Part shown: piece by piece, positions 1-26,895 of the stretch | Layout of the letters: the number at the start of each line of letters is the position of its first letter | Position numbering within the stretch: the stretch's first letter is position 1 | DNA from: a virus | Lineage: Duplodnaviria; Heunggongvirae; Uroviricota; Caudoviricetes | Reading direction: 5' to 3' (one strand) | Virus record (IMG/VR): IMGVR_UViG_648276657_000007 | Span: 1 to 26,895 of that record | DNA length: 26,895 nucleotides | The notes under the pieces: generated by a model | Told to the model about the DNA's origin: nothing | Seen by the model: the letters and a program-made list of their open reading frames with translations, nothing else | Database searches by the model: none | Made by a program: the position numbers and the translations under genes

Positions 1-1902
1 TTATTCAACTTCATTTCTTGGCAGCACATCTAGCTGTTTCATTAAGTCTCGAAATGATGGATACAAATCATCAATTGTCTGAATGAAGTCAAAGTATTTA
101 AATAATAACTTTGATGCTACTTCTTCATCTACATTTGATTCTCGCAGGAAGAGAGAAACACCTATTTTATTTTCCAGATCTGTAACAAACTTTTGGATAA
201 GAGGTTTTGACATTACTCGCTCAGGTTTGAATACTCCATCTTCGCACCATGATCTAACGACATCCACAAAATTAAGATTAGCAAATTCTGGTCGGTTTTT
301 CTTTTGACTATTGAATCTAGCCTCTATTTCTTTGTTTAGTGAGGAGGTTAAATCATTGACAGAATCCTTTAATTCATCAATTAAGGTATCAATGTGTGTT
401 GAAAATTCGTCTTCAGCAATAAATGGAGCCAAGGAATACAAATACTTTTTAAAAATACTCAGATCCGAAAATAACACTGACTCAATACAATATCCCACAT
501 GACTATATGGAGTGAACCGTTTCTTAGTAATATTATCCTTAAGATAATGATCAACAGTGTTTGTAGAAAAATCCCGATCAAAAATAACATACCACGATTT
601 GCCATTTAGAATCGAATTTAAAGTTCTCTTATTATACTCAACCTTTTGGAGAATATTATCTTTTCCTCGTAACGGAAAGAAAACTACATTTTTCAAACAA
701 CCAATTGGGTTAGTAATTTCTTTGATCTTTTGGTTAAGTTTCTTTAGATATTTTTCATCGTCCTCACCTTCAACAAATGCGATTAGTTTTGCATTATTAA
801 GTCTCTCGAGAGATAAAATTACCCCCCCCAATGAGTTTTTTATAATATCGAAACTATTTGGGTTGATTGCTTCTAGGTGACCACTTAATTTAGCGTCTTC
901 GTTTAGGAAGAATACTTCACCTTCTCCTGCGCTGGTCACAAATTGATCGTTATGACTGATAATAAAAAACTGATTGTGATCTATTTTTTTTAAATGGGCG
1001 AGAAGATTATGTTGTAGCTTTGTGTGGATGTGTGAGTCAGGTTCGTCAACAAGCAGTAACTTGAGAGGAGCATCAATAAATTCAACTGTAGATAGTATTT
1101 CCACAATTTGAAGAAAACCACTTCCTTGAAGGTGAAGATCATAATATTTTGAACTATTGATTGAAACATCAAGTTTAATGAATTCATCTTTATTTTTTCT
1201 TGCATCCGAAGGAATATTGAACTTGACATCTTTCTCAAGTATTTCAGATATGCTTAATTCCAAATCTGATATTGACTTTCTTTTAGAGATAATTTTGTTT
1301 CTAAGAACCTCGTGTGAATAACCTTTTTGGATTTTTCTCTTAATCTGAGCCTCATTATAGTACGGCTCAAATTGATGAACTCCTGCTACTGGTCTCGTCT
1401 GGTAAATAAAGATAGCTTCATCCAAAAATGCCCCTCCTTTACAAAATTCTTCCGCAAAATTAGTAAACTGATTTTCATCTATTGGTTGAACGCGGAAAAA
1501 AGCATTTTCGATTGATGTTGGGCATGTAACTTTGAATCCAAGCTCCCAGCTCTTATCATTCTCCTCTTCATTTTTTAATGTCAGAGTTATTTCAGAGCAT
1601 TTTCCTAGATTAGGATCTCTTGGGTCGTGAAAAAGATCCTCATCACTTGTGATTCGCAAAAAATCCAGCTCTTGATAATTAACATATCTGTTTGTTGACT
1701 TCTTAACTTTATAAAACCCTTTCCTTGAAGCAAGGATATATGTTTTATAACATTTCTCCCATAAATGAATAGCTTCAAAAACAGTTGACTTCCCAGCACT
1801 ATTTTCCCCAATGATTATATTAAAATCAGGATTGGGAACGATAGAAATATTTTTAAAACTTTTGAAGTTTTTTAATGATATTTTACTTATTCTTAGCTTC
1901 AT
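1..1902 (-). CDS. OLD-family ATPase-TOPRIM nuclease; either standalone P2-Old-like or a single-chain PARIS-like (AriA-AriB fusion) defence protein
   Basis: 633-aa ORF, ATG at 1902..1900, stop at 3..1. Walker A GENSAGKST (aa 32-40), Walker B LLLVDEPDSHIH, H-loop IISHND. C-terminal half has TOPRIM-like acidic motifs IAFVEGEDDE and YVIFDRDF. Sampled lines are about 30-35% GC. Confidence 0.7.
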   Translation of the reverse strand: MKLRISKISLKNFKSFKNISIVPNPDFNIIIGENSAGKSTVFEAIHLWEKCYKTYILASRKGFYKVKKSTNRYVNYQELDFLRITSDEDLFHDPRDPNLGKCSEITLTLKNEEENDKSWELGFKVTCPTSIENAFFRVQPIDENQFTNFAEEFCKGGAFLDEAIFIYQTRPVAGVHQFEPYYNEAQIKRKIQKGYSHEVLRNKIISKRKSISDLELSISEILEKDVKFNIPSDARKNKDEFIKLDVSINSSKYYDLHLQGSGFLQIVEILSTVEFIDAPLKLLLVDEPDSHIHTKLQHNLLAHLKKIDHNQFFIISHNDQFVTSAGEGEVFFLNEDAKLSGHLEAINPNSFDIIKNSLGGVILSLERLNNAKLIAFVEGEDDEKYLKKLNQKIKEITNPIGCLKNVVFFPLRGKDNILQKVEYNKRTLNSILNGKSWYVIFDRDFSTNTVDHYLKDNITKKRFTPYSHVGYCIESVLFSDLSIFKKYLYSLAPFIAEDEFSTHIDTLIDELKDSVNDLTSSLNKEIEARFNSQKKNRPEFANLNFVDVVRSWCEDGVFKPERVMSKPLIQKFVTDLENKIGVSLFLRESNVDEEVASKLLFKYFDFIQTIDDLYPSFRDLMKQLDVLPRNEVE

Positions 1903-2433
1903 CCAGACTCCCTAAACCAAATCGGATGTTTATTCATTTATATCAACAAACAGTCCTTTCTTTTGCCATAATAGCTATTAGCAACCAGACGCTTGCCTAG
2001 GTATAATCAGCTTTTTGGGGCTCGTCCATGAACAGAACCCCGATTATTCTGAATAAATACATTATTTATACATTTCTTGCAACATTTCAAATGCCTATCT
2101 CAATAAAATGTAATGAAATTTTTAGTGTTTCGGTCGAATGTATTAGTAACATCCCCCATTGACTTACATATGCTGAGGTTTGCAGCCTCTGATTGCGGCA
2201 CAAAGTTGACGGGTAGTATTGAGCAAAAAACGAACACTTTCCTTTTATTGAGGTTAGCTAAAACTGCATCGAGCTCTGAGGCCTGCCGTCAAACCTCATT
2301 TCATTGTTTCTACAAATCTTTATAGTTGATTATCAAATCTTCCATTGCAAAGAAAATTATTGGATAATCGTCTTTATTGATATTACTGTTTGATTTTTTG
2401 TAGTTAATAACTAAAATCAGGAAGAAATGAACG

Positions 2434-2871
2434 ATGACAAAAGAGAAATTATATAAATTACTATATGATATTTGGAAAAAATCCAGTCGTGCTTATTTTT
2501 CTGGCATAGGCGTTATTATATGTAATAACCCTGATAGCCTTCCCATCACAAGTCTTCGGAATATAGACCCCATACAGAATGATTCCACATTAGAATTATT
2601 ATCAAGAATTTCCAATAAAAATAGCGAATACCATGATGGCTTTCACATCTTAGATGAAGCAGGAAATGTTACTTATACCGCACAATATTTCTCACCACCA
2701 ATCATAGAGAACATCAGTTTTGACAGTTCAAGACTCGTCGGTGGACGTTTTGTTGCTGCCCTTTATGGCTCTTGCATTGACGAGATTAAACTTACTGGGA
2801 TTGTAGGCGAAAGAGGTCGTCTTTCTATATTTGAGGCTGGTAAAGAAGTTTATTACGAGGAGTTGCAATGA
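2434..2871 (+). CDS. Minimal DAC-fold (DisA_N / diadenylate-cyclase-like) protein with non-canonical catalytic motifs; candidate signal generator or sensor
   Basis: 145 aa; SD AGGAAG 8 nt upstream of the ATG. By-eye alignment to CdaA/DisA DAC motifs: GIGVII ~ GALIVI, STLELLSRI ~ SSELLINI, HDGFHIL ~ HDGAVIM, AQYFSPP ~ AACYLPLS, LVGGRFVAALYGS ~ LGTRHRAAVGIS, IVGERGRLSIF ~ IVSEETGGVSV. Stop overlaps the next ATG (ATGA at 2868-2871). Confidence 0.55.
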   Translation: MTKEKLYKLLYDIWKKSSRAYFSGIGVIICNNPDSLPITSLRNIDPIQNDSTLELLSRISNKNSEYHDGFHILDEAGNVTYTAQYFSPPIIENISFDSSRLVGGRFVAALYGSCIDEIKLTGIVGERGRLSIFEAGKEVYYEELQ

Positions 2872-3461
2872 TAAACCTTCTCCCAATATGGAAAATAATC
2901 TCAAGAATCTCCGTTATCTATGCGACTGTCTGCGGTCTGATTTTATTGGGCATATATGATGAAAACACAACTTTCATGACAGTCCTATCAGTTGCATCTG
3001 GAGGTTTGTTTATTCTTAATACTATTGTGATATCAATTTTTTTCTTTGGGTGGCGAAAGTTATGGCAATGGTTCCCTAAACTAAATAACCTACTCTTCCC
3101 TGATTTGAACGGAACCTGGGATATGGTTATTCATTGGGAATGGGAAGATAAAAAAGGCACATCCCACGCACAAGCAACTATAAAGCAGGATTTTCTTAAA
3201 ATTGGAATGGATGTCGAAGCTGACGACTCCGATTCTCAGACATTGGTGGCTAAGCCTAAAAAGGATACCGAAACGGGGCGACCAGAACTTTACTACGTTT
3301 TTTTAACAACCCCCAAGCATAAGGCAGGTTTTGGTCCACAAGATCCTTACATGGGCACAGCTATTCTCAAGCTAAATCTTAATGATAAAGACGTGTTAAA
3401 TGGGAACTACTTTACAAGCCGTAAAACAGTAGGTCATTACGAGCTGACACGCATTAACTAA
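2868..3461 (+). CDS. Two-transmembrane-helix membrane protein with about 135-aa C-terminal soluble domain; candidate membrane-disrupting effector (Cap15 / S-2TMbeta-like architecture)
   Basis: 197 aa; hydrophobic helices at roughly aa 12-30 (ISRISVIYATVCGLILLGIY) and 37-60 (MTVLSVASGGLFILNTIVISIFFFGW), followed by WRKLWQW and a hydrophilic domain; translationally coupled to the DAC-like gene. Confidence 0.6.
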   Translation: MINLLPIWKIISRISVIYATVCGLILLGIYDENTTFMTVLSVASGGLFILNTIVISIFFFGWRKLWQWFPKLNNLLFPDLNGTWDMVIHWEWEDKKGTSHAQATIKQDFLKIGMDVEADDSDSQTLVAKPKKDTETGRPELYYVFLTTPKHKAGFGPQDPYMGTAILKLNLNDKDVLNGNYFTSRKTVGHYELTRIN

Positions 3462-3776
3462 TTGCTAGTCAGCGGTTGACGGCCCCTTACTGGGGGCCAA
3501 TATCCTGAGAAACCTATCGTAAATAATGCTCAAAATCTAAACACGAGTTTTATATAAACTGATTGATTAGTCATTGAAAATCTTTCCCCTATAGACTTGA
3601 AGAAAGGTAAATGTGCGAGACCAGAAGATTCTGAGTCCGGCACAACTATTCTGTTTTTCTTTTTCACACCACATTTCGACTAAAGGTTAATGCTCCTAGC
3701 AACGTCCCTTTTTGGCACAGAGCGGACTGTCAGATTAGGCTTTACTCTGTGCTATAGGTATGTAAGCTCATACAAC

Positions 3777-4304
3777 TTATTGCGGCATTTCCGGCCATTC
3801 AGGATTTGCAGGATCCACACGACTGACCAGAACGCTGTAGCGTTCCCATGCTTCCAGTCGGCTGCGCTCCTCCTCTGTTGCCATATTCAGCCTGACAGCG
3901 CGCTCCAGCAGCAAAATCACGGATTCAGCTTCGGAAAGTAAAGTTGCCTTTTGTGATTCTGCCAGTTGATGCTGTTCGTCTGCCGTATAAATCCGCTTAA
4001 TCACGGCACCATCCTTAAACATCCATTTACCTGAGTCATCAGCACGTCGGTTGGCGGTAATATCAGGAACCTCGACAACGCTAAATCCTTCAGGGTTAAG
4101 CGTTGAAGCATCTCTGGTGATGCCGACAATTATATTATTCTCGTCGTAAACAATCTTTATCGTGTCTTCCTGAAAATTACTTACTTCCTCATACCAGTTT
4201 TTTCCGTCTTCAGACCATAACCAGATAACATCAAAATTTTTTGTCAGTTGATATTGAGCAACAGTTTTGGGATTACCCGCAGTAATATTTTTTAAATGCT
4301 GCAT
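3777..4304 (-). CDS. G: Tail fibre assembly chaperone (P2 gpG-like)
   Basis: 175 aa, same length as P2 G as I recall it; lies immediately downstream of the tail fibre gene. Confidence 0.85.
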
Positions 4305-4307
4305 AAA

Positions 4308-6236
4308 TTACACCTGTGCGACGTTATACCATGTGCCATTGATGTATTTTTGTATTGGTCTGAATACTGCGGGGTCATCACCATCGACTTCACCGACAAT
4401 ACCAAGCCCTGTAATTACATGGCCTGATTTTTCATACATCACACCTTTTTGCATAGTCTGAACAACACGTGTGCCCAGGCGAATATCTCGTACATAGCGA
4501 GAATCCGATTCAGCTTTGGTATATGCACCAACATCTCCCGCAGAGGGTTTGCGGGTTGTGGTGTAAAACTCTGACCAGTCAGCCTCAAATCCATAACCAT
4601 CACGTGCTGAACGATAAAAAATACCGCCGTTCTTATAATTCACACGGAACTGTACGGCAGGGCAACTCCCCGCATTCATATTGAAGTGGAGGATTAATGT
4701 CGATGCACCGCTGATATCTGCATCATAAACACCGCTATTCCAGTTCCAGCCAACAGCTTTATCATTTGCAACCCTGCTTCCTGTTTGCCCTAAAGCAAAT
4801 GCAGGCTGCTGGTTTTTCGTGTTGTAGTCTCGTCGCCAGCCGGGGGCATAAGCATCACCATGATTAATATAAGTGAATTGAGCGTTAGTGGTGCCGCCTC
4901 CGGTAGAAGTGCTTGGTGTTGTTACACGGATGGTCATGGCACCTTTATTACCCATAACCTCAATAACGCAACCTGCAAGATGAATAGTTCCACAGCCAGT
5001 ATCGGTAATAATTTTATTATTGCCGTATGACCATGAACATTTGCACATCCAGTACGGATGATTAAATGCACCACGGGAATCCAGCCATTCAATAAACTGA
5101 GCGGTTGTCCAGTTTCCGGCTTCAGTGCTCAAAGCGCCGCTATAAGCACGACAGGCACCGATATTTTTCGTGAAGGTATCCTTTCCCGGAATATCCGCAC
5201 CGTTCTGATCTTTCTGAAGACGTTTTTCAGCATTGTCATAGGCAGACTTCACTGCTTTTGGTGTTGCGGCCAGCGTTTCAGAATCGCTGTTGATGGCACT
5301 ATTGAGCTGAACAAGACCTTTCCGCGCCGTGGTGGCGTCCTGTGCAGTGTATTTCCCGTTAGCAAGGTCATATGCTGCTTTTACCGCCTTTGGCGTTGCT
5401 GCAAGCGTTTCAGAATCGCTGTTGGTGGCGCTACTGAGCTGGATAAGACCTTTTCGCGCTGTGGTGGCGTCCTGTGCAGTGTATTTCCCGTTAGCAAGGT
5501 CATATGCTGCTTTTACCGCTTTCGGCGTTGCGGCCAGTGTTTCAGACGTGCTGTTGGTGGCACTACTGAGCTGGACAAGGCCTTTTCGCGCTATGGTGGC
5601 GTCCTGTGCGGTATATTTCCCGTTAGCAAGGTCATACGCGGCCTTTACCGCTTTCGGCGTTGCGGCCAGTGTTTCAGACGTGCTGTTGGTCGCACTGCTT
5701 AACTGAGTAAAACCTTTGGCGGTCAGCGAGGCGTCCGGGTGACGTCGTGACTGTTCATGTTCTGCAATTTTGTCATCAACGTAATCCTGCGTTGCCATCA
5801 CCGTTGTGGTGTCAATGGTCAGCTCCACTGAGGCTACACTGCTGACTATGATGACCATGCGGCAGGTCTGCGAACGCCCTGAGCCTTCGGCAAGGGCTGG
5901 CTTATAACTTTCGGCCATGTTCGCCACGGCAATTAGCGTTCCCGCATCATCGTACAGGCCAAGTTCACGCATCCAGAAACCGCCCACCTCCGGCGGAATA
6001 ACCAGCTCTGCGATAATATAATTACTGTTTCGTTTGTCCTGGCTGATTTTGTTCAGCGTATGTCGCCAGACTTCGTGGATAAGTCCGGTCTGTCCGGCAT
6101 CCGGGACAGGCAATTTACCACCGCCATCCCCGACGGCCATCGTGGTAATGTTGACCTTCCGCCCTCCCGGTGCGGTTGCCGCTGCCAGCTTTGCTGCACC
6201 GGCAGTGGTGATAACGGTTCTGAATTTTGTGCTCAT
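4308..6236 (-). CDS. H: Tail fibre protein (P2 gpH-like) with internal tandem fibre repeats and a C-terminal receptor-binding region
   Basis: 642 aa; conserved N-terminus MSTKFRTVITTAGAAKL...; 44-aa repeats QLSSATNSTSETLAATPKAVKAAYDLANGKYTAQDAT in about 3.5 copies. Confidence 0.9.
   Translation of the reverse strand: MSTKFRTVITTAGAAKLAAATAPGGRKVNITTMAVGDGGGKLPVPDAGQTGLIHEVWRHTLNKISQDKRNSNYIIAELVIPPEVGGFWMRELGLYDDAGTLIAVANMAESYKPALAEGSGRSQTCRMVIIVSSVASVELTIDTTTVMATQDYVDDKIAEHEQSRRHPDASLTAKGFTQLSSATNSTSETLAATPKAVKAAYDLANGKYTAQDATIARKGLVQLSSATNSTSETLAATPKAVKAAYDLANGKYTAQDATTARKGLIQLSSATNSDSETLAATPKAVKAAYDLANGKYTAQDATTARKGLVQLNSAINSDSETLAATPKAVKSAYDNAEKRLQKDQNGADIPGKDTFTKNIGACRAYSGALSTEAGNWTTAQFIEWLDSRGAFNHPYWMCKCSWSYGNNKIITDTGCGTIHLAGCVIEVMGNKGAMTIRVTTPSTSTGGGTTNAQFTYINHGDAYAPGWRRDYNTKNQQPAFALGQTGSRVANDKAVGWNWNSGVYDADISGASTLILHFNMNAGSCPAVQFRVNYKNGGIFYRSARDGYGFEADWSEFYTTTRKPSAGDVGAYTKAESDSRYVRDIRLGTRVVQTMQKGVMYEKSGHVITGLGIVGEVDGDDPAVFRPIQKYINGTWYNVAQV
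5250..5740. repeat. In-frame tandem repeat of about 132 bp, roughly 3.5 copies, inside tail fibre gene H
   Basis: Unit start tgtgcagtgtatttcccgttagcaaggtcat recurs at 5341, 5473 and 5605 (period 132), with a degenerate partial copy before 5341. Confidence 0.85.
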
Positions 6237-6246
6237 TATTCCTCAC

Positions 6247-6777
6247 TTATCCGGGGTAAACCGTAATTACATCGCCGTCGTAAGCCACACCACCGGTGAA
6301 CAGGTAGCCGGGAATGTCCCGGGTAATGTTCAGGCCAATAAGGTGACGGCTTGCAGGTTTGGCATCAGCAATCAGCCGTTCCATTTCCTGATACATTGCC
6401 TCTGTGATGCCACTTTCCAGTACACCAATATCAAGCCGGAAGGTGCCGGGCGGGTCACTGTTTTCCCACCACTCCGTCACGTTGATGAGATAGCCGAGCG
6501 GCTCCACCACACGCCGGATTGCACCTATAGTGCCTTTATGACAGTGGATGAAATACGCATCGCGGATAACGGCGCGTTTTGTCGCTTCCGGCCACTTCTC
6601 ATCCCACCTGTCGACCGAAAACGCCCACGCCAGCCACGGCAGCAGATTTGCCGGGCAGGTGTCCGGGTTCCACAGCTCACGAATACTGACCGGCGTTTTT
6701 TCAATTTCCGCACAGGCTTTTGCAGCGGCGACCTCAAGCGGTGATGAGCCGGTCGGCAGCAGGCGCGAATCACTCAT
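6247..6777 (-). CDS. I: Baseplate assembly protein (P2 gpI-like)
   Basis: 176 aa; position and length match P2 I. Confidence 0.85.
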   Translation of the reverse strand: MSDSRLLPTGSSPLEVAAAKACAEIEKTPVSIRELWNPDTCPANLLPWLAWAFSVDRWDEKWPEATKRAVIRDAYFIHCHKGTIGAIRRVVEPLGYLINVTEWWENSDPPGTFRLDIGVLESGITEAMYQEMERLIADAKPASRHLIGLNITRDIPGYLFTGGVAYDGDVITVYPG

Positions 6778-7678
6778 CCGAGCCTCCGGTCACGACGCGG
6801 TATTCGGTACAGAAAGACGCCTGCGTACTGTTGAGCACGATGTCGGCCAGCGGTGCAGCCAGTTCGACACGCTGCACGCCTTCCACATGCAAAGCGGCAT
6901 AAATGGCAGATAGTCGGATGTCGCGCCCCAGCCGGTGCTGTGCCGTGATATACGCTTCCAGTTTTTTCACGGCGGCAGCGCGAATGGGTTCGCTTTCGGG
7001 ACCAGGGTAAAGGTAAAGCGTGGCGTTTATCTGGTATTCAACGATGGCGGCAGACTGCACGGTCACGCGGTCGGCCACCGGCCTGACATCCTCGCCATTA
7101 AGGGCGTTACGTACCACAGCCAGCAGGTCTTCGGATGCCACACCGTTATTCTCACGTGACAGCACAGAGATGGTGACGCAGGCCGGAGACGGACTGGTGA
7201 CAGAGATATCCGCGACACGCCCGTCGGCACTGCGACCATGATACTGATAGGCACCCACCGACCCGGCGACGCTTAAGCCCTCAAACGCCTGCTGAATACG
7301 CAGACGATAATCGGTGTCAGACTCCATCACTGCCGGTGTCGGCGGGATGGTCGAATCATCTGCCGGGGTGATAATCAGGCGTGTGGTGTTGTAATTGGCA
7401 CCAATCACATCAAGGTCATTACCGGCGGCACAGGCCAGCATTACCGCCCGTGCGGCCTCATTCACACGCTGACGCCAGATAAGCTCACGATAAGCGTTTT
7501 CCTCCAGCAGTTTGACGATAGGCTCGGATTCCAGCATCAGGGTACGGGCGACCGCCTCCTGCTGGTCTTCCGGGTAAAGGGAAATCAGTGTCGCCTTGCG
7601 TTCAGCAAGAATGGTTTCAAAGTCCAGCTCCTCGACCACATCCGGTGCGGGTAGCTGGTTCAGGTCGATAATCGGCAT
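6770..7678 (-). CDS. J: Baseplate protein J (P2 gpJ-like)
   Basis: 302 aa; overlaps I by 8 nt; order W-J-I. Confidence 0.9.
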   Translation of the reverse strand: MPIIDLNQLPAPDVVEELDFETILAERKATLISLYPEDQQEAVARTLMLESEPIVKLLEENAYRELIWRQRVNEAARAVMLACAAGNDLDVIGANYNTTRLIITPADDSTIPPTPAVMESDTDYRLRIQQAFEGLSVAGSVGAYQYHGRSADGRVADISVTSPSPACVTISVLSRENNGVASEDLLAVVRNALNGEDVRPVADRVTVQSAAIVEYQINATLYLYPGPESEPIRAAAVKKLEAYITAQHRLGRDIRLSAIYAALHVEGVQRVELAAPLADIVLNSTQASFCTEYRVVTGGSDE

Positions 7679-7682
7679 GGTT

Positions 7683-8030
7683 TCAACTCACAGGGATGGT
7701 TAACGAAAGTGGCTGGCCGGTGTCGTTGTGCCGGCCGGTTAACGTGACCGTCATTCGCCCGTCAAAACTCCGCTCAGTGGTGACGGATGACAGGGTGACG
7801 CGGGGTTCCCATTTCAGCACCGCCATGTAACAGGCGACCTTAATCTGCAACTCAAGCGCCGGGGTCTGCGGCTGGTCAATCATTGACGCCAGCAACGAGC
7901 CGTAATCACGACGCATCACCCGTGAGCCGACCGGTGTGCGCAGGATATCGCCGATACTCTGGCTGATATGCTCAAGGTCAGTGACAGTCAGGCCATCACT
8001 GCGATTCATTCCGAGATAACGCGCAGTCAT
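7683..8030 (-). CDS. W: Baseplate wedge protein W (gpW/gp25 family)
   Basis: 115 aa; lies between V and J. Confidence 0.85.
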   Translation of the reverse strand: MTARYLGMNRSDGLTVTDLEHISQSIGDILRTPVGSRVMRRDYGSLLASMIDQPQTPALELQIKVACYMAVLKWEPRVTLSSVTTERSFDGRMTVTLTGRHNDTGQPLSLTIPVS

Positions 8031-8662
8031 AGAGGTCCCCCTGTTGTGCCGCCACTGTCGCCGGGGTGTTTATGGGTATGCAGTACCTTACCGTTTGATG
8101 AGAGTTCACCACCGGTATGTTCAATGTTGCCGTGCATCGTTCCGCCCTTCTGCACTTCCAGCGTGCCGGTAATCAGCCTGTTGGTGCAGACCACCTCCGG
8201 TGTGTCCAGGGTGACGCGGGTTGATGCTTTCACCATGACCACCGGCACCGTGGCAGTAACAGAATCAGAAGCCGTCACGCTGGCCGTTTTAATTCCGCTT
8301 ACCGTGAGTGCACTGGTTTCGGGTTCATACTCAATCACCGCCCCGTCAGGGAAACGGATATGCAGGGCATCCGCCGACGCAGACGGCGCGGGGTTATCGC
8401 CGGAATAAATCCCCGGCAGAACAAACGCCGTGTCAAGTTCACCGCCCACGGCCAGAATCAGCACCTGCTCCCCCACGGAAGGTGCCCACCATGTGCGCGA
8501 ACGCCCGGCACGACAGGTCAGCCACTGAAGCCAGTCGGTGCACATGCCGCCGGTCTGCACACGGCAGCGACCGGCTTTAAGGTTGGTTTCGACGACAAGG
8601 CCGGTGCGGATCATGTTGCGCAGTGCGCGCGCGAGTTCCTGGATATTTGCGAGAGTGTTCAT
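8027..8662 (-). CDS. V: Baseplate spike / central hub protein (P2 gpV-like)
   Basis: 211 aa; stop overlaps the W start (4-nt overlap); C-terminal HTHKHPGDSGGTTGGPL spike-tip-like motif. Confidence 0.9.
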   Translation of the reverse strand: MNTLANIQELARALRNMIRTGLVVETNLKAGRCRVQTGGMCTDWLQWLTCRAGRSRTWWAPSVGEQVLILAVGGELDTAFVLPGIYSGDNPAPSASADALHIRFPDGAVIEYEPETSALTVSGIKTASVTASDSVTATVPVVMVKASTRVTLDTPEVVCTNRLITGTLEVQKGGTMHGNIEHTGGELSSNGKVLHTHKHPGDSGGTTGGPL

Positions 8663-8728
8663 AACGGGAAGGATGCCGCCGGGTCATACCGGCGGCAATG
8701 TAACGATGAGGTGTCGGGAATGGCACAA

Positions 8729-9181
8729 CTAACGGTCGAGGTGAGCCAGGATAATCTCTTCAATCATCTGCACATCCTCACCGGTAAAGCCGAGCAGAGG
8801 ACGCGCCGGATAATCAATTTTCTTACCGTCTTTCCGGGTTTCTTCCGACAGGCCGAACTGATGCACGCTGGCGATTTTCGGTGACTTCCCGCCGTAAAAT
8901 TCCATTGATGCCTGTTCCGGGCTGGCGCGGATATGCAAAAAACGACTGGTGATAAGTTTCGCAAACATTTTTCGCTTAACACGACCGGTCTTTTTTCTGG
9001 CGCTCTGCTGCTGGCGTGGCGCGTAGGGTGTGCCGTCCGGGGCTTTCTGAGCCATCACCCGACGCTGCTGACTCTGCCGCAGACGTTTCGCCAGTTCGGC
9101 ACTCAGTCGCCGACGCCCTGACGGTGACAGCGATTCAATAAGTCCGGTCAGCCGGTCTTCAAAACGCTTAAACTCATTCAT
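8729..9181 (-). CDS. S: Tail completion / virion morphogenesis protein (P2 gpS-like)
   Basis: 150 aa; follows R with an 8-nt overlap. Confidence 0.85.
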   Translation of the reverse strand: MNEFKRFEDRLTGLIESLSPSGRRRLSAELAKRLRQSQQRRVMAQKAPDGTPYAPRQQQSARKKTGRVKRKMFAKLITSRFLHIRASPEQASMEFYGGKSPKIASVHQFGLSEETRKDGKKIDYPARPLLGFTGEDVQMIEEIILAHLDR

Positions 9182-9641
9182 CCCACTTGCTCACGAGTTC
9201 GCCATTGATATACAGCTCCATCGGTCGGGTAACCGGCTCCGGCGGCGGAGGTTCCGGGATATTCTTCACATGCAGCGCGCCGTCAACCTCACTGACCAGC
9301 GTGCGCTCGGTCAGCATCAGGCTGATGCTGATATCAAAGCTGCTGTCATTGTTGATGTCTGCATAAAACGTGAAGCCCTTTTTCTGGCCTTCGTCGGTGG
9401 TCATGATGTCGGGCTGATTTTCCCGCAGCCACGCCAGCACCGGCACAATGAGCAGGTCAAAATCACCGGTAAAGTCGGTCACAATCACATTGAGCGTGTA
9501 ACGCTTTTCGAATGACAGCGACGTCGCCAGTGTGGAGGCAATACTCCCGTTATCCACGAATATCCGCAGCATCTCTGGACTGGTTTTCAGCACCGTGACG
9601 GCATCAGTCAGCGCCCTGCGCAGGCTGTCGGGTTTGAGCAT
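9174..9641 (-). CDS. R: Tail completion protein (P2 gpR-like)
   Basis: 155 aa; position after the lysis cassette. Confidence 0.85.
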   Translation of the reverse strand: MLKPDSLRRALTDAVTVLKTSPEMLRIFVDNGSIASTLATSLSFEKRYTLNVIVTDFTGDFDLLIVPVLAWLRENQPDIMTTDEGQKKGFTFYADINNDSSFDISISLMLTERTLVSEVDGALHVKNIPEPPPPEPVTRPMELYINGELVSKWDE

Positions 9642-9894
9642 CGTTTTCGTCCTGACAGTGTTTAATCATTTTTACCTGGCTGGCACAGCGTGCCAGCGCG
9701 TTCTCAAGCTGCCGGATATCGGCACTTAAATCGCCGTTCGTCTCCGGGTCACTGCCCGGCATCGGGCAAAGACTCACTTTCGGGCAGGCGTTGTGGACAA
9801 TCACTGGCGTCAGTGCAGGCCGGGCGCTGGTGCAACCGGCGCACAGCATCAGGCAGGTCAGCACCGTACCAGCGGCGAAAATCCTCGTTTTCAT
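9604..9894 (-). CDS. lysC: Outer-membrane lipoprotein spanin (LysC, Rz1-like), nested out of frame in lysB
   Basis: Internal start MKTRIFAAGTVLTCLMLCAGC has a lipoprotein signal and lipobox (LCAGC); 96 aa; starts inside lysB and overlaps the R start. Confidence 0.7.
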   Translation of the reverse strand: MKTRIFAAGTVLTCLMLCAGCTSARPALTPVIVHNACPKVSLCPMPGSDPETNGDLSADIRQLENALARCASQVKMIKHCQDENDAQTRQPAQGAD

Positions 9895-10174
9895 TAAGTA
9901 ACCTCGTGATGGTTTTCTCGCGCTGTGCTTCACGCTTCGCAGCGTTCTCCAGCTCCTGACGCAGTGCCACCTGCGCCAGCTCGTTTTTGTCTGCCCTGGT
10001 GAGCGCAACATGAAGCTGATTTTTCAGCATGGTGATGGTCGTCTGCTGCCCACTGGCGACATTGTTTGCCCTGTCCAGCGAGGCGCGCAGGCTGGCGTTT
10101 TCATGCTTCGCCAGAAACAGCCCCGCCACCGCCAGTGATAACAACACAACCAGCACAATCATCAGCTTTGACAT
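9749..10174 (-). CDS. lysB: Inner-membrane spanin (LysB, Rz-like)
   Basis: 141 aa; N-terminal TM helix MSKLMIVLVVLLSLAVAGLFLA followed by a charged, coiled-coil-like region. Confidence 0.8.
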   Translation of the reverse strand: MSKLMIVLVVLLSLAVAGLFLAKHENASLRASLDRANNVASGQQTTITMLKNQLHVALTRADKNELAQVALRQELENAAKREAQREKTITRLLNENEDFRRWYGADLPDAVRRLHQRPACTDASDCPQRLPESESLPDAGQ

Positions 10175-10587
10175 GGTTCCCGCCCCTCAAAACGCTGACG
10201 GCAGGCCGTACGTATCAGCCGGAAGAACACCGACGCCACGAGGCAAATCAGCGCAGTAAAAATCCACCCGGCAGCAACCAGCGAGATAAACGTCGCCACC
10301 ATCACCACCAGAGCCGCTGCCCGCCTGCGCCACGGCACCGGCTGCAAAAACAGCGACGTGACAATCTTCACGGCCAGCGATTCCGGCGGCAGCTCCCGCC
10401 CGTAGCGTTCCAGCACATACTCAGTGGTATACACGCCGACACCACCGGCAACCACACAGATAACCGTCGCCAGAATCGCCCAGGCAGCGACAAAATTGAC
10501 GGCCACGCTCTGCGGGTAAATCAGGGACAGTGCCAGCATCAGCGCCAGCGACACGTTCAGCATCAGTGAAAGGGATAATTTCTTCAT
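10162..10587 (-). CDS. lysA: Lysis-timing membrane protein (LysA-like)
   Basis: 141 aa; multiple hydrophobic helices; lies between K and lysB. Confidence 0.8.
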   Translation of the reverse strand: MKKLSLSLMLNVSLALMLALSLIYPQSVAVNFVAAWAILATVICVVAGGVGVYTTEYVLERYGRELPPESLAVKIVTSLFLQPVPWRRRAAALVVMVATFISLVAAGWIFTALICLVASVFFRLIRTACRQRFEGREPCQS

Positions 10588-10601
10588 GGTGTTTACTCCG
10601 T

Positions 10602-11099
10602 TTAAGCCGGTACGCCGCCAGCGGTACGCCAGACGGTGACCAGTTTTTCCAGTGAATGCTCACGCTGACCGTAACCGGCACCCGGCAGGGACGCCCAGAT
10701 ATTGCGACAGCGTGAAATGGCGCGCTCAATGCGCCCTGCCCGGATGTCATCCAGCGCACCGCGTTCGCGGATCAACTGAATGGCGAGCCTGTCCTGTGAC
10801 AACGGACTGAAATCCGGCAGGGCAAGCTGTTTGCGGTAATGCGGCCAGAACAGGTAAAGCTGCTGATAGCGACCGGAGGCCGTGGATTTTTCACCGCGAC
10901 GGTTAAACACCTTCGCCGGTCGGCCATGTGCGAACGGGTGGTCACTGTAGTCGGTGAAAATTTCCGGCTTCCCGTCCAGTCCGGTGACTATCACGTCATA
11001 GCCACGGTTTTTCGTCAGCGGATGATTCGCCGTCCCTTCGGATACCGCCAGCATGTCGAGAAAGGCGGCGATATTCTGATGCGTGTTAATTACCGGCAT
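10602..11099 (-). CDS. K: Endolysin (P2 gpK-like lysozyme)
   Basis: 165 aa; LAVSEGT catalytic-Glu context; immediately follows the holin with ATGA overlap at 11099. Confidence 0.9.
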   Translation of the reverse strand: MPVINTHQNIAAFLDMLAVSEGTANHPLTKNRGYDVIVTGLDGKPEIFTDYSDHPFAHGRPAKVFNRRGEKSTASGRYQQLYLFWPHYRKQLALPDFSPLSQDRLAIQLIRERGALDDIRAGRIERAISRCRNIWASLPGAGYGQREHSLEKLVTVWRTAGGVPA

Positions 11100-11380
11100 T
11101 ACTGTTTCCCCCTGCCCTTAAAGCGACGCTGAATGGCAATCTCAATCACCTGATAACCGGCGATACCCAGCATGGAGCCGATGCCGCACACCGCAGGCAG
11201 TGACAGGTCAGGAAACTGCACCAGAACAACACCGGCAACCATCGAGACAAAACCACCGAGCAACATGCGTCCGATAAACAGACGCGGGGTGATGGGTTCA
11301 CCACCGGCAAGCACCTTGCCGACAACAATCAGCACCCCAATCATGAAAAGCGACAGGACGCTTTTTTCTTCTGCTGTCAT
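11099..11380 (-). CDS. Y: Holin (P2 gpY-like)
   Basis: 93 aa; hydrophobic helices and a charged C-terminus RRFKGRGKQ. Confidence 0.85.
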   Translation of the reverse strand: MTAEEKSVLSLFMIGVLIVVGKVLAGGEPITPRLFIGRMLLGGFVSMVAGVVLVQFPDLSLPAVCGIGSMLGIAGYQVIEIAIQRRFKGRGKQ

Positions 11381-11383
11381 GCG

Positions 11384-11587
11384 TTACTCCCACAGATTGA
11401 CAGTTTCAGCCACGGACGCGGTCTGAACGTCGGGCAGTTCGACGGCGGTGCCGTGTGGCAGCACCGCACCCAGTTCAGCCAGTCCCGGATTTGCGGCGAG
11501 CACGGCTTCGACCACGCCCTCAGTGCGCCCGTAATACCGGACACAAATGGCGTCGAGCGTGTCGCCCTGTAGCGCAAAGGTCTTCAT
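11384..11587 (-). CDS. X: Tail protein X (LysM-like, P2 gpX-like)
   Basis: Internal start MKTFALQGDTLDAICVRYYG... gives 67 aa; this ATG overlaps the L stop; the six-frame ORF is longer (90 aa). Confidence 0.75.
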   Translation of the reverse strand: MKTFALQGDTLDAICVRYYGRTEGVVEAVLAANPGLAELGAVLPHGTAVELPDVQTASVAETVNLWE

Positions 11588-12096
11588 CAGATTTGACTCA
11601 CGATGCAGCGCGGCTTGTCCTGGATACGCGCCACTGCCCAGCGCATATCCCGCCACAGCTCATCAATGGTGCTGTCAATGCTGTCGGCCTTCTTGTCGCC
11701 TTTCGCACTGGCATCCACACCGCGATAACGTTCATAAAGTGACGCTGTCGCCATCGCACACACGGCGCGCTCGTAGTAAAAAACTTTGATGCTTTCACCG
11801 TCGATGTCGTCCGCCGGGACGTCCGCCAGACGCGTAAAACCGGCGGCAATTTTCTGTTCGCGGTACTCGTACAGCTCCGCATTCGTCTCCGCCATGCCTG
11901 ACTTGATGGCCTCACGCAGACGGGCGGGGGCGACGGTCTGCTCAAGGCGCATACGTTCCCGGACGCGCTTCGGGTCGATATCGGGAAAAAAGAACGTGTT
12001 TTTAATCACCGGCTCGTCGCCTGCCGGTTGCGGGATGACCACCGTACCCTCACCGGACACGGGAGCCTCCTTTCGCGGAATAATCAGCGTCATCAT
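11587..12096 (-). CDS. L: Head completion / stabilisation protein (P2 gpL-like)
   Basis: Start chosen at MMTLIIPRKEA (169 aa), with SD GAGGT 4-5 nt upstream; the six-frame ORF extends 20 codons further. Confidence 0.8.
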   Translation of the reverse strand: MMTLIIPRKEAPVSGEGTVVIPQPAGDEPVIKNTFFFPDIDPKRVRERMRLEQTVAPARLREAIKSGMAETNAELYEYREQKIAAGFTRLADVPADDIDGESIKVFYYERAVCAMATASLYERYRGVDASAKGDKKADSIDSTIDELWRDMRWAVARIQDKPRCIVSQI

Positions 12097-12195
12097 GACT
12101 ACCTCTGAAAAGTCGGGCGGTGGACGCCGGTGCAGTGTCAGGTGATTCACCCTCACTGACCGGCGTGCCGCCCTGGCGCGGGGCGCATTCGGTTG

Positions 12196-12939
12196 TTAAC
12201 TGGCTTTCTTTTTCGGGCGTCCACGTTTTGCCGGTGTCGCACTCCGGGTCTTACGCGGGGCGCGGGTGGCCGCTTTTGGCTGCGGCTCCGGCTTCGGTTT
12301 CAGCTCCCGCTCCAGTCGTTCAATCTCTTTTTTGACGCCTGCCTGACAGTCGAGCTGTGTCGCACGTTGCAGGTGAGCCAGCGCACCGGCGGCATCACCA
12401 CCGTCACGCAGAAACAGACCGGTGATTTTGTGCAGCTTTGCGCGCACTTCATCAGGCATGTCTGCCGTGGCGGTCAGTTCAAGGGTTTCCGTCAGCAGGC
12501 GGGTATCCACAGATTCACCGGCAGCGTGGGCGCGCATGGCCGCGAGCGCGACCTCCTCGGTGAACATGTACGGCGGGGTGCGGCGGTGTTTACCCGGCAT
12601 GGTCAGACCGTACTTCAGGGCATAACGGGCAATCTCCAGCGCACCGGCAATATCTCCGGTATCCAGACGCCACAGCATGACCGTCATCAGAATGTCATCC
12701 TGTGCGCCTTTGCCCTGCTCCAGCACGCCGTTCACCCACGGCAACCAGAACGGCAGCAGTTCGCGTTTTTTCGCGGCCTTCAGCTCTTTTGAATAAATCG
12801 CTTTCAGTGTGCGCTGGTCTGCGGCCAGCTTGACCAGCATCTGCTCATAGACAGTTGCATGTCGCAGCGGGGCGGCTTCCCGCTGCGCGGTCATCGCTGC
12901 CGAGACCCGCATCATGTGGCGCTGTGCGGGACTCGTCAT
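12196..12939 (-). CDS. M: Terminase small (endonuclease) subunit (P2 gpM-like)
   Basis: 247 aa; basic C-terminal tail PRKTRSATPAKRGRPKKKAS; follows N. Confidence 0.9.
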   Translation of the reverse strand: MTSPAQRHMMRVSAAMTAQREAAPLRHATVYEQMLVKLAADQRTLKAIYSKELKAAKKRELLPFWLPWVNGVLEQGKGAQDDILMTVMLWRLDTGDIAGALEIARYALKYGLTMPGKHRRTPPYMFTEEVALAAMRAHAAGESVDTRLLTETLELTATADMPDEVRAKLHKITGLFLRDGGDAAGALAHLQRATQLDCQAGVKKEIERLERELKPKPEPQPKAATRAPRKTRSATPAKRGRPKKKAS

Positions 12940-12942
12940 CGG

Positions 12943-14016
12943 TTACGCTCCCGGCTCTGCGGTCGCCTTAGCCGGTGTGGAGAAGTCACCGACCTTGATT
13001 TTTTCCACCAGACAACCGGCGGCGTAGTCTTCCACCACGTAATCAATGTTCATTGACTCGTAGTTCTCCACGCGGTCGAGTTTCGGGTTTTCCTCAATCA
13101 CGCGGCGATGGCTGTCATCCATGTAGTAGATGGACAGGTTTTCCAGCTTCGTGATGAGCATCGCATCCGCCGGGAAGTACGGGACGCGTACCGCCGGCAG
13201 GTTACCGATGCGTTTCTGGCTGATGATGACGTCAGCGGCCAGCATTTCGCTGTTGTCCTGCTCCTTGTTGACGATGGGGAAATACTTGTCCGCCAGTAGC
13301 TGGCGACCCACAATCACCACAAGGTCAGGGTCTTCCTGATACCACGGTTCAATCAGGTTGTTGGTCGCATCCATCACCAGTGCATCAAGGCTGGCATAAT
13401 CACCGCCCTTGCCCACGCGGATAACCTCAGAGGTGGTGCGGCCTTCCTCGTCAGTGACCTTGCTCATCACGCGCGCCGGGGCTTCATTGCGGTATTTCTG
13501 CAGCCAGCCGACCGCCACATCCTGCAGCATCGGATTGCTGCTGCGGTCAGAGGTTTCGGCACGCTTCACGCCGTTAAAACCGGCCATGATGAAATCAAGG
13601 GACTGACGTTTGATAATGGCGTTACGGACACGGAGCTGGAAATCCTGATAACGCGCCCACAGGTCAAGCGTTTTGTAGCGGATATAAAAATCGAAGTTAA
13701 TCTGGTCGCATTCGTACTTGTTTGACGCCAGCTTCGAGAAGTCCTTCGGCTGACGCTCGGTGCCACCGGCAGTGTCGGTGGTGCTGGCGATGGAGCCGGT
13801 GACACCGATACCAATTTTTTCCCCTTTCATTTCGCTGACCGGCACAATGTTGATGCGGGTCAGAAAGTCAGAGGACTCCTGCATGGTGTTCATCAGGGTC
13901 TGGGTGACCGAAGGTTCAACGGTGAATTTTTTCGACACATCACCGGCGTCAATGCCGTTCAGTTCGGCAACACGGGACAGGTAGGCATTAAATTTAAAGC
14001 GGGTTTCCTGGCGCAT
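12943..14016 (-). CDS. N: Major capsid protein (P2 gpN-like)
   Basis: 357 aa; lies between scaffold O and M. Confidence 0.9.
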   Translation of the reverse strand: MRQETRFKFNAYLSRVAELNGIDAGDVSKKFTVEPSVTQTLMNTMQESSDFLTRINIVPVSEMKGEKIGIGVTGSIASTTDTAGGTERQPKDFSKLASNKYECDQINFDFYIRYKTLDLWARYQDFQLRVRNAIIKRQSLDFIMAGFNGVKRAETSDRSSNPMLQDVAVGWLQKYRNEAPARVMSKVTDEEGRTTSEVIRVGKGGDYASLDALVMDATNNLIEPWYQEDPDLVVIVGRQLLADKYFPIVNKEQDNSEMLAADVIISQKRIGNLPAVRVPYFPADAMLITKLENLSIYYMDDSHRRVIEENPKLDRVENYESMNIDYVVEDYAAGCLVEKIKVGDFSTPAKATAEPGA

Positions 14017-14074
14017 AGTTTTTCCTGAAATTAAGGGTTAATCGTGAAGGTTTTCCCGGACTGACTGACGCCGG

Positions 14075-14929
14075 TCAGCAGTTCGTCATCAGGGCGTCAC
14101 CGCCACCACCGGTGGCCTTGCTGCGGCGCTGCTGGGTCAGACTTTCGGTGTGGTCGAGACTGTTTTTCAGGCGGGTGAATGCCTGGCTGGTTTCATCCGC
14201 CCTGTCAGTCACCTCCTGCTTAAGTGCGGAAAAGGCGGTTTCCATCTCAGCGAGGCGCTGCTCAGTGGCGCTCAGTTTTTCCTGCACATGTTCAGCAACA
14301 GCGGTCACCGCTTCATGCACATCATTCAGACGGGCGTCATCGCTGGCCTGTTTGCGGCCAAAAATGGATTTCACCTTTTCGGTCAGGGCGGTGAACACGG
14401 TTTCAGGCAGGTCTTCAAATTCCAGCTCAACGGGCGTTGCCACTGAAATCAGGTTTTCAGGGCTTAATTTGAAGCGGTTCAGAGGGTTGTGTTTTGCCGT
14501 GCGGCAGAATTCCAGGTATTCCGTGCCGAGGCTTGCCGGGTCATCGGTGACGGCCAGCCCCACCAGATAACATTTGCCGGTGTTGGCAAAGTTCGGCTGA
14601 ATTTCCATTGAGGTGTAGACCTTCTGCGCGGCCTTGTTCATCGCGATAAGGTCATCGGTCGGGGTGATTTTCGCAAACAGCGCCCATTTGCCTTTCAGCG
14701 CCGAATCGTCATCAATCTTTTCGGCCTTCAGTTCGACCACATCGCCATAACGTTTAAAAATACCGTCAGGCAGGATGCCGCGCAGATGTTCCAGGTTAAT
14801 GCGGCAACCGTAGACACGCGGGTCAAAGGTTTCGGCCATTTCCTGAATATCCTGCGCACTGATGACACGCCCGTCACAGGTGTCACCCTCAACGCCGATA
14901 CGAAAGAATTTTGAGACTTTTTTTGCCAT
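14075..14929 (-). CDS. O: Capsid scaffolding protein (P2 gpO-like)
   Basis: Start chosen at MAKKVSKFFRIGVEG (284 aa); the six-frame ORF has a 22-codon upstream extension. Confidence 0.85.
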   Translation of the reverse strand: MAKKVSKFFRIGVEGDTCDGRVISAQDIQEMAETFDPRVYGCRINLEHLRGILPDGIFKRYGDVVELKAEKIDDDSALKGKWALFAKITPTDDLIAMNKAAQKVYTSMEIQPNFANTGKCYLVGLAVTDDPASLGTEYLEFCRTAKHNPLNRFKLSPENLISVATPVELEFEDLPETVFTALTEKVKSIFGRKQASDDARLNDVHEAVTAVAEHVQEKLSATEQRLAEMETAFSALKQEVTDRADETSQAFTRLKNSLDHTESLTQQRRSKATGGGGDALMTNC

Positions 14930-15102
14930 TGTCAGGAGTCCTGAATAGTGATTAGAGGAGTCACATGTCGGCATCAGTTTCCCGACGATGCGCATCCTCC
15001 GCCATCAGTCCCGGATGGCTTATCACTGACACAACAGCACCTTAGCGAATCGCGGGGCGCGACTCAGTAGCCTTGCCGTGTATTCATCACGGCGAGGTAT
15101 TC

Positions 15103-16875
15103 ATGACCATCACCACAGACACCACTCTTTTACACGACCCGCGTCGGCAGGCGGCGCTGCTGTACTGGCAGGGGTTTTCCGTGCCGCAGATTGCCGCCAT
15201 GTTGCAGATGAAACGCCCGACGGTGCAGAGCTGGAAACAGCGCGACGGCTGGGACAGCGTTGCCCCCATCAGCCGTGTCGAAATGAGCCTGGAAGCGCGG
15301 CTGACCCAGCTCATCATCAAACCGCAGAAAACCGGCGGTGACTTCAAGGAAATTGACCTGCTGGGACGCCAGATTGAACGACTGGCGCGGGTCAACCGCT
15401 ACAGTCAGACCGGCAACGAGGCAGACCTTAATCCGAACGTCGCTAACCGCAACAAAGGCGGGCGTCGCAAACCGAAAAAGAATTTTTTCAGTGACGAAGC
15501 CATCGAAAAGCTGGAGCAGATTTTCTTTGAGCAGTCTTTCGACTATCAGTTGCACTGGTATCGCGCCGGGCTTGAGCACCGCATCCGCGATATACTGAAA
15601 TCCCGCCAGATTGGCGCAACGTTTTATTTTTCCCGCGAGGCGCTGCTGCGCGCCCTGAAAACCGGCCATAACCAGATTTTTCTGTCGGCCAGTAAAACGC
15701 AGGCGTATGTGTTCCGCGAATACATCATCGCCTTTGCCCGTCTGGTTGACGTTGACCTGACCGGTGACCCGATTGTCCTGGGCAATAACGGCGCAAAACT
15801 AATTTTTCTCGGCACCAACTCCAACACCGCACAGAGCCATAACGGCGACCTGTACGTCGACGAGATTTTCTGGATCCCGAATTTTCAGGTACTGCGTAAG
15901 GTGGCATCAGGTATGGCCTCACAGAGTCACCTGCGTTCGACCTATTTCTCCACCCCGTCCACGCTGGCGCACGACGCCTACCCGTTCTGGTCAGGTGAAC
16001 TGTTCAACCGGGGACGCGCCAGCGCCGCCGAACGCGTGGAAATCGACGTCAGTCATAACGCCCTTGCCGGTGGGCTTCTCTGTGCGGACGGCCAGTGGCG
16101 GCAGATTGTCACCATTGAGGACGCCCTGAAAGGTGGCTGCACGCTGTTCGACATTGAGCAGCTCAAACGTGAAAACAGCGCCGACGATTTTAAAAACCTG
16201 TTCATGTGTGAATTTGTTGACGACAAGGCGTCGGTGTTCCCGTTCGAGGAGCTGCAACGCTGCATGGTCGACACGCTGGAAGAATGGGAAGACTATGCGC
16301 CGTTTGCCGCCAATCCGTTCGGCTCCCGCCCGGTATGGATTGGTTACGACCCGTCACACCGTGGCGACAGCGCCGGATGCGTGGTGCTGGCACCGCCGGT
16401 GGTGGCCGGTGGCAAATTCAGAATACTTGAGCGTCACCAGTGGAAAGGCATGGACTTTGCCACCCAGGCGGAATCCATCCGCAAACTCACCGAAAAATAT
16501 AACGTTGAATACATCGGGATTGATGCCACCGGCCTCGGTGTCGGCGTGTTCCAGCTCGTGCGCTCGTTCTATCCCGCCGCGCGCGATATCCGCTACACGC
16601 CGGAAATGAAAACCGCAATGGTGCTCAAGGCAAAAGACGTTATCCGCCGTGGCTGTCTGGAATATGACGTCAGCGCCACCGACATCACCAGCTCGTTCAT
16701 GGCTATCCGCAAGACCATGACCAGCAGCGGACGCAGCGCCACCTATGAGGCCAGCCGCAGCGAGGAAGCCAGCCACGCCGACCTCGCCTGGGCAACCATG
16801 CACGCCCTGTTAAATGAGCCACTCACCGCCGGTATCAGCACTCCGCTGACATCCACCATTCTGGAGTTTTACTGA
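15103..16875 (+). CDS. P: Terminase large (ATPase) subunit (P2 gpP-like)
   Basis: Start at MTITTDTTLLHDP with SD GAGG 5 nt upstream (590 aa); divergent from O; stop overlaps the Q start (TGATG). Confidence 0.9.
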   Translation: MTITTDTTLLHDPRRQAALLYWQGFSVPQIAAMLQMKRPTVQSWKQRDGWDSVAPISRVEMSLEARLTQLIIKPQKTGGDFKEIDLLGRQIERLARVNRYSQTGNEADLNPNVANRNKGGRRKPKKNFFSDEAIEKLEQIFFEQSFDYQLHWYRAGLEHRIRDILKSRQIGATFYFSREALLRALKTGHNQIFLSASKTQAYVFREYIIAFARLVDVDLTGDPIVLGNNGAKLIFLGTNSNTAQSHNGDLYVDEIFWIPNFQVLRKVASGMASQSHLRSTYFSTPSTLAHDAYPFWSGELFNRGRASAAERVEIDVSHNALAGGLLCADGQWRQIVTIEDALKGGCTLFDIEQLKRENSADDFKNLFMCEFVDDKASVFPFEELQRCMVDTLEEWEDYAPFAANPFGSRPVWIGYDPSHRGDSAGCVVLAPPVVAGGKFRILERHQWKGMDFATQAESIRKLTEKYNVEYIGIDATGLGVGVFQLVRSFYPAARDIRYTPEMKTAMVLKAKDVIRRGCLEYDVSATDITSSFMAIRKTMTSSGRSATYEASRSEEASHADLAWATMHALLNEPLTAGISTPLTSTILEFY

Positions 16876-17909
16876 TGAGCAAGAAAAAAGGGAAAACACC
16901 GCGACCTGCGGCAAAAACAATCACCGCCAGCGCCCCGAAAATGGAAGCATTCACCTTTGGCGAGCCGGTGCCGGTACTCGACCGCCGTGACATTCTGGAT
17001 TACGTCGAGTGCATCAGTAACGGCAGATGGTATGAGCCGCCGGTCAGCTTTACCGGTCTGGCAAAAAGCCTGCGTGCTGCCGTGCATCACAGCTCACCGA
17101 TTTACGTCAAACGTAATATTCTGGCTTCAACGTTTATCCCGCACCCGTGGCTTTCCCAGCAGGATTTCAGCCGTTTTGTGCTGGATTTTCTGGTGTTCGG
17201 TAATGCGTTTCTGGAAAAGCGTTACAGCACCACCGGTAAGGTCATCAGACTGGAAACCTCACCGGCAAAATATACCCGCCGTGGCGTGGAGGAGGATGTT
17301 TACTGGTGGGTGCCGTCCTTCAACGAGCCGACAGCCTTCACGCCCGGCTCCGTGTTTCACCTGCTGGAGCCGGATATTAATCAGGAGTTGTACGGCCTGC
17401 CGGAATATCTCAGCGCCCTTAATTCTGCCTGGCTGAATGAGTCGGCCACGCTGTTCCGCCGAAAGTATTACGAAAATGGCGCTCATGCCGGATACATCAT
17501 GTACGTCACCGATGCCGTGCAGGATCGCAACGATATCGAAATGCTTCGCGAAAACATGGTCAAGTCGAAAGGCCGCAACAACTTTAAAAACCTGTTTCTC
17601 TATGCCCCACAGGGGAAAGCCGACGGCATTAAAATTATCCCCCTCAGTGAAGTGGCGACGAAGGACGATTTTTTTAATATCAAAAAAGCCAGCGCCGCTG
17701 ACCTGCTGGACGCGCACCGCATCCCCTTTCAGTTGATGGGTGGCAAGCCGGAGAACGTCGGGTCGCTGGGTGATATTGAGAAAGTGGCAAAGGTCTTTGT
17801 CCGCAATGAGCTTATCCCGTTACAGGACAGGATCCGCGAGATAAACGGCTGGCTCGGTCAGGAGGTCATCCGCTTTAAAAACTACTCACTGGACACTGAC
17901 AACGACTGA
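16875..17909 (+). CDS. Q: Portal vertex protein (P2 gpQ-like)
   Basis: 344 aa; followed by an intrinsic terminator and the cos site. Confidence 0.9.
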   Translation: MSKKKGKTPRPAAKTITASAPKMEAFTFGEPVPVLDRRDILDYVECISNGRWYEPPVSFTGLAKSLRAAVHHSSPIYVKRNILASTFIPHPWLSQQDFSRFVLDFLVFGNAFLEKRYSTTGKVIRLETSPAKYTRRGVEEDVYWWVPSFNEPTAFTPGSVFHLLEPDINQELYGLPEYLSALNSAWLNESATLFRRKYYENGAHAGYIMYVTDAVQDRNDIEMLRENMVKSKGRNNFKNLFLYAPQGKADGIKIIPLSEVATKDDFFNIKKASAADLLDAHRIPFQLMGGKPENVGSLGDIEKVAKVFVRNELIPLQDRIREINGWLGQEVIRFKNYSLDTDND

Positions 17910-17915
17910 ACATCG

Positions 17916-17937
17916 CCGCCTGCGGGCGGCTTTTTTA
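17916..17937 (+). terminator. Rho-independent terminator of the P-Q operon
   Basis: GCCGCC-tgcg-GGCGGC stem-loop (6-bp GC stem, 4-nt loop) followed by TTTTTT, 7 nt after the Q stop. Confidence 0.75.
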
Positions 17938-18074
17938 CACCCCGTCATCCCCCTCACACGCTCACCACTGCACAAAACACCCCGCAGACACACCAACCCC
18001 CAACGGGCAGACTAAGCGCCGTCACGACGCGCTGAGACGCTGGAAAATAAAATCAGCACCACCGCCAGCGCGCA

Positions 18075-18093
18075 GTGCTTTCCCCGCCTCGCC
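18075..18093. other. cos: cos cohesive-end sequence (P2/186 type)
   Basis: GTGCTTTCCCCGCCTCGCC is the reverse complement of the 19-nt P2 cohesive end GGCGAGGCGGGGAAAGCAC as I recall it; it sits in the expected place next to Q. Confidence 0.65.
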
Positions 18094-18240
18094 CGCCCGC
18101 TTCATGCAGGGCTTTAAATGCAGTGCAGCAGTAATGGTCAGAATGCGCCAGCACTGATGTCAGATACCAGAACTGGCATTTAAAAATGAATGCAAATAAA
18201 TGCACCAAACTAATTACTTACTGACAAAAAATAAGTAAAA

Positions 18241-19125
18241 TCAGGCGCAAGTTGGCATTGAGACCCCTTTCAGGGTATTAGGAATAATTATTTCAGGAGA
18301 AAAAATCATCACTTCCTCTCCAGATTTTTTGAGATGCGCTGTATATTGCAATGAATACTCAACTTGCGGAAATTCATTATAAATATCTTTAATTTCCTTA
18401 GCATTATCATAAGAAACAAGCCAATTTGGGAAATTAATTTCTGTGAGTTTCTTCATAACCAATACATGATCATCATGCTCATAAAAATTCCTGTAAAGCC
18501 CTTGCCCTTTAATATAGTAAGGAGGATCCAAATACAAAAGAATTTTATTTTTATCCACCTTTCCCATATTATCCATAAAATTCAAGGCATCAAGAAAATC
18601 CAAAGCATCCAGATTAGTTACTACTATTCTTTGATTATAATTTGCTATCTTCTCAATTCTTGAAATTAAATCCGCCCTGTTAAAGCGAACATCCATTTTC
18701 CATTTTCCATTTTGTGATTTCCCACCTATAACCCCCGCCTTGAGAATACCTGAACGATTTGTTCTATTTAAGAAAAACGCAGCAAAGCCAACCTCAAGCT
18801 TAGTAAACTCAGAAGGATTCGAAATAACATAGCGATGAAAAGACCATTCATCCATATCTATCTTTGCTCGGCTAATAAGTCGGCAAAGCTCATCAGTATC
18901 ACTAACAACAGATGACCAAAAAGAATAAACAGCAAAATCTGCATCATTTATATAGATTTTACGGACATACTCTTCCAATAATAATTCTAAAGCCACCCCT
19001 GCACCACCAGCGTAAGGTTCTGCATATGCTCCATCATTCAACGAGTTTTTTTCAATAACATCTTTTAAAAAGTAAGATAACTTACCTTTCCCGCCGGGGT
19101 ATCTTAATGGAGTATAAAATTTCAT
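18241..19125 (-). CDS. Dam-family (D12 class) N6-adenine DNA methyltransferase
   Basis: 294 aa; N-terminal RYPGGKGKL, AdoMet motif EPYAGGAGV, catalytic LYLDPPYY; AT-rich cargo island between cos and gene A. Confidence 0.85.
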   Translation of the reverse strand: MKFYTPLRYPGGKGKLSYFLKDVIEKNSLNDGAYAEPYAGGAGVALELLLEEYVRKIYINDADFAVYSFWSSVVSDTDELCRLISRAKIDMDEWSFHRYVISNPSEFTKLEVGFAAFFLNRTNRSGILKAGVIGGKSQNGKWKMDVRFNRADLISRIEKIANYNQRIVVTNLDALDFLDALNFMDNMGKVDKNKILLYLDPPYYIKGQGLYRNFYEHDDHVLVMKKLTEINFPNWLVSYDNAKEIKDIYNEFPQVEYSLQYTAHLKKSGEEVMIFSPEIIIPNTLKGVSMPTCA

Positions 19126-19162
19126 AAATCCCTCTCATTCCTGATTTTGTAGTTTATCAGTT

Positions 19163-19182
19163 TCTGGACATCCATGTCCAGA
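19163..19182. promoter_or_regulatory. Inverted repeat TCTGGACAT-cc-ATGTCCAGA between the ParB-like gene stop and the methyltransferase start; candidate operator or attenuator
   Basis: 9-bp perfect arms with a 2-bp spacer, about 40 bp upstream of the methyltransferase ATG (19125). Confidence 0.4.
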
Positions 19183-19194
19183 TGTAGACAAATC

Positions 19195-20739
19195 TCACTC
19201 ACTCCAAATAAGGCTTAATAACAACTCAAAGTTATCCCACTCAGTGTTGACAGCCTCTTTTGAGGGAATTAAGTGTGGGTTATGTACATACTGCTGCAAT
19301 GAACCATCATGTTTAGTTATTTGGCTCGAGAAAGTTATTACAGCCGTACATTGACTCCCCGTCATCTTTTTATTTTCCCGAAGGAAATTAGCACACATTT
19401 TAACCTTATCATGAAGCCCTGGAGTTCTATGCGGTTCCTTAAATTGTAACTTGTTTTCTTCAACAAAAGTGCTTACAGAGAGATCTATAAATATTCTCAA
19501 CAATATTGAGATAGCATTAGGGGTATTATCAAATGTCAGATGCGACTTAAGCTCATTAAATATTCTAGAGCATTTCTTATGCCCTCTAAAATTAAATTTC
19601 ACATAAGATGGCACCAACACATTACGATCTACTTTAGGAGGAGTTTTTCCCTTGCTTTTATTCTGTTCCGTACCCGAAACTTTAGATTTACTCTCTTCTG
19701 TGCCTACATGTCTAGAATAATCATCTTCCTGTTTATCCATACCTGTATTCTTTAAGGCATCACCTTCCTGTTTATCCATACCTGTATTCTTTAAGGCATC
19801 ACCTTCTGAAAGACCTACTTTCTTTACACTCACAGAGGCATCATTTTTGTCAATAGAATCATCTTTTTTCTCTGTAAGAAAAGATTTAGGCTCCAGTAAA
19901 CTCCACGGCTTATCTAAAAGAGATTCTGAAGGTTTTATTTTTTGTTCAATAATAAATGTAACCCTGTCATCTTGGCTACGAATCCTATTAACAGTAAAAC
20001 AAGCCTTACCTTTATCATCCTCTTCAATCATTACATCTAAAATATTTTTTAATTGTGCACAAAAACGTTCATAAGGCTGATATGAGTATAGAACTCCATT
20101 AATGCTTTTTAAATTAAAATAATCCCTCACCTTTAAATCACCAAAAAGACGCGTGATGTTTGTGATTTTTAAAAGTCTTTTTTTAGCAATTATCTCTTTA
20201 TATAAATCAGTATTGAACTCTATAAATGTAAGTATTTGATTACCAAATGACTGCTTACCCATCCTAGCCAGATGCCGTGCTTTTTCTGTTGCAGTCCATT
20301 CAACTCTTCCAACTCCAGCATTTTGACCAGTATGCTTTAAATTAACCCAATGCTCATATTCATCATCGTCAAAAAGAACGCAGTTATCTATAACATTAAT
20401 ATCTTTAAGCTGAGTAATCTTAAGTTTTTCAAAAGCTTTCCGTGCTTTTTCTGTTGGTGCAAGTCTAGGAGAGTGTAAAAGTTTAAGGGCTGTAACTCGA
20501 CGATTACCTTCAGCAACGACGAAAAAGCCAGATTCCTCTTCACTAGGATAAACTAATATGTTTTCAGACGGATCTAAACCTTTCGAAGCAATATCTTTAG
20601 CCAAGCGATAAATGCGGTCGTACTGCAAGTCAAGCATCTTGGCAATAGCATCACGCTGATTTTCTGCTGACGTCGGGAAACGAGGGTTATCAACATCCAA
20701 AAGTAACTTATTGATATTCATTGATTTTAGTTGATTCAT
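19195..20739 (-). CDS. ParB-N-domain (ParB/Srx nuclease-fold) protein with uncharacterised central and C-terminal regions; candidate partner of the adjacent methyltransferase
   Basis: Start chosen at MNQLKSMNINK, with SD GAGGAT about 8 nt upstream (514 aa); the six-frame ORF runs to 20808 (537 aa) but its first 16 codons cover a palindrome. ParB-like motifs LLLDVDNPRFP and FFVVAEGNRRVTALKLL. Contains an in-frame 2 x 13-aa duplication. Confidence 0.65.
   Translation of the reverse strand: MNQLKSMNINKLLLDVDNPRFPTSAENQRDAIAKMLDLQYDRIYRLAKDIASKGLDPSENILVYPSEEESGFFVVAEGNRRVTALKLLHSPRLAPTEKARKAFEKLKITQLKDINVIDNCVLFDDDEYEHWVNLKHTGQNAGVGRVEWTATEKARHLARMGKQSFGNQILTFIEFNTDLYKEIIAKKRLLKITNITRLFGDLKVRDYFNLKSINGVLYSYQPYERFCAQLKNILDVMIEEDDKGKACFTVNRIRSQDDRVTFIIEQKIKPSESLLDKPWSLLEPKSFLTEKKDDSIDKNDASVSVKKVGLSEGDALKNTGMDKQEGDALKNTGMDKQEDDYSRHVGTEESKSKVSGTEQNKSKGKTPPKVDRNVLVPSYVKFNFRGHKKCSRIFNELKSHLTFDNTPNAISILLRIFIDLSVSTFVEENKLQFKEPHRTPGLHDKVKMCANFLRENKKMTGSQCTAVITFSSQITKHDGSLQQYVHNPHLIPSKEAVNTEWDNFELLLSLIWSE
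19728..19805. repeat. Perfect 2 x 39-bp tandem duplication inside the ParB-like CDS
   Basis: cctgtttatccatacctgtattctttaaggcatcacctt occurs twice back to back; encodes EGDALKNTGMDKQ twice on the minus strand. Confidence 0.9.
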
Positions 20740-20760
20740 CAACATATCCTCTGTTGAATC

Positions 20761-20793
20761 TTTATGATAAAAATTAATTATTTTTATCATAAA
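20761..20793. promoter_or_regulatory. AT-rich palindrome TTTATGATAAAAAT-taatt-ATTTTTATCATAAA just upstream of the ParB-like gene; candidate operator
   Basis: 14-bp perfect inverted arms separated by 5 bp, 22-54 bp upstream of the preferred start codon. Confidence 0.45.
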
Positions 20794-21095
20794 TGATAGC
20801 GTAAACATAGTCTTATGAACGACATCAGCCCTGAAGCTTCAAAACTATCATTTACGTTTGCGAGGCATCATCTATCACATTGATTTATAATAAGTATCTT
20901 TATCTTCACTGCATTGCTCTCAAAAAATCACATAGATGGAAATTCCCCGTTGACACACTCCCAAGTGATGCAGATACATTTCAAGTGCTTCATACACATG
21001 ATAACGGCTATCCCCCTAAATTCTGTGCGTTTCTTTTCCCTCCAGCACAAGGTTGAAATATCTTGCGTGCAGCTTTACTTTGTGAATCTTTGTCA

Positions 21096-23381
21096 TTATG
21101 TCCGCGCCATTACTGTTGAGAATCCCGGCCACTCATCAGCGACCGGATACGTGAATTTTTTCCCGTCATAATTTACGGTCGCGCCACGCGCCAGCGCCTC
21201 AAGCTCCCATCGCTGCGGCCTGATACCGTTCTGAGCAAGGTCAACGCGGATACGGGTAATTTGCATTCTTTCCGACCGGGTCAGTCTGGCCGATGGTGCA
21301 ATTTCATGTGGTTTTAACGGGCTTCCGTTTCTCTGCTGACGATTTGGTGTTCTCAGCCCGTATTTTAATGCGCCCCTGAGCGCCCTCACGACCTCCGGGT
21401 CATTCCATTCGATAACACCGTCATCAACCAGATTAAGCACTGCTGCGGCGTGCTCAGAAGGCGTGGGAGCCGGTAACGAAGTATTACCGCCGGTGATCTT
21501 TCCACAGTTATTGACAGGACTCCGAGGCGCGGCGATGCCGCTTTTTAACGTCAAAGGCTCAACGACCGGCACTTTCGGCACAATGCGCCAGTCCGTCGTT
21601 CTGGTGATATGAATATGACGCGCGCCGAGATGCGGCGCGTAAATGCCGACCACTCTCTCGACTTCTTCCTCGTACTCGTTAACGTCATCCGACGGGCTAC
21701 GGGCAACCCTGACAGTCTGACAATCGCGCGGGACATTTGCCCCACCCTGCGCGCTGATATACAACGCAAAATCACCACTGTCTGCGGCAGCGCGAGCAGC
21801 CTCGACGCGTTCGTCAAACTCATCAGCAATACTGACGCCGCGAGGCAATTTGCGTAGTTCACGGTAAGCCCCCATTGTCGGCAGTCCAACCGTTTTAAAT
21901 TGCGGGATGCGCCACGTTGACGCCCATGCGGTAACAGCCGCGGCAGTATCTTTAAGCGGCTTACCGGTATCGTTATCGAGCTGACCATCCAGTGCATAGC
22001 CGTCGATATTTTTTGAAATGTATTTCGCGATATATCCCGCAGCACCGCCCCGGTTAAGGTGCTTTGCCTGAAAACGGTTTCGCGCGGCTCCTCTTTCGTC
22101 ACCATCCTCTTTGAGCGCATAGCGCCGCATGATTTCGATAATCTGGTTACGCTGGCGTGGATTACAAAAAAGCATCATATGCCAGTGCGGCGTTCCGTCG
22201 TGGTGTGGCTCGACGACACGCAAACCGTAGACCTGTAAATCATTATCCTTGAATGCCGTGCGCATCAGGCTCCAGATGCGGCAGAGATAACGCTGCGCAT
22301 CCTTTGGATTAAATGCCTCATCGTTCCAGCCGTGATTAAGCTGGACGGTTTTACTTTCGCCTTTTCCGACCTGACGTGTCGGGTGATACTTTGACGGCGC
22401 GGTCAGCGTGATAAACATCCCCACATCACCCTCTGCGGCGGCGTAACGCTCAATACCGGCGATGGTGTTCATCAGCTCCATCCGGCGAATTTCTGGATTA
22501 GAAATACTGCCCATCACCTTACTGATAAGGTCGATGCGCTCGCCGGTTTCCTTGTTTTCAAGGTCACACGATTTAAGAAATTCCAGATTTGCCTGGCGGC
22601 GCGCACGCACATCACGAATGGCATGTTTACTGGCATAAGGAGAACGGTCTTTATTGACCTCCCCGACAGCAATCAGTAACGCCTCATGCCAGCGCATACG
22701 CTGGCCTTTAAGCTGATGAGTCCACCATTCATCGTTAAACAGACGGGCAATGGCAGAATATGCCTGCCTCGTGGTCATCTGCCCTTTACGGTATTTTTTC
22801 CAGTAGAGCGGGGAAATATTGAAAGCACGTGCAGCGCCAGCAACATGACCATACAGGTGAGCCTGCGCCTCATCCGTAAACAGCGATTCTTTCTCGCCAT
22901 GCGCATCCACCCAGGCATCGCAGAGTTCCTCATACATTATGAAAAGCTGCGATGAGATACGGGCGGCAAACTTTTTCAGCTCCTTGTCATTCATTCCAGG
23001 CAGGCGCGCATAGTGGTCACGCTCTGCCAGAAACAGCAACGACGCGTCGGTGTTCATTTCATGGCGCTGATTAACGCGCTCAATGCGCGGCCATAAACGA
23101 CGCTGAAAAGTGGATGTGAGGAAATAAAACCCGTGCACCGGGCTTTTATTGCGCCGGATGTAGTCATAGCGTGAAGTAAACAGCGAGCGCAAAAAGTAAG
23201 GCAGGCGATTAATCGTGGATAAAACACCTTGCACCTGACGCATCTCGTCACGTGTAAGGGGTCTTTCGCGCCCGACGGCCTCGCGTGGCGCGTTCCATGC
23301 ATAAGCACCGGTAAACGTCTCACCGGTGCCTGCGGCAAATGCTGACGGAGGGACAAAACGCCCGGAGGCTTTAACGGCCAT
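21096..23381 (-). CDS. A: Rolling-circle replication initiator (P2 gpA-like)
   Basis: Start at MAVKASGRFVPPSAFAAGTGE (761 aa); the six-frame ORF has a 14-codon extension; contains the HWHMM metal-binding motif of rolling-circle initiators. Confidence 0.9.
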   Translation of the reverse strand: MAVKASGRFVPPSAFAAGTGETFTGAYAWNAPREAVGRERPLTRDEMRQVQGVLSTINRLPYFLRSLFTSRYDYIRRNKSPVHGFYFLTSTFQRRLWPRIERVNQRHEMNTDASLLFLAERDHYARLPGMNDKELKKFAARISSQLFIMYEELCDAWVDAHGEKESLFTDEAQAHLYGHVAGAARAFNISPLYWKKYRKGQMTTRQAYSAIARLFNDEWWTHQLKGQRMRWHEALLIAVGEVNKDRSPYASKHAIRDVRARRQANLEFLKSCDLENKETGERIDLISKVMGSISNPEIRRMELMNTIAGIERYAAAEGDVGMFITLTAPSKYHPTRQVGKGESKTVQLNHGWNDEAFNPKDAQRYLCRIWSLMRTAFKDNDLQVYGLRVVEPHHDGTPHWHMMLFCNPRQRNQIIEIMRRYALKEDGDERGAARNRFQAKHLNRGGAAGYIAKYISKNIDGYALDGQLDNDTGKPLKDTAAAVTAWASTWRIPQFKTVGLPTMGAYRELRKLPRGVSIADEFDERVEAARAAADSGDFALYISAQGGANVPRDCQTVRVARSPSDDVNEYEEEVERVVGIYAPHLGARHIHITRTTDWRIVPKVPVVEPLTLKSGIAAPRSPVNNCGKITGGNTSLPAPTPSEHAAAVLNLVDDGVIEWNDPEVVRALRGALKYGLRTPNRQQRNGSPLKPHEIAPSARLTRSERMQITRIRVDLAQNGIRPQRWELEALARGATVNYDGKKFTYPVADEWPGFSTVMART

Positions 23382-23646
23382 ATGAGCCAAAAGCCTCTGA
23401 ACAACGCTTGCTGAGTTGCTCAACCTGCGCGTTTAAATCAGCAAAAGACTTTGCGCTTCCGGTCAGAATATCGTGATGCATCAGGCCGGAAACGAGCTGG
23501 CTTAATTTCGGGTAATAACCAACCACCGCCAGCCATTCCTGACCGGCGTTTTTACCGCTTTCAGCTCTCTTTTTCTCGTGGAGAATAAACTGAAAGCTGT
23601 CACTGGTAACGACATAACGTTCGCCAATTTCAATACGAATACTCAT
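23371..23646 (-). CDS. Hypothetical early-region protein (P2 orf83 position)
   Basis: 91-aa ORF overlapping the A start by 11 nt. Confidence 0.6.
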   Translation of the reverse strand: MSIRIEIGERYVVTSDSFQFILHEKKRAESGKNAGQEWLAVVGYYPKLSQLVSGLMHHDILTGSAKSFADLNAQVEQLSKRCSEAFGSYGR

Positions 23647-23867
23647 GCCGTTCTCCGGTAATGTTTGTTTTTTGCTTCAAAGACTGACTGACAGGAAACA
23701 CAACGCGTGGCTGACGGATAAGCCGCACGACGGGCAGCAGGTATTGGCGCGTCACACTCTTCGCAAACCAGCGCAGAAGCACCGCAATGTTTTACCCTTG
23801 CCGCGTTAATCTGGCGCTCCAGTAATTCAGCCTGTTGTTCCTGAATAAAATCTACGTTGTCCGGCAT
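23643..23867 (-). CDS. TraR/DksA-family C4 zinc-finger protein
   Basis: 74 aa; CGASALVCEECDAPIP...RCVSCQ four-cysteine motif; 4-nt overlap with the downstream ORF. Confidence 0.75.
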   Translation of the reverse strand: MPDNVDFIQEQQAELLERQINAARVKHCGASALVCEECDAPIPAARRAAYPSATRCVSCQSVFEAKNKHYRRTA

Positions 23868-23869
23868 TA

Positions 23870-24172
23870 TCAGCTCCTTTTATCGTTCAGTTTCTTAAAT
23901 TCATCAGCGCAATAGCTGGCGATTTCTGTCATTAATTTCGTCAGTTCATCCACGGAGGAGATTTGCTTGTGAAAAACAGCGCGTTTAACAAGTAAATTAA
24001 CCACATCAGACAGGAGGTTTAATTCATTCTGATAAATCGCGATAACAGATTCAGTTATGTCGCGTTTTTCTTTATCAAGACAAAGTTGAATAAGAGACAA
24101 ATCACCATTATCCATAACGGCGATTTTTAAGGCGTTATTCAGTAATACAACTGAATGAGAACAGGACATCAA
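23870..24172 (-). CDS. Hypothetical early-region protein (P2 orf81 position)
   Basis: 100-aa ORF in the tightly packed early operon. Confidence 0.55.
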
Positions 24173-24393
24173 AGTACCTCCCCGCGAGACAATCCGATAT
24201 TGTGAAATTTTTCCGACTCCTGACTGAGCAGCTCGACTATCTCCACGCGGGATAACTCCGCCTTTGTGATGTGGCGAATCATGGCGTCAAGATGAGAAGA
24301 AAAGCGCGTCGCAGCGTCGGCCTGTGCTTCGGTTCTGGCCTGTTGCAGCAGTAATGCGTATTTACCGCACTGATTTTCAGAAACTGTATGCAT
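24169..24393 (-). CDS. Hypothetical early-region protein (P2 orf80 position)
   Basis: 74-aa ORF, 4-nt overlap with the next ORF. Confidence 0.55.
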
Positions 24394-24456
24394 GACTTTC
24401 TCCAGGCAAAAAGAAGCCCCGCACGATTAAGTGCGTTAAAAACTCTGGTTAATTAC

Positions 24457-24963
24457 TTAATGCAGATATTGCTCTGGTTTTACCGACGTCAGAATTGTCG
24501 GTGCATACTCAAACAGGCTGAATAATTCACGTAATGCACGGAATAAAGCATCACGCCAGTAACATGATTCTTCATTAATTCGCCAGTATGGCTGGTTGAA
24601 TTCTTTTTCAGTCAATCCGGCATGCATAAATAAAGTACGACGCTGACTGACTGTTAAAAAACTAATATATGCATACTCACTTGCGCCAACCTGACGGCGT
24701 TTTGAGAATGCCCCACGCAATTCATCAATTGCACAAACCAGCCGTTCACGTTCGACGTCGTTCATTTCTTCAAAACGCATCGTTGCGTGACGCTGTTTTA
24801 ACTGCGCATGGAAGCAAACCGTTAGCCGTTCGCGTTCCATCATCTGATTATAATAATCGCATGTCTCCTGCCAGCGAGGGACGGCCAGATGCTTACCAAT
24901 TATCCGGCGCATAGCTGCTGGCTGTTTTTCAACGAGATTGAGCGTCATCACTGTCATTTCCAT
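24457..24963 (-). CDS. B: Replication protein B (helicase-loader-like, P2 gpB-like)
   Basis: 168-aa ORF (MEMTVMTLNLVEKQPAAMRRIIGKHLAVPRWQ...); the true start may be 2-5 codons in. Confidence 0.8.
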   Translation of the reverse strand: MEMTVMTLNLVEKQPAAMRRIIGKHLAVPRWQETCDYYNQMMERERLTVCFHAQLKQRHATMRFEEMNDVERERLVCAIDELRGAFSKRRQVGASEYAYISFLTVSQRRTLFMHAGLTEKEFNQPYWRINEESCYWRDALFRALRELFSLFEYAPTILTSVKPEQYLH

Positions 24964-25151
24964 ACCCTCCGGCTTTTCAGAAAGGTCAGAGCCTTTTTTA
25001 ACGGACTCTGTTTTTTGGTGCGGATAATGATTCCCTTACGCCCCTTACCGTGGGTGATGGTGAAGTCAATCGCCCTGGGGCTTTCGTTACGCAGTAACTG
25101 AGCAATACAACGCGGTTCACTCATAATCACAACCCCATCCACAAAAGCCAT
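24954..25151 (-). CDS. Hypothetical small basic protein (P2 orf78 position)
   Basis: 65-aa ORF between cox and B, overlapping the B start. Confidence 0.45.
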   Translation of the reverse strand: MAFVDGVVIMSEPRCIAQLLRNESPRAIDFTITHGKGRKGIIIRTKKQSPLKKALTFLKSRRVWK

Positions 25152-25399
25152 GCATCACGCTGTTCAACTGGTCGGTTATAAAACGCCTCTCGTACAGCGC
25201 GATTAAACTCTGGAATGAAAACCCACTTCTCACCGACACGGGCGTTCGGCTTACTTGGATCACGAAGCTCAATAACTGGCAATTTATTCTCTTTTACCAT
25301 CTTGACTACAGCCGTTTCTGGCTTACCAAGTAACTCTGCAAACTTAACCGTATGTACCGCATCAATCGGGTACTGAATCACATAGTCATTGACTTCCAT
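25127..25399 (-). CDS. cox: Cox/Apl-like excisionase and transcriptional regulator
   Basis: 90 aa; first gene of the early operon, divergent from C; KLPVIELRDP...WLLWMGL resembles P2 Cox (GKLPVIDMTDP...WLMWLGL) as I recall it. Confidence 0.75.
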   Translation of the reverse strand: MEVNDYVIQYPIDAVHTVKFAELLGKPETAVVKMVKENKLPVIELRDPSKPNARVGEKWVFIPEFNRAVREAFYNRPVEQRDAWLLWMGL

Positions 25400-25522
25400 T
25401 GATTAGCCCTTTTTGCTTTCGTGTTACCCTTATTAGATCCAGTCCCTTCTAGGTCGCCCTTGTCCTTTCTAGGGACTGGCTAACACACTCAAAAGGTCAC
25501 CAATACACAACCTTTTGACGGG

Positions 25523-25551
25523 AATATAAGTCACCAATGGGTTACTGTCAA
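25523..25551 (-). promoter_or_regulatory. Candidate early promoter Pe (sigma70-type) reading toward cox, flanked by direct-repeat operator half-sites
   Basis: Minus strand TTGACA (25551..25546), 17-nt spacer, TATATT (25528..25523). Direct repeats GGTCACCAAT at 25495-25504 and AGTCACCAAT at 25529-25538 flank the -10. The -35 abuts the C start codon. Confidence 0.5.
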
Positions 25552-25845
25552 ATGCAGACATTCGAAAAACTGAAAGCGATTAGGAAAGCAGAAGGCTTAA
25601 CACAGGCGAAATTCAGCGAAATTAGCGGGATAGCTCTAGGAACAGTCAAAAATTACGAAAGTGGGCATAAAGACCCTGGTCTCAGCATCGTTATGCGAGT
25701 CACAAATACGCCTTTATTTAAAAAATATACGCTCTGGTTAATGACTGGTGATACGTCACCACAAGCTGGTCAGATCGCGCCGGCTCTCGCACACATTGGG
25801 CAAAAACCAACAGAATCAGACCACTCCGAAAAACAGACTGGTTAA
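25552..25845 (+). CDS. C: Immunity repressor C (P2 C-family)
   Basis: Start chosen at MQTFEKLKAIRKAEGLTQ (97 aa); the C-terminus KYTLWLMTGD...GQIAPALAHIGQK resembles P2 C (KYTLWFMTNQ...GQIAPALAHFGQN) as I recall it. Confidence 0.75.
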   Translation: MQTFEKLKAIRKAEGLTQAKFSEISGIALGTVKNYESGHKDPGLSIVMRVTNTPLFKKYTLWLMTGDTSPQAGQIAPALAHIGQKPTESDHSEKQTG

Positions 25846-25914
25846 CACTCTATAAACATTACATTTTCACTATTTGTTACCAAGATGGTGAATACAGCGT
25901 CAGAGGGCTTTCTT

Positions 25915-26895
25915 ATGTCAATTAAGAAGCTCGATGATGGACGCTATGAAGTGGACATTAGACCTCGCGGTCGCGACGGAAAACGCATCCGCAGGAAATT
26001 TGAAAGAAAAGCTGAGGCTGTAGCATTTGAGCGATACACAATCGCCTACGCCAGCCAGAAAGAATGGGCAGGTCAGCGAGCAGATCGCAGAACTTTGAGT
26101 GAGTTGCTGGACATCTGGTGGAAATATCACGGGCAAAACCACGAGCATGGAACAAAAGAGTTTAATCATCTGCTCAAAACCATCAGCGGCATAGGTGATA
26201 TACCAGTGAGCCGGATGAGCAAAAGAGCTTTGATGGATTATCGTTCCATGCGACTACGTGATGGTATCAGTGCCGCAACGATAAACCGTGACATGTACCG
26301 ATTATCCGGCATGTTCACAAAATTAATTCAATTGGATGAATTTTCCGGGCAACACCCAATTCACGGACTGCCGCCACTGGCGGAGGCCAACCCTGAAATG
26401 ACGTTCCTGGAAAAAGCAGAAATCGAAAAACTGTTAAATGTTTTGGATGGTGATGACTTACTTGTCGCACTTTTATGTCTGAGCACTGGAGGAAGATGGA
26501 CGGAAGTTGCCACGCTAAAACCAGCACAGATTACAAATTGCAGGGTTACCTTCCTGAAAACCAAAAACGGTAAAAAGCGAACCGTGCCGATTTCTGAGGA
26601 ACTGGAGAAAAAAGTTAAAGAGGAGGCCAGCGCTAAATTATTCAAAGTTGATTATGAGAAGTTTTGCGGGATTTTACGCAGAGTGAAGCCAGATATACCA
26701 CCCAATCAGGCAACCCACATCCTGCGGCATACATTCGCAAGCCATTTCATGATGAATGGGGGCAATATAATCGCACTGCAACAGATTCTGGGACATGCGA
26801 GCATTCAGCAGACGATGGCCTATGCGCACCTTGCGCCTGACTACCTGCAAAATGCCGTCGCACTGAATCCTCTAAAAGGCGGAGTGACGTTATAA
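25915..26895 (+). CDS. int: Tyrosine integrase (P2 Int-family)
   Basis: Start chosen at MSIKKLDDGRYEVDIRPRGRDGKRIRRKF (326 aa); conserved R...HxxR...Y residues in ATHILRHTFASHFMMNGGNIIALQQILGHASIQQTMAYAH; the stop is at the window end. Confidence 0.9.
   Translation: MSIKKLDDGRYEVDIRPRGRDGKRIRRKFERKAEAVAFERYTIAYASQKEWAGQRADRRTLSELLDIWWKYHGQNHEHGTKEFNHLLKTISGIGDIPVSRMSKRALMDYRSMRLRDGISAATINRDMYRLSGMFTKLIQLDEFSGQHPIHGLPPLAEANPEMTFLEKAEIEKLLNVLDGDDLLVALLCLSTGGRWTEVATLKPAQITNCRVTFLKTKNGKKRTVPISEELEKKVKEEASAKLFKVDYEKFCGILRRVKPDIPPNQATHILRHTFASHFMMNGGNIIALQQILGHASIQQTMAYAHLAPDYLQNAVALNPLKGGVTL

Follow-up and report, generated by a model that had tools for sequence, protein, structure and literature searches.

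Two defence cassettes, a Panoptoo/PanDA-like gene pair and a fused PARIS-like protein, probably lie head to head at the G-FI hotspot of an Escherichia coli P2-like prophage

Introduction

A defence system named Panoptoo or PanDA has been described in two August 2026 bioRxiv preprints (PMC13640738, PMC13640721). According to these reports, a constitutive decoy dinucleotide (3′3′-c-di-AMP or 3′3′-cUA) represses the effector PanE, and phage sponges such as Acb4 that remove the dinucleotide release PanE (PMC13640738, PMC13640721). The Panoptes system operates by similar logic, in that a constitutive decoy nucleotide made by mCpol, a minimal Cas10 Palm polymerase, holds the 2TM-β effector OptE off. 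In contrast, the Cap15 effector of type I CBASS is activated by its ligand.

PARIS, a system typically carried on P2- or P4-type elements, comprises an AAA_15/AAA_21-type ATPase (AriA) and the DUF4435/Toprim nuclease AriB, whose release activates the two-part form. Anti-restriction proteins such as Ocr trigger PARIS, which then cleaves tRNA. Fusions of AriA and AriB into a single polypeptide are recognised and counted as PARIS (PMC9122126, PMC11464382). Besides its other defence hotspot, P2 has one at the G-FI (Z/fun) locus (Vassallo et al., 2022, PMC9519451; Egorov et al., 2024, bioRxiv 10.1101/2024.10.15.618418). In P2 itself (NC_001895), this position between G and the pF promoter/FI holds fun(Z), which is annotated as blocking T5.

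Here we describe the cargo carried at this position in a 26,895-nucleotide stretch of viral DNA (IMG/VR record IMGVR_UViG_648276657_000007; termed the window). We estimate a probability of roughly 0.8 that the island consists of two unrelated defence cassettes arranged head to head in the G-FI slot, a Panoptoo/PanDA pair and a fused PARIS-like protein. Both modules belong to kinds already described.

Results

The island is variable cargo of the G-FI hotspot

The original prediction, made from the letters of the window alone, held that positions 1-3776 are an AT-rich island with three non-structural genes and two long spacers in the slot between G and FI. Base composition agrees with this proposal: positions 1-3700 are 35% GC, compared with 57% for the P2 structural backbone (0.571 for I to Q, 6247-18000). 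Specifically, GC is 0.328 in the ATPase gene, 0.350 in the first spacer, 0.363 in panS, 0.394 in panE and 0.41 in the second spacer, and 500-nt windows of the island and of the backbone do not overlap in GC. Codon usage separates them likewise, with GC3 of 0.27-0.39 in the island genes versus 0.63-0.71 in J, N and P. Intermediate GC in neighbouring G (0.445) and H (0.504) makes the step gradual on the G side. The three non-structural genes are intact open reading frames (Table 1). Both gaps (1903-2433 and 3462-3776) are also present, but homology to the backbone sets in at about 3700-3712, and the variable insert stops there and not at 3776. Its left end lies about 110 nt outside the window, in a stretch that carries no further gene in full prophage copies.

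Table 1. Features of the island and its right-hand border in the window.
Feature	Position	Strand	Basis
ATPase-Toprim gene, 633 aa	1..1902	-	Pfam, PADLOC, AF2 model
Upstream (promoter/5′ leader) region travelling with the ATPase gene	1903..2142	-	DNA homology
Junction of the two cassettes, ~45 nt	2143..2187		Neither cassette's homology elsewhere covers it
PanS-PanE cassette upstream region	2188..2433	+	DNA homology
panS, 145 aa	2434..2871	+	PDB 37jy match, AF2 model, DAC fold
panE, 197 aa	2868..3461	+	Pfam Cap15_CD_rec, PADLOC 2TM effector
PanS-PanE cassette 3′ flank	3462..3700		Homology to K. oxytoca, Serratia
Conserved P2 backbone directly downstream of gene G, hotspot right edge	3701..3776		P2-like matches begin at 3699-3716
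Gene G (tail-fibre assembly), hotspot right-hand anchor	3777..4304	-	Pfam Caudo_TAP 2.1e-33

The placement in the slot is borne out by the full prophage copies, in which the order is FI, island, G, with the sheath gene on one side of the island and the Caudo_TAP gene on the other. When this element was compared with six other P2-like elements, all seven shared the ~200 nt that precede FI and the ~65-76 nt that follow the stop codon of G. Between these flanks we observed six different, unrelated cargos (1.3-4.9 kb, 35-45% GC): fun(Z), one hypothetical gene, a SMEK-domain gene, two hypothetical genes, DUF2254 with a BCCT transporter, and the trio described here. As had been anticipated, the backbone is conserved and the insert is variable. 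Furthermore, the trio is not a fixture of essentially all P2-like phages, because a search of 5,426 complete genomes of E. coli and 50,697 phage records gave no match to positions 1-3700, although the G end is matched in 1,529 of the genomes. The DNA of gene G is 94-98% identical to G of many P2-like phages. Positions 1 to about 3700, together with about 110 nt on the left, are the variable cargo of the G-FI hotspot in an E. coli P2-like prophage integrated beside yegQ.

The cargo resembles P2 fun(Z) in its slot, its low GC and its probable nature as non-essential lysogenic-conversion DNA that blocks another phage, and no sequence similarity to fun(Z) was found in the island. The BCCT transporter at the hotspot of the S10 prophage illustrates that cargo at this site is not always defensive. 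The other hotspot of the prophage studied here holds the R-M-like PD-lambda-5.

PanS and PanE resemble the Panoptoo/PanDA pair

[quoted passage not shown] This protein matches the Panoptoo PanS synthase (PDB 37jy_A) with 41% identity over 138 aa (E = 1.6e-30 with the single sequence, 3.6e-46 with a family profile). The Pfam DAC model matches below its cut-off (E = 3.6e-5), and PADLOC returned no match to PanS. The AF2 model (pLDDT 93.7) retrieved only DAC domains (CdaA, DacM, DacA, DisA) among its top 50 Foldseek matches in the PDB, with TM-scores of 0.58-0.70. PanS carries the family-invariant motifs YHDGFH, QYFSPP and GGRF..AA..GS, and the canonical RHR motif of DACs is GRF in PanS. The family is small and distinct, with 330 cluster representatives among 1.84 billion proteins. 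By these comparisons, PanS is a stand-alone minimal DAC protein homologous to the characterised PanS.

PanE has two N-terminal hydrophobic helices by hydropathy (residues ~10-29 and ~40-60), followed by a Cap15-type cyclic-dinucleotide receptor β-barrel (residues 77-195; Cap15_CD_rec, 8.4e-20). It also matches the PADLOC CBASS '2TM effector' profile (3.1e-31). This architecture is that of the 2TM-β (S-2TM-β, Cap15-like) effectors to which the Panoptoo/PanDA effector belongs.

The two genes overlap by 4 nt in the window, and their association is conserved elsewhere. Among 31 loci with a PanS-like gene in other genomes, 27 also carry an adjacent PanE-like gene, and the pairing extends across Gamma-, Beta- and Alphaproteobacteria, Bacteroidota and Acidobacteria. 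A 4-nt overlap is usual in these pairs too, and Bacteroidota have the two genes in the opposite order. Thus panS and panE form a conserved adjacent pair, as in Panoptoo/PanDA.

The island pair has in common with Panoptoo/PanDA a synthase of ~145 aa with identical invariant motifs, a 2TM and β-barrel effector directly downstream, and a two-gene operon. It differs in its distance from the crystallised lineage, with only 41% identity for PanS and ~39% for PanE; among the genomes in our analysis, the closest to that lineage is Ciceribacter. A further difference is that the pair sits at a hotspot of a P2 prophage; neither preprint contains the terms 'prophage' or 'P2-like' in its text (PMC13640738, PMC13640721). 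The effector class and the presumed decoy logic are those of Panoptes as well, but the top fold matches of PanS are all DAC domains, and the synthase of the island is accordingly not an mCpol.

The Cap15 receptor domain and two transmembrane helices of PanE, together with its matches to CBASS 2TM effector profiles, could instead point to an ordinary type I CBASS, in which the cyclase would start work only upon infection and make a product that activates the effector. Systems termed CBASS-DAC, in which a DAC provides an activating signal, have indeed been reported, but these differ in consisting of three genes, among them a CD-NTase and a patatin phospholipase, both absent here (PMC13069673). 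No cGAS/DncV-like CD-NTase was identified, as the island yields no PADLOC or Pfam cyclase match and PanS has the DAC fold. Moreover, PanS consists of the catalytic domain alone and lacks any sensory or regulatory portion, and its homologues are reported by two groups to be constitutive synthases that repress PanE (PMC13640738, PMC13640721). We consider the CBASS reading very unlikely, and presume that signalling by the pair is inhibitory, as in Panoptoo/PanDA.

We give almost no credence to a role of the island as non-defence cargo, such as a virulence moron or a determinant of membrane or osmotic physiology that acts through c-di-AMP. Canonical DACs do regulate osmotic homeostasis, and the S10 prophage offers the precedent of a transporter at this hotspot. 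However, PanS is specifically homologous to a defence synthase, its partner is a CBASS-type killer effector, and the family of the neighbouring ATPase is found in R-M operons, an ICE and a prophage hotspot.

The leftward gene encodes a predicted fusion of a PARIS-like ATPase and an AriB-like domain

The 633-aa protein has an ABC ATPase in residues 1 to ~340, and residues ~335-633 probably form an AriB-like Toprim/DUF4435 domain with a helical tail. Four Pfam models score above cut-off (AAA_15, AAA_21, AAA_23 and SMC_N), including AAA_15 at 44.1 bits (cut-off 32.1) and AAA_21 at 41.4 bits (cut-off 27). With Walker A (GENSAGKS, 32-39) and Walker B (LLLVDE, 282-287) intact, this part is an ABC ATPase of the AAA_15/AAA_21 type that is characteristic of PARIS. 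The second part contains VEGEDD (377-382), which includes the putative Toprim glutamate, and DRD (442-444); E378 and D442/D444 are conserved in the family columns. DUF4435 scores 26.9 bits, 0.1 bit under its cut-off of 27.

The PADLOC AriAB profile matches the protein (2.8e-18), and the C-terminal part alone matches only AriB (1.7e-6) and AbiLii (5e-4). For an AF2 model of residues 335-633 (pLDDT 88.9), the sole significant Foldseek matches in the PDB are AriB chains (8v46_D and 8ux9_A), with a modest TM-score of 0.39-0.42 and 14-16% identity. AriB was missing from the matches of the 633-aa protein in a sequence search of the PDB. Taken together, the sequence and the model suggest that this protein is a fused PARIS-like ATPase and AriB-like Toprim nuclease. 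It is a single open reading frame and hence distinct from two-part PARIS with separate AriA and AriB, and it is very divergent from AriB.

An ABC ATPase followed by a Toprim domain is also the layout of P2 Old and GajA, and the protein might accordingly be an OLD- or Gabija-type ATP-dependent DNA nuclease rather than a PARIS-type RNA cutter. Many PADLOC GajA and PtuA profiles match it, there is weak collinear similarity to P2 Old that includes the VEG motif, and NCBI names its relatives 'ATP-dependent nuclease', as for OLD-family enzymes. However, the GajA and PtuA matches fall on the ATPase part, and the similarity to P2 Old is confined to the P-loop. The C-terminal model matches AriB over ~320 columns, no OLD or GajA Toprim chain is significant, and a GajB-like helicase adjoins the ATPase gene in none of the contexts examined. 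A DNA nuclease of this type is, in our judgement, unlikely. Menshen was also considered. Its NsnA (DUF262) and NsnC flank the NsnB ATPase (PMC12065111); the best PADLOC match here, NsnB, covers the ATPase part alone, and the partner genes are absent.

In Vibrio, Aeromonas and Chitinibacter, relatives are part of type I restriction operons, where they separate hsdS from hsdR, and an hsdM-hsdS-X-hsdR-YgjP arrangement occurs in four of seven sampled lineages. This position is reminiscent of PrrC at the EcoprrI locus and, by analogy, an NTPase joined to a nuclease may back up restriction. The nuclease here would be Toprim/DUF4435 and not the PrrC anticodon nuclease domain, and the copy in the window is uncoupled from an R-M operon. 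The operon context of the relatives is suggestive of an Ocr-type anti-restriction trigger.

The two cassettes are independently mobile

Homology to other genomes divides the island into two DNA blocks, 1-2142 and 2188-3629. In the first, homology to solo copies of the ATPase gene runs through 2140/2142 (83% identity to a Serratia chromosome, 86% to a K. oxytoca ICE), and homology to a V. cholerae copy inside a type I R-M operon stops at 1921. In the second, 92% identity to the PanS-PanE cassettes of K. oxytoca and Cedecea starts exactly at 2188, and 88% identity to that of Serratia starts at 2234.

A 16-nt repeat, TCTGATTGCGGCACAA, opens the PanS-PanE upstream region (2188-2203), and a second copy, TCTGAGTCCGGCACAA, lies in the 3′ flank (3630-3645) and resembles a tRNA-Phe 3′ end; Rfam and tRNA searches of 3462-3700 made no call. 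The match to K. oxytoca and Serratia breaks off at 3624/3629 and is picked up again at 3626-3723, and at this break both carry a 110-nt segment that is absent from the window. The two "spacers" are flanks that move together with their cassettes. Rfam searches of both gaps returned no match, promoter- and terminator-like sites in them are no commoner than in shuffled sequence, and neither cassette yielded a convincing promoter or terminator.

The trio is adjacent in every E. coli copy examined, and its genes are divergently transcribed from a shared 531-nt region, an arrangement that one three-component system might show. It is extremely unlikely that they form one. The ATPase gene and the PanS-PanE pair are separate everywhere else sampled: no PanS locus examined outside E. 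coli has the ATPase gene, Serratia carries the pair alone, and the ATPase gene stands by itself in Serratia and the K. oxytoca ICE. Furthermore, the two homology blocks have a 45-nt junction between them. The two cassettes are independently mobile. The expectation that the island holds defence or anti-defence material was thus correct in its first part, as all three genes are assigned to defence, in two separate systems, and none to anti-defence.

Discussion

The analysis itself establishes what the island is composed of, where it lies and where it ends, the domains and folds of its proteins, the conserved pairing of panS with panE and the separate mobility of the cassettes; the biochemical steps of the models for both cassettes are taken from the literature or inferred. 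As a bare DAC domain, PanS would make a 3′3′ cyclic dinucleotide constitutively, either c-di-AMP or cUMP-AMP. PanE, anchored in the inner membrane by its two helices, would bind this dinucleotide through its barrel and remain inactive. A phage whose sponge or nuclease removes cyclic dinucleotides to escape CBASS-type immunity would leave PanE without ligand, and the free effector would permeabilise the membrane and abort infection.

By analogy with PARIS and PrrC, the ATPase-Toprim protein may be latent until a phage anti-restriction protein or a similar trigger engages the ATPase. Since ATPase and Toprim domain are fused, the AriB release that activates two-part PARIS is impossible, and activation would come from conformational change or oligomerisation. 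The activated Toprim domain might then cut RNA, probably tRNA, and translation would stop. We tentatively entertain a broader possibility, doubtful as it still is, that the protein represents a single-chain family native to type I restriction operons, placed between hsdS and hsdR like PrrC, that protects restriction from the anti-restriction proteins of phages. Copies in enterobacteria (P2 hotspot, ICE and chromosome) would then be a lineage that gained the 240-nt promoter region and became free-standing, with activation unlike AriB release. If this is true, the prophage has two distinct sensors of phage counter-defence next to each other, in addition to PD-lambda-5 at its other hotspot.

The island does not overturn current understanding, as it adds new members to known kinds. 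It does provide a natural example, on an E. coli prophage and with native flanks, of a system that is very new. The same PanS protein is indexed in 172 blocks of an assembly collection, which makes it a convenient native model for decoy-nucleotide immunity. Phage carriage of PanS relatives appears rare (2 of 2.9 million viral contigs). The island also indicates how hotspot cargo is assembled, from ready-made cassettes that come with regulatory flanks of their own and meet at short junctions. Finally, the recurrence of the ATPase-Toprim protein inside type I restriction operons offers a testable clue to the signal that fused PARIS-like proteins detect.

The AT-rich insert occupies a variable cargo slot of P2-like prophages

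The original prediction set an AT-rich island of three non-structural genes and two gaps against GC-rich tail genes, and both composition and gene content bear this out. GC content is 35% over the first 3.7 kb of the window, with the three genes and two gaps each at 33%-41%, compared with 57% across the P2 structural gene block I-Q. Likewise, GC3 is 0.27-0.39 in the island genes versus 0.63-0.71 in J, N and P, and an ORF map returned identical coordinates for all three genes and both gaps. This low GC fits the usual picture of horizontally acquired immunity genes and, possibly, H-NS silencing.

Coordinates of the island features, the adjoining gene G and the genes of the second island
Feature	Position in window	Strand	Basis and size
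ATPase-Toprim gene	1-1902	minus	ORF map, 633 aa
Gap (spacer 1)	1903-2433		ORF map
panS	2434-2871	plus	ORF map, 145 aa
panE	2868-3461	plus	ORF map, 197 aa
Gap (spacer 2)	3462-3776		ORF map
G	3777-4304		ORF map; follows second gap
Second-island gene	18241-19125	minus	
Second-island gene	19195-20808	minus	

The proposed location in the G-FI hotspot also stood. In phage P2 this slot is occupied by fun(Z), between the putative V-operon terminator and the pF activator site. The exact 145-aa PanS protein is indexed in 172 blocks of an assembly collection. Seven of the eight places shown are P2-like E. coli prophages beside yegQ, with the trio located between FI (sheath) and G (tail-fibre assembly); the eighth is a decayed prophage that retains the island. 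A decayed copy of the prophage, in GCA_028028825.1 (L001, 6843-14371), has the order ogr - ATPase - panS - panE - G - truncated H (317 aa) - C repressor - integrase; its tail, head and replication genes are all gone and the defence island is intact. The G-FI locus has already been named a second P2 defence locus (PMC9519451; bioRxiv 10.1101/2024.10.15.618418), whereas the better-known P2 hotspot, old/tin, is located between A and Q (PMC9122126).

We compared the slot with its counterpart in six further P2-like elements (P2, L-413C, vB_EcoM-12474III, and prophages from strains S10, UPEC132 and O145 RM9872). Homology of the flanks ends ~200 nt upstream of FI and restarts 65-76 nt past the G stop codon, and the cargo between them is unrelated and measures 1.3-4.9 kb with a GC of 35-45%, as expected of a conserved backbone with a variable insert. 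The insert extends from about -114 to about 3700-3712 in window coordinates, and the portion beyond the left window edge is non-coding. The right boundary predicted at 3776 is thus too far out, since the final ~75 nt of the gap are P2 backbone. A megablast search with positions 1-4400 gave matches in 1,529 of 5,426 complete E. coli genomes and in 101 phage records, only from 3699-3716 onward. A rare insert thus sits in a common backbone, and the trio is not a general possession of P2-like phages.

The tail-fibre genes adjoining the island (window 3777-6236) are intermediate in GC (G, 0.445; H, 0.504). G shares 94-98% identity with its counterparts in P2-like phages of E. coli and Yersinia. H varies in length among copies (642 aa in the window, 696 aa in another compared locus, L002) and contains internal repeats of ~130 nt (5229-5696). 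Together with the lower GC of both genes, the length variation and repeats of H fit receptor-binding-protein swapping beside the hotspot. Other P2-like prophages (L009, 11224-12267; L011, 10784-11569) carry an additional plus-strand gene between V and S, which marks another small cargo slot; it is empty in the window, where V and S are 66 nt apart.

panS and panE encode a probable decoy-nucleotide system

PanS matches the Pfam DAC family weakly (E = 3.6e-5, under the cut-off) and has no match in PADLOC, NCBIfam or PHROG. A sequence search of the PDB gave one strong match, 37jy, 'Panoptoo PanS synthase', with E = 1.6e-30 when PanS was searched alone and 3.6e-46 with a profile built from 31 PanS family members; identity is 41% over 138 residues. 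The best PDB fold matches of the AlphaFold model (pLDDT 93.7) are all diadenylate cyclase domains, namely those of CdaA, DacM, DacA and DisA (TM 0.58-0.70, identity 18-26%). The family has the invariant motifs YHDGFH, QYFSPP and GGR[FY]..AA..GS, and is small, with 330 representatives at E 0.001 among 1.84 billion clustered proteins. A few members (e.g. P0201, P0244, P0259, P0273, P0292, P0302 and P0325) are 260-440 aa long instead of the usual ~145 aa, and are therefore probably fused to other domains.

PanE consists of two hydrophobic helices followed by a Cap15 cyclic-dinucleotide receptor domain (Pfam, 8.4e-20), and matches CBASS '2TM effector' profiles (3.1e-31). A PanE-like gene lies directly beside the PanS relative in 27 of 31 loci (29 genome and two viral loci), mostly downstream with a 4-nt overlap and, in Bacteroidota, upstream. 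Of the remaining loci, one is truncated by a contig end, and the other three hold distant DAC-like genes with a metabolic gene context. CBASS-DAC (Liu-DS2, or DS-2) was rejected as the identity of the pair because its architecture is different.

The pair is named Panoptoo and PanDA in two August 2026 preprints (PMC13640738, PMC13640721). According to these preprints, PanS constitutively makes 3'3'-cUA or 3'3'-c-di-AMP, which represses PanE, and removal of the nucleotide by a phage sponge such as Acb4 leads PanE to permeabilise the membrane. By homology, we adopt this published mechanism as the one by which the copy in the window would work. Its PanS product would be either c-di-AMP or cUA.

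The neighbouring gene probably encodes a divergent fused PARIS-like protein

In its N-terminal part, the 633-aa protein carries an AAA_15/AAA_21-type ABC ATPase whose Walker A and Walker B motifs are both intact. Its C-terminal part scores 26.9 bits against DUF4435, for which the cut-off is 27, and residues 335-633 alone match only AriB (1.7e-6) and AbiLii (5e-4) in PADLOC. A PDB sequence search with the C-terminal part did not return AriB, which was found by fold search only: a model of residues 335-633 (pLDDT 88.9) gave just two significant PDB matches, 8v46_D (E = 9.3e-4) and 8ux9_A (E = 4e-3), both AriB of the PARIS complex (~320 aligned columns, 14-16% identity, TM 0.39-0.42). Furthermore, the Toprim glutamate E378 (VEGEDD) and D442 and D444 of the DxD motif show little or no variation across 27 homologues.

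Three other identities were considered. Similarity to P2 Old is restricted to the P-loop, and orthology was rejected; there is no similarity to Fun(Z). Menshen was also set aside, as the top PADLOC match, NsnB, spans only the ATPase part and no NsnA or NsnC partner gene is present. The best classification of the protein is as a divergent, fused relative of PARIS. Two-part PARIS acts by freeing its nuclease from the ATPase hexamer (PMC11464382). Such release is impossible for a fused protein, and the activation step must therefore differ.

Two independent cassettes are joined in the insert

The solo ATPase gene copies of Serratia and K. oxytoca match window DNA at 1-2142, which corresponds to the gene plus 240 nt upstream, and a Vibrio copy embedded in a restriction operon matches only up to 1921. 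For the PanS-PanE cassette, matches to K. oxytoca and Cedecea (92%) and to Serratia (88%) run from 2188/2234 to 3624/3629 and then cover 3626-3723. From these homology blocks, spacer 1 therefore comprises two back-to-back upstream regions with a ~45-nt junction. By the same alignments, spacer 2 is the 3' flank of the PanS-PanE cassette plus ~75 nt of P2 backbone. The ATPase gene is absent from all 29 PanS loci sampled in other genomes, and the two cassettes are therefore independent; on these separate distributions, a single three-gene system was rejected.

An Rfam scan of 1-4400 found no family in either spacer. Promoter- and terminator-like sites in the spacers number 13 and 3, versus 16.1 and 2.8 expected; these counts are no higher than chance, and we therefore claim no regulatory element there. 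Small spacer ORFs (e.g. 2113-2325 and 3530-3667) extend across the edges of the homology blocks, and none is conserved as a whole.

A 16-nt direct repeat (TCTGATTGCGGCACAA / TCTGAGTCCGGCACAA) lies at 2188-2203 and 3630-3645, exactly at both ends of the PanS-PanE cassette homology. The right copy and the bases preceding it resemble the 3' end of tRNA-Phe. K. oxytoca and Serratia carry a longer piece of ~110 nt at the right repeat, ending ...GGTTCGATTCTCGATTCCGGCACCA (L012, 7195-7330; L041, 7190-7330). ARAGORN and Rfam made no tRNA or RNA call at the cassette edge in the window, K. oxytoca or Serratia. As a tentative lead, the repeats could be what is left of the att sites of an island integrated at tRNA-Phe.

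A second defence island and the habitat of the fused protein family

A second AT-rich island (window 18050-21050, GC 0.36) occupies the classic old/tin hotspot of P2, between the portal gene Q and the replication gene A, and contains a complete PD-lambda-5 system, comprising PD-Lambda-5_A (1.6e-167) and the D12 N6-adenine methyltransferase PD-Lambda-5_B (7.9e-122), and the prophage therefore carries three defence systems.

The G-FI hotspot, PARIS (fusions included) and a DAC-based decoy system (August 2026 preprints) are already known. Specific to this locus is a P2-borne E. coli PanS-PanE allele juxtaposed with a fused PARIS-like gene, as is the restriction-operon habitat of that gene's relatives.

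Homologues of the 633-aa protein, 59-90% identical, occur in many Gammaproteobacteria and some Betaproteobacteria, and we sampled their genomic context in seven lineages. In four (V. cholerae, Aeromonas, Chitinibacter and V. parahaemolyticus) the gene is part of a type I restriction operon whose last gene is YgjP-like; there it is placed between hsdS, at a distance of ~10 nt, and hsdR, which it overlaps in some cases. The three lineages without a restriction operon are represented by the P2 hotspot of the window, a site on the Serratia chromosome and an ICE of K. oxytoca. A five-gene operon, hsdM-hsdS-X-hsdR-YgjP-like metallopeptidase, with the relative of the 633-aa protein as X, is conserved in Vibrio, Aeromonas and Chitinibacter (L044-L046, L057-L062) on integrase- or Tn7-linked islands.

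PrrC is known to be placed inside type I restriction operons in this way, and these relatives share its position between hsdS and hsdR. This likeness suggests that the 633-aa family may act as a second line behind restriction.

Follow-up and report, generated by a model that had tools for sequence, protein, structure and literature searches.

A P2-like prophage with a probable Panoptoo/PanDA-type guard system among its cargo

The two overlapping genes panS and panE most probably constitute a Panoptoo/PanDA-type guard system that is carried as cargo in a P2-like prophage, and we put the probability of this reading at roughly 0.8. They lie near one end of the window, by which we mean the whole 26,895-nucleotide stretch of DNA that was analysed (IMG/VR record IMGVR_UViG_648276657_000007). 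The kind of system is already known; it has been described, it has been named twice and a structure has been deposited, and it is not a new family. The Panoptoo preprint (Ragucci, Haley, Kranzusch; bioRxiv, 11 Aug 2026; PMC13640738) presents in its abstract a minimal diadenylate cyclase (DAC), PanS, with an S2TM-beta effector, PanE, and reports a 1.5 Å structure of PanS. According to the abstract of the PanDA preprint (Nabhani et al.; bioRxiv, 11 Aug 2026; PMC13640721), the 3'3'-c-di-AMP that PanS produces constitutively keeps PanE repressed, the phage sponge Acb4 causes PanE to permeabilise the membrane, and phage defence needs both genes. Across the two abstracts, the PanS product is 3'3'-c-di-AMP or 3'3'-cUA, made constitutively and repressing PanE. 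A first-pass annotation, made from the letters of the window, had read the first gene as a DAC-fold protein and the second as two N-terminal transmembrane (TM) helices followed by a soluble Cap15-like domain, and had proposed a Panoptes-like signalling or decoy-signalling logic. These readings stand, the last of them in agreement with what the two abstracts say of homologues, so that a reading of raw sequence recovered an architecture and a decoy idea that did not appear in the specialist literature until August 2026. The accompanying suggestion that no anti-phage system built on a DAC fold had been characterised, and that the pair may be a new family, has to be given up. Panoptoo/PanDA and PDB entry 37jy already describe the pair, an earlier classification being the very outcome that the annotation had named as counting against its claim, and DAC domains had been validated in defence earlier still, within CBASS-DAC/DS-2.

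The features of the locus are collected in Table 1. The overlap of the two genes by the four letters ATGA, which had been noticed at first reading, is confirmed by the sequence. Both reading frames are intact, and PanS is found unaltered in 82 public contigs and PanE in 102, mostly from E. coli. PanS has the UniProt accession A0A6L7F7F4; WP_074503677 is a near variant of PanE, and WP_112922947 is a relative at 99%. The pair and its cargo region have a GC content of 35%, against 53% in the adjacent phage genes. The pair is more than a product of chance, given this exact recurrence, the pairing of distant homologues described below and long frames that would be unexpected at 35% GC. The expression signals are more tentative. 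Shuffled sequence gives as many sigma-70-like sites as the upstream region does, so the candidate promoter counts for little, and it falls within the upstream part that is conserved across genera. The two stem-loops past the panE stop, which likewise sit within the cassette conserved across genera, are proposed as a possible terminator with similar reserve: their RNA fold (-21.4 kcal/mol, z=-1.84) is not significant, they have no U-tract and a terminator scan made no call there. An Rfam search of the window gave no match.

Table 1. Features of the panS-panE locus and of the surrounding prophage, in window coordinates
Feature	Position	Strand	Description and basis
ABC-type ATPase fused to DUF4435	1-1902	-	633 aa; Pfam; weak PADLOC matches to NsnB, AriAB, PtuA and GajA
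Mobile two-gene cassette	2188..3629	+	~1.44 kb; upstream control region, panS, panE and downstream hairpins; blastn
Candidate sigma-70 promoter	2390..2417	+	TTGATT, 16 nt spacer, TAAAAT; consensus scan, 9/12 matches
panS Shine-Dalgarno-like site	2419-2424	+	AGGAAG; read from sequence
panS	2434..2871	+	145 aa; predicted stand-alone minimal diadenylate-cyclase-fold synthase
panE Shine-Dalgarno-like site	2857-2862	+	GAGGAG; read from sequence
panS-panE stop/start overlap	2868..2871	+	ATGA; translational coupling; read from sequence
panE	2868..3461	+	197 aa; predicted effector with 2TM and Cap15-type cyclic-dinucleotide receptor beta-barrel
PanE receptor domain	residues 77-195 (nt 3096-3452)	+	Pfam PF18153
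Two adjacent stem-loops	3459..3498	+	just past panE stop; possible terminator (tentative)
Tail-fibre assembly protein G	3777-4304		P2-like gene
PD-Lambda-5	18241-20808		second P2 hotspot; very strong PADLOC matches
Replication protein A	21096-23423		P2-like gene
Integrase ORF	starts 25885		P2-like prophage

Compared with the protein sequences of the PDB, PanS has a sole match, 37jy 'Panoptoo PanS synthase', at E=1.6e-30 for the single sequence; the PanS family profile meets the same entry at E=3.6e-46. The alignment runs end to end, residues 6-142 of PanS on 9-145 of 37jy, with 41% identity over 138 aa. The invariant motifs HDGFH, QYFSPP and GGR are kept, whereas the clade studied here, which belongs to the Enterobacterales, has GGRF for GGRY and E126 for N. 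An AlphaFold model built on the 31-sequence family alignment (pLDDT 93.7) depicts a single domain with no sensor module, and the best 50 Foldseek matches of this model in the PDB are all DacM, CdaA, DacA or DisA (probability 1.0, query-normalised TM 0.58-0.70, 18-26% identity). The Pfam DAC profile (PF02457) matches PanS at E=3.6e-5 with 23.8 bits, which is below the 27-bit cut-off; the match spans profile positions 27-118 of 119 and is specific, and 20 of the 31 family members match the profile at E<=0.01 (best E=1.6e-5). At E<=1, Pfam returns for PanS only DAC and a spurious Big_3_2 match, with the polymerase-palm families absent. PADLOC v2 (2023) and NCBIfam hold no model for PanS, and the NCBI name of the gene is simply 'diadenylate cyclase'. 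Since, among PDB sequences, the family profile finds canonical CdaA at no better than E=0.57, the DAC relationship rests on the sub-threshold Pfam match together with the fold search; MYST acetyltransferase matches of the same profile (PDB, E about 0.02) were rejected as spurious. We conclude that PanS, as modelled, has a DAC fold and is a divergent branch of that superfamily. When 1.84 billion cluster representatives were searched exhaustively with the profile, only 330 clusters matched at E<=1e-3, too few for the widespread canonical DACs, which suggests that the PanS family is a small, separate clade.

The motifs of PanS are GIGVII (24-29), HDGFHI (67-72), AQYFSP (83-88), LVGGRFVAALYGS (101-113) and IVGERG (123-128). 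Every DAC motif that the first-pass annotation had listed is present, and those set against CdaA below correspond to it as claimed; the spacing that it gave as SxELLxRI is in fact SxxELLxRI, the sequence reading S51-T-L-E-L-L-S-R-I. For a residue-level comparison, the family profile was aligned with Listeria CdaA, the reference sequence of which was verified beforehand against PDB 6hvl/4rv7. In this alignment H67-D68-G69 of PanS fall on H170-D171-G172 of CdaA, Y85 on Y187, and G103-G104-R105-F106-V107 on G201-T202-R203-H204-R205. Nineteen residues are invariant among the 31 members (F22, G24, G26, H67, D68, G69, F70, H71, Q84, Y85, F86, S87, P88, G103, G104, R105, A109, G112 and S113), and these include the H-D-G that binds metal, the Tyr that stacks and the leading Arg of RHR. 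PanS thus shares with the canonical enzymes CdaA, DacA, DisA and DacM the fold, the HDG and the equivalents of Tyr187 and Arg203, but it has none of their TM, coiled-coil or HhH partner domains and is only 18-26% identical to them. We do not place it among the canonical DACs of PF02457, given the 23.8 bits against 27, DGF in place of DGA and RFV in place of RHR. Across the family the RHR motif reads RFV or RYL, and the position aligned with E224, a metal ligand in CdaA, varies among the members. Because of the RFV and the unconserved E224 position, catalysis by PanS is inferred from its relatives, not from the canonical motifs.

Two stretches of PanE, residues 9-30 and 36-62, are hydrophobic, exceeding 1.6 on the Kyte-Doolittle scale over 19 residues, and they agree with helices 5-29 and 36-68 of an AlphaFold model (pLDDT 85.5) in which an eight-stranded domain (82-195) follows. 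The Pfam Cap15_CD_rec profile (PF18153) matches at E=8.4e-20, with 71.7 bits against a cut-off of 31.2, and the PADLOC models of CBASS '2TM' effectors match up to E=3.1e-31. A PDB sequence search with PanE returned noise only. In the Foldseek search of the PDB, the Yersinia Cap15 receptor entries 7n34 and 7n35 are the sole strong matches (target TM 0.85-0.88, and 0.86 for 7n34; rmsd 2.3-2.4 Å), and the next matches have E>5e-3. Hydropathy, model, profiles and fold search are therefore in accord, and PanE is a predicted 2TM effector with a Cap15-type receptor domain.

The two genes form a conserved operon. With one genome scanned per species, relatives of PanS were found at 29 loci spread over Gamma-, Beta- and Alphaproteobacteria, Bacteroidota and Acidobacteria. 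A gene that matches the PanE profile directly adjoins the PanS relative in 24 of the 29, and in two others (L036 and L040) Pfam recognises a Cap15_CD_rec gene upstream of it, which brings the pair to 26/29 species loci; this bears out the co-occurrence check that had been proposed for the gene pair. Distant relatives of PanS (33-52% identity), from metagenomic as well as genomic loci, each have a Cap15_CD_rec gene directly after them, usually with a 4-nt overlap, as at L007, L010, L041 and L044, and the pair is kept in homologues down to 28% identity. In two cluster representatives, P0320 and P0343, Cap15_CD_rec and DAC are fused into a single polypeptide. At the nucleotide level, the stretch 2188-3629 recurs with 88-92% identity in Klebsiella oxytoca (L012), Cedecea colo (L013) and Serratia (L041), the Serratia blastn match covering window positions 2234-3624. 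Because these copies lie without the flanking P2 genes and without the ATPase gene, we take the mobile unit to be the cassette of about 1.44 kb. P2 tail genes were looked for near the pair in other species and none were found. A megablast of positions 1903-3700 against 5,426 complete E. coli genomes gave no match, nor did PanS find one by tblastn among 50,697 phage records.

The window comprises most of a P2-like prophage, as judged from Pfam matches of its ORFs and from the annotation of near-identical loci (99.7% identical over positions 1-3800). Besides the genes given in Table 1, it encodes tail fibre H, baseplate I/J/W, lysis, capsid and terminase functions. Intact copies carry the cargo between tail sheath FI and G, that is, in the tail hotspot, and L001, what is left of a decayed P2, has kept the cassette. 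Within the cargo region, 1-3700, the only genes are the ATPase gene, panS and panE. In E. coli the pair has other defence genes for neighbours, in a defence hotspot of the prophage. The 633-aa ATPase was considered as a third part of the module and rejected, because no locus outside E. coli has a homologue of it and the conserved cassette begins only at 2188. Its PDB matches are to generic ABC-ATPase N-termini only, and from its sequence it is a separate, unclassified OLD/PARIS-like candidate. PARIS is triggered by a phage anti-restriction protein.

Over the loci as a whole, the pair occurs in defence hotspots and beside CBASS, SIR2 and PD-Lambda-5 genes. A CD-NTase gene lies within 4-6 kb of the pair in 15 of the 29 species loci, as well as in L007, L011 and L044. 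A type II CBASS operon of Chryseobacterium has the effector-DAC pair placed between its Cap2 and Cap3 genes, and the pair comes after CD-NTase-Cap2-Cap3 in Flavobacterium and Kaistella. Such linkage would be expected of a guard against anti-CBASS proteins, and it lends independent support to a guard role.

Among known systems, Panoptoo/PanDA offers the closest likeness, having two genes of which a stand-alone minimal DAC synthase comes first and an S-2TM-beta/Cap15-type effector second, to judge from the abstracts. The locus shows PanS homology, a DAC fold with the core residues and an adjacent S-2TM-beta PanE, and it differs in that the copy here is cargo of a P2-prophage hotspot. Type I Panoptes (Nature 2025; PMC12657218, PMC12657230), which signals by inhibition as summarised there, resembles it in logic: a sensor-less cyclase (OptS, an mCpol), a decoy nucleotide that restrains the 2TM-beta effector OptE, and sponges as triggers. 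The generator is a Cas10-palm mCpol in that system, whereas it has a DAC fold here; the 50 best fold matches of PanS are all DACs and Pfam finds no palm family in it, which sets the locus outside type I Panoptes. The signal of Panoptes was reportedly 2',3'-c-di-AMP, as against the 3'3' products of Panoptoo/PanDA. CBASS Cap15 (Yersinia aleksiciae, PDB 7n34) has the same two TM helices and cyclic-dinucleotide-binding beta-barrel, and CBASS genes are frequently genomic neighbours; Cap15 is activated by its ligand, however, whereas PanE would be expected from its homologues to be repressed. The locus is not itself CBASS, as the cargo region 1-3700 contains no CD-NTase (SMODS/DncV-like) gene. In CBASS-DAC (DS-2 of DefensePredictor; Liu-DS2, NAR 2026), phage defence depends on a DAC-domain protein. 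That system has three genes (patatin phospholipase, cGAS and DAC), with activation signalling proposed, and the cargo region lacks the patatin and cGAS genes.

Homology (41% identity to the crystallised PanS) and the preprint abstracts suggest to us how the pair would work. PanS, which has no sensor domain, would be expected to make 3'3'-c-di-AMP or 3'3'-cUA continuously. A single-domain protein of 145 aa with no sensor fits such constitutive activity. E. coli is not known to signal with c-di-AMP itself, and the nucleotide would therefore serve this module alone. PanE would sit in the inner membrane by way of its two modelled N-terminal helices, and its Cap15-type beta-barrel would bind the PanS nucleotide, the bound state being the inactive one. 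Phages carry sponges or nucleases aimed at cyclic-nucleotide immunity; by analogy with the Acb4 of the PanDA abstract, the sponge of an infecting phage, or possibly a nuclease, would deplete this decoy signal. PanE left without ligand may then permeabilise the membrane, and the infection would be aborted.

The main rival to this guard reading is activation of the CBASS type, in which PanS would be silent until infection and its cyclic dinucleotide would then switch on membrane disruption by PanE. We consider this unlikely, although the fold itself offers no decision; the sign of regulation is not readable from PanE because the Cap15 of CBASS is ligand-activated, not repressed. The Cap15 receptor fold is a CBASS effector fold, matched as such by the PADLOC 2TM models, many PanS/PanE pairs lie in CBASS operons, and the signal ascribed to the DAC of CBASS-DAC/DS-2 is proposed to be an activating one and a target of destruction by Acb1. 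Against this, the abstracts of both preprints give constitutive synthesis and negative regulation of PanE for the same architecture, and the analogous mCpol and 2TM-beta pair of Panoptes signals by inhibition, as far as its published summaries go. PanS moreover has no domain with which to sense infection, and its closest solved relative is the Panoptoo enzyme.

A constitutive maker of a repressor alongside a repressed toxic effector, as the abstracts describe, is mechanistically also a toxin-antitoxin circuit, and the pair could accordingly be read as an addiction module that stabilises the cassette or prophage, with PanE as toxin, PanS (via a short-lived product) as antitoxin and defence as a secondary effect. 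The movement of a 1.44-kb unit between genera and its retention in the decayed P2 remnant would suit such a module. Its location in defence hotspots, beside CBASS, SIR2 and PD-Lambda-5 genes, and the dependence of phage defence on both genes given in the PanDA abstract argue the other way, and we regard addiction as the primary role as quite improbable; it is in any case compatible with the guard mechanism, being the same circuit viewed from the other side. It is very improbable that PanS is a housekeeping c-di-AMP synthase beside an unrelated membrane protein, or that the pair is decayed and non-functional. The NCBI name and the metabolic settings of some relatives (L037-L039 and several fusions) point in that direction, but the two frames are unbroken and recur unchanged in 82 and 102 contigs, the genes stay paired, with their 4-nt overlap, from one phylum to another, they are prophage cargo of high AT content, and the family has only 330 clusters among 1.84 billion, which we read as a separate clade.

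If the guard reading is correct, a P2-like prophage provides its host with a tripwire for superinfecting phages that bring sponges for cyclic nucleotides, and the CBASS-embedded and fused pairs would suggest an integrated unit of CBASS plus tripwire, possibly with control of the DAC by Cap2/Cap3. The locus alone raises no new question, and what it adds is modest: the setting as prophage cargo, and the variants of the pair that are fused or embedded in CBASS. Both could inform studies of how tripwires are deployed alongside the immunity that they guard. It also serves as an annotated natural instance, with cassette boundaries, P2 hotspot, neighbouring defence genes and family-conserved residues laid out. 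Two aspects might be undescribed, the E. coli prophage-hotspot cassette and the building of the Bacteroidota pair into type II CBASS or fusions, but we hold this as a doubtful possibility. By term counts in the preprint text available, 'phage P2' and 'hotspot' occur in neither preprint, 'prophage' occurs once in PanDA and never in Panoptoo, and 'Cap2', 'Cap3' and 'Bacteroid*' are absent from both.

We note, finally, that the distant PanS-like loci L037-L039 lie in metabolic contexts, not defence, as do several fusions of PanS-like domains with a methyltransferase, a TPP enzyme or a metallophosphatase. PanS-like DACs probably include a non-defence clade.

The pairing of a minimal DAC-fold synthase with a 2TM-Cap15 effector recurs in Bacteroidota, where the gene order is reversed, with the effector first and the DAC second, and where the pair is part of type II CBASS operons. 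The Chryseobacterium operon reads patatin, CD-NTase, Cap2, 2TM-Cap15, DAC and Cap3, so that the pair lies within it, and the Flavobacterium and Kaistella operons read CD-NTase, Cap2, Cap3, 2TM-Cap15 and DAC. Across the one-genome-per-species scan, 15 of 29 loci contain a CD-NTase gene at a distance of at most 4 kb. Term counts on the text of the Panoptoo (PMC13640738) and PanDA (PMC13640721) preprints returned zero occurrences of "Cap2", "Cap3" or "Bacteroid*". The coordinates of these and the other features are collected in the table.

Coordinates of features in the window and at loci of PanS relatives (L-numbers)
Feature	Sequence	Position	Strand	Description
Effector-DAC pair, Bacteroidota	L032	3370-4438		
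Effector-DAC pair, Bacteroidota	L034	3382-4435		
Effector-DAC pair, Bacteroidota	L036	3360-4447		
Effector-DAC pair, Bacteroidota	L040	3318-4381		
PanS with a PanE-like gene on each side	L022	3156-3923		
PanS with a PanE-like gene on each side	L023/L024	3195-3962		
PanS with a PanE-like gene on each side	L033	3-449		
panS/panE cassette, Serratia marcescens	L041-L043	7455-8375		
P2 remnant, E. coli GCA_028028825.1	L001	4843-12371		
ATPase-DUF4435 gene	window	1-1902	-	633 aa; ABC-type ATPase (SMC_N/AAA_15/AAA_21) fused to DUF4435
Intergenic region, ATPase gene to panS	window	1903-2433	divergent	531 bp
ORF	window	2113-2325	+	70 aa; inside the intergenic region
PD-Lambda-5	window	18241-19125 and 19195-20808	-	two genes; PADLOC

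Among the 330 cluster representatives from the profile search, P0320 (393 aa) and P0343 (382 aa) combine Cap15_CD_rec at the N-terminus with a DAC domain at the C-terminus in a single predicted polypeptide, and this putative effector-synthase fusion supports a functional coupling of the two activities. In Sphingomonas and an Acidobacteria MAG, a PanE-like gene is found on each side of PanS. The upstream copies match the PanE profile (A2; E=1e-15 to 5e-28), and the one copy scanned against Pfam, that of L022, had no match. The most distant PanS-like DACs, those of L037, L038 and L039 (28-34% identity), have no Cap15 neighbor in their loci. In L037, the locus of the three that was scanned against Pfam, the DAC gene has a class IV aminotransferase gene on one side and a gene for an FMN-dependent dehydrogenase on the other, and related proteins (P0262, P0310, P0277, P0291 and P0340) carry a fused SAM methyltransferase, metallophosphatase or TPP-enzyme domain. 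Judged from these contexts, the distant proteins look like the same minimal DAC fold put to a metabolic, nondefense use.

The ATPase-DUF4435 gene is transcribed divergently from panS. Its DUF4435 match (26.9 bits) is marginally below the cut-off, its PDB matches are confined to generic ATPase N-termini, and PADLOC returned weak matches to NsnB (4e-20), mad3, fused AriAB (2.8e-18), PtuA and GajA, with no good fit to a model. We regard it as a candidate single-gene OLD/PARIS-like defense system. No homologue was found at the non-E. coli PanS loci, and it is therefore independent of the panS/panE pair. Only the part of the intergenic region from position 2188 on accompanies the cassette in other genera; an Rfam search of the whole region gave no match. 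A complete PD-Lambda-5 (A subunit, E=1.6e-167; B subunit, a D12-class adenine methyltransferase, E=7.9e-122; PADLOC) is found in the second P2 cargo hotspot, which separates the portal/terminase region from replication gene A. Together with panS/panE, this brings the recognized defense systems of the prophage to at least two, in addition to the ATPase-DUF4435 candidate.

The exact PanS and PanE proteins occur in 82 and 102 public contigs, respectively. A megablast search with window 1903-3700 against 5,426 complete RefSeq E. coli genomes found no match, nor did a tblastn search with PanS against 50,697 sequenced phage records. As judged by these searches, the cassette is rare and is without a representative among sequenced P2-like phages. 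In Serratia marcescens, the same cassette (88% nucleotide identity) occupies a chromosomal site adjoining a SIR2_2-domain gene, outside any prophage. The E. coli locus L001 is a decayed P2 remnant that lacks tail and capsid genes and still has Ogr, the ATPase, panS, panE and tail-fiber assembly G, together with a truncated fiber gene, a repressor-like gene and an integrase; here the phage seems to be decaying while its defense cargo is kept.

Follow-up and report, generated by a model that had tools for sequence, protein, structure and literature searches.

A diadenylate-cyclase-fold synthase with remodelled catalytic motifs, carried by a P2-like Escherichia coli prophage, very probably belongs to a PanDA/Panoptoo operon

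What does a protein with the fold of a diadenylate cyclase (DAC) do when several of the residues that define the active site of this enzyme family have been replaced? Ligand binding by canonical DACs is said to depend on their DGA and RHR motifs (PMC8573169). The question is raised by a short gene, here called panS, on a stretch of viral DNA of 26,895 nucleotides (the window). A sequence-only reading of this DNA had suggested that the panS product may not be a conventional c-di-AMP synthase, and that it could instead make a different product, act solely as a nucleotide sensor, or serve as a bound inhibitor of a two-transmembrane (2TM) partner in a guard-type mechanism. We conclude that panS and the gene that overlaps it, panE (together 2434–3461), very probably constitute a PanDA/Panoptoo operon that works by the PanDA/Panoptoo mechanism and travels as cargo of a P2-like E. 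coli prophage. The system itself is already known from preprints of August 2026; the additions made here are its prophage slot, its neighbours and family-wide statistics on its motifs. The features discussed are collected in Table 1.

Table 1. Positions of the genes, signals and motif codons in the window
Feature	Position	Strand	Description and basis
AAA_15/AAA_21 ABC-type ATPase fused to DUF4435 (OLD/TOPRIM-like), 633 aa	1..1902	-	Pfam; resembles fused PARIS AriAB
Promoter-like TTGATT-16-TAAAAT	2390-2417	+	Upstream of panS; consensus scan, suggestive only
Shine-Dalgarno-like AGGAAG	2419-2424	+	9 nt upstream of panS; from sequence
panS	2434..2871	+	145-aa minimal diadenylate-cyclase-fold synthase; intact ORF, ATG start, TGA stop
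HDGFH codons, H67-D68-G69-F70-H71	2632..2646 (H67-F70 = 2632-2643)	+	Counterpart of canonical (H)DGA, Ala to Phe; hhalign
Y85 codon	2686..2688	+	Counterpart of adenine-stacking Y187 (L. monocytogenes CdaA), within invariant QYFSP; hhalign
GGRFV codons, G103-G104-R105-F106-V107	2740..2754 (G103-F106 = 2740-2751)	+	Counterpart of canonical G-T-R-H-R, first Arg alone kept; hhalign
G125-E126 codons	2806-2811	+	PanS counterpart of CdaA S222-E223; hhalign
panS-panE overlap, ATGA	2868..2871	+	panS stop/panE start, 4 nt, translational coupling; from sequence
panE	2868..3461	+	197-aa effector, two N-terminal transmembrane helices and Cap15-type cyclic-dinucleotide-receptor beta-barrel
P2-type tail fibre assembly gene G	3777..4304	-	Caudo_TAP in identical contexts; right border of cargo slot
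Tail fibre gene H	4308-6236	-	Tandem repeats at roughly 5200-5700
PD-Lambda-5	18241-20808	-	Second P2 cargo slot, old/tin position

We began with the identity of the panS product. Its match to the Pfam DAC family (PF02457; E 3.6e-5, 23.8 bits) lay below the gathering threshold of 27 bits, although PF02457 matches are precomputed for some close homologues; NCBIfam gave no match, and the PADLOC models used (2023) include none for PanS. The Pfam and PADLOC searches likewise returned no mCpol, GGDEF or Cas10 match. The fold was clearer. An AF2 model built on a 36-member family alignment reached a mean pLDDT of 94.5, and when it was compared with the PDB by Foldseek, the best 50 matches were all DAC enzymes (CdaA, DacA, DisA, CdaM, DacM and B. 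cereus 2fb5), with TM scores of 0.6–0.69 (about 0.65) and E values of 5e-7 to 1e-4. The protein is a bare catalytic domain, lacking transmembrane, DNA-binding, regulatory or sensor domains. A scan for promoters and terminators found sites no commoner than in shuffled sequence.

Since the Pfam DAC score was weak, the motif alignment was tested independently. Using hhalign, the 36-member PanS family profile was aligned with L. monocytogenes CdaA, which paired H67-D68-G69-F70 with H170-D171-G172-A173 and G103-G104-R105-F106-V107 with G201-T202-R203-H204-R205; a second hhalign run, against a five-sequence CdaA/DisA alignment for which the DisA sequences were drawn from PDB alignments, gave an identical register. 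The CdaA catalytic-domain sequence was checked against PDB 6hvl/4rv7 (100% identity across 154 residues), and its numbering offset is 100, since the substitution in PDB 6hvn, a "Y187A mutant" entry, falls at query position 87. When PDB sequences were searched with the PanS family profile, CdaA scored no better than E about 0.1 and ranked below spurious KAT8 matches; the comparison with CdaA was therefore made by hhalign and by fold. Together, these alignments with verified DAC enzymes and the fold bear out what the sequence-only reading had claimed for this gene, namely, a DAC-like product with HDGF (aa 67–70) and GGRF (aa 103–106) at the canonical catalytic positions, in which the first Arg of RHR is kept while its His and second Arg, and the Ala of DGA, are replaced (F70 and R105-F106-V107). 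Around these motifs, the Thr that precedes RHR is Gly in PanS (A, G, S or T in the family), and the equivalent of canonical S222 is G125 in the E. coli protein, likewise Gly in the crystallised PanS 37jy described below (S 72, T 21 and G 19 in the family column). We also considered whether the canonical motifs might be placed elsewhere in PanS, and this was ruled out: the 145 residues contain no DGA string, no RHR string and only two histidines, H67 and H71, and both hhalign runs concur.

We then asked how these substitutions are distributed across the family. A PanS family HMM, searched independently of motif words against 1.84 billion representative proteins, recovered 330 clusters at E<=1e-3, of which 291 also passed E<=1e-10. 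PanS is thus a small clade of its own, set apart from the far larger family of canonical DACs. Among the best ~146 representatives from this search, D68 and G69 were present in 146/146 and R105 in 142/143. Position 70 was F in 142 and Y in 4, with Ala in 0/146, and the Y85 column held Y in 116 and F in 30. The remaining RHR positions were far more permissive: position 106 was Y 82, F 20, H 16 and Q 7 (His in 16/139), position 107 was M 38, R 30, L 28, A 13 and V 12 (Arg in 30/139), and a full RHR occurred in 4/139. These two positions and 104 vary more among family members than the rest of the motif. The columns from Q84 to P88 were invariant in the 36-member alignment, and the family-specific invariant residues are F70, H71, Q84 and F86-S87-P88. 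All 100 of 100 close homologues carried HDGFH, a count that is partly circular since this set was partly gathered by the pattern YHDGFH, and G-x-R was likewise invariant among them. To judge from conservation, the motif pattern fits a functional enzyme whose site has been remodelled, not a pseudo-enzyme or decay, because DG-F and G-x-R are essentially invariant in ~150 representatives and pairwise dN/dS between the window panS and five enterobacterial orthologues is 0.11–0.25.

The second gene of the pair was examined in the same way. In an AF2 model (pLDDT 85.7), PanE has transmembrane helices at aa 7–29 and aa 36–68, followed by an eight-stranded barrel at aa about 77–195. It matched Pfam Cap15_CD_rec (PF18153) at E 8.4e-20 and the PADLOC CBASS "2TM effector" models at E values down to 3e-31, and its best Foldseek match was the Yersinia Cap15 cyclic-dinucleotide receptor 7n34 (TM 0.87, rmsd 2.2 A). 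PDB sequences gave no significant match to PanE, so that the kinship with Cap15 is seen by profile and fold only. The pairing with PanS recurs widely: by phmmer, a PanE homologue lies 3' of the PanS homologue in at least 20 of 29 genome loci (Gamma-, Beta- and Alphaproteobacteria and Acidobacteria), and a Bacteroidota locus has a downstream Cap15_CD_rec protein that is detectable by Pfam only. Most of the 29 related loci examined also have the 4-nt overlap of the two genes. No CD-NTase stands beside panE in the window, nor does one in the E. coli contexts; the neighbours are the AAA+DUF4435 ATPase and P2 tail genes.

Several variations on this arrangement were observed among the related loci. 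Over the same lineages, PanE has diverged less than PanS: in marine Gammaproteobacteria, identity to the window proteins is about 62–65% for PanE and about 50% for PanS. Three Sphingomonas loci (L011, L012 and L013) carry, besides the downstream PanE, a second and weaker Cap15-like ORF directly upstream of PanS at about 5170–5965 (phmmer E 3e-7 to 2e-5). In Chryseobacterium daecheongense (locus L023, 2685–6892), and also in locus L021, a PanS-like DAC lies within a type II CBASS operon, in which CD-NTase, Cap2 (E1/E2), Cap15-like 2TM effector, PanS-like DAC and JAB/Cap3 follow one another, co-oriented and overlapping. This operon suggests either that one Cap15-type effector answers to an activating signal as well as to a decoy, or that the DAC is a second synthase.

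A search of PDB sequences with PanS by phmmer yielded a single match, 37jy_A, the 147-aa "Panoptoo PanS synthase" (E 1.6e-30 over residues 6–142); with the PanS family profile, the E value for 37jy was 1.4e-46. The crystallised protein belongs to a rhizobial clade (87% identity to a homologue of Ciceribacter naphthalenivorans) and carries YHDGFH, QYFSPP and GGRY motifs; HDGFH and GGR[FY] are common to it and the window PanS. The two-gene architecture is also the same, with a PanE that combines two transmembrane helices and a Cap15 barrel. No difference from PanDA/Panoptoo is established, although the window PanS has G125 where most of the family has S or T, and it differs from 37jy at 102, 106, 107 and 110, with F106-V107 here versus Y-L in 37jy. 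At about 41% identity, the product of the window PanS cannot be transferred from 37jy by homology.

Two preprints describe the system. PanDA (Nabhani et al., bioRxiv, 11 August 2026; PMC13640721) is reported as a pair in which PanS constitutively makes 3'3'-c-di-AMP, the toxic 2TM-beta protein PanE is bound and held in check by this nucleotide, and the phage sponge Acb4 releases PanE, whereupon the membrane is permeabilised. The Panoptoo preprint (Ragucci, Haley and Kranzusch, bioRxiv, 11 August 2026; PMC13640738) reports that PanS makes 3'3'-cUA or 3'3'-c-di-AMP, that a symmetry break in the DAC site permits asymmetric products, and that synthesis is constitutive, with a 1.5 A structure containing bound product (PDB 37jy); by term count, its full text mentions DGA and RHR twice each. 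The same kind of count finds "MS 185-1" and "prophage" once each in the full PanDA text, from which "P2-like" and "EFJ55817" are absent (PMC13640721). The exact sequences of the window's 633-aa ATPase and PanE are EFJ55816.1 and EFJ55818.1 of E. coli MS 185-1. From these exact protein matches and the single mention of the strain, the window operon is probably the E. coli MS 185-1 system studied as PanDA, or an identical copy of it, and 3'3'-c-di-AMP is the likely product of the window PanS.

The mechanism that we propose combines the fold, motif mapping, conservation, homology to the solved PanS, gene pairing and context computed here with the constitutive synthesis, product, PanE repression and sponge trigger taken from the preprints. 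PanS would be expressed constitutively and make a 3'3' cyclic dinucleotide, most likely 3'3'-c-di-AMP in the E. coli clade. E. coli is not known to make c-di-AMP itself, so this signal would serve the system alone. By binding the cytoplasmic Cap15-type beta-barrel of PanE, the nucleotide would keep the two-helix membrane protein inactive. An infecting phage that expresses a cyclic-nucleotide sponge such as Acb4, a documented sponge of cyclic dinucleotides (PMC11722364), or that otherwise depletes the signal to defeat CBASS-type immunity, would thereby release PanE, and the freed effector would permeabilise the inner membrane and abort the infection. Within the synthase, DGF and G-x-R-[FY]-x would be the conserved active-site signature of the PanS clade rather than a mark of degeneration: PanS retains the catalytic Asp-Gly, the first (phosphate-binding) Arg and the base-stacking Tyr, and the canonical His and second Arg are predicted to be dispensable here.

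This arrangement can be set beside three known systems. The first, Panoptes, restrains its 2TM-beta effector with 2'3'-c-di-AMP made by mCpol (Doherty et al. 2025, Nature, PMC12657230). Panoptes shares the inverted logic, in which a constitutive decoy cyclic dinucleotide represses an effector with 2TM and beta-barrel parts and phage sponges or phosphodiesterases act as the trigger; however, mCpol is a synthase of the Cas10 Palm/GGDEF type with a 2'3' product, whereas the synthase here has an unrelated fold, that of a DAC, and a 3'3' linkage is expected. Panoptes is reportedly also the subject of Sullivan et al. 2025. The housekeeping enzymes CdaA/DacA, DisA and CdaS (PF02457) have in common with PanS the fold, Asp-Gly, the first Arg of RHR, the stacking Tyr and an A-A after the motif. 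PanS differs from them in the changes from DGA to DGF and from T-R-H-R to G-R-F-V, in the lack of extra domains, in its sub-threshold Pfam score and its small discrete clade, in a role that would be immune rather than osmotic or concerned with DNA integrity, and in its occurrence in Proteobacteria and Bacteroidota, where, to our knowledge, canonical c-di-AMP signalling is often absent. The Cap15 effector of CBASS (PDB 7n34/7n35) is homologous to PanE, with two transmembrane helices and a cyclic-dinucleotide-binding beta-barrel, but the panS-panE operon has no CD-NTase, and the ligand is reported to repress PanE rather than to activate it. CBASS with a Cap15 effector is said to have been described by Duncan-Lowey et al. 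2021.

How far can the same genes be read differently? The window-clade PanS might operate within the same guard architecture and yet make an asymmetric or other dinucleotide, for example, 3'3'-cUA, with positions 106 and 107 (F-V here, Y-L in the crystallised protein) contributing to base choice. The alternative products and the symmetry break reported for Panoptoo (PMC13640738) are in its favour, as is the fact that 104, 106 and 107 are the most variable motif positions. Against it, the PanDA preprint reports 3'3'-c-di-AMP and names E. coli MS 185-1, the carrier of these exact proteins (PMC13640721), and we regard this variant as unlikely. The earlier suggestion of a different product is thus true of some PanS enzymes, which are reported to make 3'3'-cUA, but not of the E. 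coli clade as the PanDA preprint describes it; PanS is not a synthase of the housekeeping type, as had been surmised, but the product reported for its clade is the ordinary 3'3'-c-di-AMP. A positive logic like that of classical CBASS, in which PanS would stay silent until infection and its nucleotide would then activate a Cap15-like effector, draws on the activation of Cap15 by cyclic dinucleotides in CBASS, on the matches of PanE to CBASS 2TM models and to the Cap15 structure, and on the PanS-like genes inside type II CBASS operons of Chryseobacterium. Yet PanS is a bare catalytic domain without any sensor or regulatory domain, both preprints report constitutive synthesis and repression of PanE (PMC13640721, PMC13640738), and inverted logic acting on an effector of this class has a precedent in Panoptes (PMC12657230), which leaves this reading very improbable.

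The last reading to be weighed is that PanS is a catalytically dead DAC-fold protein, which would either bind nucleotide and nothing more or act as a protein antitoxin that binds PanE directly. The losses of the canonical His and second Arg and the sub-threshold Pfam score point this way, and in M. tuberculosis DacA, an RHR-to-AAA change abolishes ATP binding and activity, while G73A in DGA retains activity (PMC3328451), so that activity of PanS without the His and second Arg is not obvious a priori. The triple mutant is, however, silent on which of the three residues is essential, and PanS keeps the first. Invariance of the Asp-Gly, the first Arg and the stacking Tyr, coupled with strong purifying selection on the active-site motifs, is what one would expect of an enzyme, and constitutive synthesis and a product-bound PanS structure at 1.5 A are reported; of the readings considered, we give this one the least credence, as barely plausible. 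The idea of a sensor that had lost catalysis is accordingly not supported, both preprints describing a constitutive cyclase. From the proposed bound inhibitor, the guard logic with a 2TM partner survives, but according to the same preprints, the inhibitor is the nucleotide product and not the PanS protein itself.

We next turned to the DNA that surrounds the PanDA/Panoptoo-type pair. Bases 3700–26895 have 96–97% DNA identity to the P2-like phages fiAA91-ss and Wphi, and GC content is 31–37% at bases 1–3200 versus 55–60% in the phage structural genes. Wherever the exact PanS is encoded in the E. coli contigs examined, the gene order is the same, namely, tail sheath FI, the 633-aa ATPase (-), panS and panE (+), and tail fibre assembly gene G; panS-panE therefore sits in the P2 cargo slot FI–G, between the tail sheath and tail fibre assembly genes. 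The ATPase, which matched the PADLOC models NsnB (E 4e-20) and AriAB of fused PARIS (E 2.8e-18), is a separate system from panS-panE on the same low-GC island. The exact PanS is indexed in 172 collection blocks and known only from draft assemblies and metagenomes; megablast found no match to the locus among 5,426 complete RefSeq E. coli genomes, and tblastn found none to PanS among 50,697 phage records. In other genera, the pair has different surroundings, with neither P2 tail genes nor the ATPase found in the vicinity of PanS, which makes the P2 context specific to the E. coli copies.

Two further features of this prophage were recorded. A second P2 cargo slot, flanked by portal gene Q and replication gene A at the old/tin position, holds PD-Lambda-5, with a protein A of 537 aa (PADLOC E 1.6e-167) and a protein B that is a 294-aa D12-class adenine methyltransferase (E 8e-122). 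In tail fibre gene H, a motif of about 44 aa (…ATPKAVKAAYDLANGKYTAQDAT.ARKGL.QLSSATNS.SETLA…) is present in several tandem copies, and the repeats are also visible as repeated ORF fragments on the opposite strand.

If the 633-aa ATPase is PARIS-like, both systems in the FI–G slot would sense phage counter-defence proteins. A bolder set of proposals, which taken jointly we consider doubtful, would have positions 104 (A/G/S/T), 106 (Y/F/H/Q) and 107 (M/R/L/V) of PanS act as a code for the dinucleotide made by each clade, the invariant family-specific F70-H71 replace the lost function of the RHR His and Arg, the enterobacterial F-V type possess an undescribed specificity or regulation, and P2 prophages bring PanDA and a PARIS-like ATPase together by design, as an island with two sensors directed against phage counter-defence proteins.

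For annotation, the HDGFH and G-x-R-[YF] signature, together with an overlapping Cap15-type 2TM gene, is a reliable marker of PanDA/Panoptoo, which is of use for a gene such as the window panS that escapes Pfam (by falling below threshold), NCBIfam and PADLOC (2023). As the system has been published in preprints and was probably characterised from the same strain, the present work contributes context rather than discovery. Its wider meaning is that a departure from the textbook DGA and RHR motifs in a DAC-fold protein is no ground for assuming that function has been lost: in the present case, it is the mark of a discrete clade of immune cyclases, and PanS-type enzymes would make decoy nucleotides through which the cell detects phage sponge proteins.

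Follow-up and report, generated by a model that had tools for sequence, protein, structure and literature searches.

A lineage-specific AT-rich palindrome over the predicted promoter of a PD-lambda-5 defence operon in a P2-like prophage: a candidate operator

The DNA analysed here, referred to as the window (26,895 nucleotides), is a P2-like prophage. The gene for the gpA replication endonuclease (PF05840) occupies positions 21096-23423 on the - strand, the portal, terminase and capsid genes lie at 12.9-17.9 kb, and tail-fibre genes are found at 4.3-6.2 kb. Between gpA and the portal gene is a 3-kb island with a G+C content of 33-37% in a genome of 52-60% G+C, at the position known in P2 as the tin/old cargo hotspot. 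This island holds two co-oriented genes on the - strand, which we call A (19195..20739) and B (18241..19125). Directly after gpA, where the G+C content steps down, lies a truncated and frameshifted remnant of a DUF3850/ASCH gene (21015..21096, - strand; a pseudogene in RefSeq). The remnant marks the upstream edge of the inserted low-GC cassette, and with this pseudogene at ~21015-21096 the cassette can be dated as an insertion. The feature under study, a 33-bp palindrome at 20761-20793, is located in the 276-nt spacer upstream of gene A.

Both gene products are matched by PADLOC profiles for the defence system PD-lambda-5. Profile PDLC03998 (PD-Lambda-5_A) aligns over positions 1-465 of 466 to residues 24-536 of the longest open reading frame of gene A (E 1.6e-167). 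Gene B, 69 nt downstream on the same strand, matches PDLC04018 (PD-Lambda-5_B, E 7.9e-122) and encodes a D12-class (Dam-like) N6-adenine DNA methyltransferase; PF02086 (4.4e-16) covers residues 9-256 of this 294-residue protein, which has no N-terminal helix-turn-helix (HTH) extension. A structure search with the methylase returned a generic adenine methylase (7m6b) as the sole PDB match, from which no recognition site could be inferred. A Pfam search with protein A gave no match. In the AlphaFold (AF2) model of this protein (pLDDT 76), the N- and C-terminal regions are parted by a disordered linker. The ParB/Srx-like N-terminal region resembles KorB, ParB, PadC and sulfiredoxin (Srx), with KorB and ParB as the best matches, covering the N-domain and part of the following helices. 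The C-terminal region resembles HEPN toxins, the sacsin HEPN domain and Csm6, and an invariant R438-x4-H443 constitutes an Rx4H-type motif. The signature motif of the protein is EGNRR. With the profile match, the adjacent D12 methylase and the ParB/HEPN architecture, the A-B pair is by its sequence a member of the PD-lambda-5 family.

PD-lambda-5 came out of a functional selection in E. coli ECOR7, is annotated as 'ParB/HEPN, methyltransferase', and was described by Vassallo et al. 2022 as a compacted RM+Abi system (PMC9519451). Cloned with its native flanks into a promoterless vector, the ECOR7 system protected MG1655 delta-mrr against most phages tested (PMC9519451). The cloned native upstream flank comprised 272 or 428 bp, depending on the orientation of the deposited coordinates. 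The two-gene span in ECOR7 (2,461 nt) fits the 501-aa form of protein A found in E. coli, a likeness by gene span only. Literature on this system beyond the discovery paper consisted of survey papers only. Protein A itself measures 514 aa in the window and 501 aa in most other E. coli copies. In the disordered linker a 13-aa unit (GDALKNTGMDKQE) is duplicated, encoded by a 39-nt tandem repeat at 19720-19806 (2.2 copies, 97% matches).

Two further stretches of the window deserve mention as cargo. A second low-GC region (2434-3461, + strand) adjoins the tail-fibre assembly gene. It encodes a 145-aa protein with a weak match to DisA-type diadenylate cyclases (DAC; E 3.6e-5, under the gathering score). 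The gene after it, overlapping by 4 nt, codes for a 197-aa 2TM effector that contains a Cap15 cyclic-dinucleotide receptor domain (E 8e-20) and matches the CBASS '2TM effector' in PADLOC (3e-31). This pair may represent minimal cyclic-nucleotide defence signalling in which a DAC-like cyclase takes the place of a CD-NTase. At the left end of the window, an open reading frame that starts at 1902 and runs to base 1 (1-1902, - strand) codes for an ABC/AAA_15/AAA_21 ATPase fused to DUF4435. This OLD/Gabija/PARIS-like ATPase, with NsnB (4e-20) and AriAB (3e-18) as its best PADLOC matches, is also defence-type cargo.

The longest open reading frame of gene A (19195..20808, - strand) indeed runs through the palindrome, as the initial annotation had stated; around the start the - strand reads ...CAACAGAGGATATGTTGATGAATCAA. 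The same annotation had preferred the ATG at 20739 for its convincing Shine-Dalgarno sequence, and this choice is now supported from several sides. The sequence AGAGGA (20752-20747, - strand) is positioned 7 nt upstream of this codon, and ACAGAGGAT is kept in relatives. The ATG at 20745 lies only 1 nt from AGAGGA, and neither ATG 20808 nor ATG 20790 is preceded by a Shine-Dalgarno sequence. In E. coli genomes, PGAP places the start of the coding sequence at the equivalent of position 20739. The match to the PADLOC profile starts with residue 24 of the long frame, at MNQLKS. More than 100 homologues with identities down to 37% begin 5-8 residues before a conserved block I-N-K-L-L-L-D-x-x-N-P-R-F, also given in its invariant form as L-L-D-x-x-N-x-R-F.

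Translation from ATG 20808 (or 20790), which would make the repeat part of a coding N-terminal extension, can draw on the open frame from 20808 and on a single old GenBank entry with the long form (EFJ55841.1, 537 aa). Against this stand the missing Shine-Dalgarno sequences, the common MNQ start of PGAP, profile and homologues, and the upstream frame of relatives, which is unrelated in sequence or broken by stop codons; current RefSeq records already use 20739. We consider a coding palindrome extremely improbable, to the point of effective exclusion, and rejected the long frame as the real gene. The evidence supports ATG 20739 as the true start of a 514-aa protein, and the palindrome is therefore untranslated.

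On the + strand, positions 20761-20793 read TTTATGATAAAAAT-taatt-ATTTTTATCATAAA. The two 14-nt arms (20761-20774 and 20780-20793) are 100% complementary and enclose a 5-nt spacer (20775-20779), which confirms the 33-bp palindrome with perfect 14-bp arms described earlier. It is the longest perfect inverted repeat of the 26.9-kb window, where the runner-up has arms of 10 nt. Arms of 14 nt did not occur in any dinucleotide shuffle of the AT-rich island (18000-21015, 0/300), of the local 496 nt (0/300) or of the whole window (0/60). The palindrome is therefore not a chance product of AT-richness; it exists and is non-random. As single-stranded DNA it folds with -10.7 kcal/mol (z -5.5).

Several roles for this sequence could be eliminated. 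Function as a terminator of the upstream gene was rejected since the repeat has no G+C-rich stem (one G-C pair in 14), is followed by AAAGATTC rather than a T-run, and the region gave no terminator-like site (0). We found no further copy of the half-site in the prophage window. The 45-nt palindrome region matched only the 22 island-bearing genomes among E. coli genomes, with all other matches at E 2-8, and the palindrome was not found upstream of any other E. coli gene. The complete 276-nt upstream region gave no match in plasmid and phage collections and none elsewhere in E. coli. With a half-site that is single in the window and a 45-nt region that is bound to the island, we rejected the possibility of a repeated or mobile element or a regulon site.

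To locate promoter elements we used a consensus scan and an approximate position weight matrix (PWM) for sigma-70. The consensus scan called four promoter-like sites in the region, compared to 1.6 +/- 1.3 in shuffles, and every sigma-70-like hexamer pair upstream of gene A overlaps the palindrome. The best pair consists of TTTACG (20805-20800) and AATAAT (20782-20777) on the - strand (20777..20805). Its 17-nt spacer falls in the 16-18 nt expected between -35 and -10 elements and 9/12 positions agree, by consensus match only. This pair has the top PWM score in the window and in the E. coli-lineage copy L087, and is absent in relatives; its AATAAT is the centre of the palindrome. A second, overlapping PWM pair (20764..20792, - strand) is made by the two palindrome arms themselves, with TTATGA (20792-20787) and TATCAT (20769-20764) separated by 17 nt. 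On the opposite strand, a mirror-image pair (20739..20768, + strand; TCAACA, 18-nt spacer, TATGAT), found by consensus match only, uses the other arm as its -10 element. The left arm, which is the gene-proximal upstream arm, holds TTATGATAAAAA including the -10-like hexamer TATGAT (20786..20791, - strand), itself part of a conserved 12-mer TTATGATA[A/G]AAA (20792-20781). Further promoter-like sites are found upstream at 21057-21122. These matches suggest that the core promoter and start region of the PD-lambda-5 operon coincide with the palindrome. The earlier placement of the palindrome in a promoter or leader thus holds as a statement of position, given the overlapping hexamer pairs and the conserved TATGAT, and does not extend beyond position.

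We aligned the upstream regions of 16 close relatives collected from IMG/VR, metagenomes, Logan and NCBI contigs, comprising E. coli-lineage variants and loci with 66-78% protein identity. The 12-mer TTATGATA[A/G]AAA is nearly invariant in this alignment, followed by a variable linker, a conserved TTTTGAC and the conserved leader CATAAAGATTCAACAGAGGATGTGTTGATG. TATGAT is kept in 14 of the 16 sequences, from clades with 72-78% protein identity, and starts 51-54 nt before the ATG (52 nt in the window). In the relatives this hexamer pairs with TTAAC[A/G/C] at a rather long spacing of 19 nt. When the cassette occurs in unrelated contexts (next to gpA, DinI, ArdC, integrases or ThsB), homology starts ~25 nt upstream of TATGAT, as would be expected for a minimal promoter that is carried with the cassette.

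The palindrome is not conserved in the same way. No stable or conserved DNA or RNA hairpin was found at its position in the close relatives, and the equivalent segments fold with z values between 0 and -1.9, compared to -5.5 in the window. In the sister clade the right arm is TTTTGACCATAA, which is complementary to the left arm at 10/12 positions with spacers of 4-9 nt. Across the alignment the 14 pairs of the window are retained at 71.6%, compared to 37-55% in slid controls, with the qualification that one of the aligned sequences supplied the structure and that an A-tract facing a T-tract accounts for most of the retained pairs. Of the inner pairs, two fail to form, one in 11 and the other in 14 of the 16 sequences. 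A survey of the 150 nt upstream of 76 distant homologous loci revealed no family-wide long inverted repeat; arms of at least 8 nt were present in 10/76 of these loci (~3 expected), and several of them resemble terminators of the preceding gene. On these 76 loci we rejected a family-wide autoregulatory palindrome.

Of 5426 complete E. coli genomes, 22 carry the island, and only these have the perfect palindrome, together with near-identical copies in IMG/VR and metagenomes. This lineage is near-clonal. The natural copy L087 contains an arm mismatch (20784 T>C), and the palindrome, with 1 SNP in 33 nt, is no poorer in SNPs than the remaining spacer (7/~330 nt); no signal of purifying selection was seen within the E. 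coli lineage, where variation is too scarce. Among 13 copies of the spacer from this lineage a single polymorphism is common, at position 20868, with T in the window, L083 and L088 and C in the others. NCTC9008 has a 6-nt slippage deletion in GAAGATAAAGATA at ~20900-20905.

Templated correction of quasi-palindromes is an established mutational mechanism. By such a route, the palindrome may be a neutral by-product: a quasi-palindrome in the promoter (TTATGATAAAAA ... TTTTGACCATAA) could have been perfected and lengthened in one intrastrand template-switching step, or a perfect repeat could have decayed in the sister clade. The sequence would then be plain promoter and leader DNA without a dedicated binding protein. 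The imperfect 10/12 repeat at the same place in the sister clade is consistent with this scenario, as is the observation that the two consistently unpaired positions in relatives (G and C of TTTTGAC) are those that differ in the window. A stretch of 33 nt contains the cluster of changes, and the 30 nt that follow are almost identical. In a near-clonal lineage the repeat could persist without selection, and the natural arm mismatch in L087 and the absence of the perfect repeat from relatives fit as well. On the other hand, a perfect 14-bp repeat that covers a -10 element is classically an operator, and neutral origin leaves unexplained the extra ATGATA sites and the second 10-nt inverted repeat described below. 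In the protein tree the E. coli lineage branches as the sister group of the entire 72-93% clade, and no outgroup can be aligned in the palindrome segment, so that the perfect repeat may be either the derived or the ancestral state. We regard neutral origin as a serious possibility, nearly as likely as an operator.

The repeat might instead act as RNA. In transcripts that start further upstream, by read-through from the gpA/early operon or from a promoter in 20810-21090, the 5' leader would contain a 14-bp A-U hairpin 8 nt before the Shine-Dalgarno sequence, which could stabilise the mRNA, pause the polymerase or modulate translation. The full hairpin is part of the minimum free energy structure of the palindrome in an 81-nt RNA context (-17.6 kcal/mol, z -3.4), and the promoter-like sites at 21057-21122 could supply such transcripts. 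Some relatives have a TG-extended -10 element (TGCTAGTAT) 12 nt upstream of TATGAT, which would place both arms in the RNA, and the variable loop length in relatives would be better tolerated by a hairpin than by a site for a dimeric protein. However, from the three best promoter candidates in the E. coli lineage, transcription would begin within the palindrome or beyond it. Relatives do not conserve the hairpin, and their pairing is mostly A-tract with T-tract; the hairpin is accompanied by neither a U-tract nor a terminator call. Rfam covariance models gave no match at 20700-20850, nor at 19150-19190, even with E up to 1. An RNA role for the palindrome is therefore unlikely on present evidence.

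The hexamer ATGATA that is contained in both arms is repeated in the vicinity. Five copies are found in the 276-nt spacer upstream of gene A (20764, 20785, 20793, 20846 and 20998), compared to 15 in the 26.9-kb window. Besides the two arm copies, these are three extra sites where ~0.3 would be expected (P ~0.003), an enrichment that was noticed post hoc. Four sites of the form T-W-W-ATGATA-R occur with alternating orientation in 20761-20854, within 94 nt. One pair of sites produces a second perfect inverted repeat with 10-nt arms: TAAATGATAG (20790..20799) overlaps the palindrome end and shares its ATGATA core, and its partner CTATCATTTA (20845..20854) is the fourth ATGATA-type site in these 94 nt. 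Only the E. coli lineage has this array, a single copy being usual in relatives.

We inspected the region for sites of host regulators (Fur, ArcA, IHF, ArgR, Lrp, Fis, DnaA, H-NS and Nac) using consensus sequences. A conserved site for a host regulator or nucleoid protein, with Fur-like TGATAA half-sites, an ArcA site, a Nac/LysR-type ATA-N9-TAT or H-NS silencing as the options, would tie expression of the defence genes to host physiology. The scan returned 13/19 matches to the Fur 19-mer, 11/14 to the Fur 7-1-7 arrangement, 11/15 to ArcA and an ATA-N9-TAT. Low-GC DNA of the kind found in the island is a target of H-NS, and the island with 33-37% GC is embedded in a prophage with 52-60% GC. 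Yet the match to the H-NS motif is poor (6/10), at least 4-6% of random 65-nt pieces of the island reach the same scores, and none of the matches is significant after ten tests. Together with the absence of the palindrome upstream of any other E. coli gene, these numbers make control by a host regulator decidedly improbable. Control by the immunity repressor of the prophage was rejected because the Pe/Pc region (25380-25560) contains CCTTCTAGG-type repeats that are unrelated to ATGATA.

A second element was found in the 69-nt spacer between genes A and B (19151..19182, - strand). It contains a stem-loop TCTGGACAT-gg-ATGTCCAGA (19182-19163) that overlaps a promoter-like TGGACA, 18-nt spacer and TG-n-TAAACT (19180-19151), with TGATATACT in relatives. 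Unlike the 5' palindrome, this stem-loop is conserved in relatives, with compensatory changes from C-G to A-U in 4/12 sequences and G.U wobbles; the L091 version reads AAACATAGACAT-gg-ATGTCTATGTTT. The distant loci L113, L114, L094 and L005 have unrelated hairpins at this position, each followed by a good -10 element. The covariation suggests that the A-B element is probably a family-wide, separate control point that gives the methylase its own expression signal, and it is likely to serve as a separate point of control or processing for this gene.

For the palindrome upstream of gene A, we tentatively favour, at somewhat less than even confidence, an operator-like site that is specific to the E. 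coli lineage and placed at the core promoter, where it would hold down transcription of the gene with the HEPN domain. According to this proposal, the non-coding palindrome would belong to the core promoter of the PD-lambda-5 operon and to its early leader. The upstream arm would carry the ancestral TATGAT -10-like element, and the predicted transcription start, with the first ~20 nt of the leader, would fall in the centre and downstream arm. In the E. coli lineage, an imperfect repeat would have become a perfect 14+14 palindrome flanked by further ATGATA half-sites. A dimeric protein bound to this DNA would occlude RNA polymerase and thereby keep the expression of a potentially toxic HEPN protein low. 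The leading candidate for this protein would be the ParB/KorB-like protein A; the alternative is a host factor. Promoter position, protein binding and repression at the palindrome are what we infer from sequence.

Several observations argue for an operator. The perfect 14-nt arms are never matched by shuffles, the dyad-symmetric site overlaps the core promoter elements and is not translated, and the 12-mer with TATGAT is held at a fixed distance from the ATG across clades of 72-78% identity. The native flank of the ECOR7 system (272 or 428 bp) sufficed for defence from a promoterless vector. The three extra ATGATA sites with alternating orientation, one pair of which forms the second inverted repeat, also speak for it. 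These arguments are weakened by the restriction of the perfect palindrome to one near-clonal lineage (22/5426 genomes). The protein of the relatives is well conserved, yet their arms are mismatched, their spacers vary from 4 to 9 nt and they form no stable hairpin. A dyad conserved upstream of orthologous genes was found neither in the close relatives nor in the 76 distant loci. The arm mismatch of L087, the SNP density that is not below that of the spacer, the single half-site in the prophage, host-regulator consensuses that do not rise above the AT-rich background and the post hoc nature of the ATGATA enrichment point in the same direction.

The initial annotation had suggested an operator for the ParB-like protein or a host regulator. 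By comparison this idea has lost ground, with a lineage-bound dyad, no family-wide palindrome, a single copy and regulator matches at background level. One point in favour of its ParB part is the ParB/KorB-like fold of protein A, with the ParB-superfamily protein DndB as a precedent for autoregulation through promoter palindromes (PMC4507180). By analogy with DndB and KorB, autoregulation by the ParB-like protein through the palindrome is plausible; that protein A itself is the putative binder we consider rather unlikely overall. A more specific version, in which the palindrome and the ATGATA sites would form a parS/OB-like loading and operator site, and a CTP/ATP-switch clamp of the ParB-HEPN protein would autoregulate the operon and license or restrain the HEPN RNase, also seems improbable. 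If true, an anti-phage system would here contain a cis-acting 'centromere-like' site.

Experiments have validated PD-lambda-5 as a broad-range defence system, and knowledge of the true start and of the promoter location is useful for its cloning and dissection. If the palindrome is bound by the ParB-like effector, it would offer a first way into the silencing of a ParB/Srx-HEPN protein. As a lineage-restricted candidate operator, the palindrome itself is of limited general significance.

How does this site compare to known systems? DndB, a member of the ParB superfamily, binds palindromic motifs in the promoter of its own dnd (phosphorothioate) operon and represses it (PMC4507180). DndB is encoded first in its operon; at the locus described here a ParB/Srx-fold protein is likewise the first product of a modification-linked defence operon, and a palindrome lies over the predicted promoter. 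In contrast to the DndB motif, TACG-N10-CGTA, which occurs twice, the repeat upstream of gene A is an AT-only 14+14 repeat with a 5-nt spacer. Protein A carries the signature EGNRR and not DGQHR, and the palindrome, a candidate site, is not conserved among orthologous loci.

In structure, the N-terminal region of protein A comes closest to KorB and ParB, the CTP-dependent clamps that are loaded at palindromes (OB and parS). KorB and ParB recognise palindromes of 13-16 bp, and KorB represses promoters from such sites. However, the sequence of the palindrome is unrelated to parS or OB, it is a single site without a partition function, and the C-terminus of protein A is HEPN RNase-like instead of a dimerisation domain.

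The location of a palindrome over the promoter of a nuclease-plus-methylase-type module also recalls the operators of restriction-modification systems, such as C-boxes or the sites of SsoII/EcoRII methylase autorepression. With only two genes between gpA and the portal gene and no small HTH open reading frame, the island has no counterpart of a C-protein gene, and unlike the SsoII/EcoRII-type proteins its methylase lacks an N-terminal HTH extension. Also unlike restriction-modification units, the methylase seems to own a promoter and hairpin in the A-B spacer. Finally, the locus resembles described cases of quasi-palindrome template switching, with an imperfect repeat in relatives, a longer perfect one in the window and clustered multi-base changes, although this mechanism accounts for mutational origin and not for function. 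As judged by these comparisons, the palindrome is operator-like by position and fails on conservation, and is not classifiable as a parS/OB site, a C-box or a DndB site. We see in it a hitherto undescribed example of a familiar type of feature within a known system.

Follow-up and report, generated by a model that had tools for sequence, protein, structure and literature searches.

The window analysed here, a stretch of 26,895 nucleotides of viral DNA, carries an immunity switch that very probably is of the WΦ type (class III) and belongs to a P2-like prophage heteroimmune to P2. Over 801 bp (25100-25900) the window shares 99.4% identity with coliphage WΦ (AJ245959, AY135739), and over a dozen further P2-like phage records match the same interval at 99.1-99.6% identity; the remainder of the window is that of a P2-like prophage with ~96% identity to several Peduovirus genomes. 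Within the 221-bp switch two differences from WΦ were identified, one at 25460 (T here, C in WΦ) and one at 25539 (G here, A in WΦ). Judged from these comparisons, the switch is the already characterised WΦ switch with one minor natural operator allele, and not a new one. We assigned it to the immunity class of WΦ, which is class III in the scheme of PMC3448106, because the C protein is essentially identical, the operator half-sites and their spacing match, and both Cox and its 12-nt repeat match as well.

The genes on both sides of the switch agree with this assignment. Gene C, encoding an immunity repressor of 97 aa with an HTH_3 domain (34.6 bits), lies at 25552..25845 on the plus strand, and its product is 100% identical to WΦ C over 97 aa; when AJ245959 is projected onto the window by adding 25089 to its coordinates, the annotated start of the C coding sequence falls on 25552. 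The second gene of the lysogenic operon is int (25915..26895, plus strand), encoding a tyrosine integrase of 326 aa, and the end of the window (26893-26895) coincides exactly with its stop codon, so that attP or the prophage junction, along with any arm sites of Cox or Int located there, falls beyond the window. On the opposite strand, cox (25127..25399, minus strand) comes first in the early operon and encodes a 90-aa protein with a Phage_Cox domain (PF10743, 83.5 bits) that shows 100% identity to WΦ Cox. After cox come orf78 and then B as in WΦ, so that the gene order, int-C on one side and cox-orf78-B-orf80 on the other, is shared between the two. A sequence-only reading of this DNA had proposed an immunity type other than that of P2, and this is borne out by identities to the P2 proteins of 45% for C and 41% for Cox. 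The architecture described in that reading and its conclusion on immunity both stand, but the identity with WΦ had gone unrecognised and the lysogenic promoter Pc had not been placed.

Among complete E. coli genomes, the switch (at least 95% identity over the 221 bp) was found in 260 of 5,426, in all cases on the chromosome. The two alleles of the window, 25460 T and 25539 G, occur together in none of the complete E. coli genomes, where the best match reached 99.5%. Position 25460 is located in the spacer between the two Cox repeats, and the same spacer varies in other relatives (25456, 25458). For annotation purposes, the WΦ immunity class can be given to this prophage with confidence; exclusion of WΦ-type phages, and not of P2, is predicted. 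WΦ is reportedly, in a paper of 1999, derepressible by the antirepressor of satellite phage P4, and by analogy the switch of this prophage should respond to derepression by the same protein. The published work on WΦ gains nothing from the switch itself, and the sole possible addition is a conserved pair of dyads.

Promoters, operators and Cox repeats

A consensus scan identified the early promoter Pe on the minus strand as TTGACA-17-TATATT, with the -35 hexamer at 25546..25551 and the -10 hexamer at 25523..25528. The match to consensus is 11 of 12, and no other site of at least 11/12 was found by the scan in the 26.9-kb window, compared to a mean of 0.55 such sites in windows simulated by a first-order Markov model. 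The early promoter annotated in AJ245959 maps to 25553..25517 on the minus strand and includes the -35, and the same -10 hexamer, TATATT, is found between O1 and the transcription start in oligonucleotide pEE938 of PMC1904263. The sequence-only claim of a near-consensus promoter aimed at cox was thereby confirmed. By homology to the end of the AJ245959 feature, transcription from Pe would start at approximately 25517 (minus strand). The Pe -35 directly adjoins the C start codon at 25552, and this layout, CAT immediately followed by TTGACA, is kept in relatives.

The opposing lysogenic promoter Pc was placed at 25399..25435 on the plus strand by mapping the AJ245959 annotation onto the window. 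This feature and the cox start codon of the opposite strand share their first base, 25399. Pc is weak; its best hexamers, read by eye, are TTGATT-17-TGTTAC, and no Pc site on the plus strand passed the consensus promoter scan. The Pe and Pc transcripts of WΦ overlap by 82 nt, and O2 of WΦ is located 60 nt from the Pc start (PMC1904263); from these two distances the starts in the window would lie at ~25517 for Pe and ~25436 for Pc. The promoters are thus arranged face to face, with Pe matching the consensus at 11/12 and both promoters annotated in AJ245959.

Two copies of the 9-mer GTCACCAAT, at 25496-25504 and 25530-25538, are 34 bp apart and flank the Pe -10, and no third copy occurs in the window, where 0.23 copies would be expected. 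However, an exact 9-mer direct repeat was obtained in ~7% of simulated 152-nt spacers, so that the repeat alone is suggestive and the weight is carried by homology. In WΦ, where the half-sites have been established experimentally by mutagenesis, EMSA and SPR, the operator consists of two 10-bp direct half-sites, TATTGGTGAC, placed 34 bp centre to centre and flanking the Pe -10 (PMC1904268), and the operator oligonucleotide reads CTTGACAGTAACC-TATTGGTGAC(O1)-TTATATTCCCGTCAAAAGGTTGTG-TATTGGTGAC(O2)-A (PMC1904263). The half-site TATTGGTGAC is the reverse complement of GTCACCAAT plus one base. In the window, O2 (25496..25505, minus strand) is TATTGGTGAC, identical to that of WΦ, and is located downstream of the Pe start, 34 bp from O1 (25530..25539, minus strand), which lies between the Pe -35 and -10 and reads CATTGGTGAC, matching the WΦ half-site TATTGGTGAC at 9 of 10 positions. 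The repeats flanking the -10 had previously been proposed as operators of C, and they do match the published WΦ half-sites; their size, in contrast, had been given as 9 bp, compared to 10 bp in the published work, and the exact repeat is limited to 9 bp in the window because of the natural substitution at 25539.

The WΦ C protein is a dimer that bends the DNA by ~60 degrees, and it binds a single half-site in vitro, whereas both are needed in vivo (PMC1904263). In the mutagenesis of the WΦ half-sites, repression was intact when one of them was mutated and abolished when both were (PMC1904268). Among close relatives of the window, the half-site core TTGGTGAC is invariant and changes are confined to the outer half-site bases, as at 25538 in E. 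coli YJ1 and at 25505, within O2, in Yersinia phage YpM_22. An additional reading of O1 as a pseudo-palindrome (GTAACC-N4-GGTGAC, 12/16 positions symmetric by eye) was rejected, as this symmetry is absent in Enterobacter phage ENT4 and Salmonella phage SI7 and within chance.

Closer to cox, the motif TTCTAGG (25447-25453 and 25467-25473) forms the core of an imperfect 12-nt direct repeat, and a direct-repeat search placed the two candidate Cox recognition repeats on the plus strand at 25442..25453 (GTCCCTTCTAGG, copy 1) and, 20 bp from it, at 25462..25473 (GTCCTTTCTAGG, copy 2). Both are identical to the corresponding sequences of WΦ, their distance downstream of the Pc start is ~6-38 nt, and no exact match to the 12-mer consensus was found elsewhere in the window. 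According to PMC5009727, which cites the Virology paper of 2009, WΦ Cox represses Pc and promotes excision without using the Cox boxes of P2, and instead has a 12-nt direct repeat of the Pe-Pc region as its recognition site. Since no second 12-nt direct repeat occurs in the Pe-Pc interval, we infer that the repeat described here is the one published for WΦ Cox; the earlier suggestion that the TTCTAGG boxes are Cox sites is in agreement with that publication. In close relatives, both copies are invariant and the spacer between them is variable. When ENT4 and SI7 were searched for equivalents of the Cox repeats, no convincing shared direct repeat was found, and the Cox site thus has no phylogenetic footprint beyond the close relatives.

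The properties described for the promoters, the operator, the DNA bending and the Cox protein of WΦ would apply to the window as well, given the 99.4% DNA identity and the identical proteins. In such a switch, a WΦ-type form of the bistable C/Cox switch of P2-like phages (Peduoviridae), Pe and Pc would oppose each other across a spacer of 152 bp, with transcripts that would overlap by ~82 nt; the strong Pe on the minus strand would drive cox and the replication genes, and the weak Pc on the plus strand would drive C and int. In the lysogen, C dimers produced from Pc would bind O1 and O2, bend the DNA and exclude RNA polymerase from Pe. Once Pe is on, Cox would oligomerise on the 12-nt repeats, which lie a short way downstream of the Pc start, and block Pc, turning C and int off, and the convergent layout would add transcriptional interference. 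The operator sequence together with the C protein would fix the immunity type, which here would be that of WΦ (class III), unlike that of P2.

Chance and the operator allele at 25539

That the repeats and the promoter match arose by chance in an AT-rich spacer, with the true control elements located elsewhere, has next to no probability in our view. The simulated frequencies given above, for the 9-mer direct repeat as well as for promoter sites of at least 11/12, do show that either element can arise randomly. However, the same elements have been mapped experimentally in the 99.4%-identical sequence of WΦ, where the published operator mutagenesis already refutes a chance origin, and the elements of the switch are invariant in close relatives, with a geometry that is conserved across genera.

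Within the WΦ-type switch, the G at 25539 alters the outermost base of O1 (half-site position 1, T to C, being the first base in the Pe direction). Of the 260 complete E. coli genomes with the switch, 13 carry the allele, as determined by megablast of the complete E. coli genomes with a 53-nt query built such that the A allele cannot seed a match. In contigs representing one genome per species, an exact-match scan with the 39-mer covering the G allele of O1 gave zero matches. The substitution also creates an ATG at 25537-25539, in frame and five codons upstream of the C start (MGYCQ-MQTF...), which opens an ORF of 102 aa. We therefore considered whether this minority allele weakens the binding of C, its position being within the published 10-bp half-site, or adds five residues to C by way of the new start, in either case giving a functionally altered switch, such as one with a leakier lysogen or one of a new subtype of immunity. 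Such an effect is very improbable. Point mutations in a single half-site of WΦ did not impair repression in vivo (PMC1904268), and relatives too vary at outer bases of the half-sites (25505, 25538) with the core invariant. Moreover, the C protein is unaltered in the window with the G allele, the normal C start is retained in the PGAP annotation of one G-allele genome, and the persistence of the G allele in several lineages is consistent with neutrality. The allele is probably neutral, which is also expected from the tolerance of single half-site mutations in the published work on WΦ.

Dyads A and B

The interval between the promoters contains two dyads. Dyad B (CCAGTCCCT / AGGGACTGG, 25439..25479) has arms at 25439-25447 and 25471-25479 that are complementary at 9 of 9 positions; it begins ~4 nt after the inferred Pc start and encloses both Cox repeats. 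It corresponds to an inverted pair around TTCTAGG noted in the sequence-only reading, which is real, although its arms are 9 bp and thus one base longer than the 8 given there. Dyad A (TCAAAAGGT / ACCTTTTGA, 25489..25518), absent from the list of that reading, has perfect 9-bp arms at 25489-25497 and 25510-25518, begins at approximately the Pe start and carries O2 in its loop. Dyad A is not mentioned in the WΦ papers that the analysis covered. Both dyads are located inside the region where the transcripts overlap and are predicted to form hairpins on either strand (z ~-2.3 to -2.6), and the hairpins predicted in the two leaders are exactly dyads A and B.

The dyads are conserved as dyads, with differing sequences, across 27 species-level relatives. 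In these, the 44 nt following the Pe -10 folded better than dinucleotide shuffles, with a mean z of -2.6 on each strand and values below -2 at 16/27 and 20/27 loci on the two strands. A positional scan of the same 27 relatives from -60 to +300 peaked in this same stretch, at a mean z of -2.8, and a second signal 40 nt further on (mean z -1.7) corresponds to dyad B; in all other scan windows the mean z was between -0.5 and +0.4, so that foldability exceeded the shuffles only at the position of dyad A and, more weakly, at that of dyad B. The stem sequences vary by lineage, with ATGTTGTTC/GAACAACAT, GCTTGGTGGT/ACCATCAAGC and TGGTTTT/AAAACCA among them. For dyad A, an alignment of 17 alignable sequences had 85.5% of its cells paired and compensatory changes in 5 of 11 pairs, and the observed covariation was reached in 0 of 500 shuffles. 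P2 carries a comparable dyad in its own, shorter overlap region. No Rfam family matched the dyads at the gathering threshold, and at a permissive threshold only hits at the level of chance were obtained.

Between the Pe -10 and the start, the discriminator (25519-25522) is G+C-rich (CCCG, CACC, CTCC and similar) throughout the clade of surveyed loci L008-L033, and its pairing with a conserved GGG ~30 nt downstream makes up the outer stem of dyad A. As a speculation, such a discriminator could render Pe sensitive to ppGpp.

These observations raise the question whether dyads A and B function as RNA hairpins, located at the 5' ends of the convergent transcripts or close to them, or as sites at the DNA level, and thereby provide a layer of control beyond C and Cox that would supplement the WΦ-type switch. 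We consider this possible, though doubtful. It is favoured by the predicted folding of the leaders, by the confinement of the foldability signal to the two dyads, by the compensatory changes between stems that differ from lineage to lineage and by the dyad of P2, and also by a published rise of ~100-fold in the Pe reporter output of WΦ when vector DNA was used in place of the phage flanks, which the authors left unexplained (PMC1904263). On the other hand, deletion of the left arm of dyad A, or replacement of its right arm by vector DNA, left repression by C unchanged (PMC1904263). No strand bias was found in folding energy or in the counts of G·U versus A·C pairs, and an RNA role of the dyads is hence not established. 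In dyad A, the outer stem has its beginning 1-6 nt past the -10 and thus upstream of where Pe transcription is expected to start, and this stem would consequently be incomplete in the Pe RNA. Furthermore, in some lineages the dyad may merely be a palindromic O2 operator, the 27 relatives are not independent samples, and an Rfam family match is lacking.

That the dyads are selected elements forming a third, so far undescribed layer of P2-type switches is, in our estimate, rather unlikely. If they have a role, it is possible that they act as 5'-proximal stem-loops that set the stability of the convergent mRNAs, as kissing hairpins through which sense and antisense RNAs pair, or as pause signals that reinforce transcriptional interference. 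Dyads of this kind could bear on how switches with convergent promoters reach bistability, and also on the published ~100-fold effect of the flanks on the Pe reporter.

Cargo of the prophage and comparison with other switches

The prophage of the window differs from WΦ in the cargo that it carries. Two overlapping plus-strand ORFs are located at 2434-3461, in the cargo hotspot known from P2 as Z/fun. One encodes a protein of 145 aa with a weak match to the diadenylate cyclase domain DAC (PF02457, 23.8 bits, below the cutoff of 27), and the other a 197-aa protein with two transmembrane segments (2TM) that matches the cyclic-dinucleotide receptor Cap15 (PF18153, 71.7 bits) and the 2TM effector of CBASS in PADLOC (3e-31). 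By these domain matches, the pair could be a minimal CBASS-like system with a DAC-like enzyme in place of the CD-NTase. The DNA of 2434-3461 had no near match in the collections of phage genomes and complete E. coli genomes. On the minus strand, 1-1902 encodes an ABC/AAA-type ATPase of 633 aa with a DUF4435-like C-terminal region, the stop codon of which is at the very start of the window. It matches NsnB (4e-20), AriAB (3e-18) and PtuA/GajA (1e-13 to 1e-18) in PADLOC, and resembles a fused defence protein of the PARIS-like or OLD-like kind, located within the same hotspot.

Outside the close relatives, ENT4 and SI7 encode C proteins that are 73% identical to that of the window. Both keep a promoter adjoining the C start, with CAT directly followed by TTGAC(A/T)-18-TATATT, and both have half-sites of the form ATTnGTGAC around the -10, 35 and 32 bp apart, respectively. 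A wider survey of contigs representing one genome per species yielded 68 loci with C proteins 36-71% identical to that of the window. The enterobacterial clade among them keeps the geometry, many of its members having direct repeats that are specific to the lineage and are placed around the -10 at a spacing of 30-35 bp, and in the Pseudomonas clade the repeats are 22-24 bp apart, like those of P2. Spacings of ~30-35 bp were observed in L019-L033 (Enterobacterales) and of ~22-24 bp in L049, L053, L055, L061, L063 and L072 (Pseudomonas). In several lineages each repeat is itself palindromic, as in CCTATATAGG and TCCCAnnTGGGA. The same geometry with differing repeats is what would be expected if the repeats are the specificity determinants of immunity types.

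As in the window, the lytic and lysogenic promoters of phage 186 are convergent, and Apl, the excisionase-like protein of 186, doubles as a transcriptional repressor (PMC1904263, PMC7498355). However, the CI repressor of 186 is a two-domain protein of 196 aa with inverted repeats and distal sites as its targets, and CII is part of the 186 switch (PMC3448106), whereas the repressor of the window is a protein of 97 aa with a single HTH domain and would bind direct repeats. No cII-like ORF was found between cox and B in the window, and the switch is not of the 186-type class.

P2 Hy dis shares with the window a P2-type C/Cox switch with two direct half-sites, but these are 8 bp long, are spaced by 26 bp and lie on both sides of the -35, not of the -10, and its C protein is 44% identical to that of WΦ (PMC1904268). 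P2 itself (NC_001895) resembles the window in having a small HTH repressor gene C followed by int and facing cox, a Pe -35 that overlaps or adjoins the C start, direct half-sites flanking the -10 and convergent Pe and Pc promoters. In contrast to the 10-bp half-sites of the window with their spacing of 34 bp, P2 has half-sites of 8 bp (GTTTAGAT) at a distance of 22 bp, and the overlap of its transcripts is ~35 nt, compared to 82 nt in WΦ. The Cox protein of P2 uses 9-bp Cox boxes, TTAAA(G/C)NC(A/C), as stated in PMC5009727. Neither GTTTAGAT nor the Cox-box consensus is present in the switch, and elsewhere in the window both occur at chance frequency. The window thus falls outside the immunity class of P2, from which it differs in C, Cox, half-sites and Cox boxes, and P2 and WΦ are heteroimmune.
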